Shown here piece by piece: positions 1 through 64,000 of a DNA stretch of 64,000 bases. The stretch is taken from the NCBI GenBank assembly GCA_977018835.1, contig OZ361259.1, positions 3,286,001 to 3,350,000 of the forward strand. The letters run 5' to 3'. The notes under the pieces are model-generated. The model was not told the DNA's origin, ran no database searches, and saw nothing but the letters and a program-made list of their open reading frames with translations. The translations under genes were made by a program, and so were the position numbers. Source of the stretch: Minutocellus sp. GHC0000111. Lineage: Eukaryota. How positions within the stretch are numbered: the first letter of the stretch is position 1; every line of letters starts with the position of its first letter.

Positions 1-585
1 CTTTGTGCCAGGCCTTGTGCCTCTTGGGCCGCGACGGATGCGCATCAATCAGTTCTCTCTCCTGCAATTGCATTGTGTCGTCGTCGTATCGTCGTATCTT
101 CGCATTGTCGCATCGCAATGTCCTGTCAACAAACTAGCATTCCGTCGTTCCACCGCCCTTCTCGCTTTCTCCAAAGCTACGAACACGTACGGTGAGTACA
201 TTGTCTGCTGCAAGTTTGGTGCATTGATCCTACAGACCGACTGGCGGGTGAGTCCTCCAGAAGGAGGTGCTTTCTGGTGGTGGGAGCAGGCCTGCGCTTC
301 CTATCATGGGGAGGTGCTTTCTTGTGGTGGGGGGTAAGCCTGACTGGGATGGGTTGGTCGTATCGATTGTGCGTAAGAGAACGTCTGTCCTTCGCTCACC
401 GCTTTTCCTCTCCTCGCGTTTTGACTGCCTCTCGCTCAATACCTCACATGATCGACGCTGTCGTCGGGGTCGGTGGACTGATTGCGCCGCTGCGTGCCGT
501 TGGGCTGCGCTTTGGGGAAGCGGTCGGAGTTGGTTGCCTTGAGTGGTGGCTAACCCTAACCCTGGTGTTATCTTCCTTTAGTATC

Positions 586-1128
586 ATGGCGTCGTTTTCG
601 CGGTTTGCGATTGAAGCATTTGGCGCAGATTCAGCACCATGGTTTGACGAACGCATCCGCCAGAGGATGGGGACACGCTCCAGGCTCGATCCAAGTAGAG
701 AACCCCCAGTGTCAGTCCTCGAGGGACTTGTTGGCAAACGGCGCTGCAGCGATATTTTGGGCGACGACCCTTTCGATTTTACCACTTGGTATCACATTGA
801 TCATCACGAGGACGGGTCCTTTCGCCTTCGCGTCCGGTATCCTCCAGCTGTCGACAACGAGCTTGTGACTGTGGCCGCGGTCCTGATGCCTGTCTCTGCC
901 AACAACAAGCGTGAATCTTTAGCCGAAGGCTTCATATTCAATAGCAAAAAGGAGGCTAGGCATACAGCAGCATTCATATTCATCGTAAAGCTTCTCGACC
1001 ACGCCGACGAGAATCCGCCCGCACGAAATTGGCGCAACGTCCTTCCCGCCGAGGAGCCTGTAGAGGAGGTTGCGGCCGAGGAGGCCGAGGCGGCGAGGGC
1101 TGCGGAGGGAGAGTTAGGGCAAAATTAA
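586..1128 (+). CDS. Small protein with a dsRNA-binding-domain (dsRBD)-like signature and an acidic Ala/Glu tail
   Basis: ATG at 586 follows an intron-like acceptor (ctaac...cttcctttag). PVSVLEGLVGK resembles dsRBD helix 1 and SKKEARHTAAFIFIVKLL resembles dsRBD helix 2 (KKxAxxxAA). Confidence 0.45.
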   Translation: MASFSRFAIEAFGADSAPWFDERIRQRMGTRSRLDPSREPPVSVLEGLVGKRRCSDILGDDPFDFTTWYHIDHHEDGSFRLRVRYPPAVDNELVTVAAVLMPVSANNKRESLAEGFIFNSKKEARHTAAFIFIVKLLDHADENPPARNWRNVLPAEEPVEEVAAEEAEAARAAEGELGQN

Positions 1129-1321
1129 ATGAATTTTAATTGATAGATGTAGGGATGCATACCAGGTAAGGGTCGCGGTCCTCCCCGCGGCTTGGCCACT
1201 TTGCTGTCTCCCCGCGCTCATGCCTCGATTAATAGAAGAATGAATGTCCTCCCACGAAAATACTACTATACAGAGTCAGCTGATCGAGGTGTGCGAATCT
1301 CACCTCCCATTATAGAAGAGG

Positions 1322-2278
1322 TTAGAAGACCGCCCGCTCCAGGCCACGCAGAATGCGAAGATCCCTTCCTCTCACCACTCCAATCATATCAGCAATGTGC
1401 TTCCGAATTCCAGGGTGACCCGATAGGCATTGAACAATGCTGTGCGGCCTCTGCTCGCTGTTCCACAAAGACAGCTGTTGGTCTTCTGATAGGCTCTCCA
1501 TGATGGTAGTTGTAGAATTCGGTGACCGAAGCTTTTGGTTTAACAATTTGCGCAGTTCCTCTGTGGTGAATTGGGCATGAGGGAAGGTTCCCATGAGGAA
1601 CACCAGAAAGTTGTCATGCTCTGCTATGGCATCTCTTGCCCAGTTTCGCAAGAATATCGTGTCGTCACTATACCCCCCGAAGGCTTCTTCGATATGATCC
1701 GCGCACACAACACCATCATCATCTGGGCACAGAGCTTCGTTGAGAATCAACCAGCGACAAATCTGACGCAAACGACCACCTTCATCTTCATAACGTATTT
1801 TGCGAATCGCATTAGAAAGGGGGCTGTCATGGAAGTCGTTTATCAATCGAATATCCCCCCGTGCACCGTATTCGCATAGCCATTTGCAGATATCTAAATG
1901 CCCTCCGCGAGCGGCGGCGAATATGGGAGAACAGTAAAGGTTCCCCCCTTTGCTTTCGTCGTCGTCATCGTAATCATCGACCCAGTTTTGAGTTGTGGAG
2001 GCGCCTTTGGAGAGCAAGTATCGGCACATCATGAGATCACCGACAGCGCAAAAATAAGACATGGGGAGATAATCATCATCAGCGTACCCTTCAATTGGAA
2101 TTGCACTGACGGAATCAACAGGCCTATCGGGGTCGAAGCCAACCTCCTCGAGCTTCTTGCGAGCGGTTTCCTCATCGTCCATCGGTCCGCCGAACGCCAC
2201 GATTTCATTGTGCTTTTGCTTCTTCGCGGGCCGATCGCCTCCACCACTTTCTCCAGCTAATTCCACCGCATCCGACAT
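1322..2278 (-). CDS. Ankyrin-repeat protein
   Basis: PMSYFCAVGDLMMCRYLLSKGA and SPIFAAARGGHLDICKWLCEYGA are ankyrin repeats. First ATG at 2278. Confidence 0.8.
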   Translation of the reverse strand: MSDAVELAGESGGGDRPAKKQKHNEIVAFGGPMDDEETARKKLEEVGFDPDRPVDSVSAIPIEGYADDDYLPMSYFCAVGDLMMCRYLLSKGASTTQNWVDDYDDDDESKGGNLYCSPIFAAARGGHLDICKWLCEYGARGDIRLINDFHDSPLSNAIRKIRYEDEGGRLRQICRWLILNEALCPDDDGVVCADHIEEAFGGYSDDTIFLRNWARDAIAEHDNFLVFLMGTFPHAQFTTEELRKLLNQKLRSPNSTTTIMESLSEDQQLSLWNSEQRPHSIVQCLSGHPGIRKHIADMIGVVRGRDLRILRGLERAVF

Positions 2279-2709
2279 GATAGAACGATATCGATTCAAA
2301 GGTGTATCGAGCGGTGAAGAGGGGCAATAATGGCGTATCCAGCCCGAGTAAAAGTCAACACAAGACGCTTCCGTGAGCGTCGACGGCCAGACGGCCAGAA
2401 GAGAGGACCCTTTCTACCTTTTCGAACGAAAACTCGGGGTTTTCTTGCCAAATCCAGAACCCGCTCGACACCAGCCAGGACGTGCTTATGTGCAGAACAA
2501 TGAAGACCTGCTCATCCATGACGCTTTCATGTATGCTTCTTTAGTCAGAACCCTCCTCCAGGCACTCCATGCAATCAATTGCATTTAGTAACAGAATAAT
2601 ACCACCTCTGATCATTAGGCGAATCATATCGCAATCAGTTCAACGATCGAAAACTGCACTCATCTCTCGCAAACCGACCCGACATCTCGGAACGCTACAA
2701 TTGCAATCG

Positions 2710-5300
2710 ATGCGAACTCACTCGACATCTCTGCTGGCCCTGTCTGCATCTGCCGCAGATGCCTTTGTGGCCCCACGTAGTGTATTATCAACGCATATTC
2801 GATTGTTTTCAACGCTCTCACCAGACGAAATCAGCAAAGGCAACAGCGAACATCTCGTACCAGCCCCAGACCATCCGCCGTTACCGGCCTCCAGTCTTCG
2901 GTGGCATGTCGACCCATCAACGTTCAATTTCACCACCACTGGAAAATGGCGGTGCACTGCTCAATCAGGCCCGCGCCCGCTCGGCCATTGAATTCGGCGT
3001 CCACATGAAGCGAGATGGGTACAATTTATTTGTGCTGGGACCACAGGGAATGGGCAAGCGTACCATCGTCAAGAAGTATCTGCAGGAAGTGAGCAGCAAG
3101 GAATCCTCCACCACGCCGCCAGATTGGTGCTACGTGCACAACTTTGTCGATGCCGACAAGCCCAAGGCCATTAGTGTGGCGGCCGGTATGGGCAAGGAGC
3201 TCAAGAAGGACGTTGCGACGCTCACCGAGGAGCTTCAAACGGCCATACCGGAGGCCCTCGAAAAAACGAGCACAAGCAAAAGATTGAGGACAGTACCAAA
3301 TCCGTGTTTGGCGAGAATGAGCGTCAGATTGAGAACATATTTGAGGAAGCAAAGGGGAGCGGACTCTCTATCGCTCGGACGCAGACCGGATCGTTCGTCA
3401 TTGCCGGACCGGAGAAGAAGGAGGACGGCGAGCCCTTCAGTCCGGAAGAAGAGGAGTTCAAGGCCAAAGCCGCGAAAGAGCTGCAGCCTCGAGTCGAGAA
3501 GCTCATCAATGAAGTGCCCAAATTGCGCAAAGAAGCGATGTCCAAGGCAAAGGATTTGAATCGAAATTGTGCCAAGGGAGTAATTGATGACCACATGGCG
3601 TCGTTACGCACAAAATATGGCGAGTTCGATGAAGTCATAGCTCACTTGAACGCCTTACGGGACGATATGATGGAAAATTACGACCGCATCCACTCCGAAA
3701 ACGAGGAGAATGAATCGTCATTATCCATCATGTCCCAACCCAAGCGCCTATCGTTCGAAAAATACCACATCAACTCGTTCGTGGACAACTCTGAAGTAGA
3801 AGGCGCTCCGGTGATATATGAGGAACACCCTTTTCATCACAACCTCATGGGAAGAATCGACCACGCCTCAATGATGGGGTCGCTTGTAACCAATTTTTCC
3901 CTCATCAAGTGCGGTGCGCTACACAAGGCAAACGGCGGATATTTGGTACTTCGTGCGAGGGATGTGTTAATGCAGCCATTTGCGTGGGAATCATTGAAAA
4001 GAGCCATAAGAGGTCACTCGGTGAAGATCGAGAGCCTCGGAGCAGAACTGTCACTAATAAGCACAGTGACAATCCAACCTGAGCCCATCAGTTTGGACGT
4101 AAAAGTGGTTCTTCTTGGTGATCGTATGCTCTATTACTTATTGCAACAGTATGATCCTGACTTCGATGAGATCTTCAAGGTTGCGGCTGACTTCAATGAT
4201 GATGTCGACCGCTCAGATGAGTCCTGTCAGCTATATGCACAGATGCTCGCAACAATCGCGAACTCTGAAGAAACAAGGGCTCTGGACCGAGATGCTGTCG
4301 CCGGTGTAATAGAACAAGCGGCCCGGAGAGTTGGTGATCAAGAAAAGCTTTCTACTCACATGACTACCGTGACTGACCTGCTTCGCGAGGCCGATTTTTA
4401 TGCCGAGGCAGACAGCTCAAGCATAATTTGCGGAAGACACGTTGAGAAGGCACTAGAAGAGCAAATCTATAGAGCCGACAGAGTTCGAGAGCTGATTTAT
4501 GAGCAAATTCGCCGCGGTACACTCATTATAGATGTAGATGGGTCTGCGATCGGGCAGGTTAATGGACTCAGCGTCTTGGCTCTCGGAAAGCTGGCCTTTG
4601 GTCGTCCCTCAAAGATTACGGCAACCACGCGCCTGGGTCGGGGCAAAGTTGCTGATATTGAGCGTGAGGTAGAACTTGGTGGCAGTATACACTCCAAGGG
4701 CGTCATGATTCTCTCGTCTCTATTGGCGCATCGGTACGCAAAGGAGTTCCCACTCGCCGTGTCAGCTAGTTTGGTATTTGAGCAGTCATACGGCCAAATC
4801 GATGGTGACTCGGCATCAATGGCGGAGCTTTGTGCTATTTTATCATCGTTGAGCGGCGTGCCAATCAAGCAGAACCTCGCAATTACTGGCAGTACAAATC
4901 AATTTGGTCAAGCACAGCCAATCGGTGGTGCTACTGAGAAGATTGAAGGCTTCTGCGATGTTTGCAAAGCATCAGCTACAGGCCTCACCGGTGAACAAGG
5001 CGTGCTGATTCCAGAAAGCAACGCCCCTCACCTCATGCTTCGGCCTGATATTGTTGAGGCAGCGCAGCAAGGAAAATTTCATGTCTACACATACAAAAAT
5101 GTTGACGAGGCACTGTCTTTGTTGACTGGGGTAGACGCCGGAGAGCTAGACAGTAAAGGAAATATCCAGAAGGCACATTGAATTTCAAGGTAGATGAGAA
5201 GCTGCACGAGTATTCAATCATACTAAAAAATCTGGAAAGTACCGACGAGGAAGAAGTAATTAATGGAGAGAAAAGGGAAAAGTATTTTTTTACGTTGTAG
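2710..5300 (+). CDS. Plastid-targeted bacterial-type Lon-like protease (AAA_32 + Lon_C, LonB/LonC/YcbZ-like); three apparent frameshifts (~2941, ~3262, ~5161)
   Basis: Presequence MRTHSTSLLALSASAADAFVAP; Walker A GPQGMGKRT; GALHKANGGYL; catalytic Ser in IDGDSAS and Lys in IGGATEKIEGF. The C-terminal YPEGTLNFKVDEKL is recovered by adding one A at ~5161. Confidence 0.85.
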
Positions 5301-5342
5301 TCCATAAAAGCTAAGCATTTTACCACTGAGCTAGTGAGTCTA

Positions 5343-8297
5343 TTAGTTGAAACCCTCGGGCCCCGCCGCTTTGATTGTATCGTCAAATACTTGCTTTCTC
5401 AATAAGATTCGAATACTTCCTTCATAATCGCATGTGATGATTGCAGCACTAGAAAGATCATGATCCAGATCATCGAGCTGGTCTGAGATGGTCGGAAATA
5501 GACCACTTCGCTTCATGGCACGCTTCAACACAATAGTCGGAACAAAGTGTGCATCAGTAACAATTGGCTTCCGCTGATAGTTCGTAACTTGAAAGCTCTC
5601 GCTTGCCCATGACTTTTCGATTCCCCTACTGGTATGGATACCGTGCGAATCAATGCTCAAAGGGCGAGTTCGTGCGGTAGCATTCCAAATGTGCATCAAC
5701 CCACCGCTATCCGACCCCGAGATGATGTACTGTCCCGACTCGCTTATCCGTGCCTTGATTTGGAGGCTAGTGCTCTTCAAGCCCTTGTACTTCTTTTCTT
5801 GACAGTAGTCATCGAGTCCAAAGAGCCGCAGTCTCGAGTCGTTAGTGGACACAAGAATTTGTTCCTTGAACATTAAAGCATTTCGATCACGTCGTTTCAT
5901 CCGATGAAAGGCGACCTTGATGAGCTTGGGTGATACCTTCAGTTTTCTTGCCTGCCTCCGAACTTCTTCTAGATTCATAGATTTTCTGTTGAGCCGTCTT
6001 CTTCTCTTTGTCGGTGACGGCGTTTCTTTGTCACAATAGTCCTTGACAGTACTGGTAGGCGAAGTGCAGGACAGAGACCGCTCTCTTCCGTCGACATCCT
6101 TTCTCATTCGACGAAACGAGAACCCCGTGACTTTTGCTCCACTTTGTTTAGACCCATGCCGATCTCTAGCAGAGACCTGAGTGTAATACTTGAGACCATC
6201 TGGTGTTTAAAATAGAACTTGGCCACGGAACAATCCTGCGACGACATATTCTTCGTCAGGTGTGAAGGTCACAGAGGAAATACGATCTGGAGCCTGCGCC
6301 CACTCGGTAACTCGACCCGAGGGGGTATCCCAGACCCTTACCTTTCGATCGAAGCTCCCCGAGACAAAGTATTTGTCTTTCGTTGGGTGGAAGCTAACCG
6401 AAGTGACGAACGAAGCATGGGCAAAGGTCTTGAGGCTTGTCTTCTTGCTTACATGCCACAGTCGAACCGTCTTGTCCAAGGAGGCGGTGAGAAGAAAGCC
6501 CGTTCGTGACCAGGACAAATCGAAAATATCCGCGGTATGCTCTCGATATCTACGCAAGGGTTTGGAAGAAAGAATCTCAATGTCGGTGCCTAGTGCGGGC
6601 CCGCTACCTCGAGGATCTGTCGGTGGTGGTGCTCCTTTGGCTTCCTCCCACTCTTTCAGAGCGGCTGCCGTTGGGCAGAGGTCGATAGATTTTGGCTTCT
6701 TTGGGGCCACTTGGTAGATTGAAAGAAGACCATCATCACCAGCAGTGGCCAAATATCGTCCATCGGGGCTAAACTCCATCCTCCAGATTGGCCCGGCGTG
6801 GGCCAGGGTGATGCTGCCGATGAGAAGGAGAGGATCAAAATCTACAGCTCCCACTGCCTTGCCTACATTTGTTCCGCTCTGAGCTGTGACGACATTTTTG
6901 GGCAAGACATCCACAGGCTGAACCCCACCATCATTTGATTGGGCGCGCCGACGAAGCTTGATAGGACTAGTAAATTTGGGAGAGAATTCTTTAAACAGAC
7001 GTCTGGGACTTGGCAGCGTCACTGCCCGACGAAGTCGCAAATGGCCCCGTCGGCTGTGCTCCGAGGAGGATGGGGTATACACGTCCAGCGATGTGGAACC
7101 ATCATTCGATATAGAGGAGCCGTTCAAGTTTTCGTGCACTGCAAGTTCAATCTCCCCGTCGTCGTGAGTCTGGGCAATATCAATGCGAGGGCTATCGTCT
7201 GAGACGTCCTCCAACAAAAATGGATTGTCGTCATTATTTTGATCGTCAGAAGAAGCATCGGTTGAAGTAGTAGTTCGATCAGAATTTCTCGTCAGAGGAG
7301 ACTGTTCTTTGTGGGGACTTCTTGGAGACCAAGTCTTGTACCTTCGCAATGAAGACATCTTGGGTGCTTTGGACGCAGCATCTCTCATTTCGTCGTCGCC
7401 CTCCGGCAAGGGTGACGGTAGCCATTTCTCGGGTGATTTGGATAGGACCTTGTCCACCTCATTGTCCTCTCGTCTGCTGCTTTGACCTTCATCGTGCAGC
7501 AATCTGCATTTCGATATCGGGGAGTATGAGCACGACGACAAATCTTGATGCTCTATGGACTGGGCATACTCTAATGCATAGATATCTGCCGCCGATGGTG
7601 ATGCCATGTTGTACGATCGAGAGGGGTCGATGGCGCAAAATCTGCCACTATCTTCACCGCTGCTGTACCCATCAACGCTACCATCGTCGCATATATTCAC
7701 CTCATGAATGGAAACGACGGGGTGGATCGTATCATTTTCTTCGTACTCATCACGGGATGCATCGCGAGATGCTGTACCATGACTTTGTTGGTCGTGGGCA
7801 CTCGGCGATACCGACCTCTTTTCAATTTCGTGTTGCGTCCGCGTACGATGGTCCATTTCCGGCATGCTCATCGCCTCCTTTTTCGATGAACCCATACAAA
7901 GCCAAGCATTTTGCATTGTGACTTTATCGACACGAGGTCCGAGCCTTCGAAAGGCCGAGTTGGGCGAAACACCTGGCAAAGGCAGCGTCGTCGTCGATGT
8001 GGCATTGCTACTTTTGGGAGTTGGCGGCGGCAGACACAAGGTCAAATCCGCATGTCCAATATCACATTTCTCCTCGAAAGCATTGGCATGATCATCATCA
8101 TCGAACCACTGCGCCGATCGATTCTGTGGCGGCGTCTTCTTGTGTTGACTGCCAGTCGGCGACGTCTTTTCCACAGGCTTCGGAATCATATCATGCTCAT
8201 TAAAACTCTCCAAGGATGCATTGGAAAGCAAATCAAGGGCATCGTAGAACACAGTGGAGGTGTCCGATGGCGACGAGATCGTCTGCACATCGATCAT
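5343..8297 (-). CDS. WDR44: WD40-repeat protein, WDR44-like; one in-frame TAA at 6207-6209
   Basis: WD repeats (AHAGPIWRMEFSPDGRYLATAGDDG, HTADIFDLSWS..LLTASLDKTVRLW, FVSGSFDRKVRVW). The same frame continues past TAA as TPDGLKYYTQV...ILVSTNDSRLRL. Confidence 0.8.
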
Positions 8298-8802
8298 GTT
8301 TATTTTGTGAACTACCGTTCCCTCGAAGGGAGCAGAACGCAACCGAATAATCGAATCAAGAGCCGAAATGTGTTCTGTTCCAAACAGTCACCACCAGATC
8401 TTGCTCAATCTACCTTCTCCTCTCTTTGTGCTAAGAATGATGGTTCATTCGATTCGACTCCCAATTTTTCTTCTTTCTTCTTCTTCACACTGCAAGGGGA
8501 GGCCCAAATTAAGCACGCGACAGACACCGTCCTCTTGTTGTTTGGCAGTTATTTGACCAAATTGCTGGAGGTGAGCCGACCGCTCTCGCTTGGATTGATG
8601 GTGCCAAACGAGGTCTTGGTCGGTGCCAATATCCCAAGCGCGCATCCCGCTGTTTTGCAGATGTGCCAGCTTGCATTTTACGGTCGACGTACAGACGCAA
8701 TTATCCCAAGAGTCAGTCCGTCGACCGGATCTGCTACCGCTCGAGGAAGATGCTGATGGCAAAACGACGGCCCCTCCCTGCCTGCCGACAGAGAGAGCAG
8801 GC

Positions 8803-11577
8803 ATGACCGCCGAGCTGACCCAAACGATGGCCGAGCACGGCATATCTTCGTCTGCTGATATGTCGACGGATGAGGCTCTGGTGTACCGCCTTTTGGACTC
8901 CGTCGCCGCCGACGGTGGACTCACCGAGGATGCCAAGAAGGAGGTGCGTGTTGTGTGAGCGGTGCGCCAGTGTTATGTGCATGGTTTGGATCATCTCAAT
9001 CGTTGAATAATGGACAGAATCTATTCAGGGAGTAGCTTGCCTGCGAGTTGGTGTCCTTGGCATGTGTTTTACTGCATTTCATCGAAATGGACGAACGCAA
9101 GAAGTTAGCACAAGAAGTGCCGAGTTTCCAGAAACACAAACGCACGAAGAATTATTGGGGCATGTCTTCTGCCAGTCTCGCGAACGAAGAGTATCGATGC
9201 AGTGCCATCCGCCTTCTTCATCTGCCTTTTTTATCTAAGTATCTATGTATCAATGCGCACATCTCATTTATCTCGAATTTTGTGCTACCCTTTGCCTTGT
9301 ATCTTTCCATGATATTCGCAGATGGCCACCTTCCTCAAGGAGAACGAAAACGCCTACGCCGTCCTCTCGGATTGCATCGTCCGTCCTCTCATCATGACGA
9401 CGCTCTCCACCTCATCGAGTGATACTAGCGAACAAGACGAGATGCTTCCCATCAAACGGTCGTACCGAGCCACCAAGATACTCGAACAGGACGTGCAGTT
9501 GGCGGCCCAGATACAAAAGAGCGGTGGCAGCCTGGACGACATAGAGGAGAACGATGCGCTGATTTTGAACGGCACGAGGGCTGGTCTGTTGGCCAAGAAG
9601 TTGTTTGGAGCCTATGATCAAAAAGAAGAGGAGGACAGTGGAAAAGATTTAGCTGATCAACAGCAATACCTCCGTCCGCACATTCCGCACGTCAACCATT
9701 TGCTCAAGTCCCTCCTCGAGGGGTATGCCAACGCCGTGTGTATGGCAGCCTGCGCCGGAGGGAAGGAGGGCATCGAGGCCCACCTCGGACCCATGCTGAC
9801 CTACCGGTCCATGTCCTCCGCTTCGACCAAGGCAGCCGAATCCGGTGCCGACATTGGCAGCGCCGCCAGCTTGGAAAGTCCCCTGCCGACCTTGGCGGCC
9901 ATTGTCACCACGGGCTGCACCGGAAGACTGTCGTCGAATGCCGCCACGGAACAGACCCGAAATCAACAGATGATGAACAATCCCATGATGATGGCCCAGC
10001 AGGCTCAGGAATTTCATAACAGCACCAATCATCTTATCTCCAAGGGCCATCGACGGAAATTTGTCCGTAGCTTGGCCGATTGGGATTTGCTGACCAGGCT
10101 GGCCGACTGCATCGACCATCCCGGTACCGACGAGAGTGCCCTGTATCGAAGTGAGGCGGCATGCGATGCCTTGTTGTCGATTGTGGATACCGTTGGATTT
10201 CCTCCCATGCCGCCACCGGGTGTGGTTATGGATGCCACGAAAAAGAAGGAGATGGAGGAGAGTGTCGGTGAGGAGGCGCTGTTGGCACCGCTGGCGACCG
10301 ATGACTTTTTGCATCATTTGACGCACTGTGTTACCGGCGGCAGTTTGAACAATTCGCTTTCGGCATCACGCGCACTGTTGGGTTTGTTTGATTTAGCAAC
10401 TGGAAGGAGCAAGAACCATTCGGCTCCACCGGCGTTGGATGCGGCCGATGCCGATGAAGCTACCAGCGAAGCCGCCAAGGCTGTTGAGGACACGGTCGAG
10501 GTTATCAACAAAATCAAAAAGAGCGGACTGACCACATCAATGCATCAGCGTTTGATTGGCAGTATTGATGTGCTGGTGAAGGGCATCGATGTCTATGCGC
10601 TAGCAGATGGTGGATCGATCGATACAAGGAGTGAAGAGAATAGTGACGATGATAATGGCGGCGCTGTTCGTCATCCCGGCCATTATGCCATCAAACGACC
10701 CTTTACTTCTCGGAGGCTGCATCTCATCAGCCTTTTGGCGGACATTGTTGACTTTGATAACGCGAATGGCGATTCCACCGAAAATAAGGAAGAGGAGATC
10801 CACGACCACTCTGCCGCAAAGGTGGCAATCGATGCCATTTGCGCATTACCCCTTCCGCCCTCTTGCGGTGGAAAGGCTGACGAGGTGAATGATTCCGATG
10901 ATATTGTCTACAACCCCTTCCCAGGTTTCGTTGACCTCCAATTTGCATACCCTGAGAACAACCTATATCAGATTCAATTTTATCGATTGCTTCACTCGCT
11001 CTGCATGACCAATCACGAGGATGGCCTCAAGGTTCTGGTACAAAAGACTAAATTCGTTGGCCGGGCAATCAAAGCGATCAAGAACGACGCAACCGTGTCC
11101 AACAAGGGTGTATTGCTACGATGTCTCAACGCTCTCCGATTGCACAGTCAATCCTTGTCAACACATTCATTCCTCCGGCATTATCTGGATAGCCACGATG
11201 GCTGGAAATCCTACCAAGAAACTTTGCGAAGTACTACGATTGAGCAACAGCGCCTTGGCGGCGGTATACCGATGCCGCCAGCCAACGGGTTTATGCCTGG
11301 AATGGGTATGGCGGGCTTGGTCGATGCAATCAACAGCAATCCGCTGCTAGCATCGGATGACGAGGCAAATGGCAAGGAGAACGATGAGTTCGATATAGAT
11401 CTGGGAAGTGTTTATGCCAACGATCTTGGCTTCGACTCGACCATCAAGCCTTTTGTCGGGGATGACTCGGCGTCTCCAGAAGATGGCACATCAGCAGACG
11501 GCAAGGCCGACGGTGCGGCGGAAGCGCCAAGAAAAAGAAGAAGAACAAAAAGAAAAAGAAGAAATAAAAATGTTTGA
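8803..11577 (+). CDS. SIT4/PP6 phosphatase-associated (SAPS)-like protein; exons 8803-8943 and 9322-11577
   Basis: GT..AG intron 8944-9321 joins the exons in phase 0. PFTSRRLHLISLL and FAYPENNLYQIQFYRLL resemble SAPS C-terminal motifs. Basic tail. Confidence 0.6.
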
Positions 11578-11636
11578 TCAATGTATGCTAAGCTTAATGT
11601 TATTGTATTCAGTCCTGCGTAGTTGTGTTGGCAGAT

Positions 11637-11698
11637 GTGAAACTAGCTAGACCTCCTCGATAAACGAGTGAAACTAGCTAGACCTCCTCGATAAACGA
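11637..11698. repeat. Perfect 31-bp tandem duplication (gtgaaactagctagacctcctcgataaacga x2) covering the stop codon of the TPR-RING gene
   Basis: Directly visible at 11637-11667 and 11668-11698. Confidence 0.95.
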
Positions 11699-13347
11699 GC
11701 CATCTCTCATTACTCGCATTGATCTCTGCTGTCTGCAGACTGGGCAGGGCATCTGCTTTATAATACGATGCCCGAGGAGAGCTTGTGCCATGTCTTCGGT
11801 TGATATCTTCCTTCCACAATACTGCCGGAAACAATGGTTGTGAAACAAATGGTCACAGCTCAGTGGATTGACAACAGTACCTTCCACCCCAAGCAGCGAT
11901 TCCATACATATAGGATCTGAAGATCAACCTCGCGCCCGGTCTGTTTGAGAGCCTCCGCAAGGCTTACAATATTTCTCTTGTCATCTTCTGCATCTTCATC
12001 TGATCTCGGAGTGTATGTTGGAAGGGGGCGTGACATCCAGGAAAGGCGTCTTGCTCGAATGAGTGTTCGCAACATTTCAATCTCCATTTCCGAGTTGCCC
12101 GCGATATTATAACCGCGGATGCAGGCAGACAAGAGGGTACTTATCATCGGAAAATGCACCACCTCAGTGGAACCGTTGAAAAGTTTTCTACACGTGCTTG
12201 ATACGGCCTCGCACATTTTGTTGACGTGATCGCAATCCATCTTCTTCAGAGTGACGGTCTCGAAAGTCGATTTGATAGAGTTCACATACTGTCTCACATC
12301 TTCCAAATTCAACCCTATCCATTCAACAACAACCAGCCTCAAACGAATGTCAACCATACAGCGCAACACGCCCATGTAGATCATGCCGGGTTTCAAAATA
12401 GTTCAACGAAGACTGAAGTAGGTCAACACCAGCAAGGAGTATTCTTCTGGTTTCCGCCAACCGATTATACAAGCTTGCTCGTTCGTCGTCACTCCACAAT
12501 TTGATTGTAGGGATGTAGGTAGACAAATTGATTTGTGACCGAATCATTTCCTTTATCATGAGGGCTCGGGCTTGCTTGCAATTTAATTCTGCGTGTAAAG
12601 TATTTGGAAGGAAGCCGGCCTCGTGTCCATCATCAGATTTGTCAGAAACATCATTCTGTCACCTTTCAGGAAAGGTCGACAGAGTGCTGCGGCCTCCGAA
12701 CATAACTCAACACTCCTATCGAGATGACCAGCAGCTGAAGCGATTGATATTTTGTTGGGACATTGAGCGTAGTTGTCTCTACACAGAGCCTTTGCAAGAA
12801 TAATTTCAATCTCAGCTCGCTCCAATATGATCTTGACCTTGAGATGAGAATCCAATTTGCCTGAACCAATCGGGGAAATCTCGGAAAGTTCGCGGGTAGC
12901 ATTGACCATCGCAGCGAAATCTACAGAATCTTTGGCGGAGTGCAGCCGATCCAACTTTTCATAAACTTGTGCCAAAAGTTCGTCATAGTATCTACATAGC
13001 CGATTAGCGTGATTGGGGCGCTCATGGACTGTATCATTTTCTTCGTCGATCGTGAGAGCAAGTGTGCAGTGTTCCTTTGCCTTGATGCCCATGCCAAGCA
13101 TCAAGTAGCATTCTGCCGAATTAGAATGCATAGTAAGTTGAAGAGATCGGATAGAGTCTAGAACGCCGTTGTTTCCATCAGAAATATACCCGTCATTTGC
13201 AAGTTTCTCCTCGGCACGATTCAGATGCCAGGGACCGTCGATGTACACATGGATTGCACCATCAAAACTATCTTCGTGGAATAGCTTGTTGCCTTCTTCC
13301 CTTCTCTTATGCGCTGTTTCAAAATACTCTTCCCATGCAGCAGTCAT
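11678..13347 (-). pseudogene. TPR-like N-terminus + C-terminal RING finger protein, broken into about 4 frames; paralog of 32807-34460
   Basis: AHKRREEGNKLF...HSNSAECYL (TPR-like) and PLSCDHLFHNHC...MPCPVCR (RING). Frame changes near 12600, 12400 and 11910. May be assembly error rather than a true pseudogene. Confidence 0.65.
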
Positions 13348-13493
13348 CGTTGACTATTGGTTCAATTTATGGTCGATAAATATTGGAATGTTTACTTGAG
13401 AGGTGTGGGGCAATTTGGTGGATTTTGATGGGAACCGACAAGTTAAAATTTCGATGTATGTTGCAATGTGCATCACTCTTGCTGGTCCCGTCT

Positions 13494-14432
13494 TCAAGCC
13501 GACACCACAACATAATCTTCGTCAAATTCCAACCGATACCCCCTCCGCTCTCTACTAGTATCCAAACACTGCTCTTGAATAAACTTTTCCACCTTCCTTT
13601 CCGCCTCCTCCCTCCCTGCCTCCCCCAGCTCCTCCCATTCCGTCGGCGTCCACGTGTCTGCAATCGAAAACAATCTCACGAGATTGGTAAATTCTGCCAA
13701 CAGGTCCGCAGGTACCGCCAGCGAAACCTTTTGAGGATATGCCCTGTATGCCACGTTTGGCAAATCATCCAGCTTTCGACACAGCGTGCCGGTGTGCATC
13801 TCCACCTCGTGATTCGGTCGGAGGGAGCACATGAACTCGTACCACGGACCACGGGGGGCGATCAGCGCCACCACAAGACGACCATTGGGTTTTCGCAACC
13901 CCGCATGCAACTTTTGCAAACATTCCGTCCATTTCGATGTGGCGACGTGATACAGCACGTGCGAGCACAGGATCAAATCGTACGCGTCGGGGGCAATGGT
14001 GGCCTCCTCCAGCGTGGGTGATGGATGGACGGCAAAGGGTGGTTCCGACCGGGCATAGCTGGCCAGATAGTCCGGTGAGGGGTTGGGTTCCATCACCTCG
14101 ATTATACGGAAATGTCGGGCCAATTTGTGCGTGATTTGTCCGGGACCAGCGCCGACGTCCAGAAGTGACAGCCCATTATTTCCACTGTTTCGTTTCTCAT
14201 CATCACTACTACTCGTAGCATCGTTACTTATTGTTGAAGAAGATGATGACGATTGTAGTAGATCCGGTATCACTGTCCGTTCGAGGAAGGCGATGATGTG
14301 TTGGACGTGCTGGGAGTAATCCGAATACAAATGCTCCACTTGAGAGTATATTTCGTCGGTGAAGCAAGAGTGGCCGATGCCGGTGCTTGCTGGGGTGGTG
14401 GTAGCCGTGCCCTCGCCGTTCTTCAGGCTCAT
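13494..14432 (-). CDS. Class I SAM-dependent methyltransferase
   Basis: LLDVGAGPG (motif I), YDLILCSHVLYHV, LRKPNGRL. ATG at 14432. Confidence 0.85.
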   Translation of the reverse strand: MSLKNGEGTATTTPASTGIGHSCFTDEIYSQVEHLYSDYSQHVQHIIAFLERTVIPDLLQSSSSSSTISNDATSSSDDEKRNSGNNGLSLLDVGAGPGQITHKLARHFRIIEVMEPNPSPDYLASYARSEPPFAVHPSPTLEEATIAPDAYDLILCSHVLYHVATSKWTECLQKLHAGLRKPNGRLVVALIAPRGPWYEFMCSLRPNHEVEMHTGTLCRKLDDLPNVAYRAYPQKVSLAVPADLLAEFTNLVRLFSIADTWTPTEWEELGEAGREEAERKVEKFIQEQCLDTSRERRGYRLEFDEDYVVVSA

Positions 14433-15055
14433 GGTCGGTGGCCGACGTTGTTTCAAGCCTGCCAAGAGTGAAAAGTGAAAGTGAAAGTCGTTCTGTTTTC
14501 GTGACTTGTTCGACTGCCAATGTCAGCCGGCAGGCTTTTTCCGTACCTAGGTAAGTCGGCGCTGCAGGCTCGTATCGGAGGGAATTTTTTGTCGATCAGA
14601 TGCGATGCGTGCCAGAGATCGGCCTTGACTGAACTGGCGATGAGAGATGCCATTGGATGACAATATTGTTCTCGGTCCTTGGCTGAAACGGCAAAGAATA
14701 GGGTCTGGCTTGTCGCCCAGTACTCTGGCGTTACTTCGATCTGCGGCTGTTTTCCCCGAGGCGTAGCAGTCTAAAAAACGAGCCCATCTTGCGTGCCTTG
14801 TGCATGTGCTACTTTTGGACTCTTGACCGCTTCGCTTTTTCGTTCGTTCTGTGCCAACACAACCCTCCAGAAAGCGAGCAATTGTCATTTGCCCTGATAC
14901 TAGTACCCTGTTCCTCGTGGCAATCGGCCGGTCCTAGTGCATCTCTTGTTCGTTCCGATAACGTTATTTTTCGCTGATCGATTGCGTCGCGGGCTGGCTC
15001 CGTATCTTTTTATACGCTCTGTGCTGAGCCGAGGCAAAATATTATCAGTACAACA

Positions 15056-17278
15056 ATGCCGTCCTCGTCCGACAACGTCGGCACCCCAAATCGCCGTCGG
15101 CGGAGCGGCAGCCGCGGCCGGGCCAGGGTGTCGATCACCACCACCGACAACCATACAAACAATACCGGCAGCCACGAGGCCGACCCAAGCACCGCAGTCC
15201 TCGCCCCGGCCTCCTCGTCGGCCTCGGACCTTCGCCAGGTCCGCACCGTCCGGACGGGCGACACGACCGTCCCGACCGGAGCCCGCACGCGAGGAGGCGC
15301 CGGCAGCGGCAATGACAACAGCAGCAACACGGCCAACCTCACCGGCGGGCTGGGGAGTCCCAACTCGCACTCCACCGGCAACGATGGGCCCTCCTCCCAG
15401 CAGTTAGTTGGAGAAGGAGTGGGAGACGTCGTCGTCGCCCCCTCCCCCTCGTACCAATCCATGGGGGCCGGTACCCAGGCCACCGCGACGGCCGGGGGAC
15501 TTTTGTATTCGGCGCTTGGTACTATTAAGGAGTGGACCAACGACATTGCCAACGACTTAATGGCGGTGGATAACAACAACAACGATGCCAATGCCAACAG
15601 AACGTCGTCGTCGGGCGACAGAAATATGGAGGGGGGTGGAAATAGTGGCGATGGCAATCGGAGCAGCCATGCCAATGACAACAACACCAACGACAACAAG
15701 AAGAAGACCTCCAGTCCCGGAAGAAAATTGCGGGACGCCGTCGTCCGATCGCTGTCGCCCAGCAGCCGACGCGGCAGTGCCAAGAACGCTCAACAACAGC
15801 AGTCCTTGCGAGTGACGGGAACCAACCCATGCGGTCCGGCCCTCAGCCAGGTGATGGACGACTTTGTTCAGGCCACGACGATGGATGGCGATGTCAACAA
15901 CAACAATGCCAACACCAACAAGCCCATGTCCAAGATGCGGCAGAAATTAGTCAAGAGCACCACCAAGAGTGGGACCAATAGGAGCAACAAGGCTATATCG
16001 AGCAGCAGTCCCGGCCGGAACGATTACAGCCTCAATGGCAGCGAGTTGCTCGGCATACAACAAGGCCAAAATACAGATGGCATCGGGGTCGGAGGCGGGG
16101 ACTCCACCGTCGTGGCGCGGACCAACCCACGGAACGACAATGCGAATGAAAAGAACAAGAAACCGAGGGATGTTGGCAATGCTACCACCAATGCCACCAA
16201 TGACAGAGAAACGAAGCCGCAAATCATCGGTCCGGTCCAGTTCCTCCAGCACATGATGTCGACCAACTGCATGGCAGGTACCGACCTCGCCGAGCTTGGG
16301 TTTGGCGGAGGCGATTCCGACGACGACGACGACGGTTCGTCGTACGAGGACTCGTCCTCCGAGGACGAGTCGGATTACAGCGACACCACCGGCCACAGCA
16401 GCGGCCGGAATCGGCGGCAGCAGAGCAGCAGTGGGAGGCGCGCACAGCAGCAGCAGCGCCGCAGCGGCAGCCGGCGCAGTGGTGGTAGCCGAGGCCGAGG
16501 CCGGGGACGGCGGGGCAGCTCGACGCTGTCGGGCCGGCCCGAGAACATCCCCGAGGGAGACGAGGACGAGGACAGCAGCACCGTTACCGGTGCCGAGGAG
16601 GATTTGGACGTCATCGGACGGCGGCCCGGTGTTGGCGTTGTGAGGGACAAGGGTGGTGGCACTCCCAGGCAACACAACCGAAAGTCCGTCTCGGCCAATG
16701 CCAGTAGCGGTGACGTATCCGATCTTCGTCACTTTTCCAAGCAAATCATCGACAAAGGATTTCCACTCATTTTGCACCGAGTCCACAATTCCAAGCTTCA
16801 GATGGAACCAACGGACATTACCACCTTCCTCATGCTGGACGAGGAATCACCGGATCCCTGCTTGACATGGGACATCTACGACGATGCCGCCGGCAGGTCC
16901 AAAAAGGTCATCGCAAGAGGCAGCATTCCTCTTTTTGAGATTGCATCGGTCGAGAAGGCCGAGGCGAAGCATCTGCAGGCCTACCCCTTTGCCATGCCGA
17001 GCCATAGCTTCTTTGTTGCCCTTAGCAATGGCGGGGTCATCCTCTTCGAGGCCAAGGACAAGGACCAGAAGGAGGTGTTCGTCCGCAGCATCCGTTGGGT
17101 CGTGGCTCGTCTTTCTTTCAACCTCATCGTTGGCAACGGCAGCATCTGCACCGAGCTGGGCCTTATAGGCTGGGACGCATTGGACGAAGATGTTGATTCT
17201 ACCATGGACGACGTCACCAATCGTTTGGTCGATGTATCTGTTCAGGCTGTCGGTGCCAACTCAATGATGAAAGCATGA
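15056..17278 (+). CDS. Low-complexity (N/S/G/D-rich) protein with a C-terminal PH-like domain
   Basis: 740-aa ORF. The C-terminal SIPLFEIASVEK...SFFVALSNGGVILFEAKDKDQKEVFVRSIRWVV has a PH-like pattern. Confidence 0.65.
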   Translation: MPSSSDNVGTPNRRRRSGSRGRARVSITTTDNHTNNTGSHEADPSTAVLAPASSSASDLRQVRTVRTGDTTVPTGARTRGGAGSGNDNSSNTANLTGGLGSPNSHSTGNDGPSSQQLVGEGVGDVVVAPSPSYQSMGAGTQATATAGGLLYSALGTIKEWTNDIANDLMAVDNNNNDANANRTSSSGDRNMEGGGNSGDGNRSSHANDNNTNDNKKKTSSPGRKLRDAVVRSLSPSSRRGSAKNAQQQQSLRVTGTNPCGPALSQVMDDFVQATTMDGDVNNNNANTNKPMSKMRQKLVKSTTKSGTNRSNKAISSSSPGRNDYSLNGSELLGIQQGQNTDGIGVGGGDSTVVARTNPRNDNANEKNKKPRDVGNATTNATNDRETKPQIIGPVQFLQHMMSTNCMAGTDLAELGFGGGDSDDDDDGSSYEDSSSEDESDYSDTTGHSSGRNRRQQSSSGRRAQQQQRRSGSRRSGGSRGRGRGRRGSSTLSGRPENIPEGDEDEDSSTVTGAEEDLDVIGRRPGVGVVRDKGGGTPRQHNRKSVSANASSGDVSDLRHFSKQIIDKGFPLILHRVHNSKLQMEPTDITTFLMLDEESPDPCLTWDIYDDAAGRSKKVIARGSIPLFEIASVEKAEAKHLQAYPFAMPSHSFFVALSNGGVILFEAKDKDQKEVFVRSIRWVVARLSFNLIVGNGSICTELGLIGWDALDEDVDSTMDDVTNRLVDVSVQAVGANSMMKA

Positions 17279-17373
17279 AAAGAGAAGAAAGAATACATGT
17301 ATGAAAATAGATTTGATACGAAAAACACTATTTATGAATACCCAAAAACAGAACCAAAGACCGAAACTAATAT

Positions 17374-17692
17374 CCCTCGTGAGAGAATAATGCTGTTGAC
17401 CAGCCTTAACCCCGGAGAACCCGGGGTTTAGCAACTCGGGCAAAGCTAGGCGACAAGGTGACACGGTCTTGAAAACTCTGATTTGTCTCATTCTTGAGAG
17501 CCAAGTATTGATGCAAGCAAGCAGAGGAATCAACAATCTGAAGGCCCAGTGCACCTTGACTTGCTTTTAACAATGGATATGCAAAAAGAATGAAACGAAA
17601 AGATGTTATACCCCGGAATGCCCGGGGTATAATGAATGAGCCTCGGGAACCCCGGGAATCCCGGGGTATTTTGATGACACTTTTCACGAGGG
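17374..17692. mobile_element. MITE (~320 bp) with CCCTCGTGA terminal inverted repeats flanked by ATAT (or TA) duplication
   Basis: atat|ccctcgtgaga at 17370-17384 and tttcacgaggg|atat at 17682-17696. Several internal CCCCGG..CCGGGG palindromes. Lies between two convergent genes. Confidence 0.75.
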
Positions 17693-17733
17693 ATATATAA
17701 ATGCGTTAAAAATTACAACAGCATCGTTCCTAT

Positions 17734-19665
17734 TTATTCCACCTCGAGCTTATTCCTCAATGCTTCGATTCTAGCAATCGCATCTGCGTCATACGATGCA
17801 TCTAATATCCGCACCGCCAAGTCGAATGTTTTGTTGGCATTCTGCACCTCCCACCCATTGTTCCGGTCGACAAATTCCAGCATCCGCATGAGGAGCCCCT
17901 CGGCCCGGGGCGGCGAAATGCCAACCTCGCTGTTCTTCCATGCTTGAAGGACGGCGCTGAAGGCGATGGGATTCGGCCTGGCCTCTACCACGCCATCGTC
18001 CTCGTACAGCTCCTCCATGTGATCCAGAATGGCTTCGGCAAACTCGCCACATCCCTTCTTGAAGCTCTTAGCATGAGCGTGAATTACACTGGCATATGTA
18101 ATCTGATTGGGCTTGATGTCGTCATCTTCGGTATCCTCGTACAACGCCTCAATGCGATCCAAGAGTTGCTCGGCACGCAGCCCAGCGCCAGGGCCACCGG
18201 TACGACTCCACGCATTGATACAGGAGTTGAAGCTCTTGATGTCGGGCTTGACGGCCACGTCCCCGGCAATGTACTGGCGTTCCATGCTGTTGAGCAGATT
18301 CTCGGCGCGCTAGGCAGAGCCGTACTCCTCCGCACGGGCCCAGGCATCAATCACGGAATTGAAGCTGATGGTATCGGCACGGACGTCGGCGTCGCCGCTG
18401 GTCTTGGCCATCTGCTGCATGCGCGCGAGCAAGTCTTCGGCCAGCTCGGCACTTCCAGCCTCCCCGCTCTTGGCCAACGCCGCGATGACGGAGTTGTACA
18501 CCACGGTGGTAGGCTTGACATTGTCGTCACCATCGCGGTGGAGCTGTTCCATCCTGTCCAACAGCTGCTGCGCACGCTCGGCGGCCGATCGGCCCAGGAG
18601 GTCGGAATCGCCGGTGTTGTCGCTTTCGTCATTGTTCTTCTTGTTCTGCTTACCAGAGCCCGTCGAGGCCGAGGTCCACGCCTTGATGAGCGACGAAAAC
18701 GTAAAGGCATCGGGACTCACACCACTGGTACCTCCGGCAGCTCTCAGATCCTCCATCCGATCCAAAATGGCCTCGGCACGGGCAATGCCACCCCCACCCC
18801 GAATGCTGGCAAAGGCATCCAAAACCGAGTTGTAAATAATGGTATTGGACGCCAGTCGATCATCCCGTCCGGAATCGTCGTACAGCCTCTCCAACTCGTG
18901 GAGCAACTCCTCCGCCCGCTCGGCGTTGGCCTTGCCTCCGGCATTGGTGAGACATTTGATGACCGATCCGTAGGTAATGGCATCGGGCTGAACGTTCTTG
19001 TCTTGCGATGCCTTCATCTCCTCCAGCAATTCCAGGGCACGGTCGGCGCCGTCTCGCTTGCCGCGGCGGCTGGTGGCGTGGGCGTTGATGACGGAATTGT
19101 ACGTGACGGGCAGATTTTGAACCACCTCCAAATATTCCTCGGCCTTGTCGGTCATGCCCCGACGGGCGAAGCAGTTGATCAGGGCGTTGTACGTGTACGC
19201 GTTGGGACGGAGGTCGAGACGATTGTCGTCATTGGCAATTTGGGTAATTTTGGAAACGAGTTCTTCGGCACGGGCCGGGGCATTGCGATCGCGGCTCCGC
19301 GACCAAGCGCCGACGACCTTGGTGACGGAAACGACGTCGGCCTTGTCGAGGTTGGAAAGGAGGTACTGTTCGGCCTGTTCGGGTTGGCTGATGTTTGCAG
19401 CACCTCCTCGCTTATTGCTATTCTTTCCCTGATTACCGCCCTGACGATTGCGGGGACTCAGAATGTTCTTGAGTTCCTTGGTGAATTGACGGGTCTCGGG
19501 AGTCACCGTCGAGGCATACAGGAGAGATGTTGGGCTGATGCTGGCAGCAGTGCCGGCCGTTGCATGTGAAAGCGAACCGACATGTGCAGGAACGGGCGCA
19601 AAGGCAGTCACGCCGAGACCGCCGCAAGATACCGACACGAAAATAGCAGCGAGCGAGAATTTCAT
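17734..19665 (-). CDS. Plastid-targeted pentatricopeptide-repeat (PPR) protein; one in-frame TAG at 18310-18312
   Basis: Presequence ...GVTAFAP. Repeated PNAYTYNALIN / PDAITYGSVIK / PDIKSFNSCINAW motifs. Reads GSA*RAENLLNSME through the stop in the same frame. Confidence 0.88.
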
Positions 19666-19910
19666 GCTGCAGATAATTGTGATATATTGTCCAACGTGAC
19701 CTTTGCTGATGCTCTGTTCTCCTGGTCGATCGATACCAGCCAGGTCAGCAGGTCAACGTGATGTGGGCGATGTCTTGCTTCTTCCGATTGCTTGGCTGGG
19801 AAACGGCGTCCTTGTGTCTGTCCGAAAACTCCCTCGTGCGCACTTGGCTGGTGGCTCTCGCCGCAGCCATCTCATTCCTCATTCCGGCTACTTTTCAACC
19901 TTGCTTCAAG

Positions 19911-20693
19911 ATGACAATGACGACCAGATTGCTTGCGTTCGTCGCCCTCTTCCTTGGCAGTGTCGAGGCATTTGCACCCGCTGTCTCGTCAGGCGCTTTG
20001 AGAATATCTCGTGGTGATAATTCTGCTAGCACATCATGTGCTCGAAATACATGCCACCAATCATTATCAAGCCGACTTTACCTATTTGAAAAGATGTTCG
20101 AAGAGGAAGGTGCCTTGGGCAAGGGCATCACCGTGGGCAAGGTGCAGGTAGCCCTCGATTGCCTCAACCGCGGTTCGGACTCCATCTTTGCCCTACTGGA
20201 AAAGTCCGCCAACAATGGCGGAAGCGACCCGTGGGAGCTGGCCCAGCTCACCAATTCCGTTTGTCTGTCCCTCCTGCGCAAATCCGACGAATGGGTCGGG
20301 GCCTGCTCCGATTCCAAGTGGTTCAAGTGGGAAGACGCCGGCAAGGCGGAAAGTCTGTACAACGACTGGGCCAACCGAGAGGCCGCCAAGTTTGAGAAGG
20401 AGTATGTGCCGACTGCCAGTAGTCGTGCAGATTCCGACACCGTTCCAGGTGGACCGACTACCGTGGTGGTGAGCATCATTCTGGAAATACAGGGCGATAC
20501 AACCAAGTTTGAGGGTGCCGGATTTAGCATTGCGGGTACGAAGGAGGTATTGTCGAGCATTGCCAGCGACGTCAACGTCGAGGGCGGGGAATGCTTGAAT
20601 GCCGTGGAGGTGTTTTGGACGCCAAGCGACAAGGACGAGGTATTGACCAAGCAGGATCTCATCATGGACTTTCCCGAGTTGATTGACTTGTAG
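19911..20693 (+). CDS. Plastid-targeted DUF1517-family protein
   Basis: Presequence ...GSVEAFAP; VGKVQVAL; C-terminal AVEVFWTPSDKDEVLTKQDLIMDFPEL typical of DUF1517. Confidence 0.8.
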   Translation: MTMTTRLLAFVALFLGSVEAFAPAVSSGALRISRGDNSASTSCARNTCHQSLSSRLYLFEKMFEEEGALGKGITVGKVQVALDCLNRGSDSIFALLEKSANNGGSDPWELAQLTNSVCLSLLRKSDEWVGACSDSKWFKWEDAGKAESLYNDWANREAAKFEKEYVPTASSRADSDTVPGGPTTVVVSIILEIQGDTTKFEGAGFSIAGTKEVLSSIASDVNVEGGECLNAVEVFWTPSDKDEVLTKQDLIMDFPELIDL

Positions 20694-20892
20694 TATCCTG
20701 CAACATGTTATTAGGTACAGGTGCATGTAGCTAAAGCAAAGATAAGAACAATGTAGATAGAATCGATAGATATGCTGGGCAGAGTTAGTAATTATTTATT
20801 ACAGTATATATATTGTTACAGTATTTACATTGGAAGTCGGAATCGGAAAGAACAGGAACAGAAAATATACATGCAGTGCTTTTGGACTGGAT

Positions 20893-21480
20893 CTAGCCAG
20901 CTACTCTATTCATCGTTTTGAAAAACGCAAATGGATCATTTGACCAATCTCTTTGATTCATGGTAGCCTCGAAGGCATCACGCTTTGCCCTGCGTTGAGC
21001 ACGATCAGCTGCCTCGGCGGTGGTTTCGGAGTATGCCCTGGCAATATCGTCGGGAGAATTTTCGGCATCCTGGGCTTCAAAGACCGCGCAAAGCGCTGCG
21101 TTTTTATTGGCAAGGAGTTCAGTGTATACCTCGCGGGAGATGAGATGTTCGAGACCTCTAGTGTCTTGTGTGGTTGGGTCGAGGGCAGTCCTGTGGCGGA
21201 TGGCGCGCAGAGTCACGGCGATGTCCTCCTTGCATTCTTGCCGATCCCCTTCATTGAAGTACACGGATGAGATTTGCTCTTGCTCCATGTTGTGAAGGGA
21301 GGCGATTGTCGTCACTTCAACCTGGCTGGAAAATGTGATGGTTAGATGCTTTGCTTTTTTCTGGGGTCTCCGCTTTGGAGCATTTTGTGTATGCGAAGGG
21401 ATCGCGAGAGTTGCTGCGGAGTACAGGTAGGCGGACTCACTTGCAACCGGCGAGGGCAAAGAAGGTGGTGTAGCAAGCAT
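20893..21480 (-). CDS. Hypothetical protein of a lineage-expanded family (V/IxF...DI..T...TRGLEHL motif); paralog of 25285-25779
   Basis: Shares TRGLEHL and RAxxxAxxDA with the ORF at 25285-25779. Confidence 0.7.
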   Translation of the reverse strand: MLATPPSLPSPVASESAYLYSAATLAIPSHTQNAPKRRPQKKAKHLTITFSSQVEVTTIASLHNMEQEQISSVYFNEGDRQECKEDIAVTLRAIRHRTALDPTTQDTRGLEHLISREVYTELLANKNAALCAVFEAQDAENSPDDIARAYSETTAEAADRAQRRAKRDAFEATMNQRDWSNDPFAFFKTMNRVAG

Positions 21481-21951
21481 GGCGAATGAGCAGAGTGGTG
21501 GTGTTAGCTTGTCTATTGCAGTAGAAGGATTTGCGGGCAGGCGTCGGCTGCTGTTTGGCTTACTGCCTCCTGCTTGGAATGATATCGGAATGCAAATCCT
21601 TTGCATTCCGACAGAAAAGGCGGGTTTCCAGGGTGCCTAGGTACGCACTCTCTGCAATAATCAAAGCGTGCACTTATTGCAACTCAAGTTGAACCTCTCA
21701 AGAAAAAAGAAAGTCGAACTTTCGGAAACGAACTGGCGCAAAAAGTCTTTTTGTGCCTGACTTCTCCTTGAACTATCGCAACGCTCGTGGCAAGGAAGTG
21801 CGCACTAGCTAGTAGCGAGCACAGGCAGCCAACACATTGCCGAGAACGTGCCGCACCGTGCAAATCTGCCTCGTGCACATCATTTTTTCTCACCGAAACC
21901 CTCCTTCCAACCCTTCCTCCTTCCTGCGCAATTGATTTGCATTGCAAAACA

Positions 21952-22212
21952 ATGAACATTCTCTCATCATCAAACAACACGGACCTTCGAAGAGTCGATT
22001 GTCATCAAACAAATCCAAAAGCTCGTCGCACTGTTAGCTTTGACAGAAACACCATCATCCTTGAAGTGTCATGTCTTCGAAGCCACACCGAGTCGAAATG
22101 ACCATGTTGTGGCTCACCCCTCAAGACAACCTCCGCATCAAAAACGATGTGTGAAACGACGGACCGTCAAGAACGTGCAAAGAGGATGTGATGAGTCGAT
22201 CATGACCGACAC
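21952..22212 (+). pseudogene. Truncated, frameshifted paralog of the 25285-25779 gene, interrupted by a Copia relic
   Basis: Across two frameshifts it reads RTVSFDRNTIILEVSCLRSHT / EMTMLWLTPQDNLRIKNDV / KRRTVKNVQRGCDES. The paralog reads KVAFVETVVIHEVLSLQSYTDVEMEKCWLTPRDHCRMQKDIKRTTKYMRRGCDES. Confidence 0.75.
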
Positions 22213-22229
22213 ACGGCACCAGCGCGGCA

Positions 22230-22970
22230 GATGGCTCTCTCCGCACGACTGCGACTTGGGCATTGTCGGAACGGAGCATGCGCGTGACGCCATTGTGCCG
22301 AGTGAAATCCGACAAGGTCTTGACGAAAGAAGATTCAGACTGCATGCCACAGACGGCGTCAAACCTTTCGCCAGTGGCTCGGAGGAGTTGACTGATCTTG
22401 CGCTCGACGCGCTGGTCCAAGCAGGTGGTCCATGCAAGCGCTCGACCTCCTTGAGCTCCGGACAAAGCATCATGAGCAAGCTCAATGATGGAACGATCAG
22501 GAACGATGGCCTTGTGTTGAGTCCAGCGTCTGGGCCTCCAATTGTCAAAGAAGTCCCAATCAGTGACGTCATGCAACGCCATCCGCCGAGCAAGAACGCA
22601 ATCCTTCACATCGGAAGGTCCGAACCGCCGCAAGGCACACAGCAGGCGACCGAACATCAGCGACCCAGCCACGGCAGTGTGGTCCCCAACTGTCTCCTCC
22701 GTCGTTTCGGAGCCGCGGATGTCGGCGGCGGTGGCCAGCGCGTCGAGAGCGGCGGTGTCCGTCATGGTTGTCTATTATGGCTGTGTTGGTTGTTTTTCAA
22801 CGCGGTGAAAGCAAGGCAAGATTTTTTATGAAAAAAAATAAAAAAAAAACAAAAGAGCGGCGGCTCGTGGTCCCGCTCAGGCCGAGGGGAGCTTCCCCCC
22901 GAAAACCAAAACCCCGCGGCTCAAATGAACCGGTAACATGAGGTCATCGCCGAAATCAATTGAATGACAT
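22230..22970 (-). mobile_element. Internally deleted Ty1/Copia relic: 5' leader, putative gag start (ATG 22765) fused to an integrase-core fragment
   Basis: AVCGMQSESSFVKTLSDFTRHNGVTRMLRSDNAQV resembles the diatom Copia integrase core (VYGM.SE..F..TL.DFIR..G....L.SDNA). Poly-T leader upstream. Boundaries are approximate and no LTR pair was found. Confidence 0.65.
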
Positions 22971-23275
22971 GTATACCGATCTACATAATATCATGCAACA
23001 TTCTTGTATTTTCTCGTTACATTGTACATGAACATACTACTTTGGAAAAGAAAGTCTATATAATAGATCTTTGTTACCAAATGCATATAAATATAAAGCA
23101 TATTACAATTAGTAATTCGGCCGTACAACGCACTTGCTTGCGAATCAAACTCAAATTCCGTACATTATGAAGAACATTCGACTCGTGACAGGGCTGACAT
23201 GGCAAAGAAGGCATTAAATTCGAACATGATCCGAGTATAATCACATTTAAAAAAATTGGTAAAATGCAGTCATTG

Positions 23276-23605
23276 TCAGGATTTACTGCCCTTGACAGAT
23301 TCATCTGAGCCACAATTTCCTTCATCGTCTCCAAATGATATTTCGTTGTCATCCATGCATTTTTTCAGTGGACGAAAAGGATCCATACAGTCGGTCGCCT
23401 TTTCTGAAGCCTGTACACATGCATGCCATTTTATGAATGCGTCCCGACAGGGTCCATCTAAAAAGAATCTGCAAAATGGGCAGTCCTCATCAATTTTTGG
23501 TGTCGATTCTGGCTTCGAAGAAGCCGCAGGCTCACTTTTTGCATCGATATCATCCCCGTCGCATCCTGCAGGTACATTTGACGAAGACCTCTGCATCAAT
23601 ATCAA
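23276..23605 (-). CDS. Small Cys-rich GCK/CHCH-like protein (5' end unresolved)
   Basis: CPFCRFFLDGPCRDAFIKWHAC...DCMDPFRPLKKCM, a twin-Cys pattern. Confidence 0.7.
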   Translation of the reverse strand: MILMQRSSSNVPAGCDGDDIDAKSEPAASSKPESTPKIDEDCPFCRFFLDGPCRDAFIKWHACVQASEKATDCMDPFRPLKKCMDDNEISFGDDEGNCGSDESVKGSKS

Positions 23606-24163
23606 TTATACTGAAGAAGATACCAACAAAGTTTGGTAACCCGGGTGCCTTTGCTCTTTTCTTGACCATATTCGGGACGTGAGAGGGAACTCTGTGCAAT
23701 CTGCTTGGCGTCGAAAGTAGCCAGGCAAAGCTGATCTACCACCGATGCTAAAAGCTAAATTGGAACGGCGTCGGACAAAAACCCTTGTCACTTTTTGCAA
23801 AGTTCTCATTTGACGCATTCTATCGGTATGCCCAATTCAGGGACGTTCTTCACGGCACTCTAATACGCAGTACCGGTAGTAGTCGTCAACCATCGCATGC
23901 GACTTACAGAGATACAGATGGATGGAAGATAAGAGATGGTCTGTCCGTCACCTTCCCATCACCCATCGCAGCAGCAGCAGCAGCAGCTCTCAGCAGAAGA
24001 TCTCCAGAAGCACAGACGCGCGCCTCAGAACTCATCGCAGATTGCACCCGCCAGAGACGAAGCGAACAGGTACGGAGTGAATCAACTCAGTCCTCGAGGG
24101 GTTGCAAAGAAGAGAAGCGGTTGATCACGAAAGGAAACCTATCCTAATCTGAGCCTCCCAATC

Positions 24164-24949
24164 ATGGCCTCTCTCAACATATCCGCGGCGGCTGTTAATG
24201 CCAAGGAATTCCCACCCGACAAGAACGAAAAATGGGCTGGCATACCACTGGATCACGATCAGTGGGTCCACACGCACAATGCGCTTCGCGTCGAGATGCG
24301 GTCTATGATTGAGGCCCTGGACTCGATGGCTGGGCGACTGAAGACCGAGCGAAATGTGCCAGAGTGGGCAGCAGCTACTATCGGAGCGTGGTGGGAGGGA
24401 CACGTGGCCCATGCCGTCGATCACTGTGAGGCAGAGGAAAAGATGTACCGGCCCTTGCTGAGCACTCGCTTTGTTTGGCCAAAGGAGATTGAAACCATTC
24501 ACAATCAGCTCGACTTTGTTCGCGATAAGGTCGGCAGAGCTGTGTCCAATTTGAGCTCAGACAAGGCATCTCTATCGGCCCTCCGAAATGCAATGGCGGC
24601 TTATGAGAAGACCATGCTTGCGCATTTCGCCGTCGAAGAGAGGGCAGCCCTTCCTCTGATGCGTGAGTACTTCCCGCCCAACCCAGAGATATCAACGCTT
24701 CAGCGAAAAATGCTGGAAAGTGCCCCCGATAATGCCATGGGTGCTCTCATATATGCCATGGGACCGGAGAGGTTTCGATCTGAATTCATGAAAGAACGGG
24801 CGATACCTTTCTTCGTTTGGCACGTGGCTTTCAAAGGTCGATTGGCACGTTACGAGACAGAAATGGTGTCCAAAGTGAAGGCTATTAAAAACGTCGTGAA
24901 GCCCGAGGAGCCGCCAGAAAAGAAGGGCGGGTGGTTCCGATCGGTGTAA
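24164..24949 (+). CDS. Hemerythrin-like (HHE cation-binding) protein
   Basis: WVHTHNALR, HAVDHCEAEEKMYRP, IH, HFAVEE His/Glu ligand pattern. Confidence 0.75.
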   Translation: MASLNISAAAVNAKEFPPDKNEKWAGIPLDHDQWVHTHNALRVEMRSMIEALDSMAGRLKTERNVPEWAAATIGAWWEGHVAHAVDHCEAEEKMYRPLLSTRFVWPKEIETIHNQLDFVRDKVGRAVSNLSSDKASLSALRNAMAAYEKTMLAHFAVEERAALPLMREYFPPNPEISTLQRKMLESAPDNAMGALIYAMGPERFRSEFMKERAIPFFVWHVAFKGRLARYETEMVSKVKAIKNVVKPEEPPEKKGGWFRSV

Positions 24950-25284
24950 TATAACTGCTTTGGTTGTTGGACTTGAAAGAGGTTTTACAAATGAAAGAGA
25001 TATTTTGGAAATGAAAAGTAATGGTTCCATTGGTACATTCTATTCCATGGGATAAGCTAAACTTTGTACCTGTACCAAGAAGGGCATGGCGATCTACGGT
25101 AGCTCTAAGGTACCAAAGGGTACACTACGCCACATTACTCTGGACAATACTACACGTAACTGGCTGATTGCTCAGCTCTTAGAAATGTAAGATGCAAACA
25201 TCGAACAGGATTGAGAGTAACAAACATTATGTACATCAAGTGGTTAATATTCTACATGTATTTCAGGTGAGGGATAAGTTGCAT

Positions 25285-25779
25285 TCACGAATAAATGACA
25301 TTCTTCTTGACAAATTCGGCATCAAGATGTGCCTTTTGCACGGCACGATCCCGAGCGCGCTTCGACAGCCTTGAAGAAGTGGCGGCAAAGTTCCTTGATG
25401 AATGTAGTTCATTCTTCGACTGTTCGGCGAGGACAGCTTGGACCAAAGTATCTCTCTCGTGTGTGAGTTCTCGAAAGATGTTGATATCTCTCAAATGTTC
25501 CAGGCCCCGTGTGCAGAGCCCATCATGCGTCGACTCGTCACATCCTCTTCGCATGTACTTGGTTGTTCGTTTGATATCCTTTTGCATACGGCAATGGTCT
25601 CGAGGGGTGAGCCAGCACTTTTCCATTTCGACATCGGTATAGCTTTGAAGACTTAGCACTTCGTGGATGACGACGGTTTCTACAAAGGCTACTTTGTTGC
25701 GATGGGAACGAAAATTGGCCGAGCGGGCATCGTTGTGGTGGGCAGGAAGCCGAAGGCGATGGAACGAGTGCTCTTTCAT
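25285..25779 (-). CDS. Hypothetical protein, same family as 20893-21480
   Basis: KVAF...CW....DIKRT...CTRGLEHL...AVLAEQ...ARDRAVQKAHLDA. Confidence 0.65.
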   Translation of the reverse strand: MKEHSFHRLRLPAHHNDARSANFRSHRNKVAFVETVVIHEVLSLQSYTDVEMEKCWLTPRDHCRMQKDIKRTTKYMRRGCDESTHDGLCTRGLEHLRDINIFRELTHERDTLVQAVLAEQSKNELHSSRNFAATSSRLSKRARDRAVQKAHLDAEFVKKNVIYS

Positions 25780-26506
25780 CCTTCGGGTAGGTGGGTTCGA
25801 TCAACTCACTACTTCGAGTACAGCTCTGTGGCAACGCTTTTGAGGAAACTGTCCGAGCATTATGCCTTTTTTGGTTTTCGCGGTAACGCCGATGCATGTA
25901 GGAATTCCTACTTGAACTGGATGACGCAGCAGCATGAACTCTTATGCGTGATCACGTGTAAACACAATGACGCAGGATGCAGCCTTTTGGCGTGTTCCAT
26001 TTGTGTGAGTCAGTTTCATAATCATTCCGGATGCCCGGGTTACACCACATACTTGCAGCATCTCTATTATGCGACATCTTGAAGTTGTGTACAGAGTTAC
26101 TAAGGGCGCCGTTTTTTTTGTGTGTCTTTCAGCCTCGTTCTGTGATAGGATACTCCCGCCAATAAACATGCCGGAAAGTTTGACACTCCCGCCACTTGAC
26201 CCGGCTGGCCGGCGATGTTGGCAAGTGCGGACTTTCTTTTTCCAGCGGTGAGCCTACACTGAAATTGAGTCAGTCCAAAATCATTGATACGACCAGCTTA
26301 TTGCAGAGCACAAAAATCGTCCCACCAACGGATTTTCGCGATCCTTGAAGTAGAAATCGGGATCAATCGAGTGCCCCTTCCTCTTGCGTTGCGCGTGACG
26401 ATGGCCGGCCGACGGTTCGCCCTCTCGCCGCCGCCGACCGCGCGCGCCCCTGCTTCATCGCTGTCTACTCGTTGCGCCTTGCTTGTTGAGAATACACATA
26501 GAAATA

Positions 26507-27543
26507 ATGAAGACTGTTGCCGCCCTTTCCCTTCTTGCCTCGGCTTCGGCCTTTGCCCCTGCCCAGACTGGCTCCAGGGTACGTCATTCGTCGTCGAATA
26601 ATTTCCGAGAAAAGGTTTTTCGTTTTCATGCAGGAAGAGTGCGCGGCCGGCACTCGGTAGCCGATGGCACAGATGATGGAATGTTCTGGAAACTGCACTG
26701 GCAACAAAATGAAAAAAAACTTTGATTGGATTGGCATGGAGAGAGATTTACAAGTGTATCTCTGAAAGCAAAGCATAAGTTGCGCTGCAAGCAAAGCGGA
26801 CGAGCATTTTTGGGAGAGAGCCGAGGCTGCAGCTTCGCTTGTACCTGCTCTTGTGGCGGATATCAGACCAGCTACGTAGCATGCAGAATATCAGGTCCTT
26901 GAACACACAAAGACATTGAATATATCTTTTTTGAATGCAGCACATCTCACATTCCGCATGTGTTTTCTCTTCTTGCCCTACTTTCGTTGCACATAAACAG
27001 GCCGCCACCAGCCTCGCCGCTGAGAAGTCCACCGCCCTCCCCTTCCTCCCCTACCCGGAGAACCTCAAGGGATACGTCGGCGACGTTGGCTTCGATCCCT
27101 TCCGCTTCTCCGACTTCGTCCCCATGGACTTCCTCCGCGAGGCCGAGCTCAAGCACGGCCGCATCTGCATGATGGCCTGGCTCGGCTTCTGCGCCGTCGA
27201 CTGCGGCCTTCGCGTCTACCCCCTCCCCGAGGCCTACGAGGGCCTCACCTCCGTCACCGCCCACGACGCCCTCGTCGAGTACGGCGCCATGGGCCAGCTC
27301 TTCCTCTGGTTCGGCCTCGCCGAGGTCATTGGCACCGTCGCCCTCATGCAGACCCTCAACGGATCCGGCCGCGCCGCCGGTGACTACGGCCTCGACCCCG
27401 TCGGCTTCCTCAAGGACAAGTCCGAGGAGGAGATCAACGACATGAAGCTCAAGGAGATCAAGAACGGCCGTCTTGCCATGCTTGCCTTCTCCGGCGTCGT
27501 CACCCAGGCCGTCCTTACCCAGGGCCCCTTCCCCTACGTATAA
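26507..27543 (+). CDS. Lhcr: Light-harvesting complex protein (Lhcr-type fucoxanthin-chlorophyll a/c protein); exons 26507-26578 and 27001-27543
   Basis: MKTVAALSLLASASAFAP presequence; GDVGFDP, REAELKHGRICMMA, KEIKNGRLAMLA. GT..AG intron 26579-27000. Strong C-ending codon bias. Confidence 0.95.
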
Positions 27544-27944
27544 ACGCCCGGCTGTTCGCCTTTTTGGCTAATGATGGAGGCGAAGTACGTTTGAAGAATA
27601 CTAAATGCATGCATATTATACAACCAAACCAAAATTTATTGCCTCGTTTCTTGGAACGAGATAAAATCCGGTTCAGCAGATCGGAGATATCTGAGATGCT
27701 TTGAGTACTGTGAACCAACTCAAATAACAACAATTCCTGGGCGGTTCTGAAGAAGGGCTGTCCGGAAAGGCTAAGAGGTCTTGCACTTGCGATAACTACG
27801 TAAGGCCTTGAGGGAAACGTAACATTTCAAGCAGCAACGGTAGAAACAACAGGATCTACATCTCTTGCATTTTGATTCTGCGATTCAATGTAGGAATTGG
27901 CATAAAATTAGAATGGAAGGAGATGGATATAGCAACTGACTTTT

Positions 27945-28972
27945 TTAGTAGAAATCGTCGCCGCTTTCTTGCTGCTTTTGTCGTCGTTTCTTCTTTTCCT
28001 TCAGTTGTTCTCTCCTCTTGGCTTGACTCTGCTTATCCGCCGCTGCTGTTCTTTTCTTGTTCTTTGCTCTGACTCCTCCCTTTCGATAGCCCATCTCGTC
28101 CCATTTTCCGCCGGATTCTTCTCTAGCCTGCTTGAGTTCATCGTTGACATCCTCTGGATTACCAACGAGAGTAGGGCCCTCCTGACGAAGCTTCACTGCA
28201 CCCGGGGGGGGGGGCTCCCCGTGGTTTCTGAATGTGCTTTGGCTCAGCAGTTGTTACGGGCGCCCTACGTTCAGTTCTGGCATCCGAGTAGAAAGCAGCG
28301 AGATTTGCAGCAAATTGCAAATCATCATCAGTTGGTTTGACACTCCTTCTTCGAACGCACAGCAAAACGTGCGCACCAGGGCAACCTCGTGCATGAAACC
28401 ACACATCATCTTGCCGTGCCTCCTTGAAGCATATGGCTTCGTTCTGACGCTTATTCCGGCCGACCAGTACCTGCAGACCAGACGGTGAAATGAATTTCCG
28501 ATATGTCTGGTTCTCTTTTTTTAACTTGTCTTGGCGTTTGGCGCTGGATTGTCTGCCGGAGCCAGCCTCTCCATCATCGAGGGATGGCATTTGGAATCCC
28601 GTCTTGCTCGAGGTACGTTCTAGTCGTTCCTGTATCAACACAAGCATACCCTCATCGTTAGCTTTGCCGGCAGCCTCCAGATCCATCTGAGCATCGCTTA
28701 ATATATCTTCTGCCTCGACACAGCCTACCATCAACTCTTGAATTACCTTGGACCCACGCTTCATCTTCCGACCCATGGCGAACAAGGCATCGGCCTCCTC
28801 CTGTGCCGAAGAATAGTCCTTGGTGTTGAGTTCCAACGTTACCAGCTCACCGCCGTTGTCCCAGTCTTCCACGTCGATGATCGTTGTTCCGGCAGGAAGT
28901 CGATACAAATTCGATATGATCAGATTGGCACGAGACATGGTGGCTTCAAGACTCTCTGCCTTGTCGCCCCCC
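27945..28972 (-). CDS. NFACT/RqcH-like protein, C-terminal part (NFACT-R/DUF814); 5' end apparently missing; frameshift in the G-run at ~28204-28214
   Basis: VLVGRNKRQNE, VWFHARGCPGAHVLL, AANLAAFYS, KPRGAP.GAVKL. Upstream in-frame TAG near 28973. Confidence 0.75.
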
Positions 28973-29098
28973 TAAGCCATGAGTTGGGGAAGCTCCCGCC
29001 TCCCGCCCGTGTCTGCATGGAGGTTGAACTCAAAACATTTGCTCTCAATCAGCTCTCGAGCTCCAGTCCGCAAAGCGCCATCGAATCAATATTGTAGC

Positions 29099-29617
29099 AT
29101 GGCTCGATATAATCACCTCTTGTTGATGGCCACCATTGCCGCCATCGTCTCTACCGCATCGGCATTCGTCGCACCAGCAAGCCTCACATGCAGCAGCAGA
29201 AGCACGGAGCTGCATGCCCTGCCGATGCCATCCTCGTCATCAGCGTTCGCACATATTGGAGGCTTCCTCATATCTGCCGCAGATGATATTGGCATCGAGG
29301 AGGCATTCAAGGATGACATACAATTCCTCGATCCGACGATCAAGTTGGAGCTGGGCATCTTTGGCGTCGTCGTGCTGCTTCTTGTGGCGGCGAATGCTCT
29401 CCTCGGTCAGATGGATACTGCCATTGAAAAGGTGTTGGGTGACTTTCAAAGGGCAATGAAGAGCAAGTATGCAAGTAGATGGATTGAGATCGAGGAAGAA
29501 CTGGACGGGTTGGAAGGTGCCGAGCGAACACAGAAGCTAGGGGCTATCATGGAAAGAATGCAAACTGAGGAACCAAAACTGATGGAACGGGTCAATGCAG
29601 ATATGTCTTCATATTAG
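29099..29617 (+). CDS. Plastid-targeted hypothetical protein with one transmembrane helix
   Basis: TASAFVAP presequence; hydrophobic LGIFGVVVLLLVAA segment. Confidence 0.7.
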   Translation: MARYNHLLLMATIAAIVSTASAFVAPASLTCSSRSTELHALPMPSSSSAFAHIGGFLISAADDIGIEEAFKDDIQFLDPTIKLELGIFGVVVLLLVAANALLGQMDTAIEKVLGDFQRAMKSKYASRWIEIEEELDGLEGAERTQKLGAIMERMQTEEPKLMERVNADMSSY

Positions 29618-29747
29618 GAGCTGTTGAAGGATAAAAAAAAGCATATCGTACCACGTGGAATGCCGCGCGTAGCTTCATTTACATGCAGTTATCTTTTGTT
29701 AGTGGATCTATCCACGTTCTATGGATTTATCAAATATTTATCGGTGT

Positions 29748-30609
29748 CTATTTCTCGATTCGTTCCAACGTCAAGACGACGTGACAGCTCAAACTGCGAA
29801 GCTCACCAACACTATCCACCCTCTCATGCGTTCGGGCCTTGATGTTGACCCGTCCCGGCGTGGTCTTGAGCAGCTTGACGATATTGTCCTTCATCCCCGG
29901 CTTGAAGTTGGCCACCTTGGGCCGCTCCAAAATCAACGTCACGTCAATGTTGCCAATCTGATATCCATAGTCGGTCATCACCTCGTAGGCGTGTTCCATA
30001 AATTTGGACGAATCGCAACCCTTCCATCGGGGATCAGAATCCTGGAAAACCTGGCCGATATCGGGAAGTGTCAATGCACCAAAGATCCCATCGACGATGG
30101 AGTGATATATCACATCGCCGTCTGAATGTGCCACCACTCCCAACTGAGTTTCGTAAATGCCGCCCTTTTCCACGTATTTGCCCTCCGCGTCGGTCCACTG
30201 GCATTGATGAGAGTCATCGCGTCATCATCAGTTAAATGAAAAGTTGGTATCAAGGATAAGTTTATGGTGATTGTCACGGTACATATCCAAATCAAAGCAC
30301 ATCCATCTATCCGTGCGTCAAACTCACCTTTTGGTCCTTGTGGGGGATGGTAACGCCTCCAATGACTACCGGCTGACCAGCTTCTTCGAGCGGCGCCATT
30401 CGATGGATGTCGAATCCATGACCGACTCGAAGTGGCAGCGGTTCAATTTCGTACTTGGGCTTGAGAATGTCATCATCATCACCTTCCTCGGCAAAGAGTT
30501 GGCTGTTGGAGATGATGGAACGACTGGCGATCGAGGATCTCGTCGGCGCAAAGGCATTGGAATGGCACAGGCCAAGGCCCAGAAGGAGAGCGATGCTGAT
30601 GAGGCGCAT
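29748..30609 (-). CDS. ispF: 2-C-methyl-D-erythritol 2,4-cyclodiphosphate synthase, plastid; exons 30609-30328 and 30197-29748
   Basis: RVGHGFDIH, AHSDGDVIYHSIVDGIFGAL..PDIGQ.F, NIDVTLILERPK, VNIKARTHE. SNAFAP presequence. 130-nt GT..AG intron. Confidence 0.95.
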
Positions 30610-31153
30610 ATTGGTTGAAAGGATAAAAGCTCGGAACAATTCACAACTTGTATCTCTGTTTCGTTTCAAAGCTATTGGCTTGCTTGCCGGGGCGTTTGAA
30701 CTTAGCTCGCTCCCCGGGCTTTGAACTTTGAACTCTCTCTGCTAAATTTTGACATGCGCTGACGAATGCGTGAAGAACGGAAAGACCGATATCACTCTCG
30801 AATTGCACATTTACTTCTATTTTAGCGTCAACACGAAATAGATAGGAGTAAGTCAGTATGATGATGGTGCGGGAACAGAGGCATCACACTTCAGAAACCT
30901 CCGCTCTCCGCCGCCGCAAGGAGACGCAGTGACGTTTGCGACTTTTCGTGCGACAGGCCCAATTTCTAAACTGCCGGCAGCCATGAAAAAGTCCGGAGGT
31001 GAAGGCCCCGCATCTGGAAAGGCAAGTGTGTCTTGACTTTCCTCGCCTGCGGCCACGCTGTTACACGTAGGGTTATGGAAGCTCACTCCTTACGCAACAC
31101 AACGATAAGGGCGAAGAGCAAATGCAAAACCTTGCCCTGATCGCTTGAGATAC

Positions 31154-32428
31154 ATGCCAAGCATCATGTATCGCAAGCACCATCACATGGACATGTCGTC
31201 CATGCCCAACGGCGGAGTCGGGGGCGACCCGCTCCGTGCGGCCCGTCGTTCGAGCACCTCCTCTACCAGTAGCTCCGGAAGCGCCGCCAGACATCTCAAG
31301 AGCGCCGTTCGCAAGGTCGATAATCTTACTACTATACGAATATGTGCCTCGCCTCCGGCCAAGGATGTCCAAGAGCATCGATCGAGGCTGCTCAACAGGC
31401 TTGGTATTTACGGCAAAACCAGCGACATCGACGACCAGAACCGGCGGTGTCAGCGATAATAGGCGCAGCAAAATTTCAGAAAGCCAACAAGACGAAAGCT
31501 CCGGCAAAAGTCCCATTCCAAGTGGCATCGAACGGTCACTTCAAAGGGCAGCAACGTATGCCTCGCATTCGTCTTCCTCGCATTCTGCTTCACGTCAGCG
31601 CCGTCCATCCGACTGCTCGACCTCCTCTTGCACGTCTTCCTCCGCCGAAACGATACGACGAACGTCCGACGAGTCGGTCTCGTTGGGGCAAATACCCAGC
31701 TGTTCCTATCGCATCGCTGACGTACCGCGTGATCCAGCAACCGTTCGCAAAATGAACATGCTCCGATCCCTCGGCGTCGGTGGTATCCGTTCTTCGGCCG
31801 ATAATTTCCCCCGAACGGCCGTACCGGTTTGCTTCGACAGCTCCAACGGGGACATGGGGACCATCGTCAAGGGTGCCAGCCGACCACAGATAACTGATAT
31901 TCAGCCCCTCGTCGAACCTCTCAAGTACAAGGAGGACGAACCAACATTGTTGTCGTCTTCTGCGCTGAAACTATTGAACCCCATCCGCAGATTGAGTTTG
32001 GCGAGTACCTGCAGCACATCTGCCTCCTCCATCCCTTCTACTGGCAGCAACGATGGTAACTCGGCACCGCCGAAATCTACCAAACATGCCAACAACAAAA
32101 AAGTCCATCAAATTTGCTCCCTCGGTGTCTGTCGTCCAAATTCCCATGAGAACTGAATACTCCTCCCGCATCGCCACCCGTCTTTGGTCGTCTCGGACCG
32201 AAATTCGAGACAATGCCAACCGCAACGTCATCAAAGTTCTCCGCCGAGAAGTGGGACTGGCGCAATGTCGTCGAAGACGATGGCATGTTCGTCTGCACCG
32301 TCAGTGGGGAACTCGTCCATCCCGTCCACTGTCGAGATTTTTACCAAAAGGCTGCGGCTGCAGCTGATGCCAACCTTCCCCGGACCGAGTGCTTTGATTC
32401 GGAGGAGATTGGTTTCTCCTTGGACTAG
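31154..32428 (+). CDS. Ser-rich hypothetical protein with a conserved-looking C-terminal domain; about 3 frameshifts
   Basis: Segments in successive frames: RLLNRLGI; Ser-rich linker; IKFAPSVSVVQIPMRTEYS.RI..RLW...EI..NA.RN; FSAEKWDWRNVVEDDGM...GELVHPVH. Confidence 0.6.
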
Positions 32429-32806
32429 ACAGGCACGGCCCTTATCTCTGTTTCCCTACTATCCGTTCTCTGTACACTGCATATTGACCATACCACTACA
32501 CATGACGCGGCATCAAGAATTACTTCTACACATGCGCCGCAATTTATAAACTTTTGGGCAACCGACGCCTTGGCTGCAATCTCAACCCCCGCTACAATTT
32601 TATTGACTTTTTGTGATAACATTTTTGGCATAGCCAACACAAGGTTTAACGCTTCGGCTACAATCAGAAATCATCATGTCGTGCTATTAGCTAGCTAACT
32701 ACGGCTATGAACTTTCATTTTACCGGCTTACCGATGATTTTTATGTACTGTATGCTAGAAATTTCTAGATGGTTACCTTTGATATTTGCAACAAGCAAGC
32801 TAGAGT

Positions 32807-34460
32807 CTAATAGACCTCGGACAGTGACCCATCCTTGAGCACTCTCATCTTGTGCAGAGCACGGCATGTGAGGCAAGGTAATTCTTTGATAATGCGTCTA
32901 CCAGCGCGAGCCTTCTGTTTGTCACTTTCGGGAACCTTACCACTGCAATCATAGTATTGTTGGCAGCAGCGATGATGAAAAAAGTGCCCACATTTCAAAG
33001 GTTTGACAACACCTCCGCTCTCAGAGCCAATAAGAGGCTCGTAGCAAATGGGACATTCATCGCTAATCTCTCGGCCGGTTTTTCGTAACGCTGTCATTAG
33101 GAGGATTGTGCTGTTTTCGTCTTCCTTTTTGTCATCTTCTGAGATCGGTGCATATTTAGGCGAAGACTGCGTGATCCATTGCATTCTTCTTGTCTGGATA
33201 AGTTCACGCAACAGGGCAATCTGCATTTCAGTATCATCGGCGATCGTAGCAGCATGAAGGCATGAAGACAAAAGGCGCATCGAAATTGAAAACGCATTTC
33301 GGCTATTTGGATGGATCAGAGTCTTGTGTTTCTGCTTGACTAGGTTGCAAAGGTCAACCATGGCTGCTTTATCTATCCCTGACGTGGTGCATGTACATGA
33401 CTTGATCGCCCTGTCAATGGTAACAGCGAGCTCTTTCGAGGCACCATATTTAAAGTCAATCCAGTCAATCGATATTAGCTCGAGTAGAATTTCCACTTCA
33501 AGGAGTAGCCTGCGACCCTTTAGGAAATCCTGCACCTTATCGTTGCAATGAAGATGTTGAACGGCCTCGAGCCCGGTCGACAAGAACTGCCGGGCCTCCG
33601 CCAGCCGCAGACCGGCCATCGGTAGAAAAGTCCTTGAGAGTGGAGGCATATTTCAATGTATTGGAAGAAGAATCGATCATCTCAATCATCATGAGGGCCA
33701 GCCCATGCTTCAACCCTGCCTTGGCACAAAACAGATTCGCTCTCCATCGTGACTCGATTGCCATGGACGACACACCTGCCCCATCAAATCCGGAAGACCC
33801 AGATTCTAAACAGTAGGGCGCACAAAGTTCCGAAACCTCGTTGTACATTTTACCGCACTCTCTGAAATGAATTTTAGCCACGGCCTTGATGGCATTGCGG
33901 GTAGTATTTGATGATGATTCCTTGAGAAGAGCTTTCGAGAGGATCATTTCGGTCTCGGCTGCCGTTACCAAGCACGTGGCGGTCAAATGCGCATCCATGC
34001 CGTTGGTATCTATCGTTTGTTTCAACTCCGTAGCAAGTGGTACCATTTTATCGAAAGATTTTGCCTTTTTCGCGGCCTCCATGCTATTCATTTTGACCTT
34101 GACTTTGTCAGCCACACTGCGATGGTGTTGGATCATTCGCTGAGCATGACCAAGTCGCATAGAAACACAAGGATCATTTTTGTTGAAAGCAAGGGCACGA
34201 TTGCAGTGTTTTCTTGCCATATAGCCCATACCGAGCCTCAAATAGGTTTCAGCGAGGTTCGAGTGTAAAGTAACACCAAGGGATCCGATGGAGTTTACAA
34301 TTGATCTCTTGGCAATCGCCAGATCTATCTGGTTCAGTGAAGCGAGACCATCTTGATACAGCTTGAGGCTGGTGGAAAAGTCATCCTGATTGAATGCTTC
34401 GTTGGCCTCCTCTCTTAGCCGATGTGCTCTATAGAGACTTTGATTGAGATCCGAGCTCAT
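32807..34460 (-). CDS. TPR-like + RING finger protein (putative E3 ligase); one frameshift at ~33630
   Basis: AHRLREEANEAF...HSNLAETYL; CPICYEPL...LKCGHFFHHRCC...CLTCR. Confidence 0.75.
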
Positions 34461-34603
34461 CGTATTGGATAGTTGCGGTACGGTTTGATGTAGAAGTGAG
34501 GAGTTTGGAGAGGTTTTTGCATTTATTCCTCAGTTCGGCCGTGCATGACTGACGAGAAGCGACTGATGAGCCACCATGGTGGCAAACGAATGATGCAATG
34601 GCA

Positions 34604-35053
34604 TTATGTCTCAACCAATCTTCTCGTTGGCCCCTGCTGTGCCGCGGCCATCATCTGGCTCATCACAAATCCTGCCGCACAGCTCATCTTGTCCTTGTCG
34701 TCTTCTTTGGTGTGCTCGTTTGTACCGTCGACATGGCGACAAACCTGCTCGCCCAGCCCCTGGAGCATGTCCCTTCCCATGGTTTCGGAACATTCCTTTG
34801 AACAATTCTGATAGGCATACCGGTACGACTTGCACATGCCCAGCCCTGCCTTTGCCACGTATGCCAAGTACACATCGCCGATGGAGCGGCACGGGCCCGA
34901 TGCGGTGCATAAGTAGGCAGTTGCGGTGTCGATGCGCTGCTGCCGAGGTGAAATGACGGGCTGGCCGGCGTCATCCCCGGAGCTGTTACTAGTATATGAT
35001 TCAGCTGGTGGCTTGGCACTGTCGGCCTGTGAATTCTGGTTGGAAGGAGCCAT
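34604..35053 (-). CDS. Small hypothetical Cys-containing protein
   Basis: 149-aa ATG-initiated ORF filling an otherwise empty interval. No recognised motif. Confidence 0.5.
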   Translation of the reverse strand: MAPSNQNSQADSAKPPAESYTSNSSGDDAGQPVISPRQQRIDTATAYLCTASGPCRSIGDVYLAYVAKAGLGMCKSYRYAYQNCSKECSETMGRDMLQGLGEQVCRHVDGTNEHTKEDDKDKMSCAAGFVMSQMMAAAQQGPTRRLVET

Positions 35054-35328
35054 CTCGGGAGCAGCGCAAGCAAGGAATGGCAGGCATGCCTGATGGCTGT
35101 ACTGGTACTAGGAGTCTCCTAGTATGTAGCGCATGTATGAGATAGTTCGTCGCTACTTTCCTCTCACAATCATTTATGCCCCCGGCGTGAACCTAGAAAC
35201 CACGCCGAACAACGCACCTTTCCTTCTGAACTGACTCCACTTTTGGCTCGGCACATCTGCCCTCTCTCCCACTTCTTGACTCGTACAAGGCAAGTAAGCC
35301 TCACAATTCCACCATAAACCAACCAATC

Positions 35329-36372
35329 ATGCCGTGCACGAAAGACCTTGACATCGATACCAAAAGTCCCGTATGCGTTACCGGAGCCACAGGATATGTT
35401 GCAGGTGTGCTCATCTCGCGCCTCCTTGACCGTGGCCTCGCCGTTCACGCCACCGTTCGTGACCCGTCGAAGAAAGATCGGATTCAATACCTCCAAGAAA
35501 AGGCCGATGAGTCCAAAGGCACGATCAAGTTCTTCGCCGGTGATTTGCTCAAGGAGGGTAGCTTTGACGAGGCAGCCAAGGGGTGCTCGGTCATCTTCCA
35601 CACTGCGTCGCCATTCGTCATTAGCGTGAAGGACGTCGACGAGGATCTGCTCAAGCCGGCAGTCAAGGGCACCGAGAACGTGCTCACGACGGCGAGCAAA
35701 ACGCCAACGGTGAAGAGAGTTGTTTTAACTTCGTCCTGTGCCGCAATCTACAACCACGCGTGTGATCTCGACGAGATACCTGAGGGTGTCTGGACCGAGG
35801 AGGTATGGAATCGCAACTCGAGCCGGACCGATAATCCTTACAGTCTATCAAAGACCATGGCCGAGCAGAAGGCCTGGGTCATGGCCGGCAGCCAATGCCA
35901 GTGGAAGCTGGTGGTCATCAACCCTTCGTTTGTGATGGGCCCTGGTCTCAAGTACCATCCGTCGTCGGAATCGTTCCAGTTTGCCAAGCAGCTGGTCGGC
36001 AGTGGCAGCACGGGAGTACCGGCCTTTCCCTTTGGCGTCGTGGATGTACGAGACGTTGCCGATGCTCACATTGCCGCGGCGTTAATCCCCGAGGCTGCCG
36101 GTCGGCACTTTACCAGTGGAAGCAACACCAATATGGTGGAGATGGCCAAGGGGTTGATTCCTGGTATGAAGGAGGCACCCGTTCCCAAGCTGCTGCTTTG
36201 GACGTTGGCACCGTACATTGGACGTACTCGTAATTTCGTGTCCAAGAATATGGGATGCAAGATGAACTTCGACAATAGCAAAGCCAAGAACGAGCTGGGA
36301 ATTGACTTTTATCCATTGGAGAAGACGATGCGTGATATGTACAAGCAGCTTGAGGAGAGCAAGGCGATTTGA
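35329..36372 (+). CDS. NAD-dependent epimerase/dehydratase (DFR/CCR-like extended SDR)
   Basis: VTGATGYVA, FHTASP, PAVKGT.NV, LTSSCAA, YSLSK catalytic motif. Confidence 0.92.
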   Translation: MPCTKDLDIDTKSPVCVTGATGYVAGVLISRLLDRGLAVHATVRDPSKKDRIQYLQEKADESKGTIKFFAGDLLKEGSFDEAAKGCSVIFHTASPFVISVKDVDEDLLKPAVKGTENVLTTASKTPTVKRVVLTSSCAAIYNHACDLDEIPEGVWTEEVWNRNSSRTDNPYSLSKTMAEQKAWVMAGSQCQWKLVVINPSFVMGPGLKYHPSSESFQFAKQLVGSGSTGVPAFPFGVVDVRDVADAHIAAALIPEAAGRHFTSGSNTNMVEMAKGLIPGMKEAPVPKLLLWTLAPYIGRTRNFVSKNMGCKMNFDNSKAKNELGIDFYPLEKTMRDMYKQLEESKAI

Positions 36373-36663
36373 ATTGATGCGTTTGTGTAATACTGCCGAT
36401 TCAAACAAATATTCGGTAGAACATGACTTAGAATTTTTATAGGTACAAATAATGCATGCAACGCCATTGCCGCATCTAACGCAGCTGTCCATATATACTG
36501 CTATGCTAAGCGCTGCGAAATCTTACGGTCCCTTCGTCGTTGTATTTGGAAGGGCCTCGCCATCGAGTTGCTCCAAGATAAATATGAAGGAGACTGACTC
36601 AGGTCTCTTGCAACATTCTTTATTATTGAGCTGCCGCAAAATACAACGCAAACAACAGCTTTC

Positions 36664-37694
36664 TCATGGAATGCCCGCGCTGCCCTTATCAACATTCTTT
36701 CTTTCACCAGTCTGTCCCTCAAGCTCTTCCAGGATATGAAGGATGCTAACTCCCTTCTCCTGTTGCCTCTTCTTGTTGAAACCGGAATAGTCAACACGAA
36801 CGCTATATTTGAGAGAATCGATGACAATCTTGGTACGGCCTTCAATAAAGCGTGTTACAGGAGAAACTTCCATGAAGAATTTTCCAAGGCACTGTTGAAT
36901 TGCGGAACCAAGCACGGACGATCGGATCATACAAGGCTTCCACGAATGATGTTTGATTTGAGCAAAAACATAATCATCGCCCCTCTCATAGGCGTTGGAA
37001 ATAGCCTGCTTGGTGAAAAAAATTCCATAGCATCCGGCTGCATAACTTGGCAAATGCGGTTGCAAGTTTGTTCGTTGATAGACATCTGAACTTCAACAGT
37101 AAATGCCTCGGATCTGTAGCTAGTTGCGCTTAGAATTTCGTTCGTTTCGCCCAGCACGTACTTAGCGCCACCTACATTTGGAATGTTCCTGAATAGTACG
37201 CGTCCATTTCCGTTGATGACTGAGCCTTCGACGTCAAGCTTCAGATGTCTGTCACCGGAATGTAGCGATGATATGATGGGACTGTCTCCGGCTTTGATGT
37301 CGACCCAAAACAGGATATCCCTGGCGTGCCGTCTTGGCGGCGGAATGGGCTCACAGGGTTGGGCATTCGCGCCAGTAGGCCGGCGTAGAATGTACCAGGC
37401 TCGGTGCCCACCTGCTTTACTAAGGAATTGAACGTTGAGATGCTTGGAATTTGGCCACGTGCGCAGGCAGAGGGCCTCCCAAACCTCATCGGTACAGATC
37501 GTGGTCCGAGCGCTCTTGCAGGTCTGCTCGAGTATCCCCAAATTCTTGGCATCCAACCAATCGTTCTCCGTCATAACCTTGACGATGGACTGCAGTGAAT
37601 CAATGCCCACCAGAGCCCTGTTCGTTTTGCGCTTCTTCTTGGCGCCTGGAGGTGCCGGTGGCGGGCCGTACGAGCGGCGCCTCGTTTTCACCAT
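36664..37694 (-). CDS. F-box-like protein; probable frameshift at the A-run ~37016-37022; 3' end uncertain
   Basis: WLDAKNLGILEQTCKS.....DEVWEALC...WP resembles an F-box C-terminal half. Basic NLS KKKRK. Confidence 0.55.
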
Positions 37695-38095
37695 GGTCAA
37701 CCGTGAAAATGGCAGCATTAGCAAGCAGTCCGGTTCAGAATGAGGGGGCTGGTTGCAGGCTTCAGAAAAATGGGGAATTATTCTGATTTCCCCCTGAAAC
37801 ACCTCACGCACGGTATCAGCCAACTTCACAACTTCGCTCTCTGGTCGAGAGGCGCAGAGCGAGCGTTCCAGCGTTCCTCGGGAGGCAGAGCAGCTTCCTC
37901 TCTTGTCTTGCAACACGCCACCTCTGAGACCTTTCTTCTTTTAGGTTGCTCCCCGTTAGGCGCTTTCGGTAGAGCTGATAGGACGAAATATTGTGGCAAT
38001 CGCAAGGCGCATCTGATTGTTCCTCGGCTCCCTCGGCTCGCTATTTGAATTTGGACATTTTTTCCATTACTTATTATACAACACTACCAGCAAAG

Positions 38096-40639
38096 ATGAA
38101 CACTTCCTTGATCATCCGCTTAATTCTCCCGCTTGGCCTCTCGGCCATCCTCATCGTCACAACTCTGTACGCCTTCCGGCATGTCTTCCTCGTCACCGAC
38201 ACGTACCTGTCCACGCACGGCGATTGGGATTACTTATGGGACGACGCCAAGAACTTTTACAACAATGCACACATGAAACGACCGGCGTTCACCATCGCCA
38301 ACATTCGATGGGCGTGGAGTGCCGATGGGCAGATACTGGGCGTGTGGGAGCCCGTCAGCCTAATGGTCAAGATGATCCTTCATGATGTGCTGGACTTTTC
38401 CGCTGCACGGGTGGAAGGTGGTGGCGGTGGAGATGGAGATGGGGCAATAATGATAACAGCGACATCAGGACCGAGACTGTATCGGATGCTGTCGGCATGC
38501 TGGCACACATTCAATGTGGTGCTGGCGTTTTGGGTTGGTCTTATGTTTGTTCGGTCGGTGAATGATTACGACTACATTGCCCAACAACTGAATCAAGTGA
38601 AGGAAGAGGGCAAAATGAAAACGAACGGCGGGGGTCAATCGACCGGGAAGGGTAAGACGAATGACTCGCAATTGACCCAACGAGGGAAGAAGGACAATGG
38701 CAAAAGGGCTCAAAATGGACAACGTTCATCTAGTGCAATGGATTTCGGGGCGGCCAAGGGGGCACTGTTGTATCTTTATCGGCACGAAGCTACAATCACC
38801 ATGGGTCTGTTCCTTGGAACCTTGACCTTCTTTGCCGTCCATCCCCTTCAGGCTCAGACCATTGGTTGGATATCCTGTCTGTCCTACATTCTGAGTTGTA
38901 CCTTTGCTCTCATATCGTTCTGGGGTTATGTCGCTCATCGTGACATTATGCGAAAGTGGCGAAGACATCTTCGGTCCGGGGGACGACCTGGAGAAGTGCG
39001 TGGTCCTTACGTGTTTGGGAGCATTACGGATTCGCAAAGCATTGCGGGAAAGAAAAAACGATCTGCGGGTCGATCAGTGCCACAGATTCCGCTGGAGGAT
39101 CGAAGTGAGATTATGTACTGGACGCTCCTGAAGTTTATTTCACTCTTTTGTAATATATGTGCCACATTTTGCAAGAGTCCAGCGGTTACCCTCCCGTTGT
39201 TATTTATTTTTGTTGATGTTTTCATCTACAGCTATCCTCTTTCGTCAAGACCGATGCCTACACAGCCCGATGCAAATGGAAAAGGAAAGAAGATTGCGGG
39301 CGTTGGCGCGCTCGATAAGCAGAGCCGAGGCATGAGACTGTTGTTTCCAAATCGAGTTCTTGGCGATTTCAGAAAAGTTGCATTTCCAAAGCTGTGGAAT
39401 CTCACTTGTCGTGCGATCATATCATGGGTCCCGTTTCTCTTCACGTCATTCATCGTGACTGTGTTCGTGGTCAAAGGCAATACTAAGCATCTGCTTGACG
39501 TTCAAACGCCATTTGAAAAGGTGCAGAAATCGGCCTGGGCACTGTGCTGGTATGCAACGAAAATCATATGTCCCTCGCATCTGGTTGCGGCAGTCGAAAA
39601 GATGAGTTTCAGCTTTATTGATCACTGGGAAGTGGCTGTAGCTCTCATTGCAGTGCCCTATGCCACACTGACGATATTGGCGTATTCAACTTCGAATGCC
39701 TCTGGAAGAGTTGTGGCTTGTTCGTATGGGTGCTTTGTCGCCATTCTACTCCCAAGCATGGGCTTGATTCAGCATGGGCGGCTATTTCTCGCAGCGGATC
39801 GTTATGCGTACCTGCCCTTGTTGATTTTTGGTCCTCTTTTCGCAGCATTGTCCGGGTCTCTTTACTCGGCATTCAATTCATTTGGGTTGCTAACTGTCCT
39901 TGTTCTCGATGGCGCGATTCCATTGGAAATAGCGGTAGACTCGGGGACGCCTGTAAGGTGAGATCTGTCCGCAGTCGCCGAAGGGGCTTTATTTATCACG
40001 AATCCAAACGCTGCGGCGAGGCGAAGCGCTAAGGCGTGTCTAGTTCTGTCCTGTGTTAGTATGACAGGGACATCAGGTTGGTTTGCGAGCAACCTAACGC
40101 CCCAAACCCTCCTTCCCTGGAGAAATTCCATGCTTCTTTGGGCTAAAAATGCAGAGATTTTCCCTGACACCGAAAATGCGCACGTTAATTTATCTGCGGC
40201 GTATGTAAATGGCGGCAATCCATCCACAGAAGATCTCGAGAAAGGCCTCCATCATTCACAAAAGGCATTGGAGATGCGGCCAGATAGCGCCAAATACAAG
40301 GCAAACCTCGGGATCCTATACGCCAGGCTTGGAGAATATGATATTGGAATTCCCTTCTTGCAGAAATCGCTGCAAGAACATCCCTTGACTCGATGGTCTC
40401 CACTTATGCATAAGATCTTGGCACAGTGCTTGGATAGAACAGGGCAATTTGAGGATGCCAAGCATCATTATGACACGGCCATTCGACTCGGAGAGAAGTC
40501 CGCCGAAGCTGAGTTGCAAAGAATGATGGGAAGGATAAAGAAGTTAGATGCAGAGCGGGCGAAGAAATTAGACAAAGAAAAACCAATAGTTCAAGTGGTA
40601 GGGGGCAATGGGCAAACCATCAAGGTAAATGTCGGGTAA
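38096..40639 (+). CDS. TMTC-like GT-C membrane protein O-mannosyltransferase with C-terminal TPRs; in-frame TGA at 39959-39961
   Basis: FAVHPLQAQTIGWIS, K.PAVTLP, ADRYAYLP, WRNSMLLW, then TPRs (ANLGILYARLG). The frame is continuous across the TGA. Confidence 0.8.
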
Positions 40640-40649
40640 GATCAACAAT

Positions 40650-42070
40650 AGAAGCGAAGCGTTATCTTAGATATATCCCATGTATGTTATTCAGAGCTTG
40701 AGCGGTGGTTTGGATAGTCACTGATCTTGCAAGAATGCCTTTCCCAGCAGCAAAATATGTGACACGCGAAATTTTGATGTTCCGGACTGCAGGACAGGAT
40801 GTGCACATCGTAGGAGCATCAGCGAAGCTAAATCCAACACCACAAGCATAGGATCGCCTTACATGTAAATACGATGCATAAGAGGTTTTCAAAGCTTGAG
40901 CGGCGGTTTCTTTCTCTGCGCGCTTCTCGAGATCACCTATTATACTTCGAGGGGGCTGGCGGTTCAAAAAAACTCCAAAATCCGGGACTCTAAGGGACTA
41001 GAGGCATCAAAATCGCAAGAAGTGAGTGCAGACTTTAACATAGAACCACATCGTAACCTTAGACATGATCTAAAGGAGGTATCAAAGGCTTGGGCGAAGG
41101 TTTCCTCAACTACTTGGCCTCCAAGGATGACTATTATTGTTCCCGAAGGTCAACGAAGGCAAATCTTGAGATTTTTTGCGGGCTGGTAATATGTAAAACT
41201 CGAGGTTACGAGTGCAAACTCCAACATAGGAGCATATTGTTACCTTGTGTATGACCCCCGCAATATATTCAAAGCTTGGTCGAAGGTTTCGACTGCTACA
41301 GGGCCCTCATGGTTGCCTATGATGGTTCCCGGGGGGCTGATGATGCCGAAAACTGGGGTTTTGGCGAAGTGATGGCATATGAACCTCGATCTTATGGGTG
41401 CAAACTCCAACATAGAACCACAGCGCAAGTTTACGTAACACCCACAGAAGGTATTCAAAGCCTGGACAGAGGATTCGGCTGCTACTTGGCCTCCAAAGGT
41501 TACTGTTATTGTGATCGGAGGTCAATTAGAGAAAATTCTGGGAATCTGGGTGGGAGGACGGCACATAAATCTCGATCTTATGAGTGCAAGCTTAATAATA
41601 GAAGCATGGCGTTACCTTTGGTATGTCCCAAGGAAGGTACCCGAGGCTTGGGCGAAGTTTTCCACTACTGATCCGCTCTCAAGGACAACTAGGTCGTCAG
41701 CGCCAGATTTGGGAAGTTTTTGCGAGATAGTGATGCATAAAACTAGAAAAAATACATGTAAGTATAAAGTCAAGCATCGATGCACAGGGGTGCCTTAGGT
41801 ATGACCCAAATAGGAGGTATCTAAGGTTTGGGCGAACATTTTCACTGCTGATTGGCTCTCAAGAGAGACTACAACCACATGTTATCACCGCGTGGTAATG
41901 ACGCCCCTTGATTTTGAGATTCGGGGCAAATAAATGAAATTCGCTGTTGAAGTGTAATTAATTTCTAACACAGACTCACAGCGTTACCTGATGATCCCCC
42001 GGAAGCAATTAGTCAAGGCTTGGGGGTAGAGTTCCAGCACTTATCGCCCCCCAAGGGTGGCTATCACTCC
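40650..42070. repeat. Degenerate tandem array of about 8 units, period 180-198 bp
   Basis: The gcttg-like core of the conserved aggtattcaaagcttgggcgaaggtttc block recurs at 40696, 40894, 41088, 41274, 41460, 41646, 41826 and 42018. gagtgcaaactccaacatag recurs at about 41025, 41210, 41396 and 41582. Confidence 0.85.
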
Positions 42071-42169
42071 CGGCGGTCTTCGTGGCAAACATTTTGTATT
42101 TCTGGGAGAAGTGGGCACTAGAGAGACTACACGGCCTTGTCGTATGTGAATGTTGTAACAAACCGATTA

Positions 42170-44199
42170 TTAAAATAAATATACCACGATGGATAGAGCC
42201 ATCTTCATCATCACCAATAAATTCATTGGCACATTTCTATCAGATAGACTACTGGTCGTTTCTACCTCTTCCTCTTTCTCTTCTACTTTATCATCTTCCA
42301 ATTCAAGAAACGCATTCACTCTTGCAAGCAAGTCTGGATTTGTAGCAATCTCAACGACCATGTCTCCCATCGGCTGTTTTAGTGTGTCGATAAATTCTGG
42401 GCCGACAATGAGGGTAGGTATCGGTGTATTGATATTTATTAGAAGCACCTGGACTTCTTGCCCTGCTTTGATAGAGAAGGATGGGTTATCAATTGTTGTG
42501 CCGTTTAGAATCGCAGTAGTAAAGTTCGTTCCATCCACCTCCTCCAGGGCACCGTCGAGCATTTCCTCATTATAAAAACTGTGAAAATAATTGGGTGGAC
42601 TGCATGGGCTGCTGGTTGTAGTCCTCAAGCCAGAGAAATGAACCGGGGTCAACACCTTGGTTGAGCGGTGAGGACCAATGCATCAAGATCTGTTGGATGT
42701 TAAAAGCATTATCCCACTCGAAATTTGTGTTGGTTAGCACGATTTTCATGGGTTTTGATAGATCGGCCTCTGACGAAACGTGATAGGCTCCAACCGTCGT
42801 GGCAAGAGTGGTGGTATCGGTGGCGATCCCATCGAGGAAATGCAAATCAGTTTCACCACAAGGGTTCGGCCACTGGCTGCAAACCGAGAATCCAAAGACA
42901 AGTTCCGAATCATATAGCCGATCCGAGACCGGACCATCAAGAGCACTTAAAGCAGCCTTCTTTTTTTACAAGACTCAGGGTAGAATCATTCTCAATACGA
43001 TATCTGGCCAAGGACAACGATTGAGCAAACACCGATGGTGCGAGGCCGCTGAAGGACCCCAACAGAGCTGAGCTGGTGGCCGCAGCTTGCACAATAGATG
43101 TAGCACCAGATGTTGAAAAGGGCTCCTGAAAAGGCTCCGCCGGTAACAGCGGCCGACCAAATGCGTCAGTGCGAGGCGCGGTTGTCGACGCATCATCGAC
43201 AGGAGGAAAGAGATCAAACTCATCCCAATCCGAGAAGTCAAAGCCAGACGAATTGTCGGGAGCCATTGGGTTGGACACCAGCAACTCGGATCCGGCTGGA
43301 CCGATCCACCAACCCTTGATCGGCGTTGCATCATCCGATGTCACAACATACGATGCTGGTATGGGCGTTGTATAATACGATTCTGCTGTTGGGCCGACGT
43401 AAACATACGCATCGGCTGATCCCTCCTTCAATTCTCGTGCCGTCGGTGTCAGACCAGTCTGTGTAATCAAATCGACATTTTGCAGCGGCCCAATCCGACC
43501 CTGGGCATTGGCAGTTCTCGTAGCAAAGTCAGCATCACCAAAGGCCACCGACGTTTCGTACAGCATATCCTCAATGAAGGATGCCCAATCTCCACCGTAG
43601 GCAATCACCAGCTCGCATATGCTGATGAGGTTGCCATCGTCGACATCGGGCAGATCCTGACATATGGCCGTGACGTTGCTCCCCGCCAGACTGGCACTGG
43701 CACGTGCGGTTAGATTAGCGTACGAGTCCAACCATAGATCCACGAAATCACGCAAGTCTTCGGGAGATGATGTGACGGTGGCATCGTAGAATGGCTGGGA
43801 GTAGAAGAGTTGTGTCGAGTACCACGAGGCTGGGATTGTGGCATAAATGGAAGGTGAGATTGTAGCCGGCAAGATATGGAAGTGGGTGTGAGCAGAAGGG
43901 AAAGCTTTTGTATGCAAAAGCGAAGAGCCGACAGAGATACTGCCAAAAATGATCATGAATGAATACACCTCACCTCCCGACGTGGTCGATATCGCCGACA
44001 AGAGCGCAGGCTCAGCAGCACCTCCACCGGCGGCGCTGGGAGGGAACAGACCGGCTTGATGGAACAGATTGCCAAAGCCAAAACATGCGAACATGGATCG
44101 CCATCCACCTCCGGTGAATGTCCAGCGAATTACAGCATCGGATGCTGATGCAGCCATGTCTTCGGCGGCGCTTTGGGGCCTTGCCATTGACAATGCCAT
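42170..44199 (-). CDS. Patatin/cPLA2-lysophospholipase-like hydrolase; 144-nt intron 43830-43973; two homopolymer frameshifts (~42962, ~42575)
   Basis: TGGGWRS oxyanion motif; spliced TTSGASW nucleophile motif; FLDGIATD catalytic Asp; hydrophobic C-terminus. Confidence 0.7.
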
Positions 44200-44497
44200 G
44201 GTGGGCTTGCGCTGGTGGTGGTGGTAGCGGCATTATCTCCGGGTTTCCCGGTTCAAACCAGTCATGCTGCAATGCTCAGCACATCTCGTGCCGACAAGTC
44301 AAGCAACCAATCGACCCACCACTCAACCGCAGCCAAAGCAGACAGGTGTTGCTTCGTACCACCCGCTGCTATTTTCTTTACGGTACATTTGTTTTGTCGG
44401 CATCCGTTTCCGGCTCGAATTATAATATTCATTTGCGAATCTCACTCACGTATCTCACCGACCGTCGAGAATTTTTGGCCGTACCTGAGGAGCAATT

Positions 44498-45658
44498 ATG
44501 GCCTCGCCTGTTCCGGCTGCCGCTGGAACGATGGTGCTCAAGCCCGGTGTTATTAGCTCAAATCCCGACCCTGATTCATGCGTGATTTGCTCAAATAACC
44601 TCAAGCGATGGTCGGATGAGTATAGGGGCATGGGGACGCTTAATCTTTGCTGTGGCTCCGACGTTTGTGGCCACTGTAGAACAATGGGGAAGCATGTGAA
44701 GGATGGTGGCAGCTGCCACGTTTGCGGCATGTCGGGGCCGACGCTCCAACAGGCAAAGAGAAATGCCAAAAAAGGCATACCCTGGGCGCAGTTTCACCTA
44801 GGCAGATCTTTCACCACCGGAGACTTTACGATGCAATCCGACTACGAGGCCATCCGCTGGTATCGCAAGGCTGCGGCACAGGGCCACCCTTTTGCCAATT
44901 ACGCTTTGGCACGTTGCTACATGGAAGGGCTGGGTTGCGAGATCGACTTGCGCTTGTCCAAAGAAATGTGTAAGTTGTCTCTGGCCCAAGATCCTGTAGT
45001 AATGAAGAATTACTTCTACGACAGCATGATAATCTTGGCCGAGAAATATTATAACAACGGCGACCTCGATCAAAGAGACGACCTTCTTGAGACCCTTCTA
45101 CGTGGCTCACCCGATAACTTGCCAGCCGATACCCAGTATCGGCTTGGTGGTGCACTCCTCCTTGCCGAAAATTGGATTTCTGCCGAAGAGATATTTCTGT
45201 CCTCTGCAATGAATGGCCATGTTCTGTCGGCGTGGAACCTTCAAGTGTTCTTCTCGGAGGAGTCATTGTTCGCAAAACAAAAGGTTTGGATTGACCATGT
45301 CAAGAAGAACATCGTGCTCCTCCCAAAATCACAGTCCTACAATTTCAGGATGACGATCGAAAAAGCGAAGAAGAACTTTCGTGAATTGAGAGGGGCTTGT
45401 GCCTCTTGTGGTGTTTTGCTGGACAGATCAACGAGAAAGCTCTGCGGAGGATGTCACACATATTGTTACTGCAGTCGCCAATGTCAGAAGCAGCACTGGA
45501 ACAATCGTCACTGTGGCCATAAAACAGAGTGTATTGGAACCCAGAAGCTCATTGAGTCGGTGAAGAATATCCCACGATGTGATTCTGTTGAACAAGCTCC
45601 GTGTGACAACAACTACATTCATTTGTCGGAGCTACAACAGGCATCTACCGCCATTTAG
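44498..45658 (+). CDS. Sel1-repeat protein with an N-terminal Cys-rich finger and a C-terminal MYND zinc finger
   Basis: AQFHLG...EAIRWYRKAAAQGH..A.YALARCY..GLG; CASC...CGGC...YCSRQCQKQHW...HK.EC. Confidence 0.88.
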   Translation: MASPVPAAAGTMVLKPGVISSNPDPDSCVICSNNLKRWSDEYRGMGTLNLCCGSDVCGHCRTMGKHVKDGGSCHVCGMSGPTLQQAKRNAKKGIPWAQFHLGRSFTTGDFTMQSDYEAIRWYRKAAAQGHPFANYALARCYMEGLGCEIDLRLSKEMCKLSLAQDPVVMKNYFYDSMIILAEKYYNNGDLDQRDDLLETLLRGSPDNLPADTQYRLGGALLLAENWISAEEIFLSSAMNGHVLSAWNLQVFFSEESLFAKQKVWIDHVKKNIVLLPKSQSYNFRMTIEKAKKNFRELRGACASCGVLLDRSTRKLCGGCHTYCYCSRQCQKQHWNNRHCGHKTECIGTQKLIESVKNIPRCDSVEQAPCDNNYIHLSELQQASTAI

Positions 45659-45942
45659 GTGGTGGAAAGAGAAGGGCCGAATGCAGGGCGGCCCAGGCAC
45701 CCATTGGGGCCCTGAATCATGTCCCCAAATGTGATTCTGTTCGTCAGATTGTCTTTGATTGAGTTTCCAAAACGAGCAAGATAGAGAATATTCGGGTGCC
45801 ATTTGCTGGGCGGCTGTTCTTCGCTATGTTATTTTTTATCGTTGTATCTTTCGGTGAGGTAACAAGAAGGTGGCTATTGCCGTCGCATCGCCTGTGTGGT
45901 TGAATCTCCATTTTTGGCGTCGACCCAGCCAGCCAGAGCAAT

Positions 45943-46170
45943 TAGATCTACACGACGAAGATTTAGAGATTCTAGAAGTGCCGTTACGGCACCGGTACAA
46001 CACGTACTAGTAGATCTAGGAATTCCTAGATCTAGATTTACTCAGCGCCTTAGATCTAGATCTACATACATGTATGTAGACTCTATCTTTTGAAAGAATT
46101 GCAGATGATATATGTCTCATTTACATGTAGAGTATCTATGGTAGATCTACGTAGCTCCAGCTAGCACAGT
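45943..46170. repeat. Cluster of TA-rich palindromes built on TAGATCTA/TACATGTA
   Basis: Perfect palindromes tagatctaggaattcctagatcta (46011-46034), tctacatacatgtatgtaga (46061-46080) and gtagatctac (46141-46150). Confidence 0.85.
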
Positions 46171-46700
46171 ACAGTAAGCCTAGTAGAGTACCGCACGCTT
46201 GCACTTCACAATGTCATGCATGGGTGGGCGAGTGATGACCTCGATCGAGCGGCCGAGGCGCGAGGGCGGCGGCGCGGCGCAAGAGTTCAAAAATTCAAAA
46301 AATATCGCATGCCGCCAAGTCGGCAGGTCCTCGCCGATCGCAACTTCCAACCCGTCACTTTTTTGGACGTCGACGTTTGCTTTGACCATCGACGCGTTGG
46401 TGCCGATTGATTGCTGTTGCTGCCAAACTGCCAGCCTCTCGGCCCCATTGATTCTACTAGTATCGGTCTGTTCCATTGCCTAGCCTTCACTAAGATTTGC
46501 TGCGATAGGCTTTGCAGTTGTGGCTTCATTTCCGAGCACTTCTCGTGCCAGATTTTTGGCCTTGTGTATCTCACGAGGTGATCGATCGGCGCGAACCCAT
46601 TGATTGATTAAATTTGTTTGAGATACGCTTGTGACTGGTCGAAGACTACCGAGATAAACACACGCAGCGAAGGAGAACGTCATTTATTCACCGCCAAAAC

Positions 46701-49700
46701 ATGCATGCCACGGTGAATCATGCGGCTTGGCTGTTTGCCGCCATAACTTCGGCATGTCTTCTGGCCGTATCTGCCGATCGTGTATCTGTTCATCATCAAC
46801 ATGCAGCAGCAGCGGTCCCCCGACTTTCTCACAAAAACAAGCAGGGCCGCTCACTTCAGCAGGAGCAAATCTACACCACGATATACAGCAACGTCAATGT
46901 TGTCACTGGAGATGTTAGCGGTGCCGATGCCACCGCGAGCTCTGTTACCATCGATTTGACTTCGTCGGGACCTGCCTCCGTCACCATTACTGATGTGGAA
47001 GACTTGGAAGCAGAGGAGACGGCCGTGATCGATGCCGAATTTGAAGAAGACGAGGAGATACTGGCAAGTATGGCCGAGGAATTGCCGGTTGATGAAGTTG
47101 CCGATCTCGATGAAGGAAATGTCGATGAGGATGAAAGCCAACAGCCCACGGAGCTGGTCTCCTGCATGGATTGGATTCCCACCGATCCAGCCACCCCACC
47201 CTCCTCCTACACGCATTGCTTTGATGGCACCTACGAATACACCCTCACCTCCTATTCCCGTCCCAAGCGCTGCTCGCCCCAATACTTCAACCACGGACAG
47301 TACAACTACCAGCAGATCCTGGCCGCCAATACCGACGGTGCCAGCCCGAACGACGAGTGGACCGTGTGTGCCCATTGGTTCAACCTCCATGCCGGGTTGC
47401 CCACCGCATTTGAAGATCTGAGTGTGCCCAATTTATACCCGCTGAGCAAGATTGGCAACGGTGGGACCTACGACCTGCCGGCCTGCACCGGCGATTGCGA
47501 CAGTGACGACGAGTGCCAGCCGGGCCTGTTTTGTTTGGTGAGGAATCGACAATCCTTGCCGAATGTGGCGTTCTGCGGTGGGCAGGCAGAGGACAAGATT
47601 GACTACTGCATCCCCGAGCGGTACAGAGATCCGAGTTTTGTCAAGGTGGATTACATGGATGAGTTGGAGGAGTCCATCAAGGAGAGCTTGGCGATGAATG
47701 ATGCGGACAGCCTTCCGGAGGTGGCGCAAGATGGTGGTATGGACAATACCGATGAGGCTGCCGAGACCGATGAGGCTGTCGCCCCTGCCGAGGAGGCGCC
47801 CGTCGTCCAAGACGAAGATACAGAAGAAGCCAACCCTGTGGATACCGCTGAGGGTGTTGATGAAATTGCGGGAAATCCCCTCGCCGAAGACACCGTCCAA
47901 GATAGCACCATCGTCGGCAACGAGCCGTCGGATCCTGCCATTGTCGTCGATGGGCCACAGGAAGACACTTGGACGCATGAGGTCCCAGCGACCAACGATC
48001 TTGGACCAGCCACGGAAGATACCAACGTCGCATCCAATGATCCTGGACCGGCAATCGAGGATACCCGAGGGCACGAAAAAGAAGTAATGAACGATGAGCT
48101 TGCCTACGATGTTCCTGAGGATCGTCCTCAGAAGACCTTCCCTATCGAGGTGGCTCTGCCTTCGTTCTTCATGGCCATCGATGTCCGCATTCGCAACGCC
48201 AACAAGCGTCAGCTACTGCAGGAGGACCCCAACCGGATCGCCGAACCCGTCATCGACACTGATGCTCTTAGTGACGCCCTCCAAAATGTTCTCCAAGACT
48301 CCATCGCTACCCTTGACGATCGCCTTTGGGGTGTAACCGTCAAAGCCACCAACATTGATGCCGTCGCCTTGACCCTCGACAATGGTCGACCTGCCAACCG
48401 TGAATATTTCTCCGTCCACGGCCAGGCCATCTTCTTGGTTCTAGAGACTGGGGATGGTACTGAAATCACTGCTCTGGATGCTCACCCTCTGCCCGATGAG
48501 GCGCAGCTCCGAGCGGCAATCGAACTTGCCCTTCAGAAAAATAATTTGTTGGAGGAATTCGCCGAGGCCAAGGGTCGCACCAAGTTGCCCCGAGCGATCA
48601 ATGTTGGAGCTTCCTTCATGGACGGTACTCCCATCAGCGGCTCTTATGAGGATGCTGAGGCCGAGACCGAGGCCGAAGCCATTGCCGACAGTGAGACAAT
48701 TGTTAGTGGCATTGGTAGTATGAGCTCCGGTGATGAGGGATCCTTCTTTTCCACGCTGACCATCAGTGCCATCGCTGTTGCAGGTGGTGCCATTATCCTT
48801 GTTATTGGTGGTGCTGCCATCTACTCTCGCCGCCGAGCTATGCGGAAGAGCAAAGAGGAAGATCTGTCCCCTCGTTCCCGATCCTTTCCACAAAAGGATG
48901 TCAACAAACTATTCACATTTGGTGGCGATGATTCCGACCCCGACGTAGTGAAGCAAACGTTCTCAGGGGACACTCATCCCATATCACCCACCTCCTCGGC
49001 GAAGGAAGAAGAGAAGAACCAAAAGATGGAGGAGTATTTTGAGAAACTCGAGAATGTCGAGTCGCAACCTGAGCCGTCGATCGATGGAGAATCTGATTTT
49101 GACTTTGACACCTCTCAGTATTCCGAGAGCGAATGCGGAATGACCATGTCGGAATGGAGCGTCAATGACATCGGCAAGGACCACGTCCAGCTTACCGATA
49201 AGCAGACGCTGAAGCCCGAAAAGTCCATTGCCAATATGGGTAAGCGGATGCGCCAGGCGCTTGGGCACACATCCGCCTACGCCGAAAGCGAGGCTGATAT
49301 GAGCTACGCCGAGACCGACAACATGAGCGCCCTTGGAGAGTTTCGACTCGGATCTGTCCTTGGTGATGACATGAGCGAGCTCGGAACCAACACAAGTGAG
49401 CTTGGCGGTATCACCGAGGAAGTCGATGGAGAGTATACGCCAGAAAAATCCAACAAGTCTGAGTTCTCGGCACTCTGGAAGACTCGTATTGAGAATGATG
49501 AGAGTCAAATGCCACCGGCAGTAGAAGAGGTATCCCCGGCCAAGAGCATCGAAGACAGTGTCCTTGGCGTTTCACTCTCTGAAACCAATAGAGTAATCCG
49601 TCGCATGAAGGAGGAGAACGCCACGAATAGTTTCCTCGATGTGTCTCATCATGCTCCAAGATTCGATATTGACAACGCTTCGACAGATTCCGAGGCTGAG

Positions 49701-50237
49701 GACGAATCCCTTCTTTTCCACACTCGTCCTGCTCCGTCCATACACTCGGCCACCATCCCAGAGGTCGATGAGTCCAACAGCGACGTTGGTTTTAGCAGCA
49801 AGGGCGCCCCCAGTTCGACTACCAAGAGTGCGGCAGGATCAATTATCGGATCAATCCTAGGAAATGATGATGACGATGATGATGAGAATAAGCCGGAAGA
49901 CAACTTGGACTCGTTGCGTTATCTGGATAACTCGATGGCCGCCAACGGTTCCAGGAAGACTTCTGGCGATCAGATCATCGACGACGATGTGAGCAATGCC
50001 GACACATCTGTCGATCTGGACGAAACTACCGACGACATTCTTCGTGGCAAGTACACCAACCTGCTTGCGGAAGTTGCCAGCTCGACTGGCACCGATGACG
50101 AAACGCGCTTCTTCCAGCTGGAAATGCCAGCGGCGTATCGAACGGACAATGCCGATGATGCTGCTGGTGGGGTTGACGACCAAAGTGTTGGTGGAAGCTC
50201 CATGTACTCCATTCTGCATCTGTTTTTGATGCAATGA
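46701..50237 (+). CDS. Type I membrane protein with signal peptide, RxL site, one frustulin-type acidic Cys-rich domain, a TM helix and a long acidic tail
   Basis: Signal ...LLAVSA; GRSLQ; CTGDCDSDDECQPGLFC..R....V..C.G......DYC; TM ISAIAVAGGAIILVIGGAAIY followed by RRR. Confidence 0.75.
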   Translation: MHATVNHAAWLFAAITSACLLAVSADRVSVHHQHAAAAVPRLSHKNKQGRSLQQEQIYTTIYSNVNVVTGDVSGADATASSVTIDLTSSGPASVTITDVEDLEAEETAVIDAEFEEDEEILASMAEELPVDEVADLDEGNVDEDESQQPTELVSCMDWIPTDPATPPSSYTHCFDGTYEYTLTSYSRPKRCSPQYFNHGQYNYQQILAANTDGASPNDEWTVCAHWFNLHAGLPTAFEDLSVPNLYPLSKIGNGGTYDLPACTGDCDSDDECQPGLFCLVRNRQSLPNVAFCGGQAEDKIDYCIPERYRDPSFVKVDYMDELEESIKESLAMNDADSLPEVAQDGGMDNTDEAAETDEAVAPAEEAPVVQDEDTEEANPVDTAEGVDEIAGNPLAEDTVQDSTIVGNEPSDPAIVVDGPQEDTWTHEVPATNDLGPATEDTNVASNDPGPAIEDTRGHEKEVMNDELAYDVPEDRPQKTFPIEVALPSFFMAIDVRIRNANKRQLLQEDPNRIAEPVIDTDALSDALQNVLQDSIATLDDRLWGVTVKATNIDAVALTLDNGRPANREYFSVHGQAIFLVLETGDGTEITALDAHPLPDEAQLRAAIELALQKNNLLEEFAEAKGRTKLPRAINVGASFMDGTPISGSYEDAEAETEAEAIADSETIVSGIGSMSSGDEGSFFSTLTISAIAVAGGAIILVIGGAAIYSRRRAMRKSKEEDLSPRSRSFPQKDVNKLFTFGGDDSDPDVVKQTFSGDTHPISPTSSAKEEEKNQKMEEYFEKLENVESQPEPSIDGESDFDFDTSQYSESECGMTMSEWSVNDIGKDHVQLTDKQTLKPEKSIANMGKRMRQALGHTSAYAESEADMSYAETDNMSALGEFRLGSVLGDDMSELGTNTSELGGITEEVDGEYTPEKSNKSEFSALWKTRIENDESQMPPAVEEVSPAKSIEDSVLGVSLSETNRVIRRMKEENATNSFLDVSHHAPRFDIDNASTDSEAEDESLLFHTRPAPSIHSATIPEVDESNSDVGFSSKGAPSSTTKSAAGSIIGSILGNDDDDDDENKPEDNLDSLRYLDNSMAANGSRKTSGDQIIDDDVSNADTSVDLDETTDDILRGKYTNLLAEVASSTGTDDETRFFQLEMPAAYRTDNADDAAGGVDDQSVGGSSMYSILHLFLMQ

Positions 50238-50320
50238 ATCAAAATAAAGAATAGAATAAGATCAACATGTTTCTACAAACTTTCCGTGCTACCTATCTCT
50301 ACCTTTGCAGCTCCTCGTCT

Positions 50321-51461
50321 CTACCTTTGAAGCTCCTCGTAAATGCCCTCCAAATCATTGTATTCACACGCCACATATTTTTGCATCTGCTCTATGATAT
50401 CTAATTCTTGGAATGATTCAAAGTGCTCCTTCGTACGAGCAATCAGCATGCCCGATATCTCTCCAAGTGCCGCATTGAACCCATGTTTGTCCTTGTCGAA
50501 GTGATCCTGGTGCTGCCGGGGGATGACGATGCATCGGATTGTACTATGGGCACTTTCGTCATTGCTATTGCCGTCGCTCTTTTCCTGGATAAAGAGCACA
50601 TTGTGCGGTATCCTCTGCTCGTGTAAATGTCGCACGAAGGACGCCATCGATTGGGAAAGGCATTCATCCACACTAGCTTGAAACGCAAAGCACGGGACGG
50701 TCCAATGCAACTCCTCAACCCGGCATTTATTCTGCAGATAATTTTCCGTCACAACCCGCTTGGTGGATGCATATACAATGGGAAAATTGGTTCTGCCATC
50801 GGGAAGCAGTCTCTCACCACGTGCCTCATGATCCAACTCGGACGGGTACAAAATGTGAAGATGCAAATGATTGACGGACGAGAAGGCACCGAGGCTGTTG
50901 AAACCGATGCAGAATGTGTCGGCGGATGGATTTGTCGACTTGCCGCTACTGCTGCTACTATCGTGGAGAATTTCGTCTGTGGCATGGTCAATGTCTCTCC
51001 GCAACAGTCTTATAGCCAAATCGATTGCATCCGATGTCAATTGCTGCGGCAGACATTGCTCCGCAAATGGTACGAGCAGACCATGGCCAAACATGAGCGG
51101 GCTGACGTTGACCAGTATGCGATGACTCTGCTCATCTCCATCTTGTAGTACCGCCAGAACCTCCTCGTCACCCCTAACCTTGTTGAAGTTGAATTTATTC
51201 TGATCAAAAGACTCGTCCATGTTCACCTTTTGCGTGACCGTGGCGGGTCTCTTCAAGGCAAACAAGCTGGGCTCGTGTTCGGTCACCAGCCTGAATTGCC
51301 CTGGCACGATGCGACGACGGAGGACGTCGGCGGCTAGCGGATCGTTGCGAATGATGGAGGATTGGCGGCATCGCTCGAATTGAGATTTTATTAAGTGCGA
51401 AAAAGTTTGTGATGGGTGAGGTCCTTGAAGGGGGTAGTGCTTTGCAGTGGTGGGAGGACAT
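50321..51461 (-). CDS. GDPGP1: GDP-D-glucose phosphorylase (GDPGP1/VTC2 HIT family); probable frameshift near 51400
   Basis: FNFNKV..EE, VNVSPL..GH.LLVP, IGFNSLGAFSSVNHLHLH, IPHNV, AALGEISG. Confidence 0.85.
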
Positions 51462-51521
51462 TAAGGGTACATACATTATTTATTCAATTCAGAGAATTAC
51501 CTGTGTGTATGTGTGTACGTA

Positions 51522-53426
51522 TTAGAAAAAGTCTGCCGCCGCCCCTCCCTTGTTTCGTTTGGACCTGCTGTGCCTGCCGCCCTGTCGAGGAGATCGGGAG
51601 CAACTTCGACTCAGTGGCCCGCCAGCAGCAGCATCGGGTCCACCACAATTGTCTACAACTCTTCCTTTCAGTATTTCGGCTTTCTTCTTGCGACTGTCCA
51701 AAAGTTTGTCGGTAACTGTCCCAGCCATGATCTCTAACCGCCGCTTCTTCTCCAGCAGCTCCTCCAATCTCTGCTCCGCATCTTCCACCTCTTTGCGTTC
51801 CGATTCGATGTCAACCGTGCACTCTTTCAATTGTGCGGTTCGTTCCGATAGGTTTTGGCCCTGCTTGGTCAGTACGCCCAGCTGCGTCCGAACCATACCG
51901 CGCAAGTTCTGTACCTCGATGGAATTTTTCAGCTCCGTCTGTGTTTGGGCCTGTTGCGATATCGTCGATTGCAGCTCCAACCGTCGTAGACGAAGCTGTT
52001 CCATTTGGTCTGCATCGCCATTGTCGACTGTTGTGCCGTCATTCTCGGCCTCACTAGCTGCGCCGCTTCTCAGATTATCATCATTGTCGAGGTCGTCATC
52101 GCCTTCATCATCGCTAGTCATCTCCATACCACCATCAGCCGCCATCTCTGCATCGTCATTACTATGACCAACTTCATCATCATCGACCTCCTCCTCTTCT
52201 AACTCCAAACTCTTTCGTTTCTCCTGCTGCTTCTGTTTGAGCAGCTCCGCCTTTCGTAGGAGCTCTGCTCTCCGCCCCAACACCTCCTTTTGGCGCTTCT
52301 GCAGCTCTGTCTTCTTCTCCTCCCGCTGCGGAGTCGGCAGGCGTGACTTTGATTCGGCGTCATTATCATTTTCTTTCGTATCTGACGTCCTCGGTTGGAT
52401 GTATACCAGTTCATTGGGTCCGGACGCCGATATGTTTTGTACGAGTATAGTGGGTCGACGCAACGCCGCCAGGTCGGTCAACTTCCGCTTCTTCCTCGGG
52501 GGTGCCTTCGACGGAACCTCCCCCGGCACCGGCGTCGCTTGTCGGCTCACCGCAAACGCTTTCTCTTGTTCCTTCTTTCTGTGCAGCAAACTGCGCTTCT
52601 GGGCGTTAGTGGCCTTGGCCTGGGCGGCGGCCAACTTCTTCTGCGCCACCTCCAACTCGAGCCGCTTGCGCTTGAGGGCCAGCCGTTCTCGCTTTTGTTC
52701 GGTGGAGAGTTCGGCGGTTGCGGGCGCGGGTGCTGCTGCCTCCGCAACTGCCGCTGGTTTGGAATCAATCTCACCGGTACCATTGATATCGCCAGTAGCA
52801 TCGGCAGTATCTGCTGCCATCTTCTGTCGTTTCTTCTCTGCTTGCCGCTGCTGCTCCATGTGCCGCCGCTTTTTCTCCTGTTGAATCCGCTTTCGTATTT
52901 TGGCAGCCCTCCTGTGCAGTTCCGTCACCACCTTTTTCAAATTTCCTTGGACGTCCTCTGCAAAATCGGCCATCCAAAGCTCCTCATCGGCCGGATCGCC
53001 CTCAAACACCGCCTCGTCCTTGGCCACCTTTTGCACACTGCTAAGCAATACCGTAATCTGCTGCCCGTTGTCCAGCAGCATTCGAACCTTGGGCTCGGCA
53101 TACGTGCCCGAAAATCCCACGCAGAATCCCTGACGGTGCAGGTGGGGGCTGTTGGGGCGCCGGTCGGCCACGTACGTGTTGACCAGACGATCGCCGACGG
53201 TCAGATCGTGGTGTTGATACAATTTTTTGGGGAGGGGCTGAGAAGAAGAAGACGACGAGTTTGGACTGGCGCTGGTTGTGCTGGTATCGGCGGAAGCAGC
53301 AGCCCCAGCAGCAGCGGCGATTGCTGTGCTGGTTTCACCGCCGGTGAGGCCGGCGACAGCCTGTGCAAATTCTCCGACGGCATCTTGCAATTCTTTGATG
53401 GCGCCGGCCAATTCGTTGTTGGGCAT
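51522..53426 (-). CDS. Hypothetical coiled-coil, charge-rich protein
   Basis: 634-aa ORF with long K/E/R/Q helical segments and NLS-like PRKKRK. Confidence 0.7.
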   Translation of the reverse strand: MPNNELAGAIKELQDAVGEFAQAVAGLTGGETSTAIAAAAGAAASADTSTTSASPNSSSSSSQPLPKKLYQHHDLTVGDRLVNTYVADRRPNSPHLHRQGFCVGFSGTYAEPKVRMLLDNGQQITVLLSSVQKVAKDEAVFEGDPADEELWMADFAEDVQGNLKKVVTELHRRAAKIRKRIQQEKKRRHMEQQRQAEKKRQKMAADTADATGDINGTGEIDSKPAAVAEAAAPAPATAELSTEQKRERLALKRKRLELEVAQKKLAAAQAKATNAQKRSLLHRKKEQEKAFAVSRQATPVPGEVPSKAPPRKKRKLTDLAALRRPTILVQNISASGPNELVYIQPRTSDTKENDNDAESKSRLPTPQREEKKTELQKRQKEVLGRRAELLRKAELLKQKQQEKRKSLELEEEEVDDDEVGHSNDDAEMAADGGMEMTSDDEGDDDLDNDDNLRSGAASEAENDGTTVDNGDADQMEQLRLRRLELQSTISQQAQTQTELKNSIEVQNLRGMVRTQLGVLTKQGQNLSERTAQLKECTVDIESERKEVEDAEQRLEELLEKKRRLEIMAGTVTDKLLDSRKKKAEILKGRVVDNCGGPDAAAGGPLSRSCSRSPRQGGRHSRSKRNKGGAAADFF

Positions 53427-53834
53427 GGTGCATCAGTCAGCAGAGAGTCAGTCCAACGGAGTAGAGTCAGAGGTGGCTGACGGCCACATGGCGGGCTGCG
53501 GTTGCTGAAAATCACGACTACGGCGACTGCGCATTTGAGGGACGTACGTATCCCGTACAGATTACGTACATACGGACAAGGGCTCACGTACGTACCGGCC
53601 CGCCAAAAATCGACATCTCAACGCATGCAGAGCGGCGAACCGGGTGAAGCGAACATCAACCAGAGCGGAGCGAAGCAGCAGTTCGAGTATTGCTACGGAC
53701 CGTCTAACCAGTCTCTACCGGCAGGCAGCTGTTATTTCTGCCGAGCATTTTGCTATTCTAATTCATTCTACGATCGTACGCATCGTCACAGAACTCACAC
53801 AACTATAGGATTTTCCGCAGAACATTTTTTTCTC

Positions 53835-55613
53835 ATGGCTGCCGCTACAACTCCCACTGATGGACGCAGACCGTCTCTCCCAATCAGTAAATCAAATGTC
53901 CCTCAACCAAAAGACGATCGTCTCTTTGTACTCTCCAGTGATACCCTCCGCGGCAAACCCATCGATTCATCCGGTATCAACCAATCGCCCTGGTCGGACC
54001 GTCCGCCCCTCTTCACCGGATCCAAGGAACGTCACGAGCTCAAACAAGCCTGCCGCGACGGCATACCGCCAGCGCTGCGCTGTGCGGTATGGATCAGCTC
54101 GGTCATGCGCGTTTCCAACTCCCACCAGCCCAAGGAATGGGCCGAGGAGTTCGGCACGCAGAGTCGCACGGCAAGTGTTGACCATACATGGAAGCTGGTG
54201 CTGGAGCAAACCTTTGCCACGTCCGAAGATGAAACTTTCGCCACGTTGCCCGATTATGGGTTGCACCGTGAAGATATGGATGACCTACTGCACAAGTCGC
54301 ATGGAGGTGCTCCAATTCTTCCCAATGGTCGGCAATCACTGATCCGCGTTCTGTGTGTCTTGCGGCACATGCATTCGGCCATCGAATACGCTCCACTAGT
54401 TCCTGATATGGCCGCAATATTGCTCAATTACATGCCGGAATCGTACGCGTACGCCACGTTGCGGGAGATGGTCAACGATCACTCCCAATTCGTCGCACCG
54501 TGCAAGGTCGATCATTATTCCTATTGCAGAAGCTTTGCCCAATTGATGAAGAAGTTGCATCCCGAAACGGCACGAGAGATGGAGGACAACGGTGCCCTCA
54601 CACCGAGGGGGTTGGATCCGATATTTCGTAGGTATTTAACTCCCTTACTGAGATATGAGCACGTGATGCGCATCATGGACATTTATACCATTGAGGGTGC
54701 CAAGGTCCTATTTCGCTTCGGTGTGGCGTTGATTGCGCTCTACAAGACGGAGCTGAAAGCCGCCAAGACGCCCGATTCCAATACCTTTTGGAAGAAGTTG
54801 CGCGATTATGCCCATTCCAAACACTTTGATTTCGACAAGCTGGTGAAAAAGGCGTACGGGCCCGTGGGGAGCAAATGGAGGAAACGCGTCAACTTTCCCC
54901 GCCGTCGAACGATTGCACGAATGGTCAAATTCAATGAAGATTGGGCCGCGTCGCATGTGTCGACCAACAATTTGCAGATGCCCCCTCCTCCTCCGATGGG
55001 ATATGTCAAGCATGCCGATGTTCCTATTGAACTTGGTGTTCCCAGTGGAGTGAGAGCGGCATTGGCGGAATGGATGCCTCTGCAGTATCGTTCGACGAAA
55101 TTGGATGTAATCTTTTCAACCAACGTTCATGGCCGATCGCTGGAGGCATTCTATGACAAGGTGTCACGAACAAAGCATACAGTTTGCCTTGTCGAGGTGT
55201 TGGGTACCGGCGCTACAATCGGAATGTTTGCCAGCCAGGCGTGGGTATCGCATAAGCGGCCCAAGATTTATGGCGATGGAGAATGCTTCCTGTTCCGTGC
55301 TTCTCCCAATCCGAAATGCTACAAGTGGAGACCATCGAAGGATGATACCAAAGTCGACGCGTTACTTGAACAGTTCCAGGTGAGCTGTGAGGACTACATC
55401 GCCATGGGTGCCAACAAGGATGGATCGAGTGGGTTGAGGTTGAATGAGGACATGACCAAGGGCGAGAGTGCGCCTGCAGTTGGGTTCAACAATGAACCCC
55501 TTGGTGGTTCGGATATGTTTGAAGTTGGCGTTGTGGAAGTGTATAGATTGGTACGAGAGATGGATGGACGGCCCGTCGACGGAGGAGACGATCCAGTATG
55601 GACACTCAAATAA
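53835..55613 (+). CDS. TBC1D24: TBC (Rab-GAP) + TLDc domain protein, TBC1D24-like
   Basis: LKQACRDGIPPALRCAVW, RIMDIYTIEG.KVLFRFGVAL; TLDc motifs FST..HG.SL..FY, YGDGECFLF, FNNEPL...FEV..VEVY. Confidence 0.85.
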   Translation: MAAATTPTDGRRPSLPISKSNVPQPKDDRLFVLSSDTLRGKPIDSSGINQSPWSDRPPLFTGSKERHELKQACRDGIPPALRCAVWISSVMRVSNSHQPKEWAEEFGTQSRTASVDHTWKLVLEQTFATSEDETFATLPDYGLHREDMDDLLHKSHGGAPILPNGRQSLIRVLCVLRHMHSAIEYAPLVPDMAAILLNYMPESYAYATLREMVNDHSQFVAPCKVDHYSYCRSFAQLMKKLHPETAREMEDNGALTPRGLDPIFRRYLTPLLRYEHVMRIMDIYTIEGAKVLFRFGVALIALYKTELKAAKTPDSNTFWKKLRDYAHSKHFDFDKLVKKAYGPVGSKWRKRVNFPRRRTIARMVKFNEDWAASHVSTNNLQMPPPPPMGYVKHADVPIELGVPSGVRAALAEWMPLQYRSTKLDVIFSTNVHGRSLEAFYDKVSRTKHTVCLVEVLGTGATIGMFASQAWVSHKRPKIYGDGECFLFRASPNPKCYKWRPSKDDTKVDALLEQFQVSCEDYIAMGANKDGSSGLRLNEDMTKGESAPAVGFNNEPLGGSDMFEVGVVEVYRLVREMDGRPVDGGDDPVWTLK

Positions 55614-55798
55614 GGTGGTAGATGAAAGAAAGAAATTCATTACAACGACCGGCCAAATCAAAATGATTGATAACATTTGCCAAGCGGCTAACATGGTAGA
55701 GCTAGATAACATCAAACAAATAGACATTTCATAACTATAATATAGCATGGACCCTCGGCTTCTTGCCTAATGGAGGAGTATAAACAAAACCCTGCTCT

Positions 55799-56653
55799 TT
55801 ACGAAAGAAGCACCTCCTTGCGATCTTCGTCCAAAAAATCAACCACACTTCCACCTGCCACGGTTTCCCCCACCTCAAGTAATTTCGGCACCTCCACCGT
55901 CTGCAAGAATACCGCCAGCAAACATTCGGCGCGGCACATGCGAAACAATGGATCGTCTCGGATGCGATCGGTCAATTCCTTTTCAATTTTGGGATCAATT
56001 TCAACCTTCTCTGACACTCCCTCTTCCGCCGCGACCTGCTTGCATTCGCTCTTGAGCACCCCGAAACTACCATGCTCGCCATACTTGGCCACCCACTTGG
56101 CCGTGTTGACTTTGGCTGCCAATTGCTGCTCCAATTCTCTCATCCTCATCACAACGCCCACCATTCTACCAGCCACCGTTTGACATTCCTCTGCAGTGGG
56201 GATTGAATCAGTATCGCCATCGGCCTCGCAGCTGGTCTTGCGCTTTTCGAGCAGATCTGATGCCAGTGCACCTGCCGTCAGGGCCACGGAAAGTGGCTGC
56301 TCGTCATCTTTGAGATTGTAGGCATCGATGGGTCCCTTGCTGTTTTTGCTGCTGTGACGCAAGAGGAGAGCCTCGGAGATGGCATTGATGGTTGTGGGGT
56401 GGAGCGACGGTCGGATACCGGTTGACGCACGGAGCTGATCACCACCAGAGGATGCTTCGGCAAATAGTTTTGCGAGGGTCCGTGATGAGGTGATGTCTTG
56501 TGGAGCTCTGCTTGCTATTGATCCGATATGCTGAGCAACCATTGGTTCGTCGATGGAAATCGATGACGTGACGATGCATGACGGCACAACAAATGCCGAT
56601 GCGGAGCCAATCAGCGCCGAGGCGCCCAAGATGCGCAGTGATGTGCTCTTCAT
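55799..56653 (-). CDS. Plastid-targeted conserved hypothetical protein
   Basis: GSASAFVVP presequence; intact 284-aa ORF. Confidence 0.75.
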   Translation of the reverse strand: MKSTSLRILGASALIGSASAFVVPSCIVTSSISIDEPMVAQHIGSIASRAPQDITSSRTLAKLFAEASSGGDQLRASTGIRPSLHPTTINAISEALLLRHSSKNSKGPIDAYNLKDDEQPLSVALTAGALASDLLEKRKTSCEADGDTDSIPTAEECQTVAGRMVGVVMRMRELEQQLAAKVNTAKWVAKYGEHGSFGVLKSECKQVAAEEGVSEKVEIDPKIEKELTDRIRDDPLFRMCRAECLLAVFLQTVEVPKLLEVGETVAGGSVVDFLDEDRKEVLLS

Positions 56654-56860
56654 GATGCTGGAAATGATAAAGAAATCAACGTATAACAGCCAGCTCAGTG
56701 GCGCAGATCAGATTGCATTGTGAGCATGGAGATCGGTAGCGCGGTGCCGGTGAGCTGCAATCCAAAATTGGCCTCATAACCTGATGGGGAAAGAAAGGCA
56801 GCAGATTGAGATGAGGCCGTGAGAGAGTAGTGAAGACTCGGTACCAATAGCCTTTCAATT

Positions 56861-57433
56861 ATCAAAGCAACAGCCACGAAGACTAGCACAACAAACTTGC
56901 CCTCCAGTGACAAGACGCTCGCCGTGGACTTTGGCGGGATCACCAAGGACAACGTCGAACAACTGCGCATGATCAACACCTCGTCGTTCCCCGTCCAATA
57001 CAACGATGGCTTCTACAAGGACGTTGTCGAACGGCACGACGAGGATCTGTGCAAGTTTGCCTACTGGAATGGGTTTGTTGTTGGGGTCATCTGCGCACGC
57101 ATTGAGCCCATCCCAGAAGCCGATTTGGAAGACGGGGTAACGCCAGGTCGAAAACGGCTGTACATCATGACGTTGGCCGTGCTGGCGGCCTACCGCGGCA
57201 GAGGAGTGGGACGGCAGATGGTCAAGAGTGTGCTGGATCATATCGCGGAGAATATCGACACGGCCAAGTATGCCGACGTCGATGAGGTGACGTTGCACGT
57301 TCAAACCAGCAATGATGGGGCACAAAAGTTTTACATGGAGGGATTTGGCTTTCAGAAGGGCAAGATGGTAGAGAACTATTACCGCAGGATCGATCCGCCT
57401 CACTGCTACATCCTTAGCAAGAAACTGAGATGA
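56861..57433 (+). CDS. NAA50: N-alpha-acetyltransferase 50 (NatE catalytic subunit); start codon unresolved
   Basis: IT..NV.QLR.IN...FPV.Y...FY, LYIMTLAVLAAYRGRGVG, LHVQTSN, ENYYRRIDPPHC. No in-frame ATG after the TGA at 56831. Confidence 0.9.
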   Translation: MKATATKTSTTNLPSSDKTLAVDFGGITKDNVEQLRMINTSSFPVQYNDGFYKDVVERHDEDLCKFAYWNGFVVGVICARIEPIPEADLEDGVTPGRKRLYIMTLAVLAAYRGRGVGRQMVKSVLDHIAENIDTAKYADVDEVTLHVQTSNDGAQKFYMEGFGFQKGKMVENYYRRIDPPHCYILSKKLR

Positions 57434-57553
57434 TGAGGTGCAGATGCTGCTCGTCGTAAATTGCCATAGCTACTTTGGTATAGCAAAAAATTGGGATAAA
57501 TGCACGATAATGCAAGTGAATTGCAATAATAAGCTTAGCATAATACTGACTCT

Positions 57554-58512
57554 CTATTCCACGGCATGATACCCGCAAAGTGGGGCTTCCGCCACCTTTA
57601 GCTCGCGAACGGTGGCCGTTTCCAAATGTGGCAGCGTTCTGTGCAACGATCCGTCCATCTTCTTGAAGCCCGTCTGCAGTATTTGCAATACGTCGCCGTG
57701 GGCACATAGAATGCATTTATACTTCTTCTCTCCTTCGCTTGCCTTTGTCAATTCTTGGTCAATATCCAGCACAAGCTTGGTTGTTCGTTCGACCACACTG
57801 TACACACTCTCCACATCAAACTCATTTTGTGTTGGATCTTTGATATCAATGTCCCAAACATCCTGGTATCTGTCATCACTCCCTCCATTCAATGTGCCGA
57901 AGTTCCTTTCCCTAAGCTTGGTCTCGAGCACAACGCCATCCTTGTACAAGGGGATGGATGATGACATGCACGCATCGGCCATATGCTGGGCGGTCTCTCT
58001 GGCACGCTTAAAGTCGGATGAAAATATTGCGACGCCACAATATTCATCGTTTCCTTCACCACCATCGCCATTATCGTTGTCGGCATGAAACTGCTCGGCG
58101 AATAGTTTGCCGGCCTCACGTGCCTGCTCATGCCCAAAGTCGCTCAGACCATGCTCTACCGTCGATATGGCCGGATCAGAAGAAATGATTTTGGCAACGT
58201 TGGCCAACGATTGTCCATGTCGTAGGGCAGAATAGGAATGGCGCAGCGAGCCATCTTGACCTGTGGCTGGTATAGACAGCAGGTGGTTGGGCTGCTCGGC
58301 CGACGTGGAGAATGCAGCAGCTGTCATTCGAGCGGCATGCTGATATCTGGCAACGGAAGATCTACCCAGAGTGATGATGGAAGCTCTGCCTAACGCACTG
58401 CAAGCAAAGGGGGTAGAAGTAGACAGGGCTGCCGCCAGGGTTGGTGCTGCTGCCGTCATTATTCTCATCATCGCCGTTCGTTCCATCCGCCATGCCGATA
58501 TGCCATGCCGGC
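57554..58512 (-). CDS. Histidine phosphatase / phosphoglycerate-mutase-family protein; 5' end interrupted by the transposon
   Basis: LRHGQS, SSDFKRARETA, LRERNFG, AHGD motifs. Remaining in-frame ATGs in MERTAMMRIM. Confidence 0.85.
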
Positions 58513-59214
58513 CAAGAGCACATAACAAAAAATAGGTGGTGCACGCATGGCAGAAAGCAAGGGAAAAATTCCACCATGTTTGGCACTCTTTTTTTGGGTG
58601 ATTGTGGATGACGTTAATTTCTGGCCCAAGCGCGCATCTTTCATCTTCAACGCGCACCGCGCAAATAATACTAGGCCTACTACGCCATAAGCCGAAGGGC
58701 TGCTTCGTCGTGTCGCCCACATCCCCCTTCCGGCGGAACGAGCCGCCATGGCGTGCAGGTGCCCTCTTGCGTGGTGCCTGCAACAAGTACGCCGATCCGG
58801 CGGCGTCGTTGCCTAAGCAAATGGGCGATTGCTTGCCCACCGTCAGCGCGAGCTGCCGCTGCCGCCCCCTCCCGTCGTACTTATTGCCGCCAACTGGCAT
58901 GTCCGGTGCTTTTGTATTGATCAACCCATCGGTTCCGGCGTGCTGCCCATCGAGATGTGAGAAACATTCTGTTCGTGAATTTATTCATGTGAGGGCATCT
59001 ATGGACGGTTCTTGGCTGGGCATCATGTATTCATTCTCCCGAATCATACTGAGTTCAGCTGGTAATGGTAGCACGGTCAACAATGGCGGCAGCCGATGTG
59101 GCCGACAAGGGACCTTGCGTCCGTATCTTGTCAGCCCCTTTTGCCGCTGGAGTCACCCGCTTTCCATTTCTTGCTTTGCTAAGTTTGTGTACAGATACGA
59201 ATATGTACATTATT

Positions 59215-62200
59215 TTATGTGCATTTTTCAACATCTCCCTCAAAATCTAACTTCTTCTTTGCTCCACTTGTCGCCTTCAATTTTGCTCGCAAGGCCATGT
59301 CGGCTTTATCAATCTGCTGCTCATTGTATCGTCGCGTCGCTTCTCCAGCGCGTGCATGGGAGGCTTTCTTGACAATCTTGGTGAATATTATCTTCTTTTC
59401 GCCTTCCGGTAGGTCAATATCGTTTTCTGCTTTGTTGAATAGTCCCCACAAGTCTTCGTCGCTGATGATGGTCTTGTATTCTCCTTGATTGCCTCTTTGC
59501 CGACTTCTTCGATGGTCTTTTCATTCACTAATTCCCTTGTTCTTTTCATTACCATCCTTCCAAAGGGCACATATTGGGGGGCCAGGAGGAATAGGCCACC
59601 GCGATTTCGTATCTGGTCGATTGGAGCGTAATATTTCTGTAAGTATCCTGCGTCTTTTATTGCTTCGCGATGCAACAGTCTCATTGATTTCACATGCAGC
59701 ACTGCCTTCCGATCACTGTTCTCACACGTATTTTCATCCTCGTCTTCGTTGTCTTCTTCGTAGAAGAAGCTTTCAGAGTCTTGCCACTTCTCACGATATT
59801 GATCGAGCACTTCTTTCATGGCCCAACCGACGAAGTTGGTTACTTCCGAATTCTCTTCGTCCTGGTCGATGGATCCCTTTGCGTTACCGTTGGTGGTGAT
59901 AGCGGCGGTACTGGAATCACTGGGCGATGTGAAAGTATCGATGATGGCTTCATCAAGCCAATTACTGAAAAGCCGAGCGAGATGTTGCTCCACGATGGCG
60001 GCGGCAAGATGAGACTGGGACAGAGACGCCGGCAGCAGCTTCCGCAGATCTTGAAATTTCTTGCTAGTAATGAAGTCATGCTGGTGCCACCAGAATGACT
60101 GTTTATGGCCGGACTTCTGCATGATGCTCTTGTCTAGTGATGTAAATGCTGTGAGTATCATTTGCTGGCACGCCAAATTGAAGAGCACTTCGTCTTCCTC
60201 ATCTAACGATGCGATTGCTTTGAAACATTTCTCTTCTTCCGTTCCAACGCTCACTCTTGCCATTCCCTCAAATGTTTCGTCATCCAGCAGGTAGTCAGAG
60301 AAGTTGGAATCAATGTTGTATGTCGCCATCGTTTTGTGCAGACTGCGCATGCGCTCGGTGGAGCCAACCGCCGGTTGATCTCCCTCGCCATCCTCATCGT
60401 CGCAAGGAGGAAGTATCGAGATGGATGCCTCTGCCGGCTTCTTTTTCTCGTCTCGCCACGACTTTACCACCAGAGCTCGGCGATCGTCTGTGCGCCCCAT
60501 CACCGACTCCAGACGATTCCATGACACTGCTACCTCCGTGGTGTCGCCTTCGTAGTTTGGGTTGGATTCGTTCATAATCTGGATGCTGTCTTGAGAGTTG
60601 ATGGCTGTTATTGCGGACGGATAGTTGTGGACAGAGTCGCCGCCCAAGTATCGAATGTGTGAGAAGGTAGCTTCAAGCGATGACTGGTTGGCATGGAGGA
60701 ATTTGACGTACGAGGGAGGGTTCGGTAGCAGGAAGACGAGTCGGCAGCATTGAAAGAAGCCGCAAACACCAATCCGAAGGTTTTTGTACGTGGTGGTAGA
60801 AATATAGGACTTTTCCCACGCAGGGTTGCCTTGTTGCTTGAGCTGCAAAGAGGCGAGTCGCCAAGCCTCGAAGTACTCCAAAGCAGACCTAGTCTCTTTC
60901 TCCTTCTCGTCGATGTTGTCTGGGGTGACACTGACCTCGCCATTCAAAAAGTTTTCAATAAAAATAGTCCCGACATGAAAGTTGTACTCTACGTGAGCCA
61001 GGTCTTGCCGTAGCTGTTGAAAGTTGGCGTCGCCTAGGACATTGGAGATTTTGCTAACTTCGCTCGCGTTGTCGGACGACGGAAAGACCGTCGTTCATCC
61101 CGAACGAAGCTCACCATGGTGCCCCCCGCTCTTGACCGCTGCACATTTGCAAGGTAAGACATGGGCATTCCCGAGGCTGGCCGACACCACTGCGCTGCTC
61201 ATGCGAAAGTTTCAGCTTCATTGGACTGTTGTTGCATGAGAAAACATAATTCAAAACAATCAACCTGTGTTTGAGCACGCGAAAAAGGGCCACGGATGAG
61301 AAGTGACACCAAGAGAGCCACAGTCGCCCAATCCACCCAGAATTGCAGAGATGCACGCCTGAGATGTGCATGAAAATGTTTGTTTGGTTGATTGTTGTGT
61401 GTTTGATTCGTGTCCGCCCCCGCATCGGCCGCCAATGAGAGCAAAATTTCGTCCGGCGTCGTCGTTTTTCTCGCGAAACTTTGCCCCCACCCACCAAACA
61501 CATGTTGTGCTTGGAATTTTTGAGCTGCGCCTTCGATGCCACATTTCTACAGGGTGTCTAGATGTGTGGCATTTGCTCAGAATTCTCAATTCTCCCATTC
61601 ATTCCAGAGATTCTTGGGGGCAAAGGTCTGCCGGACGGCGAATTTCGCGTTCTCCCATGCTTCGCCGCGTTGAAAACGGTCGACGGAAAGACGAATGTCC
61701 AGTTTTCGGGTCGAGCGGCTCACCTAAAGCTGGACCAACTCACCACCCTGGGAGAAAAACGCGCCGTGCGGGGCCTCCCTGCAAGCTGGCGAGCTGAGTT
61801 TTGAATCTCACCCAAAATGAAGCCCACCAGGTCGCCGACTGCAGCCGTCTAGTCCAGAGCCAGCTCAGCTGCATCGCCGGCAGCGTCCTTGACAGCCTCC
61901 TTGGCGAGCTCCTCCAAGAGCACTGACCTCGCCGAAGCATGGTCGCTGCCAACAACGTGGTCAGCAGCCGTCTTGAAGAGGTCAAGCATGACGCCATCCT
62001 TCTCGAGGTCAAAAGCGACTTTGCAAGCATCACTCTCCAGCTTTGTCTTGGCGTAGCGCAGGCGGTCCCTGGTGGAGCGGGCAGCTTTCCGTTGGTTCTG
62101 CTGGCGCTCCTTCAGCCTCGTCGGGGTCAGGTGCTTGATCGGAGCTCGGCTGCTGGCGCCGACCTGCTTGGCGCGATTCAGTTGCTTCCTGTTCTCCCGT

Positions 62201-63367
62201 CGGAGGAAGTTTTTCCTTTCAGTCGAGCACGGACCACACAAAATGCCATCCCGCTCGAATTCACCTAAGGAGACCAGCCCACACGAAGCGTCGCCGAACG
62301 ACGGACGGACAAAAATTGACCCAACTCCTTTCTCCTAGCTTAACGCTAGCAAAATGCCGATGGCTGCCCCGCAAAATACGCATTGCTGCCTGACCCTCCT
62401 TGGACGCAACAAATCCCTCTCCTTGCATGCTGTGCATTCGCACCAGTGAAGCAGTCAAGTCGGCGGCGGATGGCAGCACCAAGCCAACCTCGTCGTACAG
62501 CCGAGGATGTTTATCAGGACTGATAGCAGAAAATGCGGTTGCACAGCCATCACACACGTCCACCGGAGCCTCGGAAGTTGCACCAATAAATATCGAACAG
62601 TCCGGGCTCCGCCATGCTCCATCCTTTTGCGTGAAAGAGAAGTATTTGGAACACACTCCACGACCAATGTCTCCAGCTTGCAGCACGCTCAACAACTGAG
62701 GATGGCCACCAATACCGGACCGACACGCATCACAGATTTGCACTACGCCAGATCCATCGCCACCGCCAGCACCGGTGGAACCACCACTAATGCCTGTGGT
62801 GTCACACGCCGGTGTAATCGGAGCGGCCGCCCCATTGCCAACCTTCGCTTTCTTGGGGGTCTTGTGCGTTCCCAAAGGGACCGACGGATGTTGGTCCGCC
62901 TCCAAGAGCCGCTTGACGCTGGCTGCCGACCGAGAGCTTTTGCCACCGAGCACCATCATCAAGGATCGGGACTGATCGATAGTATGGTCTGGAGGCCAGA
63001 AATATTTACCATTGAACTCGTTGATGGCTTCTGCAAAACCGTGTCTCTTTGCAATCTCCGCAGGAACGGGCGTTGTCGGAAAATGGCTCTTGCCGTCTGT
63101 TTCTCCAGCAAAGTATTGAAGCGCGTCAGCAGAGAAATGATGCTTCGCAATCTCGTACCTCTCAACATCAAATTTGAATCCAGATAAAGTGAGATTCTTC
63201 TTCAGAACTGCCTGGTATTTTTTACTCTTGTCACTATCTTTCAATCTGAACTCGAACCCGCCGCTTCTGATGTTGTTGTGAGACTCGTCGATAATGCGAC
63301 GTATCTTGTCGCAATCGTCATGCCTGCACAGGCATTTCCTGGCACCAGCAGGGGTGCCGCTGCTCAT
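59215..63367 (-). pseudogene. P-element/THAP9-like transposase, disrupted (frameshifts ~62328 and ~59480, TAG 61849, central deletion, nested insertion)
   Basis: N-terminal THAP-like KCLCRHDDC...IAKHHF; coiled coil; QNSARQLAGRPRTARFSPRV; C-terminal catalytic-Glu motif HANQSSLEATFSHIRYLGG (compare xNQDxLExxFxxxRxxGG). The central Asp motifs were not found. Confidence 0.78.
61086..61681. mobile_element. Nested ~600-bp non-coding insertion with short TIRs and an 8-10-bp TSD
   Basis: Direct repeat cgacggaaagac at 61077-61088 and 61681-61692. Ends gaccgtcgttca... / ...ttgaaaacggtc are imperfect inverted repeats. Confidence 0.6.
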
Positions 63368-64000
63368 GACCGCGGCAACCAAAGGGCACACGACAGGTGA
63401 TGTGCATCCGCGGTCGATGCTCGCGAAAAGAAGAACCGATGCCGGCCAATAAGTACAATGGAGGGCAAGTTCCGACGCGTGGCGCGTGCGCGCAAAGGAG
63501 GGTTGGAAAATTCGATGTGCGCTCGCGCAAGGCACTTGGGCCAAAATTAACGGATTCCACATTCACCCCAAAAAAAGAGTGCCGAACATGGTGAGCGCAA
63601 AAGCGCGCGCGTGGACCACCCTGTTATTTGTTATTTGCTCTTGATGCCGGCTGCGCGGCAGCATGGCGAAAATGAGCACCCCCCGTTTCTTGAGCTCCCG
63701 AAAATAAGCAAGAAACCCTCATAAGCCGATAGGAACTCCAACGCCTGAGCCACTCATTCAAACCTGATGATAGCCACCACAATGAGGTGCCTTTCGAAGC
63801 GTCCCCTTGCCGCCGCTGCATTCGCTGCTGTAGCATCTGAACCTACGTTAGGGCCCCATGGCCCTTGGCCTCTCGCATCTTGCGTGCAAGCATTTTCTTC
63901 TCCTCCCAGAATAACCAGACTTGCGCGCACGCAACGATGTGTCACAACGTCCACCACTGACGCACGAGACACCGAAGCCCCTAAATTGCCCGACTCGCAT

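What the first reader, a model, noticed from the sequence alone, without database searches (positions are those of the whole stretch)
21815..22772. TpA desert over a Copia relic: candidate repeat-targeted TpA->TpG/CpA hypermutation ('reverse RIP')
Seen: by manual count only one TpA (22035) in 958 bp of roughly balanced base composition, with abrupt return to TpA-rich DNA after ~22970. Even the strongly codon-biased Lhcr exon has about 9 TpA in 540 bp. The 214-aa relic ORF has no Tyr, but has Cys/His where Tyr is expected (AVCGM vs integrase VYGM; LLCAL, KDCVL, ALHDV, TQHK, LAHD, TTCL) and Thr for Ile (DFTR vs DFIR). These fit TAY->TGY/CAY and ATA->ACA. Established: fungal RIP and 5mC deamination drive C->T, and RIP creates TpA. 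This pattern is the opposite (A->G/T->C at TpA). Inference: a genome-defence or heterochromatin-linked adenine deamination/modification process acting on both strands of silenced DNA. I know of no characterised enzyme for it; a literature check is needed.
Basis: partly seen in the sequence, partly recalled or inferred. Interest (0 to 1): 0.9.

Follow-up and report, generated by a model that had tools for sequence, protein, structure and literature searches.

The report
TA-erasing mutator caught in diatom repeats
A 1-kb patch of scrambled repeat DNA in this alga (likely a diatom) has lost every TA step but one, and TA sites beside it differ between chromosome versions as TA versus CA or TG, which likely marks a still-active local mutator of the kind reported in 2026 in an unrelated alga.

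Summary
The TpA desert is real: 1 TA in 958 bp (o/e 0.02), with TG+CA raised, and contigs from four public runs show the same sequence. It is not one Copia relic. It is a mosaic: a dead fragment of a host gene paralog, a 50-bp high-copy repeat, a ~100-bp integrase-like scrap (Copia identity not confirmed by any tool) and a duplicated unknown piece. Direction is TA>CA/TG: 6 of 8 paralog TA sites became CA/TG, and other copies of a second TA-poor repeat (61.0-61.7 kb) keep TA at 4 sites. Around the desert 11 of 15 A>G/T>C variants between runs sit on TA, against 2 of 11 in a control stretch; they reach 1.4 kb into host DNA and tend to fall on one strand (12 of 16 neighbours, p=0.04). The signature is in print for viral inserts of Bigelowiella natans (bioRxiv 2026), and this scan noted it before in other diatom-like genomes. 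I found no paper on it in diatoms. Likely mechanism: a chromatin-targeted enzyme deaminating A in TpA on DNA; the enzyme is untested. New here: signs of recent activity, collateral damage to host DNA, and strand clustering.

The parts
21815..22772 (.). TpA desert (1 TA in 958 bp), TG+CA enriched
   Evidence: same sequence in contigs of public runs
22035..22222 (+). Broken fragment of a host gene paralog (137 of 183 aligned bases identical to the gene at 25285-25800); 8 paralog TA sites read 5 CA, 1 TG, 1 AA, 1 TA here. 21922-22201 is missing from another version of the locus
   Evidence: joint 21921->22202 in 4 of 4 runs
22202..22250 (.). Short high-copy repeat (about ten times flank depth), no TA; in the other version of the locus it abuts a filler with telomere-type TTAGGG units
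   Evidence: tables 2, 4, 5c
22251..22350 (-). Integrase-like scrap (likeness to Copia integrase is recalled, not shown by a tool); 71% identical over 34 aa to P0003, which has Ile-Arg-Tyr where the window has Thr-Arg-His
22351..22772 (-). Unknown reading frame start with no family match; 22378-22494 also lies in a diverged copy that continues differently left of 22351
22124..22765 (-). 214-aa Tyr-free ORF, likely a chance read-through because loss of TA removes TAA and TAG stops (a 291-aa frame is open on the other strand too)
   Evidence: inference
22773..22970 (.). Partly depleted edge (5 TA); 3 of these 5 read TG or CA in other runs (22774, 22777, 22934)
23259..24200 (.). Halo in host DNA (GCK-domain gene and spacer): 7 of 34 TA sites read CA or TG in other runs, six of them T>C on the + strand; the other version is rearranged at about 23385-23549
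25285..25800 (-). Open host paralog used as the reference for direction (13 TA, o/e 0.41)
61039..62266 (.). Second TA-poor tract (8 TA in 1228 bp): a 702-bp high-copy insert and the adjoining part of a multi-copy element with terminal inverted repeats (58572-63593)

Best explanation
This patch of repeat debris has had its TA steps turned into CA or TG on both DNA strands by a local process, likely a host enzyme that is drawn to silenced repeats and would deaminate the A of TpA to inosine, which is then copied as G. Shown: the loss of TA, the gain of TG/CA, its presence in independent sequencing runs, the direction at the sites with a TA-bearing relative, and an excess of TA-site variants around the patch. 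Inferred: that the target is set by repeat or heterochromatin state and not by sequence family (a host paralog fragment, spacer DNA and a DNA-transposon-like element are all hit); that hits come in episodes on one strand and spill about 1.4 kb into flanking host DNA; that the process is recent, since the changes differ between versions of the locus. Untested: the enzyme, the chemistry, the chromatin state, and any defensive benefit.
For: TA o/e 0.02, other AT dinucleotides normal. Paralog: 1 of 8 TA kept against 100 of 168 other dinucleotides (p=0.009), and 6 of the 7 losses are CA/TG. Variants in 20600-26200: 11 of 15 A>G/T>C on TA (14% of A/T positions are in TA; p=4e-7), against 2 of 11 in the control (Fisher p=0.015); per TA site 11 of 207 against 2 of 248 (p=0.004). 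Four of them also stand in run X4 from a second study (22934, 23669, 23864-23880 cluster). Second tract: other copies carry TA where the window has TG/CA at 61365, 61369, 61411, 61658, and 61365 occurs as TA, TG and CA in three copies (read by eye from the 24 of 191 loose ends shown). Same-strand neighbours 12 of 16 (p=0.04). Precedent with de novo mutations in B. natans.
Against: No intact copy of the desert's repeat parts was found, so no full substitution table. The run variants have no outgroup; counted in both directions, TA<->TG/CA transitions are 13 of 36 near the desert and 6 of 40 in the control, p=0.06 only. The paralog is 75% identical and is not the direct ancestor; it also shows 6 of 12 CG read as CA/TG, so other decay acts too. 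Most of the terminal-repeat element keeps a normal TA level (58572-61038 o/e 0.59), so being repeated is not enough. Contigs may mix versions, so only variants within about 30 bp are surely on one molecule. No whole genome was held, so no genome-wide link to repeats and no enzyme search.
Confidence: 0.6

Rival explanations
1. Same targeting, but the thymine is the modified base: T in TpA is oxidised (hydroxymethyl- or formyl-uracil, by a TET/JBP-like enzyme; recalled) and mispairs with G.
For: TA>CA on one strand is TA>TG on the other, so every count here fits it equally.
Against: No positive evidence; nothing here shows a modified T. The B. natans authors favour adenosine deamination, also without proof.
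Confidence: 0.15
2. An error-prone polymerase (polymerase-eta-like, A>G at TA and AA; recalled) fills gaps during repeated break repair at an unstable locus.
For: The locus is rearranged between versions at 21921, 22970 and about 23385-23549, one junction has a telomere-type filler, and the same-strand variants lie beside a junction.
Against: AA and TT are not depleted (o/e 1.19, 1.08) and 13 of 19 paralog AA are kept; near-complete loss of TA over 958 bp needs many rounds.
Confidence: 0.12
3. Genome-wide TpA mutability or GC-biased gene conversion, visible only where selection has lapsed.
For: TA is low everywhere (o/e 0.56); the both-direction variant test is only p=0.06.
Against: Adjacent spacer DNA keeps TA (o/e 0.94 at 22971-23258); GC is only 55%; control A>G/T>C variants are at background on TA, 2 of 11.
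Confidence: 0.07
4. A-to-I editing of retroelement RNA before reverse transcription.
For: A 5' U preference is known for ADAR (stated in the preprint); an integrase-like scrap is present.
Against: Both strands are hit, and so are a host paralog fragment, host spacer DNA in place, and an element with terminal inverted repeats.
Confidence: 0.03
5. Sequencing or assembly artefact on modified DNA.
For: The window's platform is unknown and the best-matching run may be its source.
Against: Contigs of four runs, up to three samples and two studies, agree and show further TA losses; a protein from another assembly (P0002) has the same Tyr-poor frame.
Confidence: 0.01

Closest known systems
TpA hypermutation of integrated viral DNA in Bigelowiella natans (Mettrop et al., bioRxiv 10.64898/2026.01.13.699255)
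   Same: TpA>TpG and TpA>CpA at DNA level, confined to regions, leaving TA-poor and TG/CA-rich tracts; TA-poor coding sequences there are enriched in transposon domains; enzyme unknown, ADAT-like deaminase proposed.
   Different: Different supergroup (likely a diatom; the preprint's text has no 'diatom'). Targets here are kilobase patches of repeat debris and a host paralog fragment, not 25-186 kb viral inserts; depletion is nearly complete (o/e 0.02 against 0.45 for their virus region). Strand clustering and spill into host DNA are not discussed in the parts read. No de novo rate here.
Repeat-induced point mutation (RIP) of ascomycete fungi (recalled; also summarised)
   Same: Local, dinucleotide-specific, repeat-associated mutagenesis; same-strand runs and leakage into flanks resemble what I recall of RIP.
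   Different: RIP is C>T and makes TpA; this removes TpA. No link to a sexual stage, to homology pairing or to a RID-type enzyme was tested.
Polymerase-eta A>G errors at WA motifs; ADAR and APOBEC hyperediting (recalled)
   Same: A>G with a 5' T preference, clustered on one strand.
   Different: AA is untouched here; both strands and non-retroelement DNA are hit.

Membership tests
B. natans-type TpA hypermutation | A>G/T>C changes concentrated on TpA | tested here: met
   11 of 15 variants and 6 of 7 paralog losses
B. natans-type TpA hypermutation | TpA depletion with CpA+TpG gain | tested here: met
   TA o/e 0.02; TG+CA 162, above 66 of 66 tiles; TG+CA o/e is 1.27-1.40 by part, under the preprint's own 1.52 cut-off for its genome
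B. natans-type TpA hypermutation | Regional, not genome-wide | tested here: met
   Within this window only: 11 of 207 against 2 of 248 TA sites; both-direction test p=0.06
B. natans-type TpA hypermutation | Target is foreign DNA (virus or transposon) | tested here: inconclusive
   Multi-copy pieces are hit, but so are a host paralog fragment and host spacer; no family match for the repeat pieces
B. natans-type TpA hypermutation | About 1000-fold raised de novo rate, active in some lines only | not testable with these tools
   Needs mutation-accumulation lines
B. natans-type TpA hypermutation | ADAT2/3-like candidate enzyme in the genome | not testable with these tools
   No whole genome held
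Fungal RIP | C>T transitions that create TpA | tested here: not met
   TpA is lost; CA and TG are raised
Ty1/Copia retrotransposon | Integrase core (rve) match | tested here: inconclusive
   No Pfam or PDB match for the ORF, the 50-aa piece or P0003; a piece this short and decayed can be missed; likeness is recalled only
Ty1/Copia retrotransposon | LTR pair, gag-protease-integrase-RT order | tested here: not met
   No direct repeat around the desert; no other domain found

The most novel reading that the evidence does not exclude
Diatoms run an active, strand-processive DNA adenine-editing defence that erases TpA in silenced repeats, leaks over a kilobase into neighbouring host genes, and goes along with chromosome breaks healed by telomere repeats; shared with Rhizaria, it would be an old anti-repeat mutator of the SAR group, the mirror image of fungal RIP, and a natural double-strand-DNA adenine editor.
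Probability: 0.3. Interest if true: 0.9.

Novelty: new member of a known kind. Interest (0 to 1): 0.62.

Why it matters
Only one preprint that I found describes this signature, in one rhizarian alga, with no enzyme. A diatom case would put it in a second supergroup branch that has genetic tools, so the enzyme becomes findable by knockouts. The variants between versions of this locus give a read-out that needs no long experiment. A natural enzyme that turns A to G in genomic DNA would interest genome-defence and base-editing research. It also matters for annotation: loss of TA removes TAA/TAG stops and Tyr codons, makes false long ORFs and hides transposons from homology searches.

Tried and rejected
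Whole-genome scan: no genome held. Intact family members: 4 hits among 1.84 billion representatives, one being the window's own protein; none longer; 3 near-length hits; none in viral contigs; the single metagenome locus L001 is a chance match in a bacterial glycosyltransferase operon and was dropped. Pfam and PDB gave no integrase match. The protein atlas gave no answer. Supplements of PMC2806351, which might hold diatom Copia proteins for comparison, could not be read. In one search only 40 of 298 variant rows were shown, all left of 58375, so no substitution table for the second element. One loose-end comparison (61696-61707) needed a gap and was left out of the count. ApT-linked (6mA-type) decay rejected: AT o/e 1.04. 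Tandem repeats do not explain the desert.

Full report
Observation. 21815-22772 has one TA (22035), o/e 0.02 against 0.56 for the window, at 55% GC. The one-TA span is 960 bp; elsewhere the longest TA-free gap is 305 bp and 100 Markov simulations reach at most 412 bp. Against 128 other tiles only TA is extreme (z=-4.9); AA, TT, AT and CG are ordinary. TG+CA is 162, above all 66 non-overlapping tiles, so most of the roughly 31 missing TA are matched by a TG/CA surplus of about 24. The organism is likely a diatom: the light-harvesting gene at 27 kb has its best solved matches among fucoxanthin-binding proteins (that those entries are from diatoms, and that the ASAFAP leader is diatom-type, is recalled). 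No whole genome was held.

Not an artefact. Contigs of runs X1-X4 (up to three samples, two studies) cover the desert and restore no TA within 22036-22772; X4 has no cover at 22657-22843. These are assembled contigs, not raw reads, and X1 may be the window's own source.

Anatomy. The desert is a mosaic. 22035-22222 (+) is a frameshifted fragment of a host gene family, 137 of 183 bases identical to the open gene at 25285-25800; a third, more distant member lies at 20896-21636. 22202-22250 is a short repeat at about ten times flank depth. 22251-22350 (-) is the integrase-like scrap; it is 71% identical over 34 residues to P0003 and recurs in P0005/P0006 in another context, but no Pfam or PDB search names it, so 'Copia' is recalled only. 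22351-22772 has no family; part of it lies in a diverged copy that continues differently. No LTR pair was found. The 214-aa ORF runs through all four pieces and ends antisense in the host fragment; it is likely a by-product of lost TAA/TAG stops. Another version of the locus, at about half depth in 4 of 4 runs, lacks 21922-22201 (replaced by a short filler with TTAGGG-type units) and 22971-23258, and is rearranged inside the GCK-domain gene at about 23385-23549. Protein P0002 from another assembly reads across that first junction.

Direction. Of 8 TA sites in the host paralog, the desert keeps 1 (the one at 22035) and has 5 CA, 1 TG and 1 AA; other dinucleotides are kept 100 of 168 times (p=0.009). 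A second TA-poor tract, 61039-62266 (8 TA), covers a 702-bp high-copy insert and part of a multi-copy element with 62-bp terminal inverted repeats. Among the 24 of 191 loose ends shown, other copies have TA where the window has TG or CA at 61365, 61369, 61411 and 61658; 61365 is TA, TG and CA in three copies, and 61360 is TG here and CA elsewhere (by eye). The window has few TA there, so the reverse test is weak.

Recent, local and clustered. All 36 variant rows for 20600-26200 were used; some at 22408-22464 come from the diverged copy. 11 of the 15 A>G/T>C rows fall on TA, where 14% of A/T positions are in TA (p=4e-7); 2 more rows show TA in another run where the window has TG. In the control (40 of 298 rows shown, all at 50469-58374, complete for run X2's four long contigs) 2 of 11 fall on TA (Fisher p=0.015); per TA site 11 of 207 against 2 of 248 (p=0.004). 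Counted in both directions the contrast is weaker, 13 of 36 against 6 of 40 (p=0.06). All 13 lie within 21670-24197 and none among the 12 rows outside (bounds chosen afterwards). Seven of 34 TA sites at 23259-24200, in host DNA, are hit. Six in a row are T>C on the + strand, three within 17 bp; 22774 and 22777 are both A>G. Neighbouring hits share a strand in 12 of 16 pairs (p=0.04); only pairs within about 30 bp are surely on one molecule. The variants have no outgroup.

How it likely works. Shown: TA-specific transitions on both strands, in place on the chromosome, in patches. Inferred: repeat or silenced-chromatin state recruits a mutator; each episode marks one strand over tens to hundreds of bases; replication fixes TA>TG on the marked strand, read as TA>CA on the other; rounds repeat until TA is gone. 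I commit to deamination of A on DNA (confidence 0.6 for the whole account). The spectrum cannot tell this from a modified T. Polymerase eta is disfavoured because AA is spared. Being repeated is not sufficient: 58572-61038 is multi-copy and has TA o/e 0.59. CG is read as CA/TG at 6 of 12 paralog sites, which fits methylation of a silenced copy; transposons are targets of CG methylation in diatoms (PMC9998398, passages), but methylation was not measured here.

What is known. I read parts 1-3 of 5 (abstract to conclusion) and term passages; its supplements are closed and may hold strand data. It reports 231 of 302 de novo mutations in two viral inserts of Bigelowiella natans, nearly all TpA>TpG/CpA, about 1000-fold above background, TA-poor tracts with transposon domains, and an ADAT2-like candidate without proof. 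The text does not contain 'diatom'. Searches for a diatom report found none: TpA+CpA+TpG+diatom 0 papers; none of 25 listed papers held 'TpA dinucleotides'; searches listed nothing relevant (listings and abstract starts only). The library lacks most subscription journals. The scan itself has noted TA deserts in other diatom-like genomes three times; those notes are unchecked and are not counted as support. No note covers this genome or sequence.

Verdict. Real, not new in kind: a likely second-lineage member of the B. natans-type process, failing RIP membership on its defining C>T change. This locus adds variants between versions, a halo in host DNA and a hint of strand clustering. Interest 0.62.

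Noticed in passing
window 21921-22202: Another version of the locus replaces 280 bp by a short filler with telomere-type TTAGGG units next to the 50-bp high-copy repeat; it may mark break healing or a telomere-linked element.
   Followed up: partly
window 58572-63593: Multi-copy element (about eight times flank depth) with 62-bp terminal inverted repeats, 87% alike, and broken frames without Pfam match; this copy carries a 702-bp insert (61039-61740) at about 30-60 times flank depth that other copies lack. TA loss is centred on the insert and the next 500 bp.
   Followed up: partly
window 23276-23605: GCK-domain gene; the other version of the locus is interrupted at about 23385-23549 by sequence whose two shown 30-letter ends have no TA.
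   Followed up: partly
window 20896-21636, 22035-22222, 25285-25800: Three members of one gene family with no Pfam match within 5 kb; only the middle one is broken and TA-free.
   Followed up: partly
window 41023-41863: Four or more diverged 186-bp tandem units in a CG-poor stretch (o/e 0.64-0.76) with high TA.
   Followed up: no
window 3175-5178: LonB-type AAA protease domains (Pfam calls the lid archaeal) in a eukaryotic genome.
   Followed up: no
window 11637-11699: Perfect 31-bp tandem duplication.
   Followed up: no

Follow-up and report, generated by a model that had tools for sequence, protein, structure and literature searches.

The closest described counterpart of the locus reported here is found in Bigelowiella natans, where integrated NCLDV and virophage DNA undergoes hypermutation of TpA to TpG/CpA (Mettrop et al., bioRxiv 10.64898/2026.01.13.699255). 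As far as the accessible part of that preprint goes, the signature was measured directly, all such changes in two integrated viruses fell on TpA, the mutation rate was raised about 1000-fold in some lines only, and a TadA/ADAT-type (ADAT2/3-type) deaminase has been proposed, not proven. The same part extends one region about 21 kb, has likely host domains among TpA-poor genes and makes no mention of diatoms, spread, flanks or copia (10.64898/2026.01.13.699255). A second precedent is RIP leakage in ascomycetes, in which a repeat-aimed mutator overruns adjacent single-copy genes (accessible part of PMC3105345). For diatoms, the accessible literature describes H3K9me2/3, H3K27me3 and CG methylation on Copia elements of Phaeodactylum and suggests spreading or proximity effects within 1 kb in transposon silencing (PMC4504042; 10.1101/2021.06.11.447926). 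Such repressive chromatin is a possible aiming device in the case described below; what this literature describes is silencing and not A>G mutation, and we found no diatom report of a TpA-loss signature in the open-access literature.

The window (the whole 64,000-nucleotide stretch of DNA analyzed) is by its sequence eukaryotic and diatom-like. It holds a light-harvesting protein gene with an intron (PF00504) and a plastid-targeting start that we take to be diatom-typical, and 0.83-0.97 of the words sampled from the region were present in five public runs, with lower shares in others; the run with the highest share may derive from the source of the window itself. Within it, TpA has been almost completely lost in and around a small repeated, integrase-like remnant, the loss extending some 390 bp into the promoter and body of a host gene, probably through the action of a host enzyme that turned the A of TpA into G in chromosomal DNA, on both strands, at places set by position and not by repeat sequence. 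The features concerned are the following:

21815..22772, no strand: TpA desert, 958 bp with 1 TpA, from count against expectation
21815..21951, plus strand: host promoter/5' UTR of the pseudogene, single-locus depth; 0 TpA in 137 bp, 4.5 expected, P 0.011; CpA+TpG rho 1.51
21952..22205, plus strand: 5' half of a host gene, now a pseudogene, from a family without Pfam match; best matches P0008/P0012/P0007
22035..22036, plus strand: lone TpA of the desert; G at 22036 in runs X14, X16 and X19
22202..22250, no strand: short multi-copy repeat; summed contig depth about ten times that of the flanks in runs X1, X3 and X4, contig depth at the core not being copy number
22259..22402, minus strand: integrase-like fragment, some 48 codons long; features rve/rva_4 at 0.88-0.92 in the ESM Atlas, a weak assignment from one source
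22351..22494, no strand: second repeated piece; X1, X3 and X4 show additional contigs here and a loose end at 22351
22495..22772, minus strand: right arm, at single-locus depth; its 278 bp contain 0 TpA, 5.8 expected, P 0.003

The TpA desert is a real feature. Against its single TpA, 27.3 would be predicted given the local base composition and a background rho of 0.58 (P 4e-11), and every other 958-bp stretch of the window contains at least 5. No TpA occurs between 21813 and 22035 or between 22035 and 22773; the longest gap thus measures 738, compared with 332 in 100 Markov-simulated windows. The statistics were controlled over all 16 dinucleotides, and in the window a gap >317 was found for none of them except TpA. 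TpA rho stays at 0.0-0.06 throughout the desert, and both edges are sharp at 100-bp resolution. The left host part (21815-22201) holds 1 TpA against 14.5 expected (P 8e-6), or against 8.6 when a conservative rate from relatives plus flank is used (P 0.002). Depth is that of a single locus over about two thirds of the desert, and the right arm ends in an ORF start (22765) that a 45-aa protein encoded at another place has in common. As the letters of the other runs suggest, G>A likely created the one TpA at 22035 anew. CpA+TpG rho is 1.31-1.51 in the desert segments and 1.15 outside; over the desert CpA stands at 1.31 and TpG at 1.42, with the background of 1.15 applying to both together. GpT and TpC have risen as strongly relative to background as CpA and TpG, so that composition alone cannot name the products. 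CpG is normal (rho about 1.1, no depletion). ApT-type adenine methylation was rejected as a cause of the desert, ApT (rho 0.9-1.2) not being depleted.

The locus resembles that of Bigelowiella in substitution and context, in the involvement of both strands, in a TpA-poor, CpA+TpG-rich end state and in signs of episodic activity; it may also resemble it in having foreign or mobile DNA at its centre, the core here being multi-copy with changing flanks and, on weak evidence, integrase-like (compared with the accessible part of 10.64898/2026.01.13.699255). A:T>G:C change favours TpA here too, in small numbers, and strikes both strands (T>C at 22084, A>G at 22109; see below). The Bigelowiella case differs in concerning a rhizarian and viruses of 25-186 kb, whereas here a core of about 300 bp resides in a diatom-like stramenopile and a host promoter and gene have been reached. 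An overrun into adjacent single-copy DNA, 387 bp to the left and 278 bp to the right of the repeated core, is shared with what the accessible account of RIP leakage describes (PMC3105345); the measured 387 bp bears out a preliminary description of this DNA, according to which the desert continued for some 400 bp past the transposon sequence into gene and promoter. RIP itself runs in the opposite direction, since it changes C to T and makes TpA while TpA is removed here, and it mutates both copies of a pair, whereas the paralog in our window keeps its TpA.

The core is mobile or repeated DNA. The repeat at 22202-22250 also occurs in X14 and X15 with other flanks, and its join to the pseudogene is a 4-base microhomology. 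The stretch 22260-22300 recurs at 40/41 identity, likewise with other flanks, in X14, X16 and X19; some of the TpA loss in the core is therefore older than the locus. A search of 1.84 billion representatives yielded one other degenerate copy of the integrase-like fragment, P0022 (59% over 46 aa), which has Tyr where the window piece has His. No Pfam, NCBIfam or PDB match was obtained for the fragment, which may be of Copia type by a motif, and its single-sequence fold (pLDDT 60) was too weak for a structure search. Paired LTRs are not apparent, there being no long direct repeat in 21400-23400, and the fragment stands alone and not in a gag-PR-IN-RT-RH order. Rfam gave two chance-level matches, none of them on the 22202-22250 repeat, and a hammerhead reading was dropped. 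A 10-bp inverted repeat at 21929/22953 was likewise rejected as marking element ends, given that 36 such pairs occur within 2 kb and that its left arm consists of host sequence which the relatives conserve. No confirmed locus emerged from JGI metagenomes scanned with P0008 and the integrase-like alignment, nor from a scan of viral sequences. A 214-aa ORF is not considered a genuine gene: its frame stays open for want of TAA/TAG, contains 0 Tyr and is frameshifted in P0010; a word-indexed protein search returned no longer relatives and, at near lengths, only itself and P0010. At about 22300-22310, P0010 has a Tyr codon, and hence a TpA, where the window has none; this difference is absent from the main contigs of X1, X3 and X4 and may represent another allele or an assembly error.

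Other parts of the window deserve mention in their own right. A degenerate tandem array, its units 66-77% identical and recurring about every 186 bp, occupies 41023-42130 and is TpA-rich, as is a cluster of short palindromes at 45990-46160 that includes a perfect 24-bp palindrome at 46011-46034. In 58572-63593, inverted repeats of 62 bp (87%) bracket two long ORFs without Pfam match (59388-61094 and 62261-63562), the first of which we take to be transposase-like, and the whole is a probable DNA transposon. Its TpA erasure is patchy, with 7 TpA against 34 expected in 61156-62335 and a rho of 0.43-0.54 kept in the ORFs; this second TpA-poor patch speaks for the process proposed here.

Polymorphism within the species bears on whether the process acted in place. 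Over 20700-26200, 9 differences from the window occur in X1, 23 in X3 and 31 in X4, runs that represent three samples from two studies; because contigs may collapse heterozygous sites, these differences may lie between haplotypes and not between samples. The tallies rest on the 21 of these places that were listed. TpA/TpG-CpA pairs make up 7 of the 13 listed within-species transitions, where 22% would be expected (P 0.013), and the excess has a P of 0.075 when the trio at 23864-23880 is counted as one event; five of six listed T>C polymorphisms sit in TpA. For the outgroup run X14, 2 of 14 listed transitions are of the TpA type (Fisher P 0.046 against the within-species figure). Two groups stand out:

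21670..21860, no strand: left-edge group of three TpA/TpG-CpA polymorphisms (21670, 21813, 21860), without outgroup cover and so unpolarised
23669..23880, no strand assigned: four T>C polymorphisms, each in TpA and each on the same strand, 0.9-1.1 kb beyond the desert's right edge

Of the left-edge trio, TpA is in the other allele at two places and in the window at one; if TpA is ancestral, both alleles have been hit. At the sites in 23669-23880, X14 is without C at three and mixed at 23871. The DNA between the desert and this cluster is TpA-rich (24 in 200 bp), where a simple gradient predicts otherwise, and we saw no smooth gradient of TpA loss around the desert but sharp edges and a separate cluster about 1 kb away. 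The same two structural variants are present in 20700-26200 at about half depth in all three samples from the two studies, which suggests a clonal lineage or fixed heterozygosity. The first of them removes part of the desert:

21922..22201, no strand: segment missing from the second haplotype; joint at about half depth in X1, X3 and X4

The joint carries two units that we take to be telomere-like. P0010, taken from a different assembly, spans this junction too and shows additional small frameshifts. One allele has thus lost the pseudogene outright. Further right, the second haplotype skips 288 bp of TpA-rich DNA 3' of a GCK-domain gene (22970-23259, about half depth in X1, X3 and X4), and a divergent contig end lies at 23549. 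Deletions of 280 and 288 bp hence flank the core in this haplotype, and the core itself features short insertions of 2-4 bases, in addition to the microhomology join, which point to repeated break repair.

It is conceivable that the same chemistry was aimed by such breaks, in that single-stranded DNA exposed during repair was deaminated in a kataegis-like manner without any chromatin domain. The two deletions, one of them closed with telomere-like units, the small insertions and microhomology join, the four hits on one strand within 212 bp and the sharp edges of the desert would all agree with this. However, near-complete loss on two strands over 958 bp would demand many rounds, the window haplotype has been erased though it is without both deletions, and the Bigelowiella viral regions of 25-186 kb are hit whole (accessible part of 10.64898/2026.01.13.699255). 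We consider aiming by breaks unlikely and favour aiming by chromatin or small RNA over break-exposed single strands, because erasure is nearly complete on the haplotype without deletions and repressive marks have been described for diatom transposons.

The direction of change can be approached through other members of the pseudogene's family, two of which reside in the window:

25285..25779, minus strand: intact paralog of another subfamily, 53-54% aa identity to P0012; keeps 12 TpA
20893..21636, minus strand: third, distant member, 24-32% identity, head to head with the pseudogene

The pseudogene has suffered a 1-base loss at 22091, has gained about 5 extra bases near 22150-22158 and is cut off at the repeat. 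The intact paralog provides the desert's only blastn match in the window (22055-22199 against 25670-25530, 74% identity, E 2e-16), and the preliminary description had read the direction of mutation from it, listing four TpA sites that are CpA/TpG in the pseudogene. The letters it quoted for both gene copies are indeed there, and five of the six paralog TpA that align to the pseudogene read CpA/TpG. The same is true for 6 of 11 aligned CpG, a rate that does not differ significantly from that of TpA (Fisher P 0.33). The paralog at 25.5 kb is thus a weak gauge of direction: it belongs to another subfamily, CpG sites differ likewise, and closer intact relatives exist, the first piece of the pseudogene scoring 47-57 bits to P0008/P0012/P0007 versus 29-31 bits to the window paralog. 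Over the homologous 255 bp the paralog still has 8 TpA (rho 0.52), so the process was not aimed by pairing between these two copies. It has a Cys where its nearest relatives P0002/14/15 have Tyr, as does the pseudogene at that place, and its N-terminus is shorter; the shared Cys may reflect independent TpA>TpG changes or gene conversion.

The closer intact relatives, P0007, P0008, P0011, P0012 and P0013, match the pseudogene better and from the start codon on. They are full-length genes (P0012, 148 aa) and, by sequence comparison, candidate orthologs; P0013 resembles a recombinant of the P0008 and P0012 types. Contigs of the relative genes (X14, X15, X16, X19) were compared over 21780-22300. 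For each of the 21 listed difference rows there is a run in which the alignment continues for 33 letters or more before it ends, and from these rows we derived a testable span of 21982-22111 (130 bp) and a blind span of 22112-22148. The testable span contains two TpA sites of the relatives:

22084..22085, plus strand: TpA>CpA, Tyr codon to His; T in X16 record 12
22108..22109, plus strand: TpA>TpG, synonymous in a Leu codon, absent from the preliminary description; both X16 contigs, one from X19 and one from X15 have A at 22109

Both (2/2) now read CpA/TpG, with one change per strand, as compared to 3 of 63 for the same transitions at other A/T sites (Fisher P 0.025). The Tyr codon at 22084 is also present in loose ends of five further contigs (X15, X16, X19), and the residue is Tyr in 13 of 17 aligned proteins and Phe in the other 4. 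Of the four sites put forward earlier, 22084 holds, with TpA in the relatives, while 22086 must be given up, as the relatives already read CpA there, the very observation that the preliminary description had named as speaking against it; 22148-49 is ambiguous, with CpA in the closest relatives and TpA in a farther paralog, and 22136 falls within the blind span. The fifth paralog-based site, 22070, is not a TpA loss either, the relatives already having CpA. X14 and X19 have a short motif in common ahead of the start codon, and the letters that follow it contain TpA. Taken together, the relatives' two TpA lost on opposite strands, the polymorphisms in the single-copy promoter and the zero-TpA promoter against the relatives' TpA upstream of the start sustain the claimed direction from TpA to CpA/TpG and an action in place within host DNA, while most of the four-site proof falls away.

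The closest relatives are themselves TpA-poor, with 2 TpA in the 130 bp and a single Tyr in each protein, versus 5-8 Tyr in full-length sister proteins, and 18 of 20 listed differences from them are not TpA losses, many being C>T/G>A. Gene lineage and element might consequently have been poor in TpA before they met, with CpG decay and chance doing the rest. The 6 of 11 CpG changed in the paralog alignment and the core piece found at 40/41 in other runs speak for such inherited poverty. It is nevertheless quite improbable, given that the host part deviates even on the conservative rate (P 0.002), that promoter and right arm are empty as well and that TpA-type polymorphisms still segregate. The poverty of the relatives may instead record earlier exposure to the same process. 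As to the earlier claim that neither retroelement composition nor editing during reverse transcription is responsible, two-strand hits and a promoter in place speak against either being the whole story; part of the TpA poverty does predate the locus.

RIP requires paired copies and a sexual cycle. A RIP-like, homology-sensing mechanism would have hit the gene as one of several near-identical tandem copies and not via the neighbouring element, and several close subfamily copies do exist in the relatives (two X16 contigs; the recombinant-like P0013). The subfamily nearest the pseudogene (P0007, P0008, P0011-P0013) moreover has lost Tyr at two positions, where it has His or Gln and sister subfamilies mostly have Tyr. 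In X1, X3 and X4, however, no close second copy aligned to the pseudogene, the 74% paralog keeps its TpA, and single-locus promoter and right arm were erased too, which renders this mechanism very unlikely. A-to-I editing of RNA from the element, made permanent when that RNA was reverse-transcribed together with a host fragment, would suit the integrase-like core and the ADAR-preferred 5'-U context that TpA represents (accessible part of 10.64898/2026.01.13.699255), but is already largely refuted and exceedingly improbable, since RNA editing before reverse transcription cannot account for hits on both strands in a promoter that never left its site, where it runs on into the host DNA upstream and is polymorphic.

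Our best reading therefore remains position-directed TpA>TpG/CpA hypermutation at the DNA level as in Bigelowiella, overshooting its target like RIP leakage (accessible parts of 10.64898/2026.01.13.699255 and PMC3105345). The chemistry would be deamination of adenine by a TadA/ADAT-type enzyme, and aiming would follow from the silenced state of the element, leaking over a few hundred bases as RIP does. Activity may be episodic, seeing that a newly made TpA survives and that the remote hits cluster on one strand. The small duplications and the telomere-closed deletion could be traces of edited bases being excised and repaired. The earlier conclusion on direction and reach is probably right, the chromatin domain postulated along with it being a candidate aiming device, and the TpA-targeted DNA editing of one unrelated alga likely also works here and spills into host genes. 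A broader version, to which we give somewhat less than even chances, is that diatoms possess a defence mutator which deaminates the adenine of TpA, is aimed at the neighbourhood of even a 300-bp remnant, is still active in wild haplotypes and destroys nearby host genes through base change as well as through repair-born breaks that telomere repeats close; it would be an adenine mirror of RIP, present in two distant branches of SAR.

The locus alone provides modest support; its value lies in the intact relatives and the two haplotypes, which permit polarised tests. Should our reading be correct, the targeted change of A to G in DNA would be more than the quirk of one alga and would extend to diatoms, and, gene editing being routine in diatoms, enzyme and aiming rule would become testable. 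GC content, transposon dating and selection tests would be biased in affected genomes, and overshoot into promoters and genes would, like RIP leakage in fungi, lead to the loss of genes and the divergence of haplotypes near transposons.

What the first reader, a model, noticed from the sequence alone, without database searches (positions are those of the whole stretch)
40650..42070. Degenerate nucleosome-length (~186 bp) tandem array between convergent genes
Seen: eight units with spacings 198, 194, 186, 186, 186, 180 and 192 bp. Units are strongly diverged yet length is conserved. Units 3 and 5 share tacttggcctccaa..gt/gatxact.ttattgt, and units 6 and 7 share actxctgat..gctctcaag. The region is more AT-rich than its flanks and no frame stays open across it. 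Inference: a nucleosome-positioning or centromere-like satellite (characterised diatom centromeres are short low-GC regions), or a decayed ~62-aa repeat gene, since six of seven spacings are multiples of 3.
Basis: partly seen in the sequence, partly recalled or inferred. Interest (0 to 1): 0.7.

Follow-up and report, generated by a model that had tools for sequence, protein, structure and literature searches.

The report
Decayed dispersed 186-bp diatom repeat array
Eight worn copies of a ~186-base DNA repeat fill the gap between two genes of a diatom-like alga; related repeats occur on other contigs and keep the length but not a reading frame, so this is likely a leftover of a mobile, satellite-like element rather than a centromere or a dead gene.

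Summary
The array is real: eight units at 40640-42135, spacings 198/194/186/186/186/180/192, 38-66% alike. It is one old member of a dispersed family. Other contigs 80-90% alike cover its best-kept core in three DNA data sets (12, 8 and 9 contigs at one position). Nineteen unnamed ORF calls carry or adjoin the unit. In them the period is 185-188 nt in 8 of 9 cases, only 2 of these 8 in frame, substitutions look neutral, and four share a non-unit head, three a tail, read in different frames. Present-day coding is therefore unlikely. A centromere is disfavoured: no 100-bp window is at or below 32% GC, and a haplotype that skips or replaces 40236-41908 holds about 30% of depth in three runs. RNA contigs cover both flanking genes but not units 1-7 (weak hint). 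Best reading: a decayed short satellite-like array, likely spread inside a non-autonomous mobile element, built like the oyster HINEs; the termini could not be tested. Length is somewhat steadier than neutral indels predict, so a nucleosome constraint stays open.

The parts
40630..40827 (.). unit 1 (degenerate; likeness starts about 40640, right at the stop codon of the left gene)
40828..41021 (.). unit 2 (degenerate; 194-nt spacing breaks frame)
41022..41207 (.). unit 3 (186 nt; core 41070-41145 is the part matched by many other contigs)
41208..41393 (.). unit 4 (186 nt, colinear without gaps with units 3 and 5)
41394..41579 (.). unit 5 (186 nt)
41580..41759 (.). unit 6 (180 nt, internal deletion)
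41760..41951 (.). unit 7 (192 nt)
41952..42137 (.). unit 8 (degenerate; ends just before the poly(A) site of the right gene; one RNA contig covers 41952-42118)
40236..41908 (.). stretch skipped or replaced in a second haplotype (1673 nt; about 30% of local depth in three DNA data sets; middle of that contig not known)
   Evidence: table 5
37982..40639 (+). left flanking gene: hydrophobic N-part plus C-terminal TPR repeats (TMTC-like by recall, not from a call); window allele has an in-frame TGA at 39959-39961
42147..44232 (-). right flanking gene, no Pfam family; poly(A) junction at about 42147; split over three frames in the window allele

Best explanation
This is an old, decayed eight-unit copy of a dispersed ~186-bp repeat family of a diatom-like alga, likely non-coding and likely spread as the internal array of a non-autonomous mobile element. 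Shown: units diverged to 38-66%; related units lie on many other contigs; relatives keep a 185-188-nt period, change frame, vary in unit number (2 to at least 4; 8 here) and some have a shared head and tail. Inferred: the element was copied as head + n units + tail by a transposase supplied in trans (rolling-circle Helentron-like is the best-known model), unit number changed by slippage or unequal exchange, one copy landed in the promoter-free gap between two gene ends where it does little harm, lost its recognisable ends and now drifts. The nucleosome-sized monomer would be favoured weakly by chromatin packing, as is proposed for satellites in general; the array here is probably dispensable.
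For: Dispersal: at 41108, 12, 8 and 9 other contigs with other letters in runs X1, X3, X5; a 2254-nt contig holds two units in tandem; their depths rise and fall with the window's depth across the three runs. Three loose ends of those contigs, translated by hand, match P0128/P0122 at 9 of 10, 8 of 9 and 8 of 10 residues, tying the database relatives to the same family. 15 of 20 HMM hits are unit-like, short, unnamed ORF calls; 4 more came. Periods 186,132,185,185,187,186,188,187,185. Mean BLOSUM of mismatches -0.93, neutral simulation -0.93 to -0.98, enzyme control +0.09. Shared head: 5 of 6 pairs beat all 200 shuffles, 4 of them across frames; shared tail: 3 of 3 pairs, 2 across frames. No Pfam, PDB, Rfam, tRNA or Atlas match. 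Same layout as oyster HINEs: short arrays of 138-181-bp monomers, mostly 2-5 units, between conserved flanks (PMC7492417, passages).
Against: No terminus, target site, empty site or transposase was seen: head and tail are absent from the window and no DNA of the younger copies could be fetched. The four head-bearing contigs could be one orthologous locus in related strains rather than dispersed insertions. Codon-position bias p=0.01-0.02 is unexplained. Indels are fewer than neutral (about 7-8 gap events against about 23 expected over 8 units), and a 10-bp WW/SS rhythm is borderline (p=0.046), which hints at some constraint. The enzyme control was at 56% identity, the repeats at 44%.
Confidence: 0.6

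Rival explanations
1. Satellite islands spread without a transposon, by segmental duplication or reinsertion of circular DNA; the shared head and tail are just co-duplicated or orthologous neighbours.
For: No termini or transposase seen; the window copy has neither head nor tail; low copy number; P0132 and P0145 show units rearranged by loss or exchange.
Against: Head and tail are both shared by three two-unit copies at 53-73% ORF identity, which is the layout of a carried array.
Confidence: 0.16
2. Short centromere or chromatin-organising island: a nucleosome-phased array, one per chromosome, that loads CENH3.
For: 1.5 kb, intergenic, no RNA contig over units 1-7 in 4 of 4 RNA runs (weak); among the lowest 4% of 1.5-kb windows for GC; period kept within 185-188 across distant lineages; number of related contigs is of the order of a chromosome count; F. 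solaris candidates are 1.4-2 kb, 36-42% GC, untranscribed (10.1101/2021.11.10.468027, passages).
Against: 0 windows of 100 bp at or below 32% GC in the array, minimum 37%, while 22.9-23.2 kb of the same window scores higher; P. tricornutum centromeres are low-GC and lack repeats or conserved features (10.1101/096016, passages); a haplotype without 40236-41908 holds 28%, 30% and about 35% of depth; two-unit copies exist.
Confidence: 0.09
3. Decayed gene for a protein with 62-residue repeats, read on the minus strand.
For: Six of seven spacings are 3n; codon positions 1/2/3 are 0.64/0.72/0.55 alike and pN/pS is 0.61 in one minus frame, the best of six; permutation p=0.019-0.023, simulation p=0.01.
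Against: That frame has 14 stops in 383 codons; no long intact multi-repeat relative among 1.84 billion representatives; 6 of 8 near-186 periods in relatives break frame, one of them in a JGI call; substitutions neutral; stop depletion not significant, p=0.125; plus frame gave 0 of 4327 candidates. A very old coding origin of the monomer is not excluded.
Confidence: 0.1
4. Co-opted spacer that stops read-through between the two convergent genes.
For: It fills the gap from the left stop codon (40639) to the right poly(A) site (42147), and RNA contigs stop at both edges.
Against: Common haplotype lacks most of it; no stable fold in any unit (z no lower than -1.6); other convergent pairs in the window have no such array.
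Confidence: 0.05

Closest known systems
Cg_HINE elements of Crassostrea gigas (non-autonomous Helentrons with central satellite-like arrays; PMC7492417)
   Same: Dispersed short arrays, monomer of nucleosome size, variable unit number, conserved left and right flanks, sited near genes.
   Different: Monomer 186 versus 138-181 bp; units far more diverged; subTIRs, microsatellite and palindrome not seen; host is a diatom-like alga; copy number appears low.
Diatom centromeres (P. tricornutum 10.1101/096016; F. solaris 10.1101/2021.11.10.468027)
   Same: Kilobase-size, intergenic, apparently untranscribed, GC below the local mean.
   Different: Only 46% GC with no window at or below 32%; built of eight repeats, whereas those centromeres have no or few repeats; missing from a common haplotype.
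Divergent monomeric satellites such as primate alpha satellite (recalled, not from a call)
   Same: Monomer length held while sequence diverges by tens of percent.
   Different: Eight units in a gene-dense region, not long arrays; no sign of homogenisation here.

Membership tests
HINE / non-autonomous Helentron | central array of 100-500-bp tandem repeats with variable copy number | tested here: met
   8 units here; 2 in P0128, P0157, P0123; at least 4 in P0145
HINE / non-autonomous Helentron | conserved flanks on both sides of the array | tested here: inconclusive
   shared head and tail in relatives, absent in the window copy; orthology not excluded
HINE / non-autonomous Helentron | 5' subTIR with inverted repeat and microsatellite; 3' subTIR with palindrome | not testable with these tools
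   no DNA of younger copies; nothing evident at the window ends
HINE / non-autonomous Helentron | empty sites and an autonomous partner | not testable with these tools
   the joint does not match the array ends; no genome held
diatom low-GC centromere | cluster of 100-bp windows at or below 32% GC | tested here: not met
   0 windows in the array, minimum 37% (criterion)
diatom low-GC centromere | one per chromosome, CENH3-bound, maintains episomes | not testable with these tools
   no genome, no ChIP data
diatom low-GC centromere | present on every copy of the chromosome | tested here: inconclusive
   about 30% haplotype skips 40236-41908, but its middle is not known
repeat-protein pseudogene | frame kept across units and protein-like substitutions among copies | tested here: not met
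   2 of 8 near-186 periods in frame; mismatch scores neutral
repeat-protein pseudogene | intact coding relative | tested here: not met
   none; only one minus frame had the exhaustive search
nucleosome-positioning satellite | monomer equals the nucleosome repeat length and phases nucleosomes | tested here: inconclusive
   period 185-188; 10-bp rhythm p=0.046, none over the whole array; no diatom repeat length found

The most novel reading that the evidence does not exclude
The arrays are short, nucleosome-phased satellite islands, one per chromosome, that serve as centromeres in this diatom lineage: a repeat-based diatom centromere, seeded by a mobile element and held at 186 bp by chromatin while its sequence drifts.
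Probability: 0.08. Interest if true: 0.8.

Novelty: new member of a known kind. Interest (0 to 1): 0.33.

Why it matters
As read here it is a modest finding: an apparently undescribed low-copy repeat family that extends the pattern of dispersed, nucleosome-sized satellite arrays with shared flanks, known from oysters and flies, to a diatom-like alga. My searches listed no paper on such a family in diatoms; they cover open-access papers only. It also shows that TRF-based repeat surveys miss such arrays and that gene callers make spurious proteins from them. If the steady 186-bp period proves to be set by nucleosomes or CENH3, it would give a natural test of why satellite monomers keep their length.

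Tried and rejected
No whole genome was held, so no genome-wide count or chromosome map. TRF: no hit. Rfam: nothing near a gathering score; tRNA scan 0. Pfam on eight read-through frames: one hit at E 0.32. PDB profiles: 0 and 0. Plus-frame profile against longer proteins: 0 of 4327 candidates, weak evidence. 5 of the 20 hits (P0121, P0131, P0134, P0136, P0140) are unrelated repetitive proteins and were dropped. DNA pattern in JGI metagenomes: 0; peptide patterns: 0 of 142 and, in viral contigs, 0 of 22 confirmed. Atlas on P0122: best feature score 0.82, TM under 0.5, chance level. Missing RNA cover over 40650-41950 in four RNA runs of two studies is only a weak hint. A mitochondrial repeat origin was rejected: related contigs have depth of the nuclear order and P0129 lies on a 1.7-Mb contig. 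An mTERF or LRR likeness (recalled) found no Pfam support. No target-site duplication longer than 7 nt at the ends. The 1673-nt skip is close to 9 x 186 but is out of phase with the real units; treated as chance. Four look-ups of earlier findings returned nothing.

Full report
Observation. The array is there as described. Ungapped repeat families give starts spaced 198, 194, 186, 186, 186, 180 and 192 nt. Alignment gives 38-66% pairwise identity, with units 3-5 colinear without a gap. Autocorrelation peaks at 372, 186 and 558 (0.39, 0.37, 0.35 against 0.25 +/- 0.017). A profile of the units finds the eight units and nothing else of note in the window; TRF misses them. The array runs from the stop codon of the left gene (40639) to about 42131, just before a poly(A) junction of the right gene at 42147. 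GC is 46% against 51% for the window. The host looks like a raphid pennate diatom: the best named relative of a nearby gene is from Epithemia at 62%. No whole genome was held.

It is a dispersed family. Of 18 listed runs, four DNA-type and four RNA runs were laid. In X1 and X3 one unitig spans 40207-41938 with 0 and 1 differences, so the array is not an assembly artefact. Other contigs, mostly 80-90% alike, pile on the core of unit 3: at position 41108, 12, 8 and 9 contigs with another letter in X1, X3 and X5, none in the thinly covered X11. One 2254-nt contig matches the core twice in tandem. Their depths rise and fall with the window's depth over the three runs, which suggests the same genome; depth is not a copy number.

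Relatives. A profile of the eight units read in one minus frame, with X at stops, hit 20 of 1.84 billion proteins. Fifteen are unit-like by tblastn; five are unrelated repetitive proteins and were dropped. The fifteen are short ORF calls from ENA, Logan or JGI, without a Pfam family or an informative name, and 14 of the 15 are singletons. Four more came from a cluster look-up and a second search. Three loose ends of the other contigs, translated by hand, match P0128 and P0122 at 9 of 10, 8 of 9 and 8 of 10 residues, so the younger copies in these runs are of the same subfamily.

Coding test. Within the window there is a weak signal: in one minus frame codon positions are 0.64, 0.72, 0.55 alike and pN/pS is 0.61, the best of six frames, p 0.01-0.02. 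Stop depletion is not significant (p 0.125). The relatives speak against it. Of 19 proteins scanned, 18 hold the core and 8 hold it more than once, giving periods 186, 132, 185, 185, 187, 186, 188, 187, 185; all core scores exceed the best of 60 shuffles. So 8 of 9 periods lie at 185-188 and only 2 of these 8 keep frame. Among 14 core segments (3 of 17 left out as doubtful or truncated) mismatches average -0.93 BLOSUM, as in neutral simulations (-0.93 to -0.98), against +0.09 for an enzyme family at somewhat higher identity. No intact long repeat protein turned up; only one frame had the exhaustive search. Predicted introns could in principle mimic a frame change, but one-base shifts shared by three proteins and one in a JGI call make that unlikely (inference).

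Element layout. Sequence upstream of the first unit is shared by P0123, P0124, P0128 and P0157 (5 of 6 pairs beat all 200 shuffles, 4 across frames), and sequence downstream of the last unit by P0123, P0128 and P0157 (3 of 3 pairs, 2 across frames). Neither matches window 40000-43000. Those copies are head + 2 units + tail; P0122 has at least 3 units, P0145 at least 4, the window 8. This is the layout of the oyster Cg_HINE elements: arrays mostly of 2-5 monomers of 138-181 bp between conserved flanks with subTIRs and a palindrome (PMC7492417, passages). Helitrons are annotated in at least one diatom (PMC11842555, passage). I could not fetch DNA of the younger copies, so the termini are untested, and the head-bearing contigs may be one orthologous locus. 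It works like a HINE-type carried array; membership is not shown.

Centromere test. P. tricornutum centromeres are low-GC, found by counting 100-bp windows at or below 32% GC, and lack repeats beyond occasional pairs (10.1101/096016, passages). F. solaris candidates are 36-42% GC and untranscribed (10.1101/2021.11.10.468027, passages). Supplements of both preprints, which list repeats in centromeres, were not seen. The array has no such window (minimum 37%). A contig joining 40235 to 41909 carries depth 51 against 129 (X1), 53 against 123 (X3) and 3.7 against about 6-7 (X5); flank depths in X1 are about their sum. Only about 30 letters on each side were laid, so it may be a deletion or a replacement; as a deletion it removes units 1-6, most of 7 and the TPR end of the left gene. 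An RNA unitig of another study also ends at 40236, and one RNA contig covers unit 8, which would be the 3' UTR of the short allele (weak). A common haplotype without the array is hard to square with an essential centromere.

Length constancy. The tree of eight units is 3.76 substitutions per site long; at the P. tricornutum ratio of about 30 substitutions per indel (PMC6604790, abstract) about 23 indels are expected and about 7-8 gap events are visible; in units 3-5, 4.7 are expected and none is seen (P 0.009). Alignments at this distance undercount gaps, so this is a hint only. A 10-bp WW/SS rhythm in units 3-5 is borderline (p 0.046, one of several tests) and absent over the whole array. I found no nucleosome repeat length for diatoms (PMC4504042, passages: only a band near 150 bp). 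A chromatin constraint on the monomer is plausible and untested.

Verdict. A real, decayed copy of a low-copy dispersed satellite-like family, likely carried by a non-autonomous element (0.6); spread without a carrier 0.16, coding origin 0.10, centromere 0.09, co-opted spacer 0.05. Paper searches (listings only unless named above; PMC12803021 passages) showed no description of such a family in diatoms. New member of a known kind; interest 0.33.

Noticed in passing
window 39959-39961: In-frame TGA splits the left gene (659 + 225 codons). X5 DNA and X8/X13 RNA contigs have C at 39959, which gives one 885-codon frame; X1 and X3 match the window. A segregating nonsense allele.
   Followed up: partly
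window 42572, 42961, 43091: The right gene is split over three frames in the window; other DNA and RNA contigs lack one base at 42572 and at 42961 (one 686-codon frame) and 12 bases at 43091. Both neighbours of the array thus carry disrupted alleles in the window's strain, which suggests relaxed selection here.
   Followed up: partly
window 40235/41909: The two haplotypes stand at about 70:30, not 50:50, in two data sets of organism A and about 65:35 in a metagenome: possible triploidy, local duplication or strain mix.
   Followed up: no
window 22750-23250: Lowest-GC stretch of the window (37% over 500 bp; highest count of windows at or below 32% GC, poly-A run at 22831); a better fit to the low-GC centromere criterion than the array, though weak.
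   Followed up: no
window 11637-11699: Perfect 31-bp tandem duplication.
   Followed up: no
runs X5-X8, X12: The alga's DNA and transcripts occur in data sets labelled sponge metagenome and marine metagenome; it may be sponge-associated.
   Followed up: no

Follow-up and report, generated by a model that had tools for sequence, protein, structure and literature searches.

A defective P-superfamily transposon, likely from a diatom, and the spliced antisense RNA of its family

The window, that is, the whole stretch of 64,000 nucleotides analysed, contains an element of 5,131 bp with CA...TG termini at positions 58513-63643, inserted in the 150-bp gap separating two head-to-head genes (Table 1). 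On one side lies a host gene of the histidine phosphatase superfamily, whose start is just beyond the element boundary, and on the other the start of a likely host gene that had no Pfam match. The perfect 8-bp target site duplication (TSD) reported in the initial annotation was confirmed as two exact copies of ATGCCGGC, a match which at a fixed place has a chance probability of ~1.5e-5, and the terminal inverted repeats (TIRs) of ~34 bp and subterminal repeats of ~59 bp were found too, the former measuring 34 bp (85.7% identity to each other over 35 columns) and the latter 62 bp (87.3% over 63 columns). An Rfam search of 58400-63800 gave 0 matches, and an empty-site joint was seen in neither of the two contig sets examined, which is not evidence of absence. 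The initial annotation mentioned neither the nested repeat nor the antisense splicing described below.

Table 1. Positions of the element, its parts and the adjoining genes in the window.
Feature	Position	Strand	Remarks
Flanking host gene, histidine phosphatase superfamily	57554-58494	-	PF00300, E 1e-17
TSD, left copy, ATGCCGGC, 8 bp	58505-58512		directly outside the CA...TG end
TIR, element 3′ end relative to transposase	58513-58546		begins CAAGAGC
Subterminal inverted repeat	58572-58633
Antisense RNA, first exon	58677-58956	+	RNA contigs start at 58677, 58686, 58701, 58706
Antisense intron 1, GTGAGA...CAAG, 337 nt	58957-59293	+	skipped in 4/4 RNA and 0/3 DNA-like runs
Transposase gene, 3′ part	59215-61037	-	catalytic E (60674-60672), helical C-terminal region
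Antisense intron 2, 157 nt	59409-59565	+	within transposase coding sequence; skipped in 4/4 RNA runs
Antisense intron 3, GTAAGT...GTAG, 125 nt	59639-59763	+	within transposase coding sequence; skipped in 4/4 RNA runs
Antisense intron 4, GTGAGT...GCAG, 140 nt	60151-60290	+	skipped in 2/4 RNA runs
Nested high-copy MITE-like repeat	61039-61741		GAGTTGGTCC ends; left 30 nt lost
Transposase gene, 5′ part	61742-63367	-	C3H THAP-like domain, Cys-rich region, coiled coil, HTH start
Subterminal inverted repeat	63532-63593
TIR, element 5′ end	63609-63643
TSD, right copy, ATGCCGGC, 8 bp	63644-63651		exact match to left copy
Start of likely flanking host gene	63782-64000	+	head to head with phosphatase gene

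The motif NQxxLExxFSxIRxxGG reported previously was recovered as NQSSLEATFSHIRYLGG within the minus-strand ORF 59388-61094, where its catalytic E shows 98% conservation across 62 family rows; D261, D374, C420, H423 and K426 show no variation among 36 family members. The long C-terminal extension is present as well, but, judging from the alignment and an AlphaFold model, it is a folded helical region with conserved motifs common to the family and not a tail peculiar to this copy. At the N-terminus, a domain at about 63137-63334 carries the pattern CxCx3-4C...[IV]AxxH[FWY], with 5 invariant columns in 9 proteins; several relatives lack it. The domain resembles THAP (PF05485; 3KDE, 2JM3) in its N-terminal place, the Cys pair near the start and the xxH[FW] at the end, so the THAP-like N-terminus described at first stands as a conserved pattern; it departs from THAP in its C3H ligands, with Ala at the position of the third Cys and an additional N-terminal Cys, and it had no Pfam THAP match and no PDB sequence match. 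Its model (pLDDT 65) matched 3KDE in Foldseek at a weak E of 6.9, and among the 48,161 chains compared with VIA-align only two reached Z ≥ 2, both THAP, at the weak values of 2.8 (rmsd 3.2, 68 aligned) and 2.6. These model comparisons hint that the domain may be a THAP domain. In the Atlas there was no usable match for it, and the protein search gave just one new protein. Of 15 listed N-terminal family proteins, 8 end at one common frameshift, created by a 4-nt duplication, which leaves the DNA-binding domain and the coiled coil.

The present copy is heavily damaged. The MITE-like repeat occupies the place of 1,145 nt of transposase core present in other copies, and together with the 1,145-bp deletion it accounts for the loss of D1, D2 and the GTP domain; D1 and D2 are kept in the sister copies P0023/P0027. 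A 3-nt microhomology (61036-61038) is found beside the repeat junction. A 1-nt deletion near 59480, which shifts the frame, a 4-nt insertion near 62300 and a stop at 61851-61849 complete the picture, so that the core replacement, two frameshifts and one stop bear out the non-autonomy proposed earlier. The family has no intact copy or transposase on record, which is why the helper transposase is unseen. We also considered 61039-61741 as a decayed piece of the transposase and rejected this on the basis of the lack of a tblastn match, a far higher depth and TIRs of its own.

Pfam returned nothing for the element on the window's own ORFs, and a PDB search with the full-length relative P0030 as a single sequence gave no match. 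A profile built from 107 relatives had a single significant match in the PDB, the Drosophila P transposase 6P5A (E 1.3e-17), in an alignment that takes in D1 and D2 as well as the xxH motif, and the predicted GTP-binding insertion domain up to residue 425 of 6P5A. The AlphaFold model of P0030 (pLDDT 84.5) had two Foldseek matches at E ≤ 0.001, both of them P transposase (6PE2/6P5A; best E 7e-12; TM 0.67-0.73 over the target), and other superfamilies appeared at E ≥ 0.016. As for HMMs, no relative supplied a Pfam THAP match, and P-specific Pfam domains were found at E ≤ 0.1 among 36 family members, namely PF21787 in 31, PF12017 in 7 and PF21788, the GTP-binding insertion domain, in 3; in P0030 the last is a predicted domain, at E 6.5e-4 and below the cut-off.

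The ends of relatives point in the same direction. Exact 8-bp TSDs and CA ends occur in the metagenome relatives L001 and L011, two of the three that are testable, whereas the third, L004, has CA at both ends yet no TSD; L014, L017 and L031 are without a flank and stand outside this count. CA...TG termini are present at both ends of L001, L004, L011, L014 and L017, and at the single end present in L006 and L031. In L031, whose other end is off the contig, a 196-bp repeat was rejected as a TIR lacking a TSD, as a P-type CA end is located beyond it, at 127. A locus search with P0180 as query found no locus. All four transposase relatives with an organism named in the source are diatoms, in agreement with the stramenopile lineage suggested initially. 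Profile, fold, P-specific Pfam domains, CA ends and the TSDs of relatives thus support membership of the P superfamily, the original assignment. Placement in another C/DxxH superfamily (hAT, Kolobok, MuDR) could draw on the CxxH motif of the family as against DxxH in Drosophila P, on the sharing of C/DxxH by five superfamilies (according to the portion consulted of PMC9587614), on the 8-bp TSDs that hAT also produces and on Pfam matches of single proteins near or below the cut-offs, but it is largely refuted and very improbable, since profile and fold separate P from the rest by many orders of magnitude, the values for Hermes (hAT) are no better than E 0.03 and TM 0.28 and for the Mutator-family ISCth4 E 0.016, no hAT family is among the best 25 of 26 Pfam families, the putative GTP-binding insertion aligns with that of P transposase, and Kolobok, ruled out by the 8-bp TSD and CA...TG ends found here, is defined in the same portion by TTAA TSDs and RR...YY ends.

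RNA contigs revealed a spliced transcript of the family that runs opposite to the transposase gene. The comparison comprised the RNA runs X7 and X12 (study P3) and X9 and X11 (study P4) and the DNA runs X1, X3 and X5, with the small-share runs X15-X20 kept outside it. Introns 1-3 are skipped in all four RNA runs, no intron is skipped in the DNA runs, and skipping of intron 4 was seen in X7 and X12, one study alone. As these data are contigs, strand is given by GT..AG alone, the first position of a contig gives no more than a faint indication of where the RNA begins, and a rare sense mRNA would go unnoticed. The RNA variants agree with the majority copies and differ from this copy, whose intron 2 donor is GTAGGT and not the GTAAGT of the majority form. 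In X7, spliced contigs alone account for the depth in 6 of 6 bins checked, so that no contig is left over introns 2-4, which would be obligatory in a sense mRNA; the same explanation holds in X9 for introns 2 and 3 and in X11 for intron 2. The extra cover at intron 3 in X11 (55.5 vs 29.3) and the unspliced contigs for introns 1 and 4 in X9/X11 indicate that some unspliced or sense RNA is present. The spliced form dominates, and it likely begins ~170-190 bp inward of the 3′ terminus of the element.

Taken together, we consider it probable that the element is a defective, non-autonomous P copy, likely from a diatom, and that the spliced antisense RNA of its family likely has its start inside the 3′ end and likely keeps the element in check. 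By analogy with Drosophila P, a GTP-dependent DDE transposase would use its N-terminal zinc finger to bind close to the ends, excise the element and reinsert it with an 8-bp stagger, here between the two head-to-head genes. The core of this copy was lost by MITE insertion and deletion, after which its sub-lineage would have been copied in trans. An inward-facing promoter near the 3′ end would produce a non-coding RNA over the whole ORF, which may block sense transcription or feed a small-RNA/DNA-methylation pathway, and the common 509-aa truncated product may be a KP-like repressor. Diatom transposable elements (TEs) are described as methylated, with small RNAs covering both strands, in the sections consulted of PMC4247016.

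A less favoured but real possibility is that this is a P element whose antisense RNA is incidental, coming from a cryptic end promoter or one well-placed copy, and has no control role. In this reading the spliceosome would take any strong site, and here all three GTRRGT hexamers on the + strand are used as donors, with acceptors on pyrimidine runs that the encoded protein imposes, as the complement of its Glu/Asp/Lys runs. Antisense donors in this ORF (2 vs 0.49 expected) are not in significant excess (p 0.075), the excess over 13 family ORFs, 5 of which have no such donor, is modest (26 vs 17.45, p 0.03), splicing of intron 4 is confined to one study, and the family looks dead, so that there is maybe nothing remaining to restrain. 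However, identical joints recur in all four RNA runs from two studies with the spliced form dominating, and antisense donors are under-represented in the host ORFs of the window (3 vs 7.2) but not in the family ORFs, which come from other genomes.

In a reading that we regard as improbable, the inward promoter would belong to a convergent gene at the 3′ end, either as what is left of it or as its working start, and the RNA would encode a short peptide or have once encoded cargo. The longest antisense ORF, of 120 aa (191 aa if counted from an ATG that precedes the contig starts), is indeed open across three splice joints, and the 3′ end of L031 contains, within the subterminal repeats, a convergent ORF of 536 aa; yet the 120-aa length is ordinary, being equalled in 11 of 35 control windows (p 0.055 vs shuffles), the variants in this ORF are non-synonymous in 5 of 5 cases, and tblastn gave no match for the L031 protein either in the window or among the 30 remaining loci. 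From its sequence, the antisense RNA looks non-coding. The second ORF of L031 had no Pfam, PHROGs or significant PDB match, and the convergent gene is possibly TET/JBP-like.

The family comprises 432 proteins at E ≤ 1e-10 (50%-identity representatives) and, scoring near or under the Pfam cut-offs, is probably being missed. Most known P elements come from animals. Our literature search, with Repbase and the main surveys outside it, found no diatom P element; none is listed in the stramenopile TE inventories of Cyclotella, Thalassiosira rotula and Ectocarpus, and the parts consulted of PMC4455052 and 10.1101/2021.08.01.454642 give no host range. A broader and rather doubtful reading would see a large undescribed diatom P lineage with a 3′-terminal regulatory module, in which an inward promoter would yield a self-silencing spliced antisense RNA here and drive a convergent TET/JBP-like enzyme acting on host DNA methylation in a sister family, together with a C3H THAP fold outside animals, to which the THAP domain is described as restricted in the portion consulted of the P-element review PMC7776569. 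L004 and L014, which are complete and have a single long ORF, could serve as a native diatom transposon tool and as test cases for the generality of GTP use and 17-nt overhangs in P, and the dominant spliced antisense RNA is a concrete candidate source of the double-stranded trigger for diatom TE small RNAs.

The Drosophila P transposase has about 750 aa. The protein of the present family, of about 1,480 aa, is unlike it in length, in its intronless ORF in relatives (P0180; L014, L024), in having CxxH for DxxH and an N-terminal C3H for C2CH, in an additional Cys-rich region and several hundred extra residues beyond the catalytic E, and in its spliced antisense RNA. Maize MuDR convergent transcripts, the L1 antisense promoter and IS10 RNA-OUT give RNA from within an element opposite its transposase; unlike these, the RNA found here is multi-intron, apparently non-coding and extends across nearly the whole P-element ORF. 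The word "antisense" is absent from the main-text portion consulted of PMC7776569. With Drosophila P (6P5A/6PE2), as described in that portion, our element and family share CA...TG ends, an 8-bp TSD, TIRs of ~31-34 bp plus subterminal repeats, a domain order running from a putative zinc finger through coiled coil and HTH to a split RNase H interrupted by a predicted GTP domain and a helical C-terminus, internally deleted non-autonomous copies and insertion beside promoters. P-1_PSt and P-1_MLP are likewise non-animal P elements with 8-bp TSDs (in the part consulted of PMC3164196) and differ in coming from rust fungi, the comparison being by description. Finally, like the KP element and 66-kDa repressor of Drosophila (same portion of PMC7776569), the truncated family proteins keep the DNA-binding domain and coiled coil, the repressor role of the family product being putative and its truncation due to the 4-nt duplication, whereas that of KP is due to deletion.

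The transposon at 58513-63643 (5,131 bp) is genuine: a dead P element belonging to a large diatom lineage that is poorly annotated. An exact ATGCCGGC lies on either flank, confirming the 8-bp target site duplication (TSD) of the initial annotation; the terminal and subterminal inverted repeats, first put at ~34 bp and ~59 bp, were measured at 34-35 bp (85.7% identity) and 62 bp (87.3% identity), the latter 59 and 50 bp inside the element. The transposase ORF is split into four pieces on the minus strand, and no further copy of the element was found in the window. The host is likely a diatom, because window ORFs read like bipartite plastid presequences and a fucoxanthin-chlorophyll protein, and because the only four of 25 family protein clusters examined that name an organism all name diatoms (Minutocellus polymorphus, Skeletonema dohrnii, Thalassiosira profunda and T. 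oceanica).

The assignment to the P superfamily draws on P0030, a related database protein of 1,153 aa (60% identity to the element's protein) that is a single unbroken ORF; P0180, of 1,481 aa, is the same relative with its N-terminus. In Pfam, P0030 matched, in order, Tnp_P_element (E 0.003), TNP-like_RNaseH_N (E 3.5e-5) and TNP-like_GBD (E 6.5e-4), so the suggested HMM search recovered the P domain in this relative, the element's own ORFs having no Pfam match at E ≤ 1 and THAP none in Pfam. A search with P0030 finds 1,148 relatives at E ≤ 0.001, of which 432 reach 1e-10. A profile from 107 of these relatives had the Drosophila P transposase as its sole significant PDB match (E 1.3e-17); the two Asp motifs, the xxH motif and the GTP domain line up between the two. 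With the AlphaFold model of P0030 (pLDDT 84.5), Foldseek gave two matches at E ≤ 0.001, both P transposase, the next being Mutator-family, Transib and Hermes, all at E ≥ 0.016. D261, D374, C420, H423 and K426 are invariant across 36 long members, and E670 is kept in 98% of 62 rows of the family alignment. The profile, the structural matches and the TSDs of two relatives leave us nearly certain that the family belongs to the P superfamily, as proposed. The long C-terminal extension also described does exist, as a helical, well predicted region past the catalytic E in the P0030 model; its family-wide motifs (EVNRFVGWA, NxGGL and terminal ARxG...R), which resemble YIAGY and RGGL of P C-terminal domains, indicate that it is probably a C-terminal domain of the P type, preceded by a long insert of helices.

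A metagenome search with a degenerate D2 + CxxH pattern yielded 31 loci, 28 of them confirmed as relatives by tblastn; the ends were examined in the 14 longest, and paired inverted repeats were present in six. L001 (4,755 bp) starts with CAGGGG and L011 (6,489 bp) with CAAGGATAC, each with an exact 8-bp TSD, whereas in L004, with CA at both ends and an intact 1,367-aa ORF, no TSD was found; this locus is possibly a merged assembly. L014 and L017 have CA ends and left flanks of just 1 and 3 nt, and the paired repeat of L031 is subterminal, one element end lying beyond the contig. The 8-bp TSD is thus kept in two of the three relatives where it could be tested (27-32% protein identity). A tree of 33 cores without outgroup (five rows excluded because the motif cut failed) groups L001 with a T. 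oceanica protein and L017 with Skeletonema, and makes sisters of L011 and L031. L004:58-4798, L014:2-4754 and L024 are candidate autonomous elements, being complete or nearly so and each having a single intact ORF (1,367-1,465 aa).

The THAP-like N-terminus initially noted stands in part. The pattern CxCx3-4C...[IV]AxxH[FWY] is common to nine proteins and recurs in 5/16 loci, many relatives having different N-termini, and the domain had no match in Pfam, PDB sequences or the Atlas. With its middling model (pLDDT 65), Foldseek placed the P THAP at rank 26 (E 6.9), and VIA-align against 48,161 chains returned just two rows, both THAP domains, at Z 2.8 (rmsd 3.2, 68/74 aligned) and Z 2.6, low scores by which the model weakly, yet specifically, suggests a THAP fold.

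This copy is non-autonomous, as first read: the counterpart of P0030 residues 190-542, with D1, D2, CxxH and the GTP domain, is missing from the window (tblastn), and two frameshifts (+4 near 62300, -1 near 59480) and a stop at 61851 are added. In place of 61039-61740 the majority form in the run contigs holds 1,145 other nt, a length that preserves the frame. Depth over this filler is 5,000-15,000, compared with 1,300-1,800 over the element and ~200 over its flanks. Other copies of the filler start GAGTTGGTCCCATTTTAGGTGAG, which matches its right end imperfectly in inverse orientation; the filler (61039-61741) is a MITE-like repeat. The repeat is high-copy, ~730 bp long with GAG...CTC ends, and present in RNA runs too. 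A 3-nt microhomology lies at the deletion joint of filler and transposase; the MITE would have inserted first, and a deletion would then have taken its left 30 nt and the transposase core.

Depth corresponds, roughly, to 11-17 haploid equivalents of the family, whose proteins lie on at least 11 megabase-size contigs, possibly from more than one assembly. All members among those examined (15/16, 8/8 and 15/18 of three clusters) are truncated, the longest at 726 aa, and a protein search for a longer one obtained only P0030. One shared frameshift ends 8 of the 15 N-terminal proteins (509-510 aa if complete), six of the eight lying on separate ENA contigs; this broken form has spread, as has the KP element of Drosophila. 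The proteins P0011, P0017 and P0025 share the diagnostic residues and start site of this copy, and the first two also its 3' frameshift, suggesting a defective sub-lineage that was likely copied in trans.

Seven of 20 matching sequencing runs were aligned to the window as contigs, and the RNA runs (X7 and X12 of study P3, X9 and X11 of study P4) skip up to four stretches of the element; none of the four joints is present in contigs of the DNA-like runs X1, X3 and X5.

Stretches of the element skipped in antisense RNA contigs
Feature	Position	Strand	RNA runs
Antisense skip 1	58957-59293	+	X7, X12, X9, X11 (4/4)
Antisense skip 2	59409-59565	+	4/4
Antisense skip 3	59639-59763	+	4/4
Antisense skip 4	60151-60290	+	X7 and X12 (study P3)

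On the plus strand all skips read GT..AG, their donors being canonical and their acceptors rich in pyrimidines; the transposase strand would give CT..AC. Introns 2-4 lie within the transposase coding sequence. That the family produces a spliced antisense RNA is very probable. Spliced contigs alone account for depth in 6/6 bins checked in X7, for intron 2 in X9 and X11 and for intron 3 in X9; at intron 3 in X11 depth exceeds them. Since contigs drop rare forms, this match shows that the spliced form is dominant and does not imply absence of sense RNA. The RNA contigs start at 58677-58706 without a loose part and extend to 63265-63469, and those of X7 and X11 bear the core in intact form together with majority variants; the RNA therefore derives from copies other than this one. 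The longest ORF past the contig starts has 120 aa, a length reached by 11/35 antisense control windows, and 5/5 variants in it change the residue; the region had no Rfam match. In 13 family ORFs GTRAGT occurs 26 times antisense vs 17.45 expected (synonymous shuffling, p 0.03) and 4 vs 15.44 in sense, and 20 host ORFs of the window have 3 vs 7.2 on each strand; with 13 tests, mixed genomes and five ORFs with none, the antisense excess is at most a weak hint. Within 59409-63458, an X12 contig has the beginning of antisense exon 3 joined to 63458, with a side of just 21 nt, possibly spliced RNA of a ~1.2-kb internally deleted copy or an artefact.

By analogy with Drosophila P, the family would move by a cut-and-paste reaction that needs GTP and has a stagger of 8 bp, mobilising broken copies in trans. 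We consider it probable that the 3' end holds an inward-facing promoter; this would drive the antisense RNA, and transcriptional interference would restrain the element; alternatively, dsRNA would enter a 25-30-nt small-RNA and methylation pathway, as known in Phaeodactylum (PMC4247016). A silencing role by either route is tentative, and we lean slightly against it.

Without the element, 148-166 bp separate a histidine-phosphatase gene, at its likely start, from a likely gene beginning at 63782. The two genes are head to head, which agrees with the preference of P elements for promoters described in PMC7776569. An X7 RNA contig (57547-58569) runs from the phosphatase gene into 57 nt of the element end without mismatch, and intron 1 has no cover in this run; the 5' end of the gene may now lie within the element. 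An in-frame upstream ATG, at 63664, is separated from the gene by the insertion. The phosphatase gene (57986-58420) occurs as two haplotypes ~7% apart in X1 and X3. In X3 the depth of the contig over the right junction is near the haploid level, which points to a possibly heterozygous insertion; contigs of the seven runs showed no empty allele. Elsewhere, a 668-aa ORF (3175-5181) with few or no introns reads like a bacterial/archaeal Lon-type (LonB/LonC) protease.

Neither a diatom P element nor a spliced antisense RNA of a P element was found in the literature searched; as Repbase and key reviews were outside its scope, diatom P elements may well have been recorded before. The T. rotula inventory reportedly came from an annotation tool with few classes. 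It lists five DNA superfamilies (PMC11842555), that of Cyclotella cryptica gives 12 without P (PMC7466962), and P is missing from the curated table for Ectocarpus (PMC12477816). Rust fungi are described as carrying P elements (PMC3164196), and stramenopiles figure as minor hosts in a broad DDE survey (10.1101/2021.09.26.461848). Beyond the first reading, the analysis adds the spliced antisense RNA, which is replicated, the test for TSDs in a pair of distant families, a THAP fold that is weak in score yet specific, and the cargo in relatives.

L031, the sister of L011, with a CA end at 127, holds a convergent 536-aa ORF (L031:5837-7444, minus) inside its 196-bp subterminal repeats. In the Atlas this ORF scored 0.94 to a cluster in which 19% of members bear Tet_JBP; it had no match in Pfam, PHROGs or PDB, and has HTD and HAG motifs like those of 2-oxoglutarate/Fe dioxygenases. 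It would be unusual for a P element to carry a TET/JBP-like cargo. L017:4-9473 is a 9.47-kb element with CA ends and a single 2,758-aa ORF with the P core, whose N-terminal parts are hydrophobic and Cys-rich, with a weak ubiquitin-like match. Additional C-terminal domains occur in P0062, P0088, P0055 and P0092: BRCT and Ulp1 protease in a Thalassiosira profunda relative (E 2e-30), BRCT in a T. oceanica relative, and SAP in P0092.

Follow-up and report, generated by a model that had tools for sequence, protein, structure and literature searches.

TpA loss by transition in a composite of two DNA-transposon pieces from Minutocellus sp. GHC0000111

The P element and its MITE-like insert

The window, which is the whole 64-kb stretch of DNA that was analysed (contig OZ361259.1, positions 3,286,001 to 3,350,000), contains a P-superfamily DNA transposon in which part of the transposase gene has given way to a MITE-like repeat. 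The features of the element are as follows.

58505..58512, + strand: left 8-bp TSD of the P element, an identical 8-mer flanking both ends
58513..63643, - strand: P-superfamily DNA transposon, non-autonomous copy (TIR alignment, ends and TSD, PF21787 in a sister copy, depth)
59218..61037, - strand: C-terminal part of the transposase, frameshifted near 59480
60986..62376, no strand: longest RTAY-free tract of the window, 1392 bp between flanking sites
61039..61741, no strand: MITE-like repeat (contig joint 61038>61741, depth, substitution spectrum)
61742..62265, - strand: P transposase segment, TpA-free family-wide (2 TpA in the window, 0 in the majority contig)
62303..63499, - strand: N-terminal part of the transposase, with TpA losses in the window copy or its lineage at 62356, 62509, 62535, 62733 and 63387
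63644..63651, + strand: right 8-bp TSD of the P element, the identical 8-mer

Other copies were reached via run contigs, protein clusters and metagenome loci, and the contigs of four runs (X1, X3 and X8 among the labels; at most four samples from two studies) were compared with window positions 57500-64000. The P family is at several-fold single-copy depth, with ~1050-1700 over the element in X1 against 150-170 in the flanks (~7-10x flank). Its likeness to the P-element superfamily (THAP9/TNP-like transposases) lies in the imperfect TIRs of ~120 bp, the 8-bp TSD and a TNP-like RNase H domain in a sister copy, whose core protein P0056 matches PF21787 at 27.7 bits against a cut-off of 24.6 and is the one protein of eight to pass. 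The window copy differs in that its catalytic core is gone, replaced by the MITE-like repeat, and none of its four ORFs matches PF21787. A THAP domain was not detected by Pfam in the N-terminal ORF or in P0043. The C-terminal part of the transposase (59218..61037) has a normal TpA density of 9.8 per 100 codons. Frameshifts vary among P copies (59480, 60694, 61932, 62300), and none of the proteins examined spans a full-length transposase.

A contig from X1 bridges 61038 to 61741 through 1141 other letters, and the ~0.7-kb sequence that occupies this place in the window reaches a depth of up to ~14,000-20,000, roughly 100x that of the flank. Therefore, the insert is a high-copy MITE-like repeat that replaces the transposase core. 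An earlier note on this DNA, made from the window's letters, had proposed an insertion nested in the P element and a TpA-poor domain, 61057-62265, centred on it. The insert does exist, at 61039-61741, but the transposase sequence is replaced and not merely interrupted, and the insert forms the left 57% of the domain rather than its centre, such that the domain consists of 685 bp of MITE-like repeat and 524 bp of P coding sequence. Two other descriptions of the insert were rejected: a segment at 61090-61683 bounded by an 11-bp direct repeat, given that this repeat is internal to the element, and degraded transposase, given that the 1141 bp of actual core have another sequence.

The right TIR of the MITE-like repeat lies at 61719-61741, and the left TIR is absent from the window copy. 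A search with the TIR pattern found 22 loci in metagenome_contigs, of which five true relatives were kept and 17 matches to the short pattern only were dropped, and 0 loci in viral_contigs. The motif is found at the left end in X1, X8, L004, L012 and L020 and at the right end in the window, L003 and L005; none of the loci examined has it at both ends. At the TIR-less end, L003 (1060-1130) and L004 (960-1030) share another terminal sequence although opposite ends are missing, so the ends vary. In L003, a relative of the P terminal repeat (138-289, 86%) lies ~90 bp from a MITE-like copy (383-1105), and the two elements thus adjoin in another sample too. More rearranged copies of the P::MITE type exist: P0034 fuses P residues to MITE-derived residues via a further deletion and maps to window positions 61589-61923, and P0043 stops at the same P::MITE junction (61741).

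TpA depletion and the direction of change

The seven TpA sites reported in the earlier note for 61057-62265 (61155, 61247, 61548, 61559, 61725, 61850 and 62054) were all recovered at their exact positions by counting on the sequence, as were the absence of TpA from 61249-61547 and the 17 TpA in neighbouring 60601-61020. At the window's own O/E, ~33 would be expected in the domain (Poisson p 5e-8). The TpA O/E is 0.12 in the domain and 0.56 across the 64-kb window, and the domain has the minimum TpA count among all 1209-bp segments of the stretch. In first-order Markov simulations (n=200, 64 kb each), the lowest 1209-bp segment has 15 TpA. CpA and TpG are slightly raised in the domain (rho 1.24 and 1.23, vs 1.16 each in the window).

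The letters present before the losses can be read in the repeat from other copies. A MITE family majority over 61030-61480 was built per site from the summed contig depths of the four runs, with 40 of 41 differences listed, 38 used and two that are minor in X1-X3 dropped; it is a rough majority that may mix subfamilies, and the remainder at a site may hold other letters. Alignment to other copies with a substitution spectrum had been suggested in the earlier note, and it bears out a loss of TpA: three of the 13 majority TpA in 61039-61480 survive in the window copy (in CTAA, GTAA and ATAA), and all ten losses relative to the run-contig majority are transitions, with TA>CA in six and TA>TG in four. 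Changes fall on 10/26 TpA bases and on 4/196 other T/A bases (p 6e-8).

The five metagenome relatives have ordinary TpA (O/E 0.39-0.58). Tests of the window against each of them give p 9e-6, 2e-6, 5e-4, 0.006 and 0.14, with L004 the relative that yields no significant TpA excess; L005 and L020 are near-identical and therefore not independent. Compared with L020, 11 of 15 TpA read CA or TG in the window (six CA, five TG), three are kept, one reads GA and none is gained. When polarity was assigned by leaving one copy out at a time, the window had lost 8/9 majority TpA and gained none at 35 possible CA/TG sites, and each other relative had lost one or two and gained two to four.

Such transitions could be written by an error-prone polymerase of the Pol eta or iota type in repair tracts that follow transposon breaks. 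The signature of these polymerases is WA>WG, the changes do lie in kilobase tracts in break-making elements, and the insertion coincides with the 1141-bp loss. A polymerase fits less well because ApA is undepleted (O/E 1.42), and the loss of 10/13 sites with almost nothing else (4/196 at other T/A sites) is too selective, making this an improbable source.

In the P half of the domain, the 61742-62265 segment, the MITE-less majority contig has 0 TpA and the window has two. One of these, at 61850, is a CAG>TAG nonsense change in the window copy that is absent from all four other proteins that cover it. The other, at 62054, is an ancestral Tyr common to the outgroups and is Cys in 6/11 covering proteins. 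From its amino acids, this P tail should have 9.0-13.5 TpA by five codon-usage sets and 9.5 by shuffling of its own codons, with 0/5000 shuffles as low as the observed two. Given the TpA-free MITE-less contig and the codon shuffles, the P segment was probably stripped too, in an ancestor common to all the copies examined.

The depletion would need no special process if it came from ordinary composition, whether coding sequence rich in GC and poor in Tyr or selection against TpA, or from an artefact of assembly or base calling. The P tail does have a GC3 of 0.70, its homolog P0031 has only two Tyr there, and the window's A at 61292 is missing from the X1 and X3 contigs. Composition alone is rejected by the codon-matched shuffles and is at odds with the ordinary TpA of the MITE family; artefact is at odds with the recurrence of the TpA-free P tail in contigs of other runs and with Y>H and Y>C changes common to sister copies. 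This explanation is very improbable, and the TpA loss in 61057-62265 is real and mutational.

The earlier note had called Tyr plausible at ACKV, ADHV and SDHA. These places are ALKA, AKHI and DNKD in P0031, the nearest homolog, and at ADH three of five homologs have His, so the homologs do not support these guesses. At KHL, a site outside those guesses, all five aligned homologs have Tyr; P0035, outside the alignment, has Leu.

Differences between young P copies point the same way as the MITE spectrum. Over the 4081 positions covered by the four long P contigs of X1 there are 19 differences, with five listed differences outside this span left out. Transitions fall on 8/235 TpA bases, 6/568 CpG bases and 1/3278 other bases, so that, as fixed differences, TpA changes are ~110-fold above those at other bases. 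One of the eight TpA changes (61851, the nonsense change) is a gain of TpA. Tyr is the outgroup residue at six variable codons (60749, 60338, 59645, 62055, 62509 and 62733), and at a seventh, 59798, the outgroups are split; part of this was read by eye. At codon 62356, nine of 13 proteins have Tyr, three and the window have His and one has Cys; judged from these codons, the TpA is mutated both ways, to CA in one lineage and to TG in another. Comparison between copies thus demonstrates transitions specific to TpA that affect both strands, lie in tracts, occur in elements that have no RNA step and recur in separate lineages; for the MITE and for several Tyr codons it also shows which way they went. 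CpG decay is a second class of change in both elements (58860, 59079, 60321, 61292, 61996) and is consistent with CG methylation of these repeats.

Timing and sequence context of the losses

The Y>C change at 60749 and the Y>H change at 60338 are common to the window, P0011, P0017 and P0022, and P0015 has 60338 only. A trio of residues, H/H/A, is common to the window, P0043, P0045 and P0054. These shared states imply that the window's lineage multiplied after those losses. At 62733 the window differs even from sisters that share its other losses. In the MITE part, the non-majority depth in X1 at nine of the ten lost sites is 1150-5500, vs ~320-360 for the window's lineage, with 61197 the sole lost site with a non-majority depth as low as that lineage. 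This high depth suggests that the repeat was eroded stepwise along its own lineage, mostly before the present insertion.

The earlier note had taken the domain for an independent instance of a local process acting in a DNA transposon. TpA-directed transitions are indeed found in both the MITE and the P sequence, but an independent single event at the locus is not supported. The P half is equally TpA-poor in the MITE-less majority contig, an outcome that the earlier note itself had named as a refutation and that applies to this half. As far as the copies compared can tell, most changes are common to sister copies and the tract is unlikely to be the product of one event here. A single event on 61057-62265, either after the MITE insertion or on an ancestral P::MITE from which the MITE later excised cleanly, would explain why the RTAY-free tract runs unbroken across the MITE and P parts and why losses at 62356, 62509 and 62535 cluster just right of it. 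It would not explain why MITE-less P contigs are TpA-free over the same segment, why the junction has no footprint relative to the outgroup (P0056 and P0032 vs P0031), why nine of the ten lost MITE sites are so widely shared at depth, or why the P sequence left of the MITE has normal TpA; we consider such an event unlikely. The three losses right of the tract lie within 180 bp of each other and are a weak hint of spreading.

The process acts on DNA transposons, as the element types indicate (for P, the TIRs, 8-bp TSD and PF21787), and reverse transcription is therefore not needed, in agreement with the earlier note.

All 17 polarised events (ten in the MITE, seven in P) are TAY on the strand of the changed A (p about 0.003), although the test is modest, as 20/26 MITE target positions were already TAY. 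With the first TpA-poor domain of the window included (4/6), the count is 21/23 (p 0.017). RTAY sites of the MITE were lost in 8/8 cases and other contexts in 2/5 (p 0.035); in P the difference is not significant (p 0.11). The two TpA-poor domains are the two longest RTAY-free tracts of the window, at 1392 and 1330 bp, and the next is 519 bp. Among the 15 TpA of 60986..62376, nine are YTAR (p 0.001, with boundaries set post hoc), and the survivors of the first domain show no such enrichment (3/9, p 0.29). Both strands were struck about equally. The earlier note had hinted at a context preference from survivors mostly in CTA or TAG; these are 5/7 in the domain vs 37% in the window, which is weak evidence alone, and the TAY bias of the MITE and P events makes a preference likely. 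A preference for 5'-TAY-3' has moderate support.

Since TpA is palindromic, A>G in TAY and T>C in RTA are a single event read on opposite strands and look alike in sequence. A modified thymine (of the 5-hydroxymethyl- or 5-formyluracil type) at RTA in silenced repeats could thus mispair and be fixed as C, and thymine modification of repeats occurs in other protists. Neither such a base nor its enzyme is seen here, and the TAY>TAR order has a parallel among deaminases; a modified thymine is accordingly given little credence, about as much as a single local event.

The first TpA-poor domain, 21815-22772, has one TpA in 958 bp. Within it, 22035-22205 aligns at 72% with 25530-25690, and eight TpA of the paralog read CA in five cases, TG in one, AA in one and are kept in one. 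Its sequence resembles a copy, now frameshifted, from a host gene family with further members at 25288-25800 and 20896-21636. An assignment of this domain to a Copia integrase was withdrawn, given that no Pfam family, and no retroelement domain, was found in its six ORFs (a weak DUF2259 row has E 0.12), that no homolog was found and that it aligns with the host gene family. Elsewhere in the window, four repeats spaced 186 bp and 67-70% alike lie at 41023-41691, and a perfect 31-bp tandem duplication lies at 11637-11698.

Candidate mechanism and relation to known systems

The locus probably joins two pieces of DNA transposon whose TpA was lost by TA>TG/CA, for the most part before their arrival here, likely through host adenine deamination with a preference for 5'-TAY-3'. 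A MITE copy would have been eroded stepwise on its lineage and then inserted into the P element, removing 1141 bp. The P segment would by then have lost its TpA to an older hypermutation tract, in the common ancestor of all the copies examined. The P::MITE derivative would then have multiplied to about four copies, with a few more TpA lost meanwhile. The chemistry may be conversion of A to inosine on transiently single-stranded DNA by a candidate TadA/ADAT-type enzyme, a step for which our confidence, taken alone, falls somewhat short of even. Two things speak for such an enzyme: the existence of TadA-derived editors that prefer YAC, or YAY over YAR, and the proposal of ADAT2 in a preprint on Bigelowiella natans. 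The involvement of a host adenine-deaminating enzyme is an inference by analogy with these systems.

The adenine base editors ABE3.1 and ABE8e-YA are described as making A>G changes on DNA at YAC, or at YAY over YAR (PMC12528748), a likeness to the TAY context here. As described there, they differ in being engineered and in also accepting CpA, whereas here only TpA is altered.

The closest known process is that in B. natans, which the TpA-erasing process in these DNA transposons resembles in kind. The main text of the preprint describes TpA>TpG/CpA hypermutation of integrated viral DNA, which in mutation-accumulation lines arises de novo at ~1000 times the background rate; the TpA-depleted CDS are enriched for DDE-endonuclease and RT domains, and an ADAT2-like deaminase is proposed, not demonstrated (Mettrop et al., bioRxiv 10.64898/2026.01.13.699255). 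By that account, the likeness extends to TpA>TpG/CpA transitions on both strands (six CA and four TG in the MITE here) and to changes nearly all at TpA (10/26 vs 4/196 in the MITE and 8/235 vs 1/3278 in P, plus a CpG class of 6/568). In B. natans the process is described as confined to foreign or mobile DNA; here, 61057-62265 is transposon DNA and the first domain resembles a broken copy from a host family. The systems differ, again by the preprint's account, in that B. natans is a rhizarian alga and the host here is likely a diatom, that de novo mutations were seen there in viral inserts of 25 and 186 kb whereas fixed differences are seen here in ~1-kb DNA-transposon tracts, and that here eroded copies went on multiplying. 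The likely placement of the host among diatoms draws on the sole homolog with a species name, from Minutocellus polymorphus at 43% identity, and on genes of diatom-like appearance. The main text of the preprint contains no occurrence of 'diatom', 'stramenopil', 'trinucleotide' or 'context', and therefore reports no TAY preference in that text, although its supplements may hold flanking contexts.

RIP in ascomycetes is similar in that its transitions target a dinucleotide, strike both strands and cluster in repeats. RIP turns CpA into TpA (C>T), which is the opposite direction; here the TpA O/E is 0.12 and 0/35 MITE sites went from CA/TG to TA. No report of TpA hypermutation in diatoms was found in the literature searched, which was thin on subscription papers. 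What appears to be new here is copy-resolved evidence in DNA transposons, together with signs of eroded copies still multiplying. A role in defence would need to be squared with the fact that eroded copies evidently still multiplied.

A bolder proposal, which we would sooner doubt than accept, is that diatoms carry an active genome editor resembling RIP but of opposite chemistry. This enzyme would deaminate adenine in DNA and clear kilobase tracts of mobile DNA of their TpA, beginning with TAY, and cut-and-paste transposons would be among its targets. It would be an ancient defence of the whole SAR group, common to diatoms and Rhizaria, and transposon lineages with no targets left would go on spreading. 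A natural process that raises the mutability of TpA in transposon copies to ~three times that of CpG would be a major force on diatom repeats, and the Tyr codons lost to it would lead repeat dating and annotation astray. What one preprint reports from a rhizarian would extend to culturable stramenopiles with genetic tools, where the enzyme would be findable, and a natural DNA adenine deaminase would be of interest to base-editor work. Young P copies, which differ by <1%, and a repeat family with roughly 100 members offer a ready reporter for the rate, context and timing of the process.
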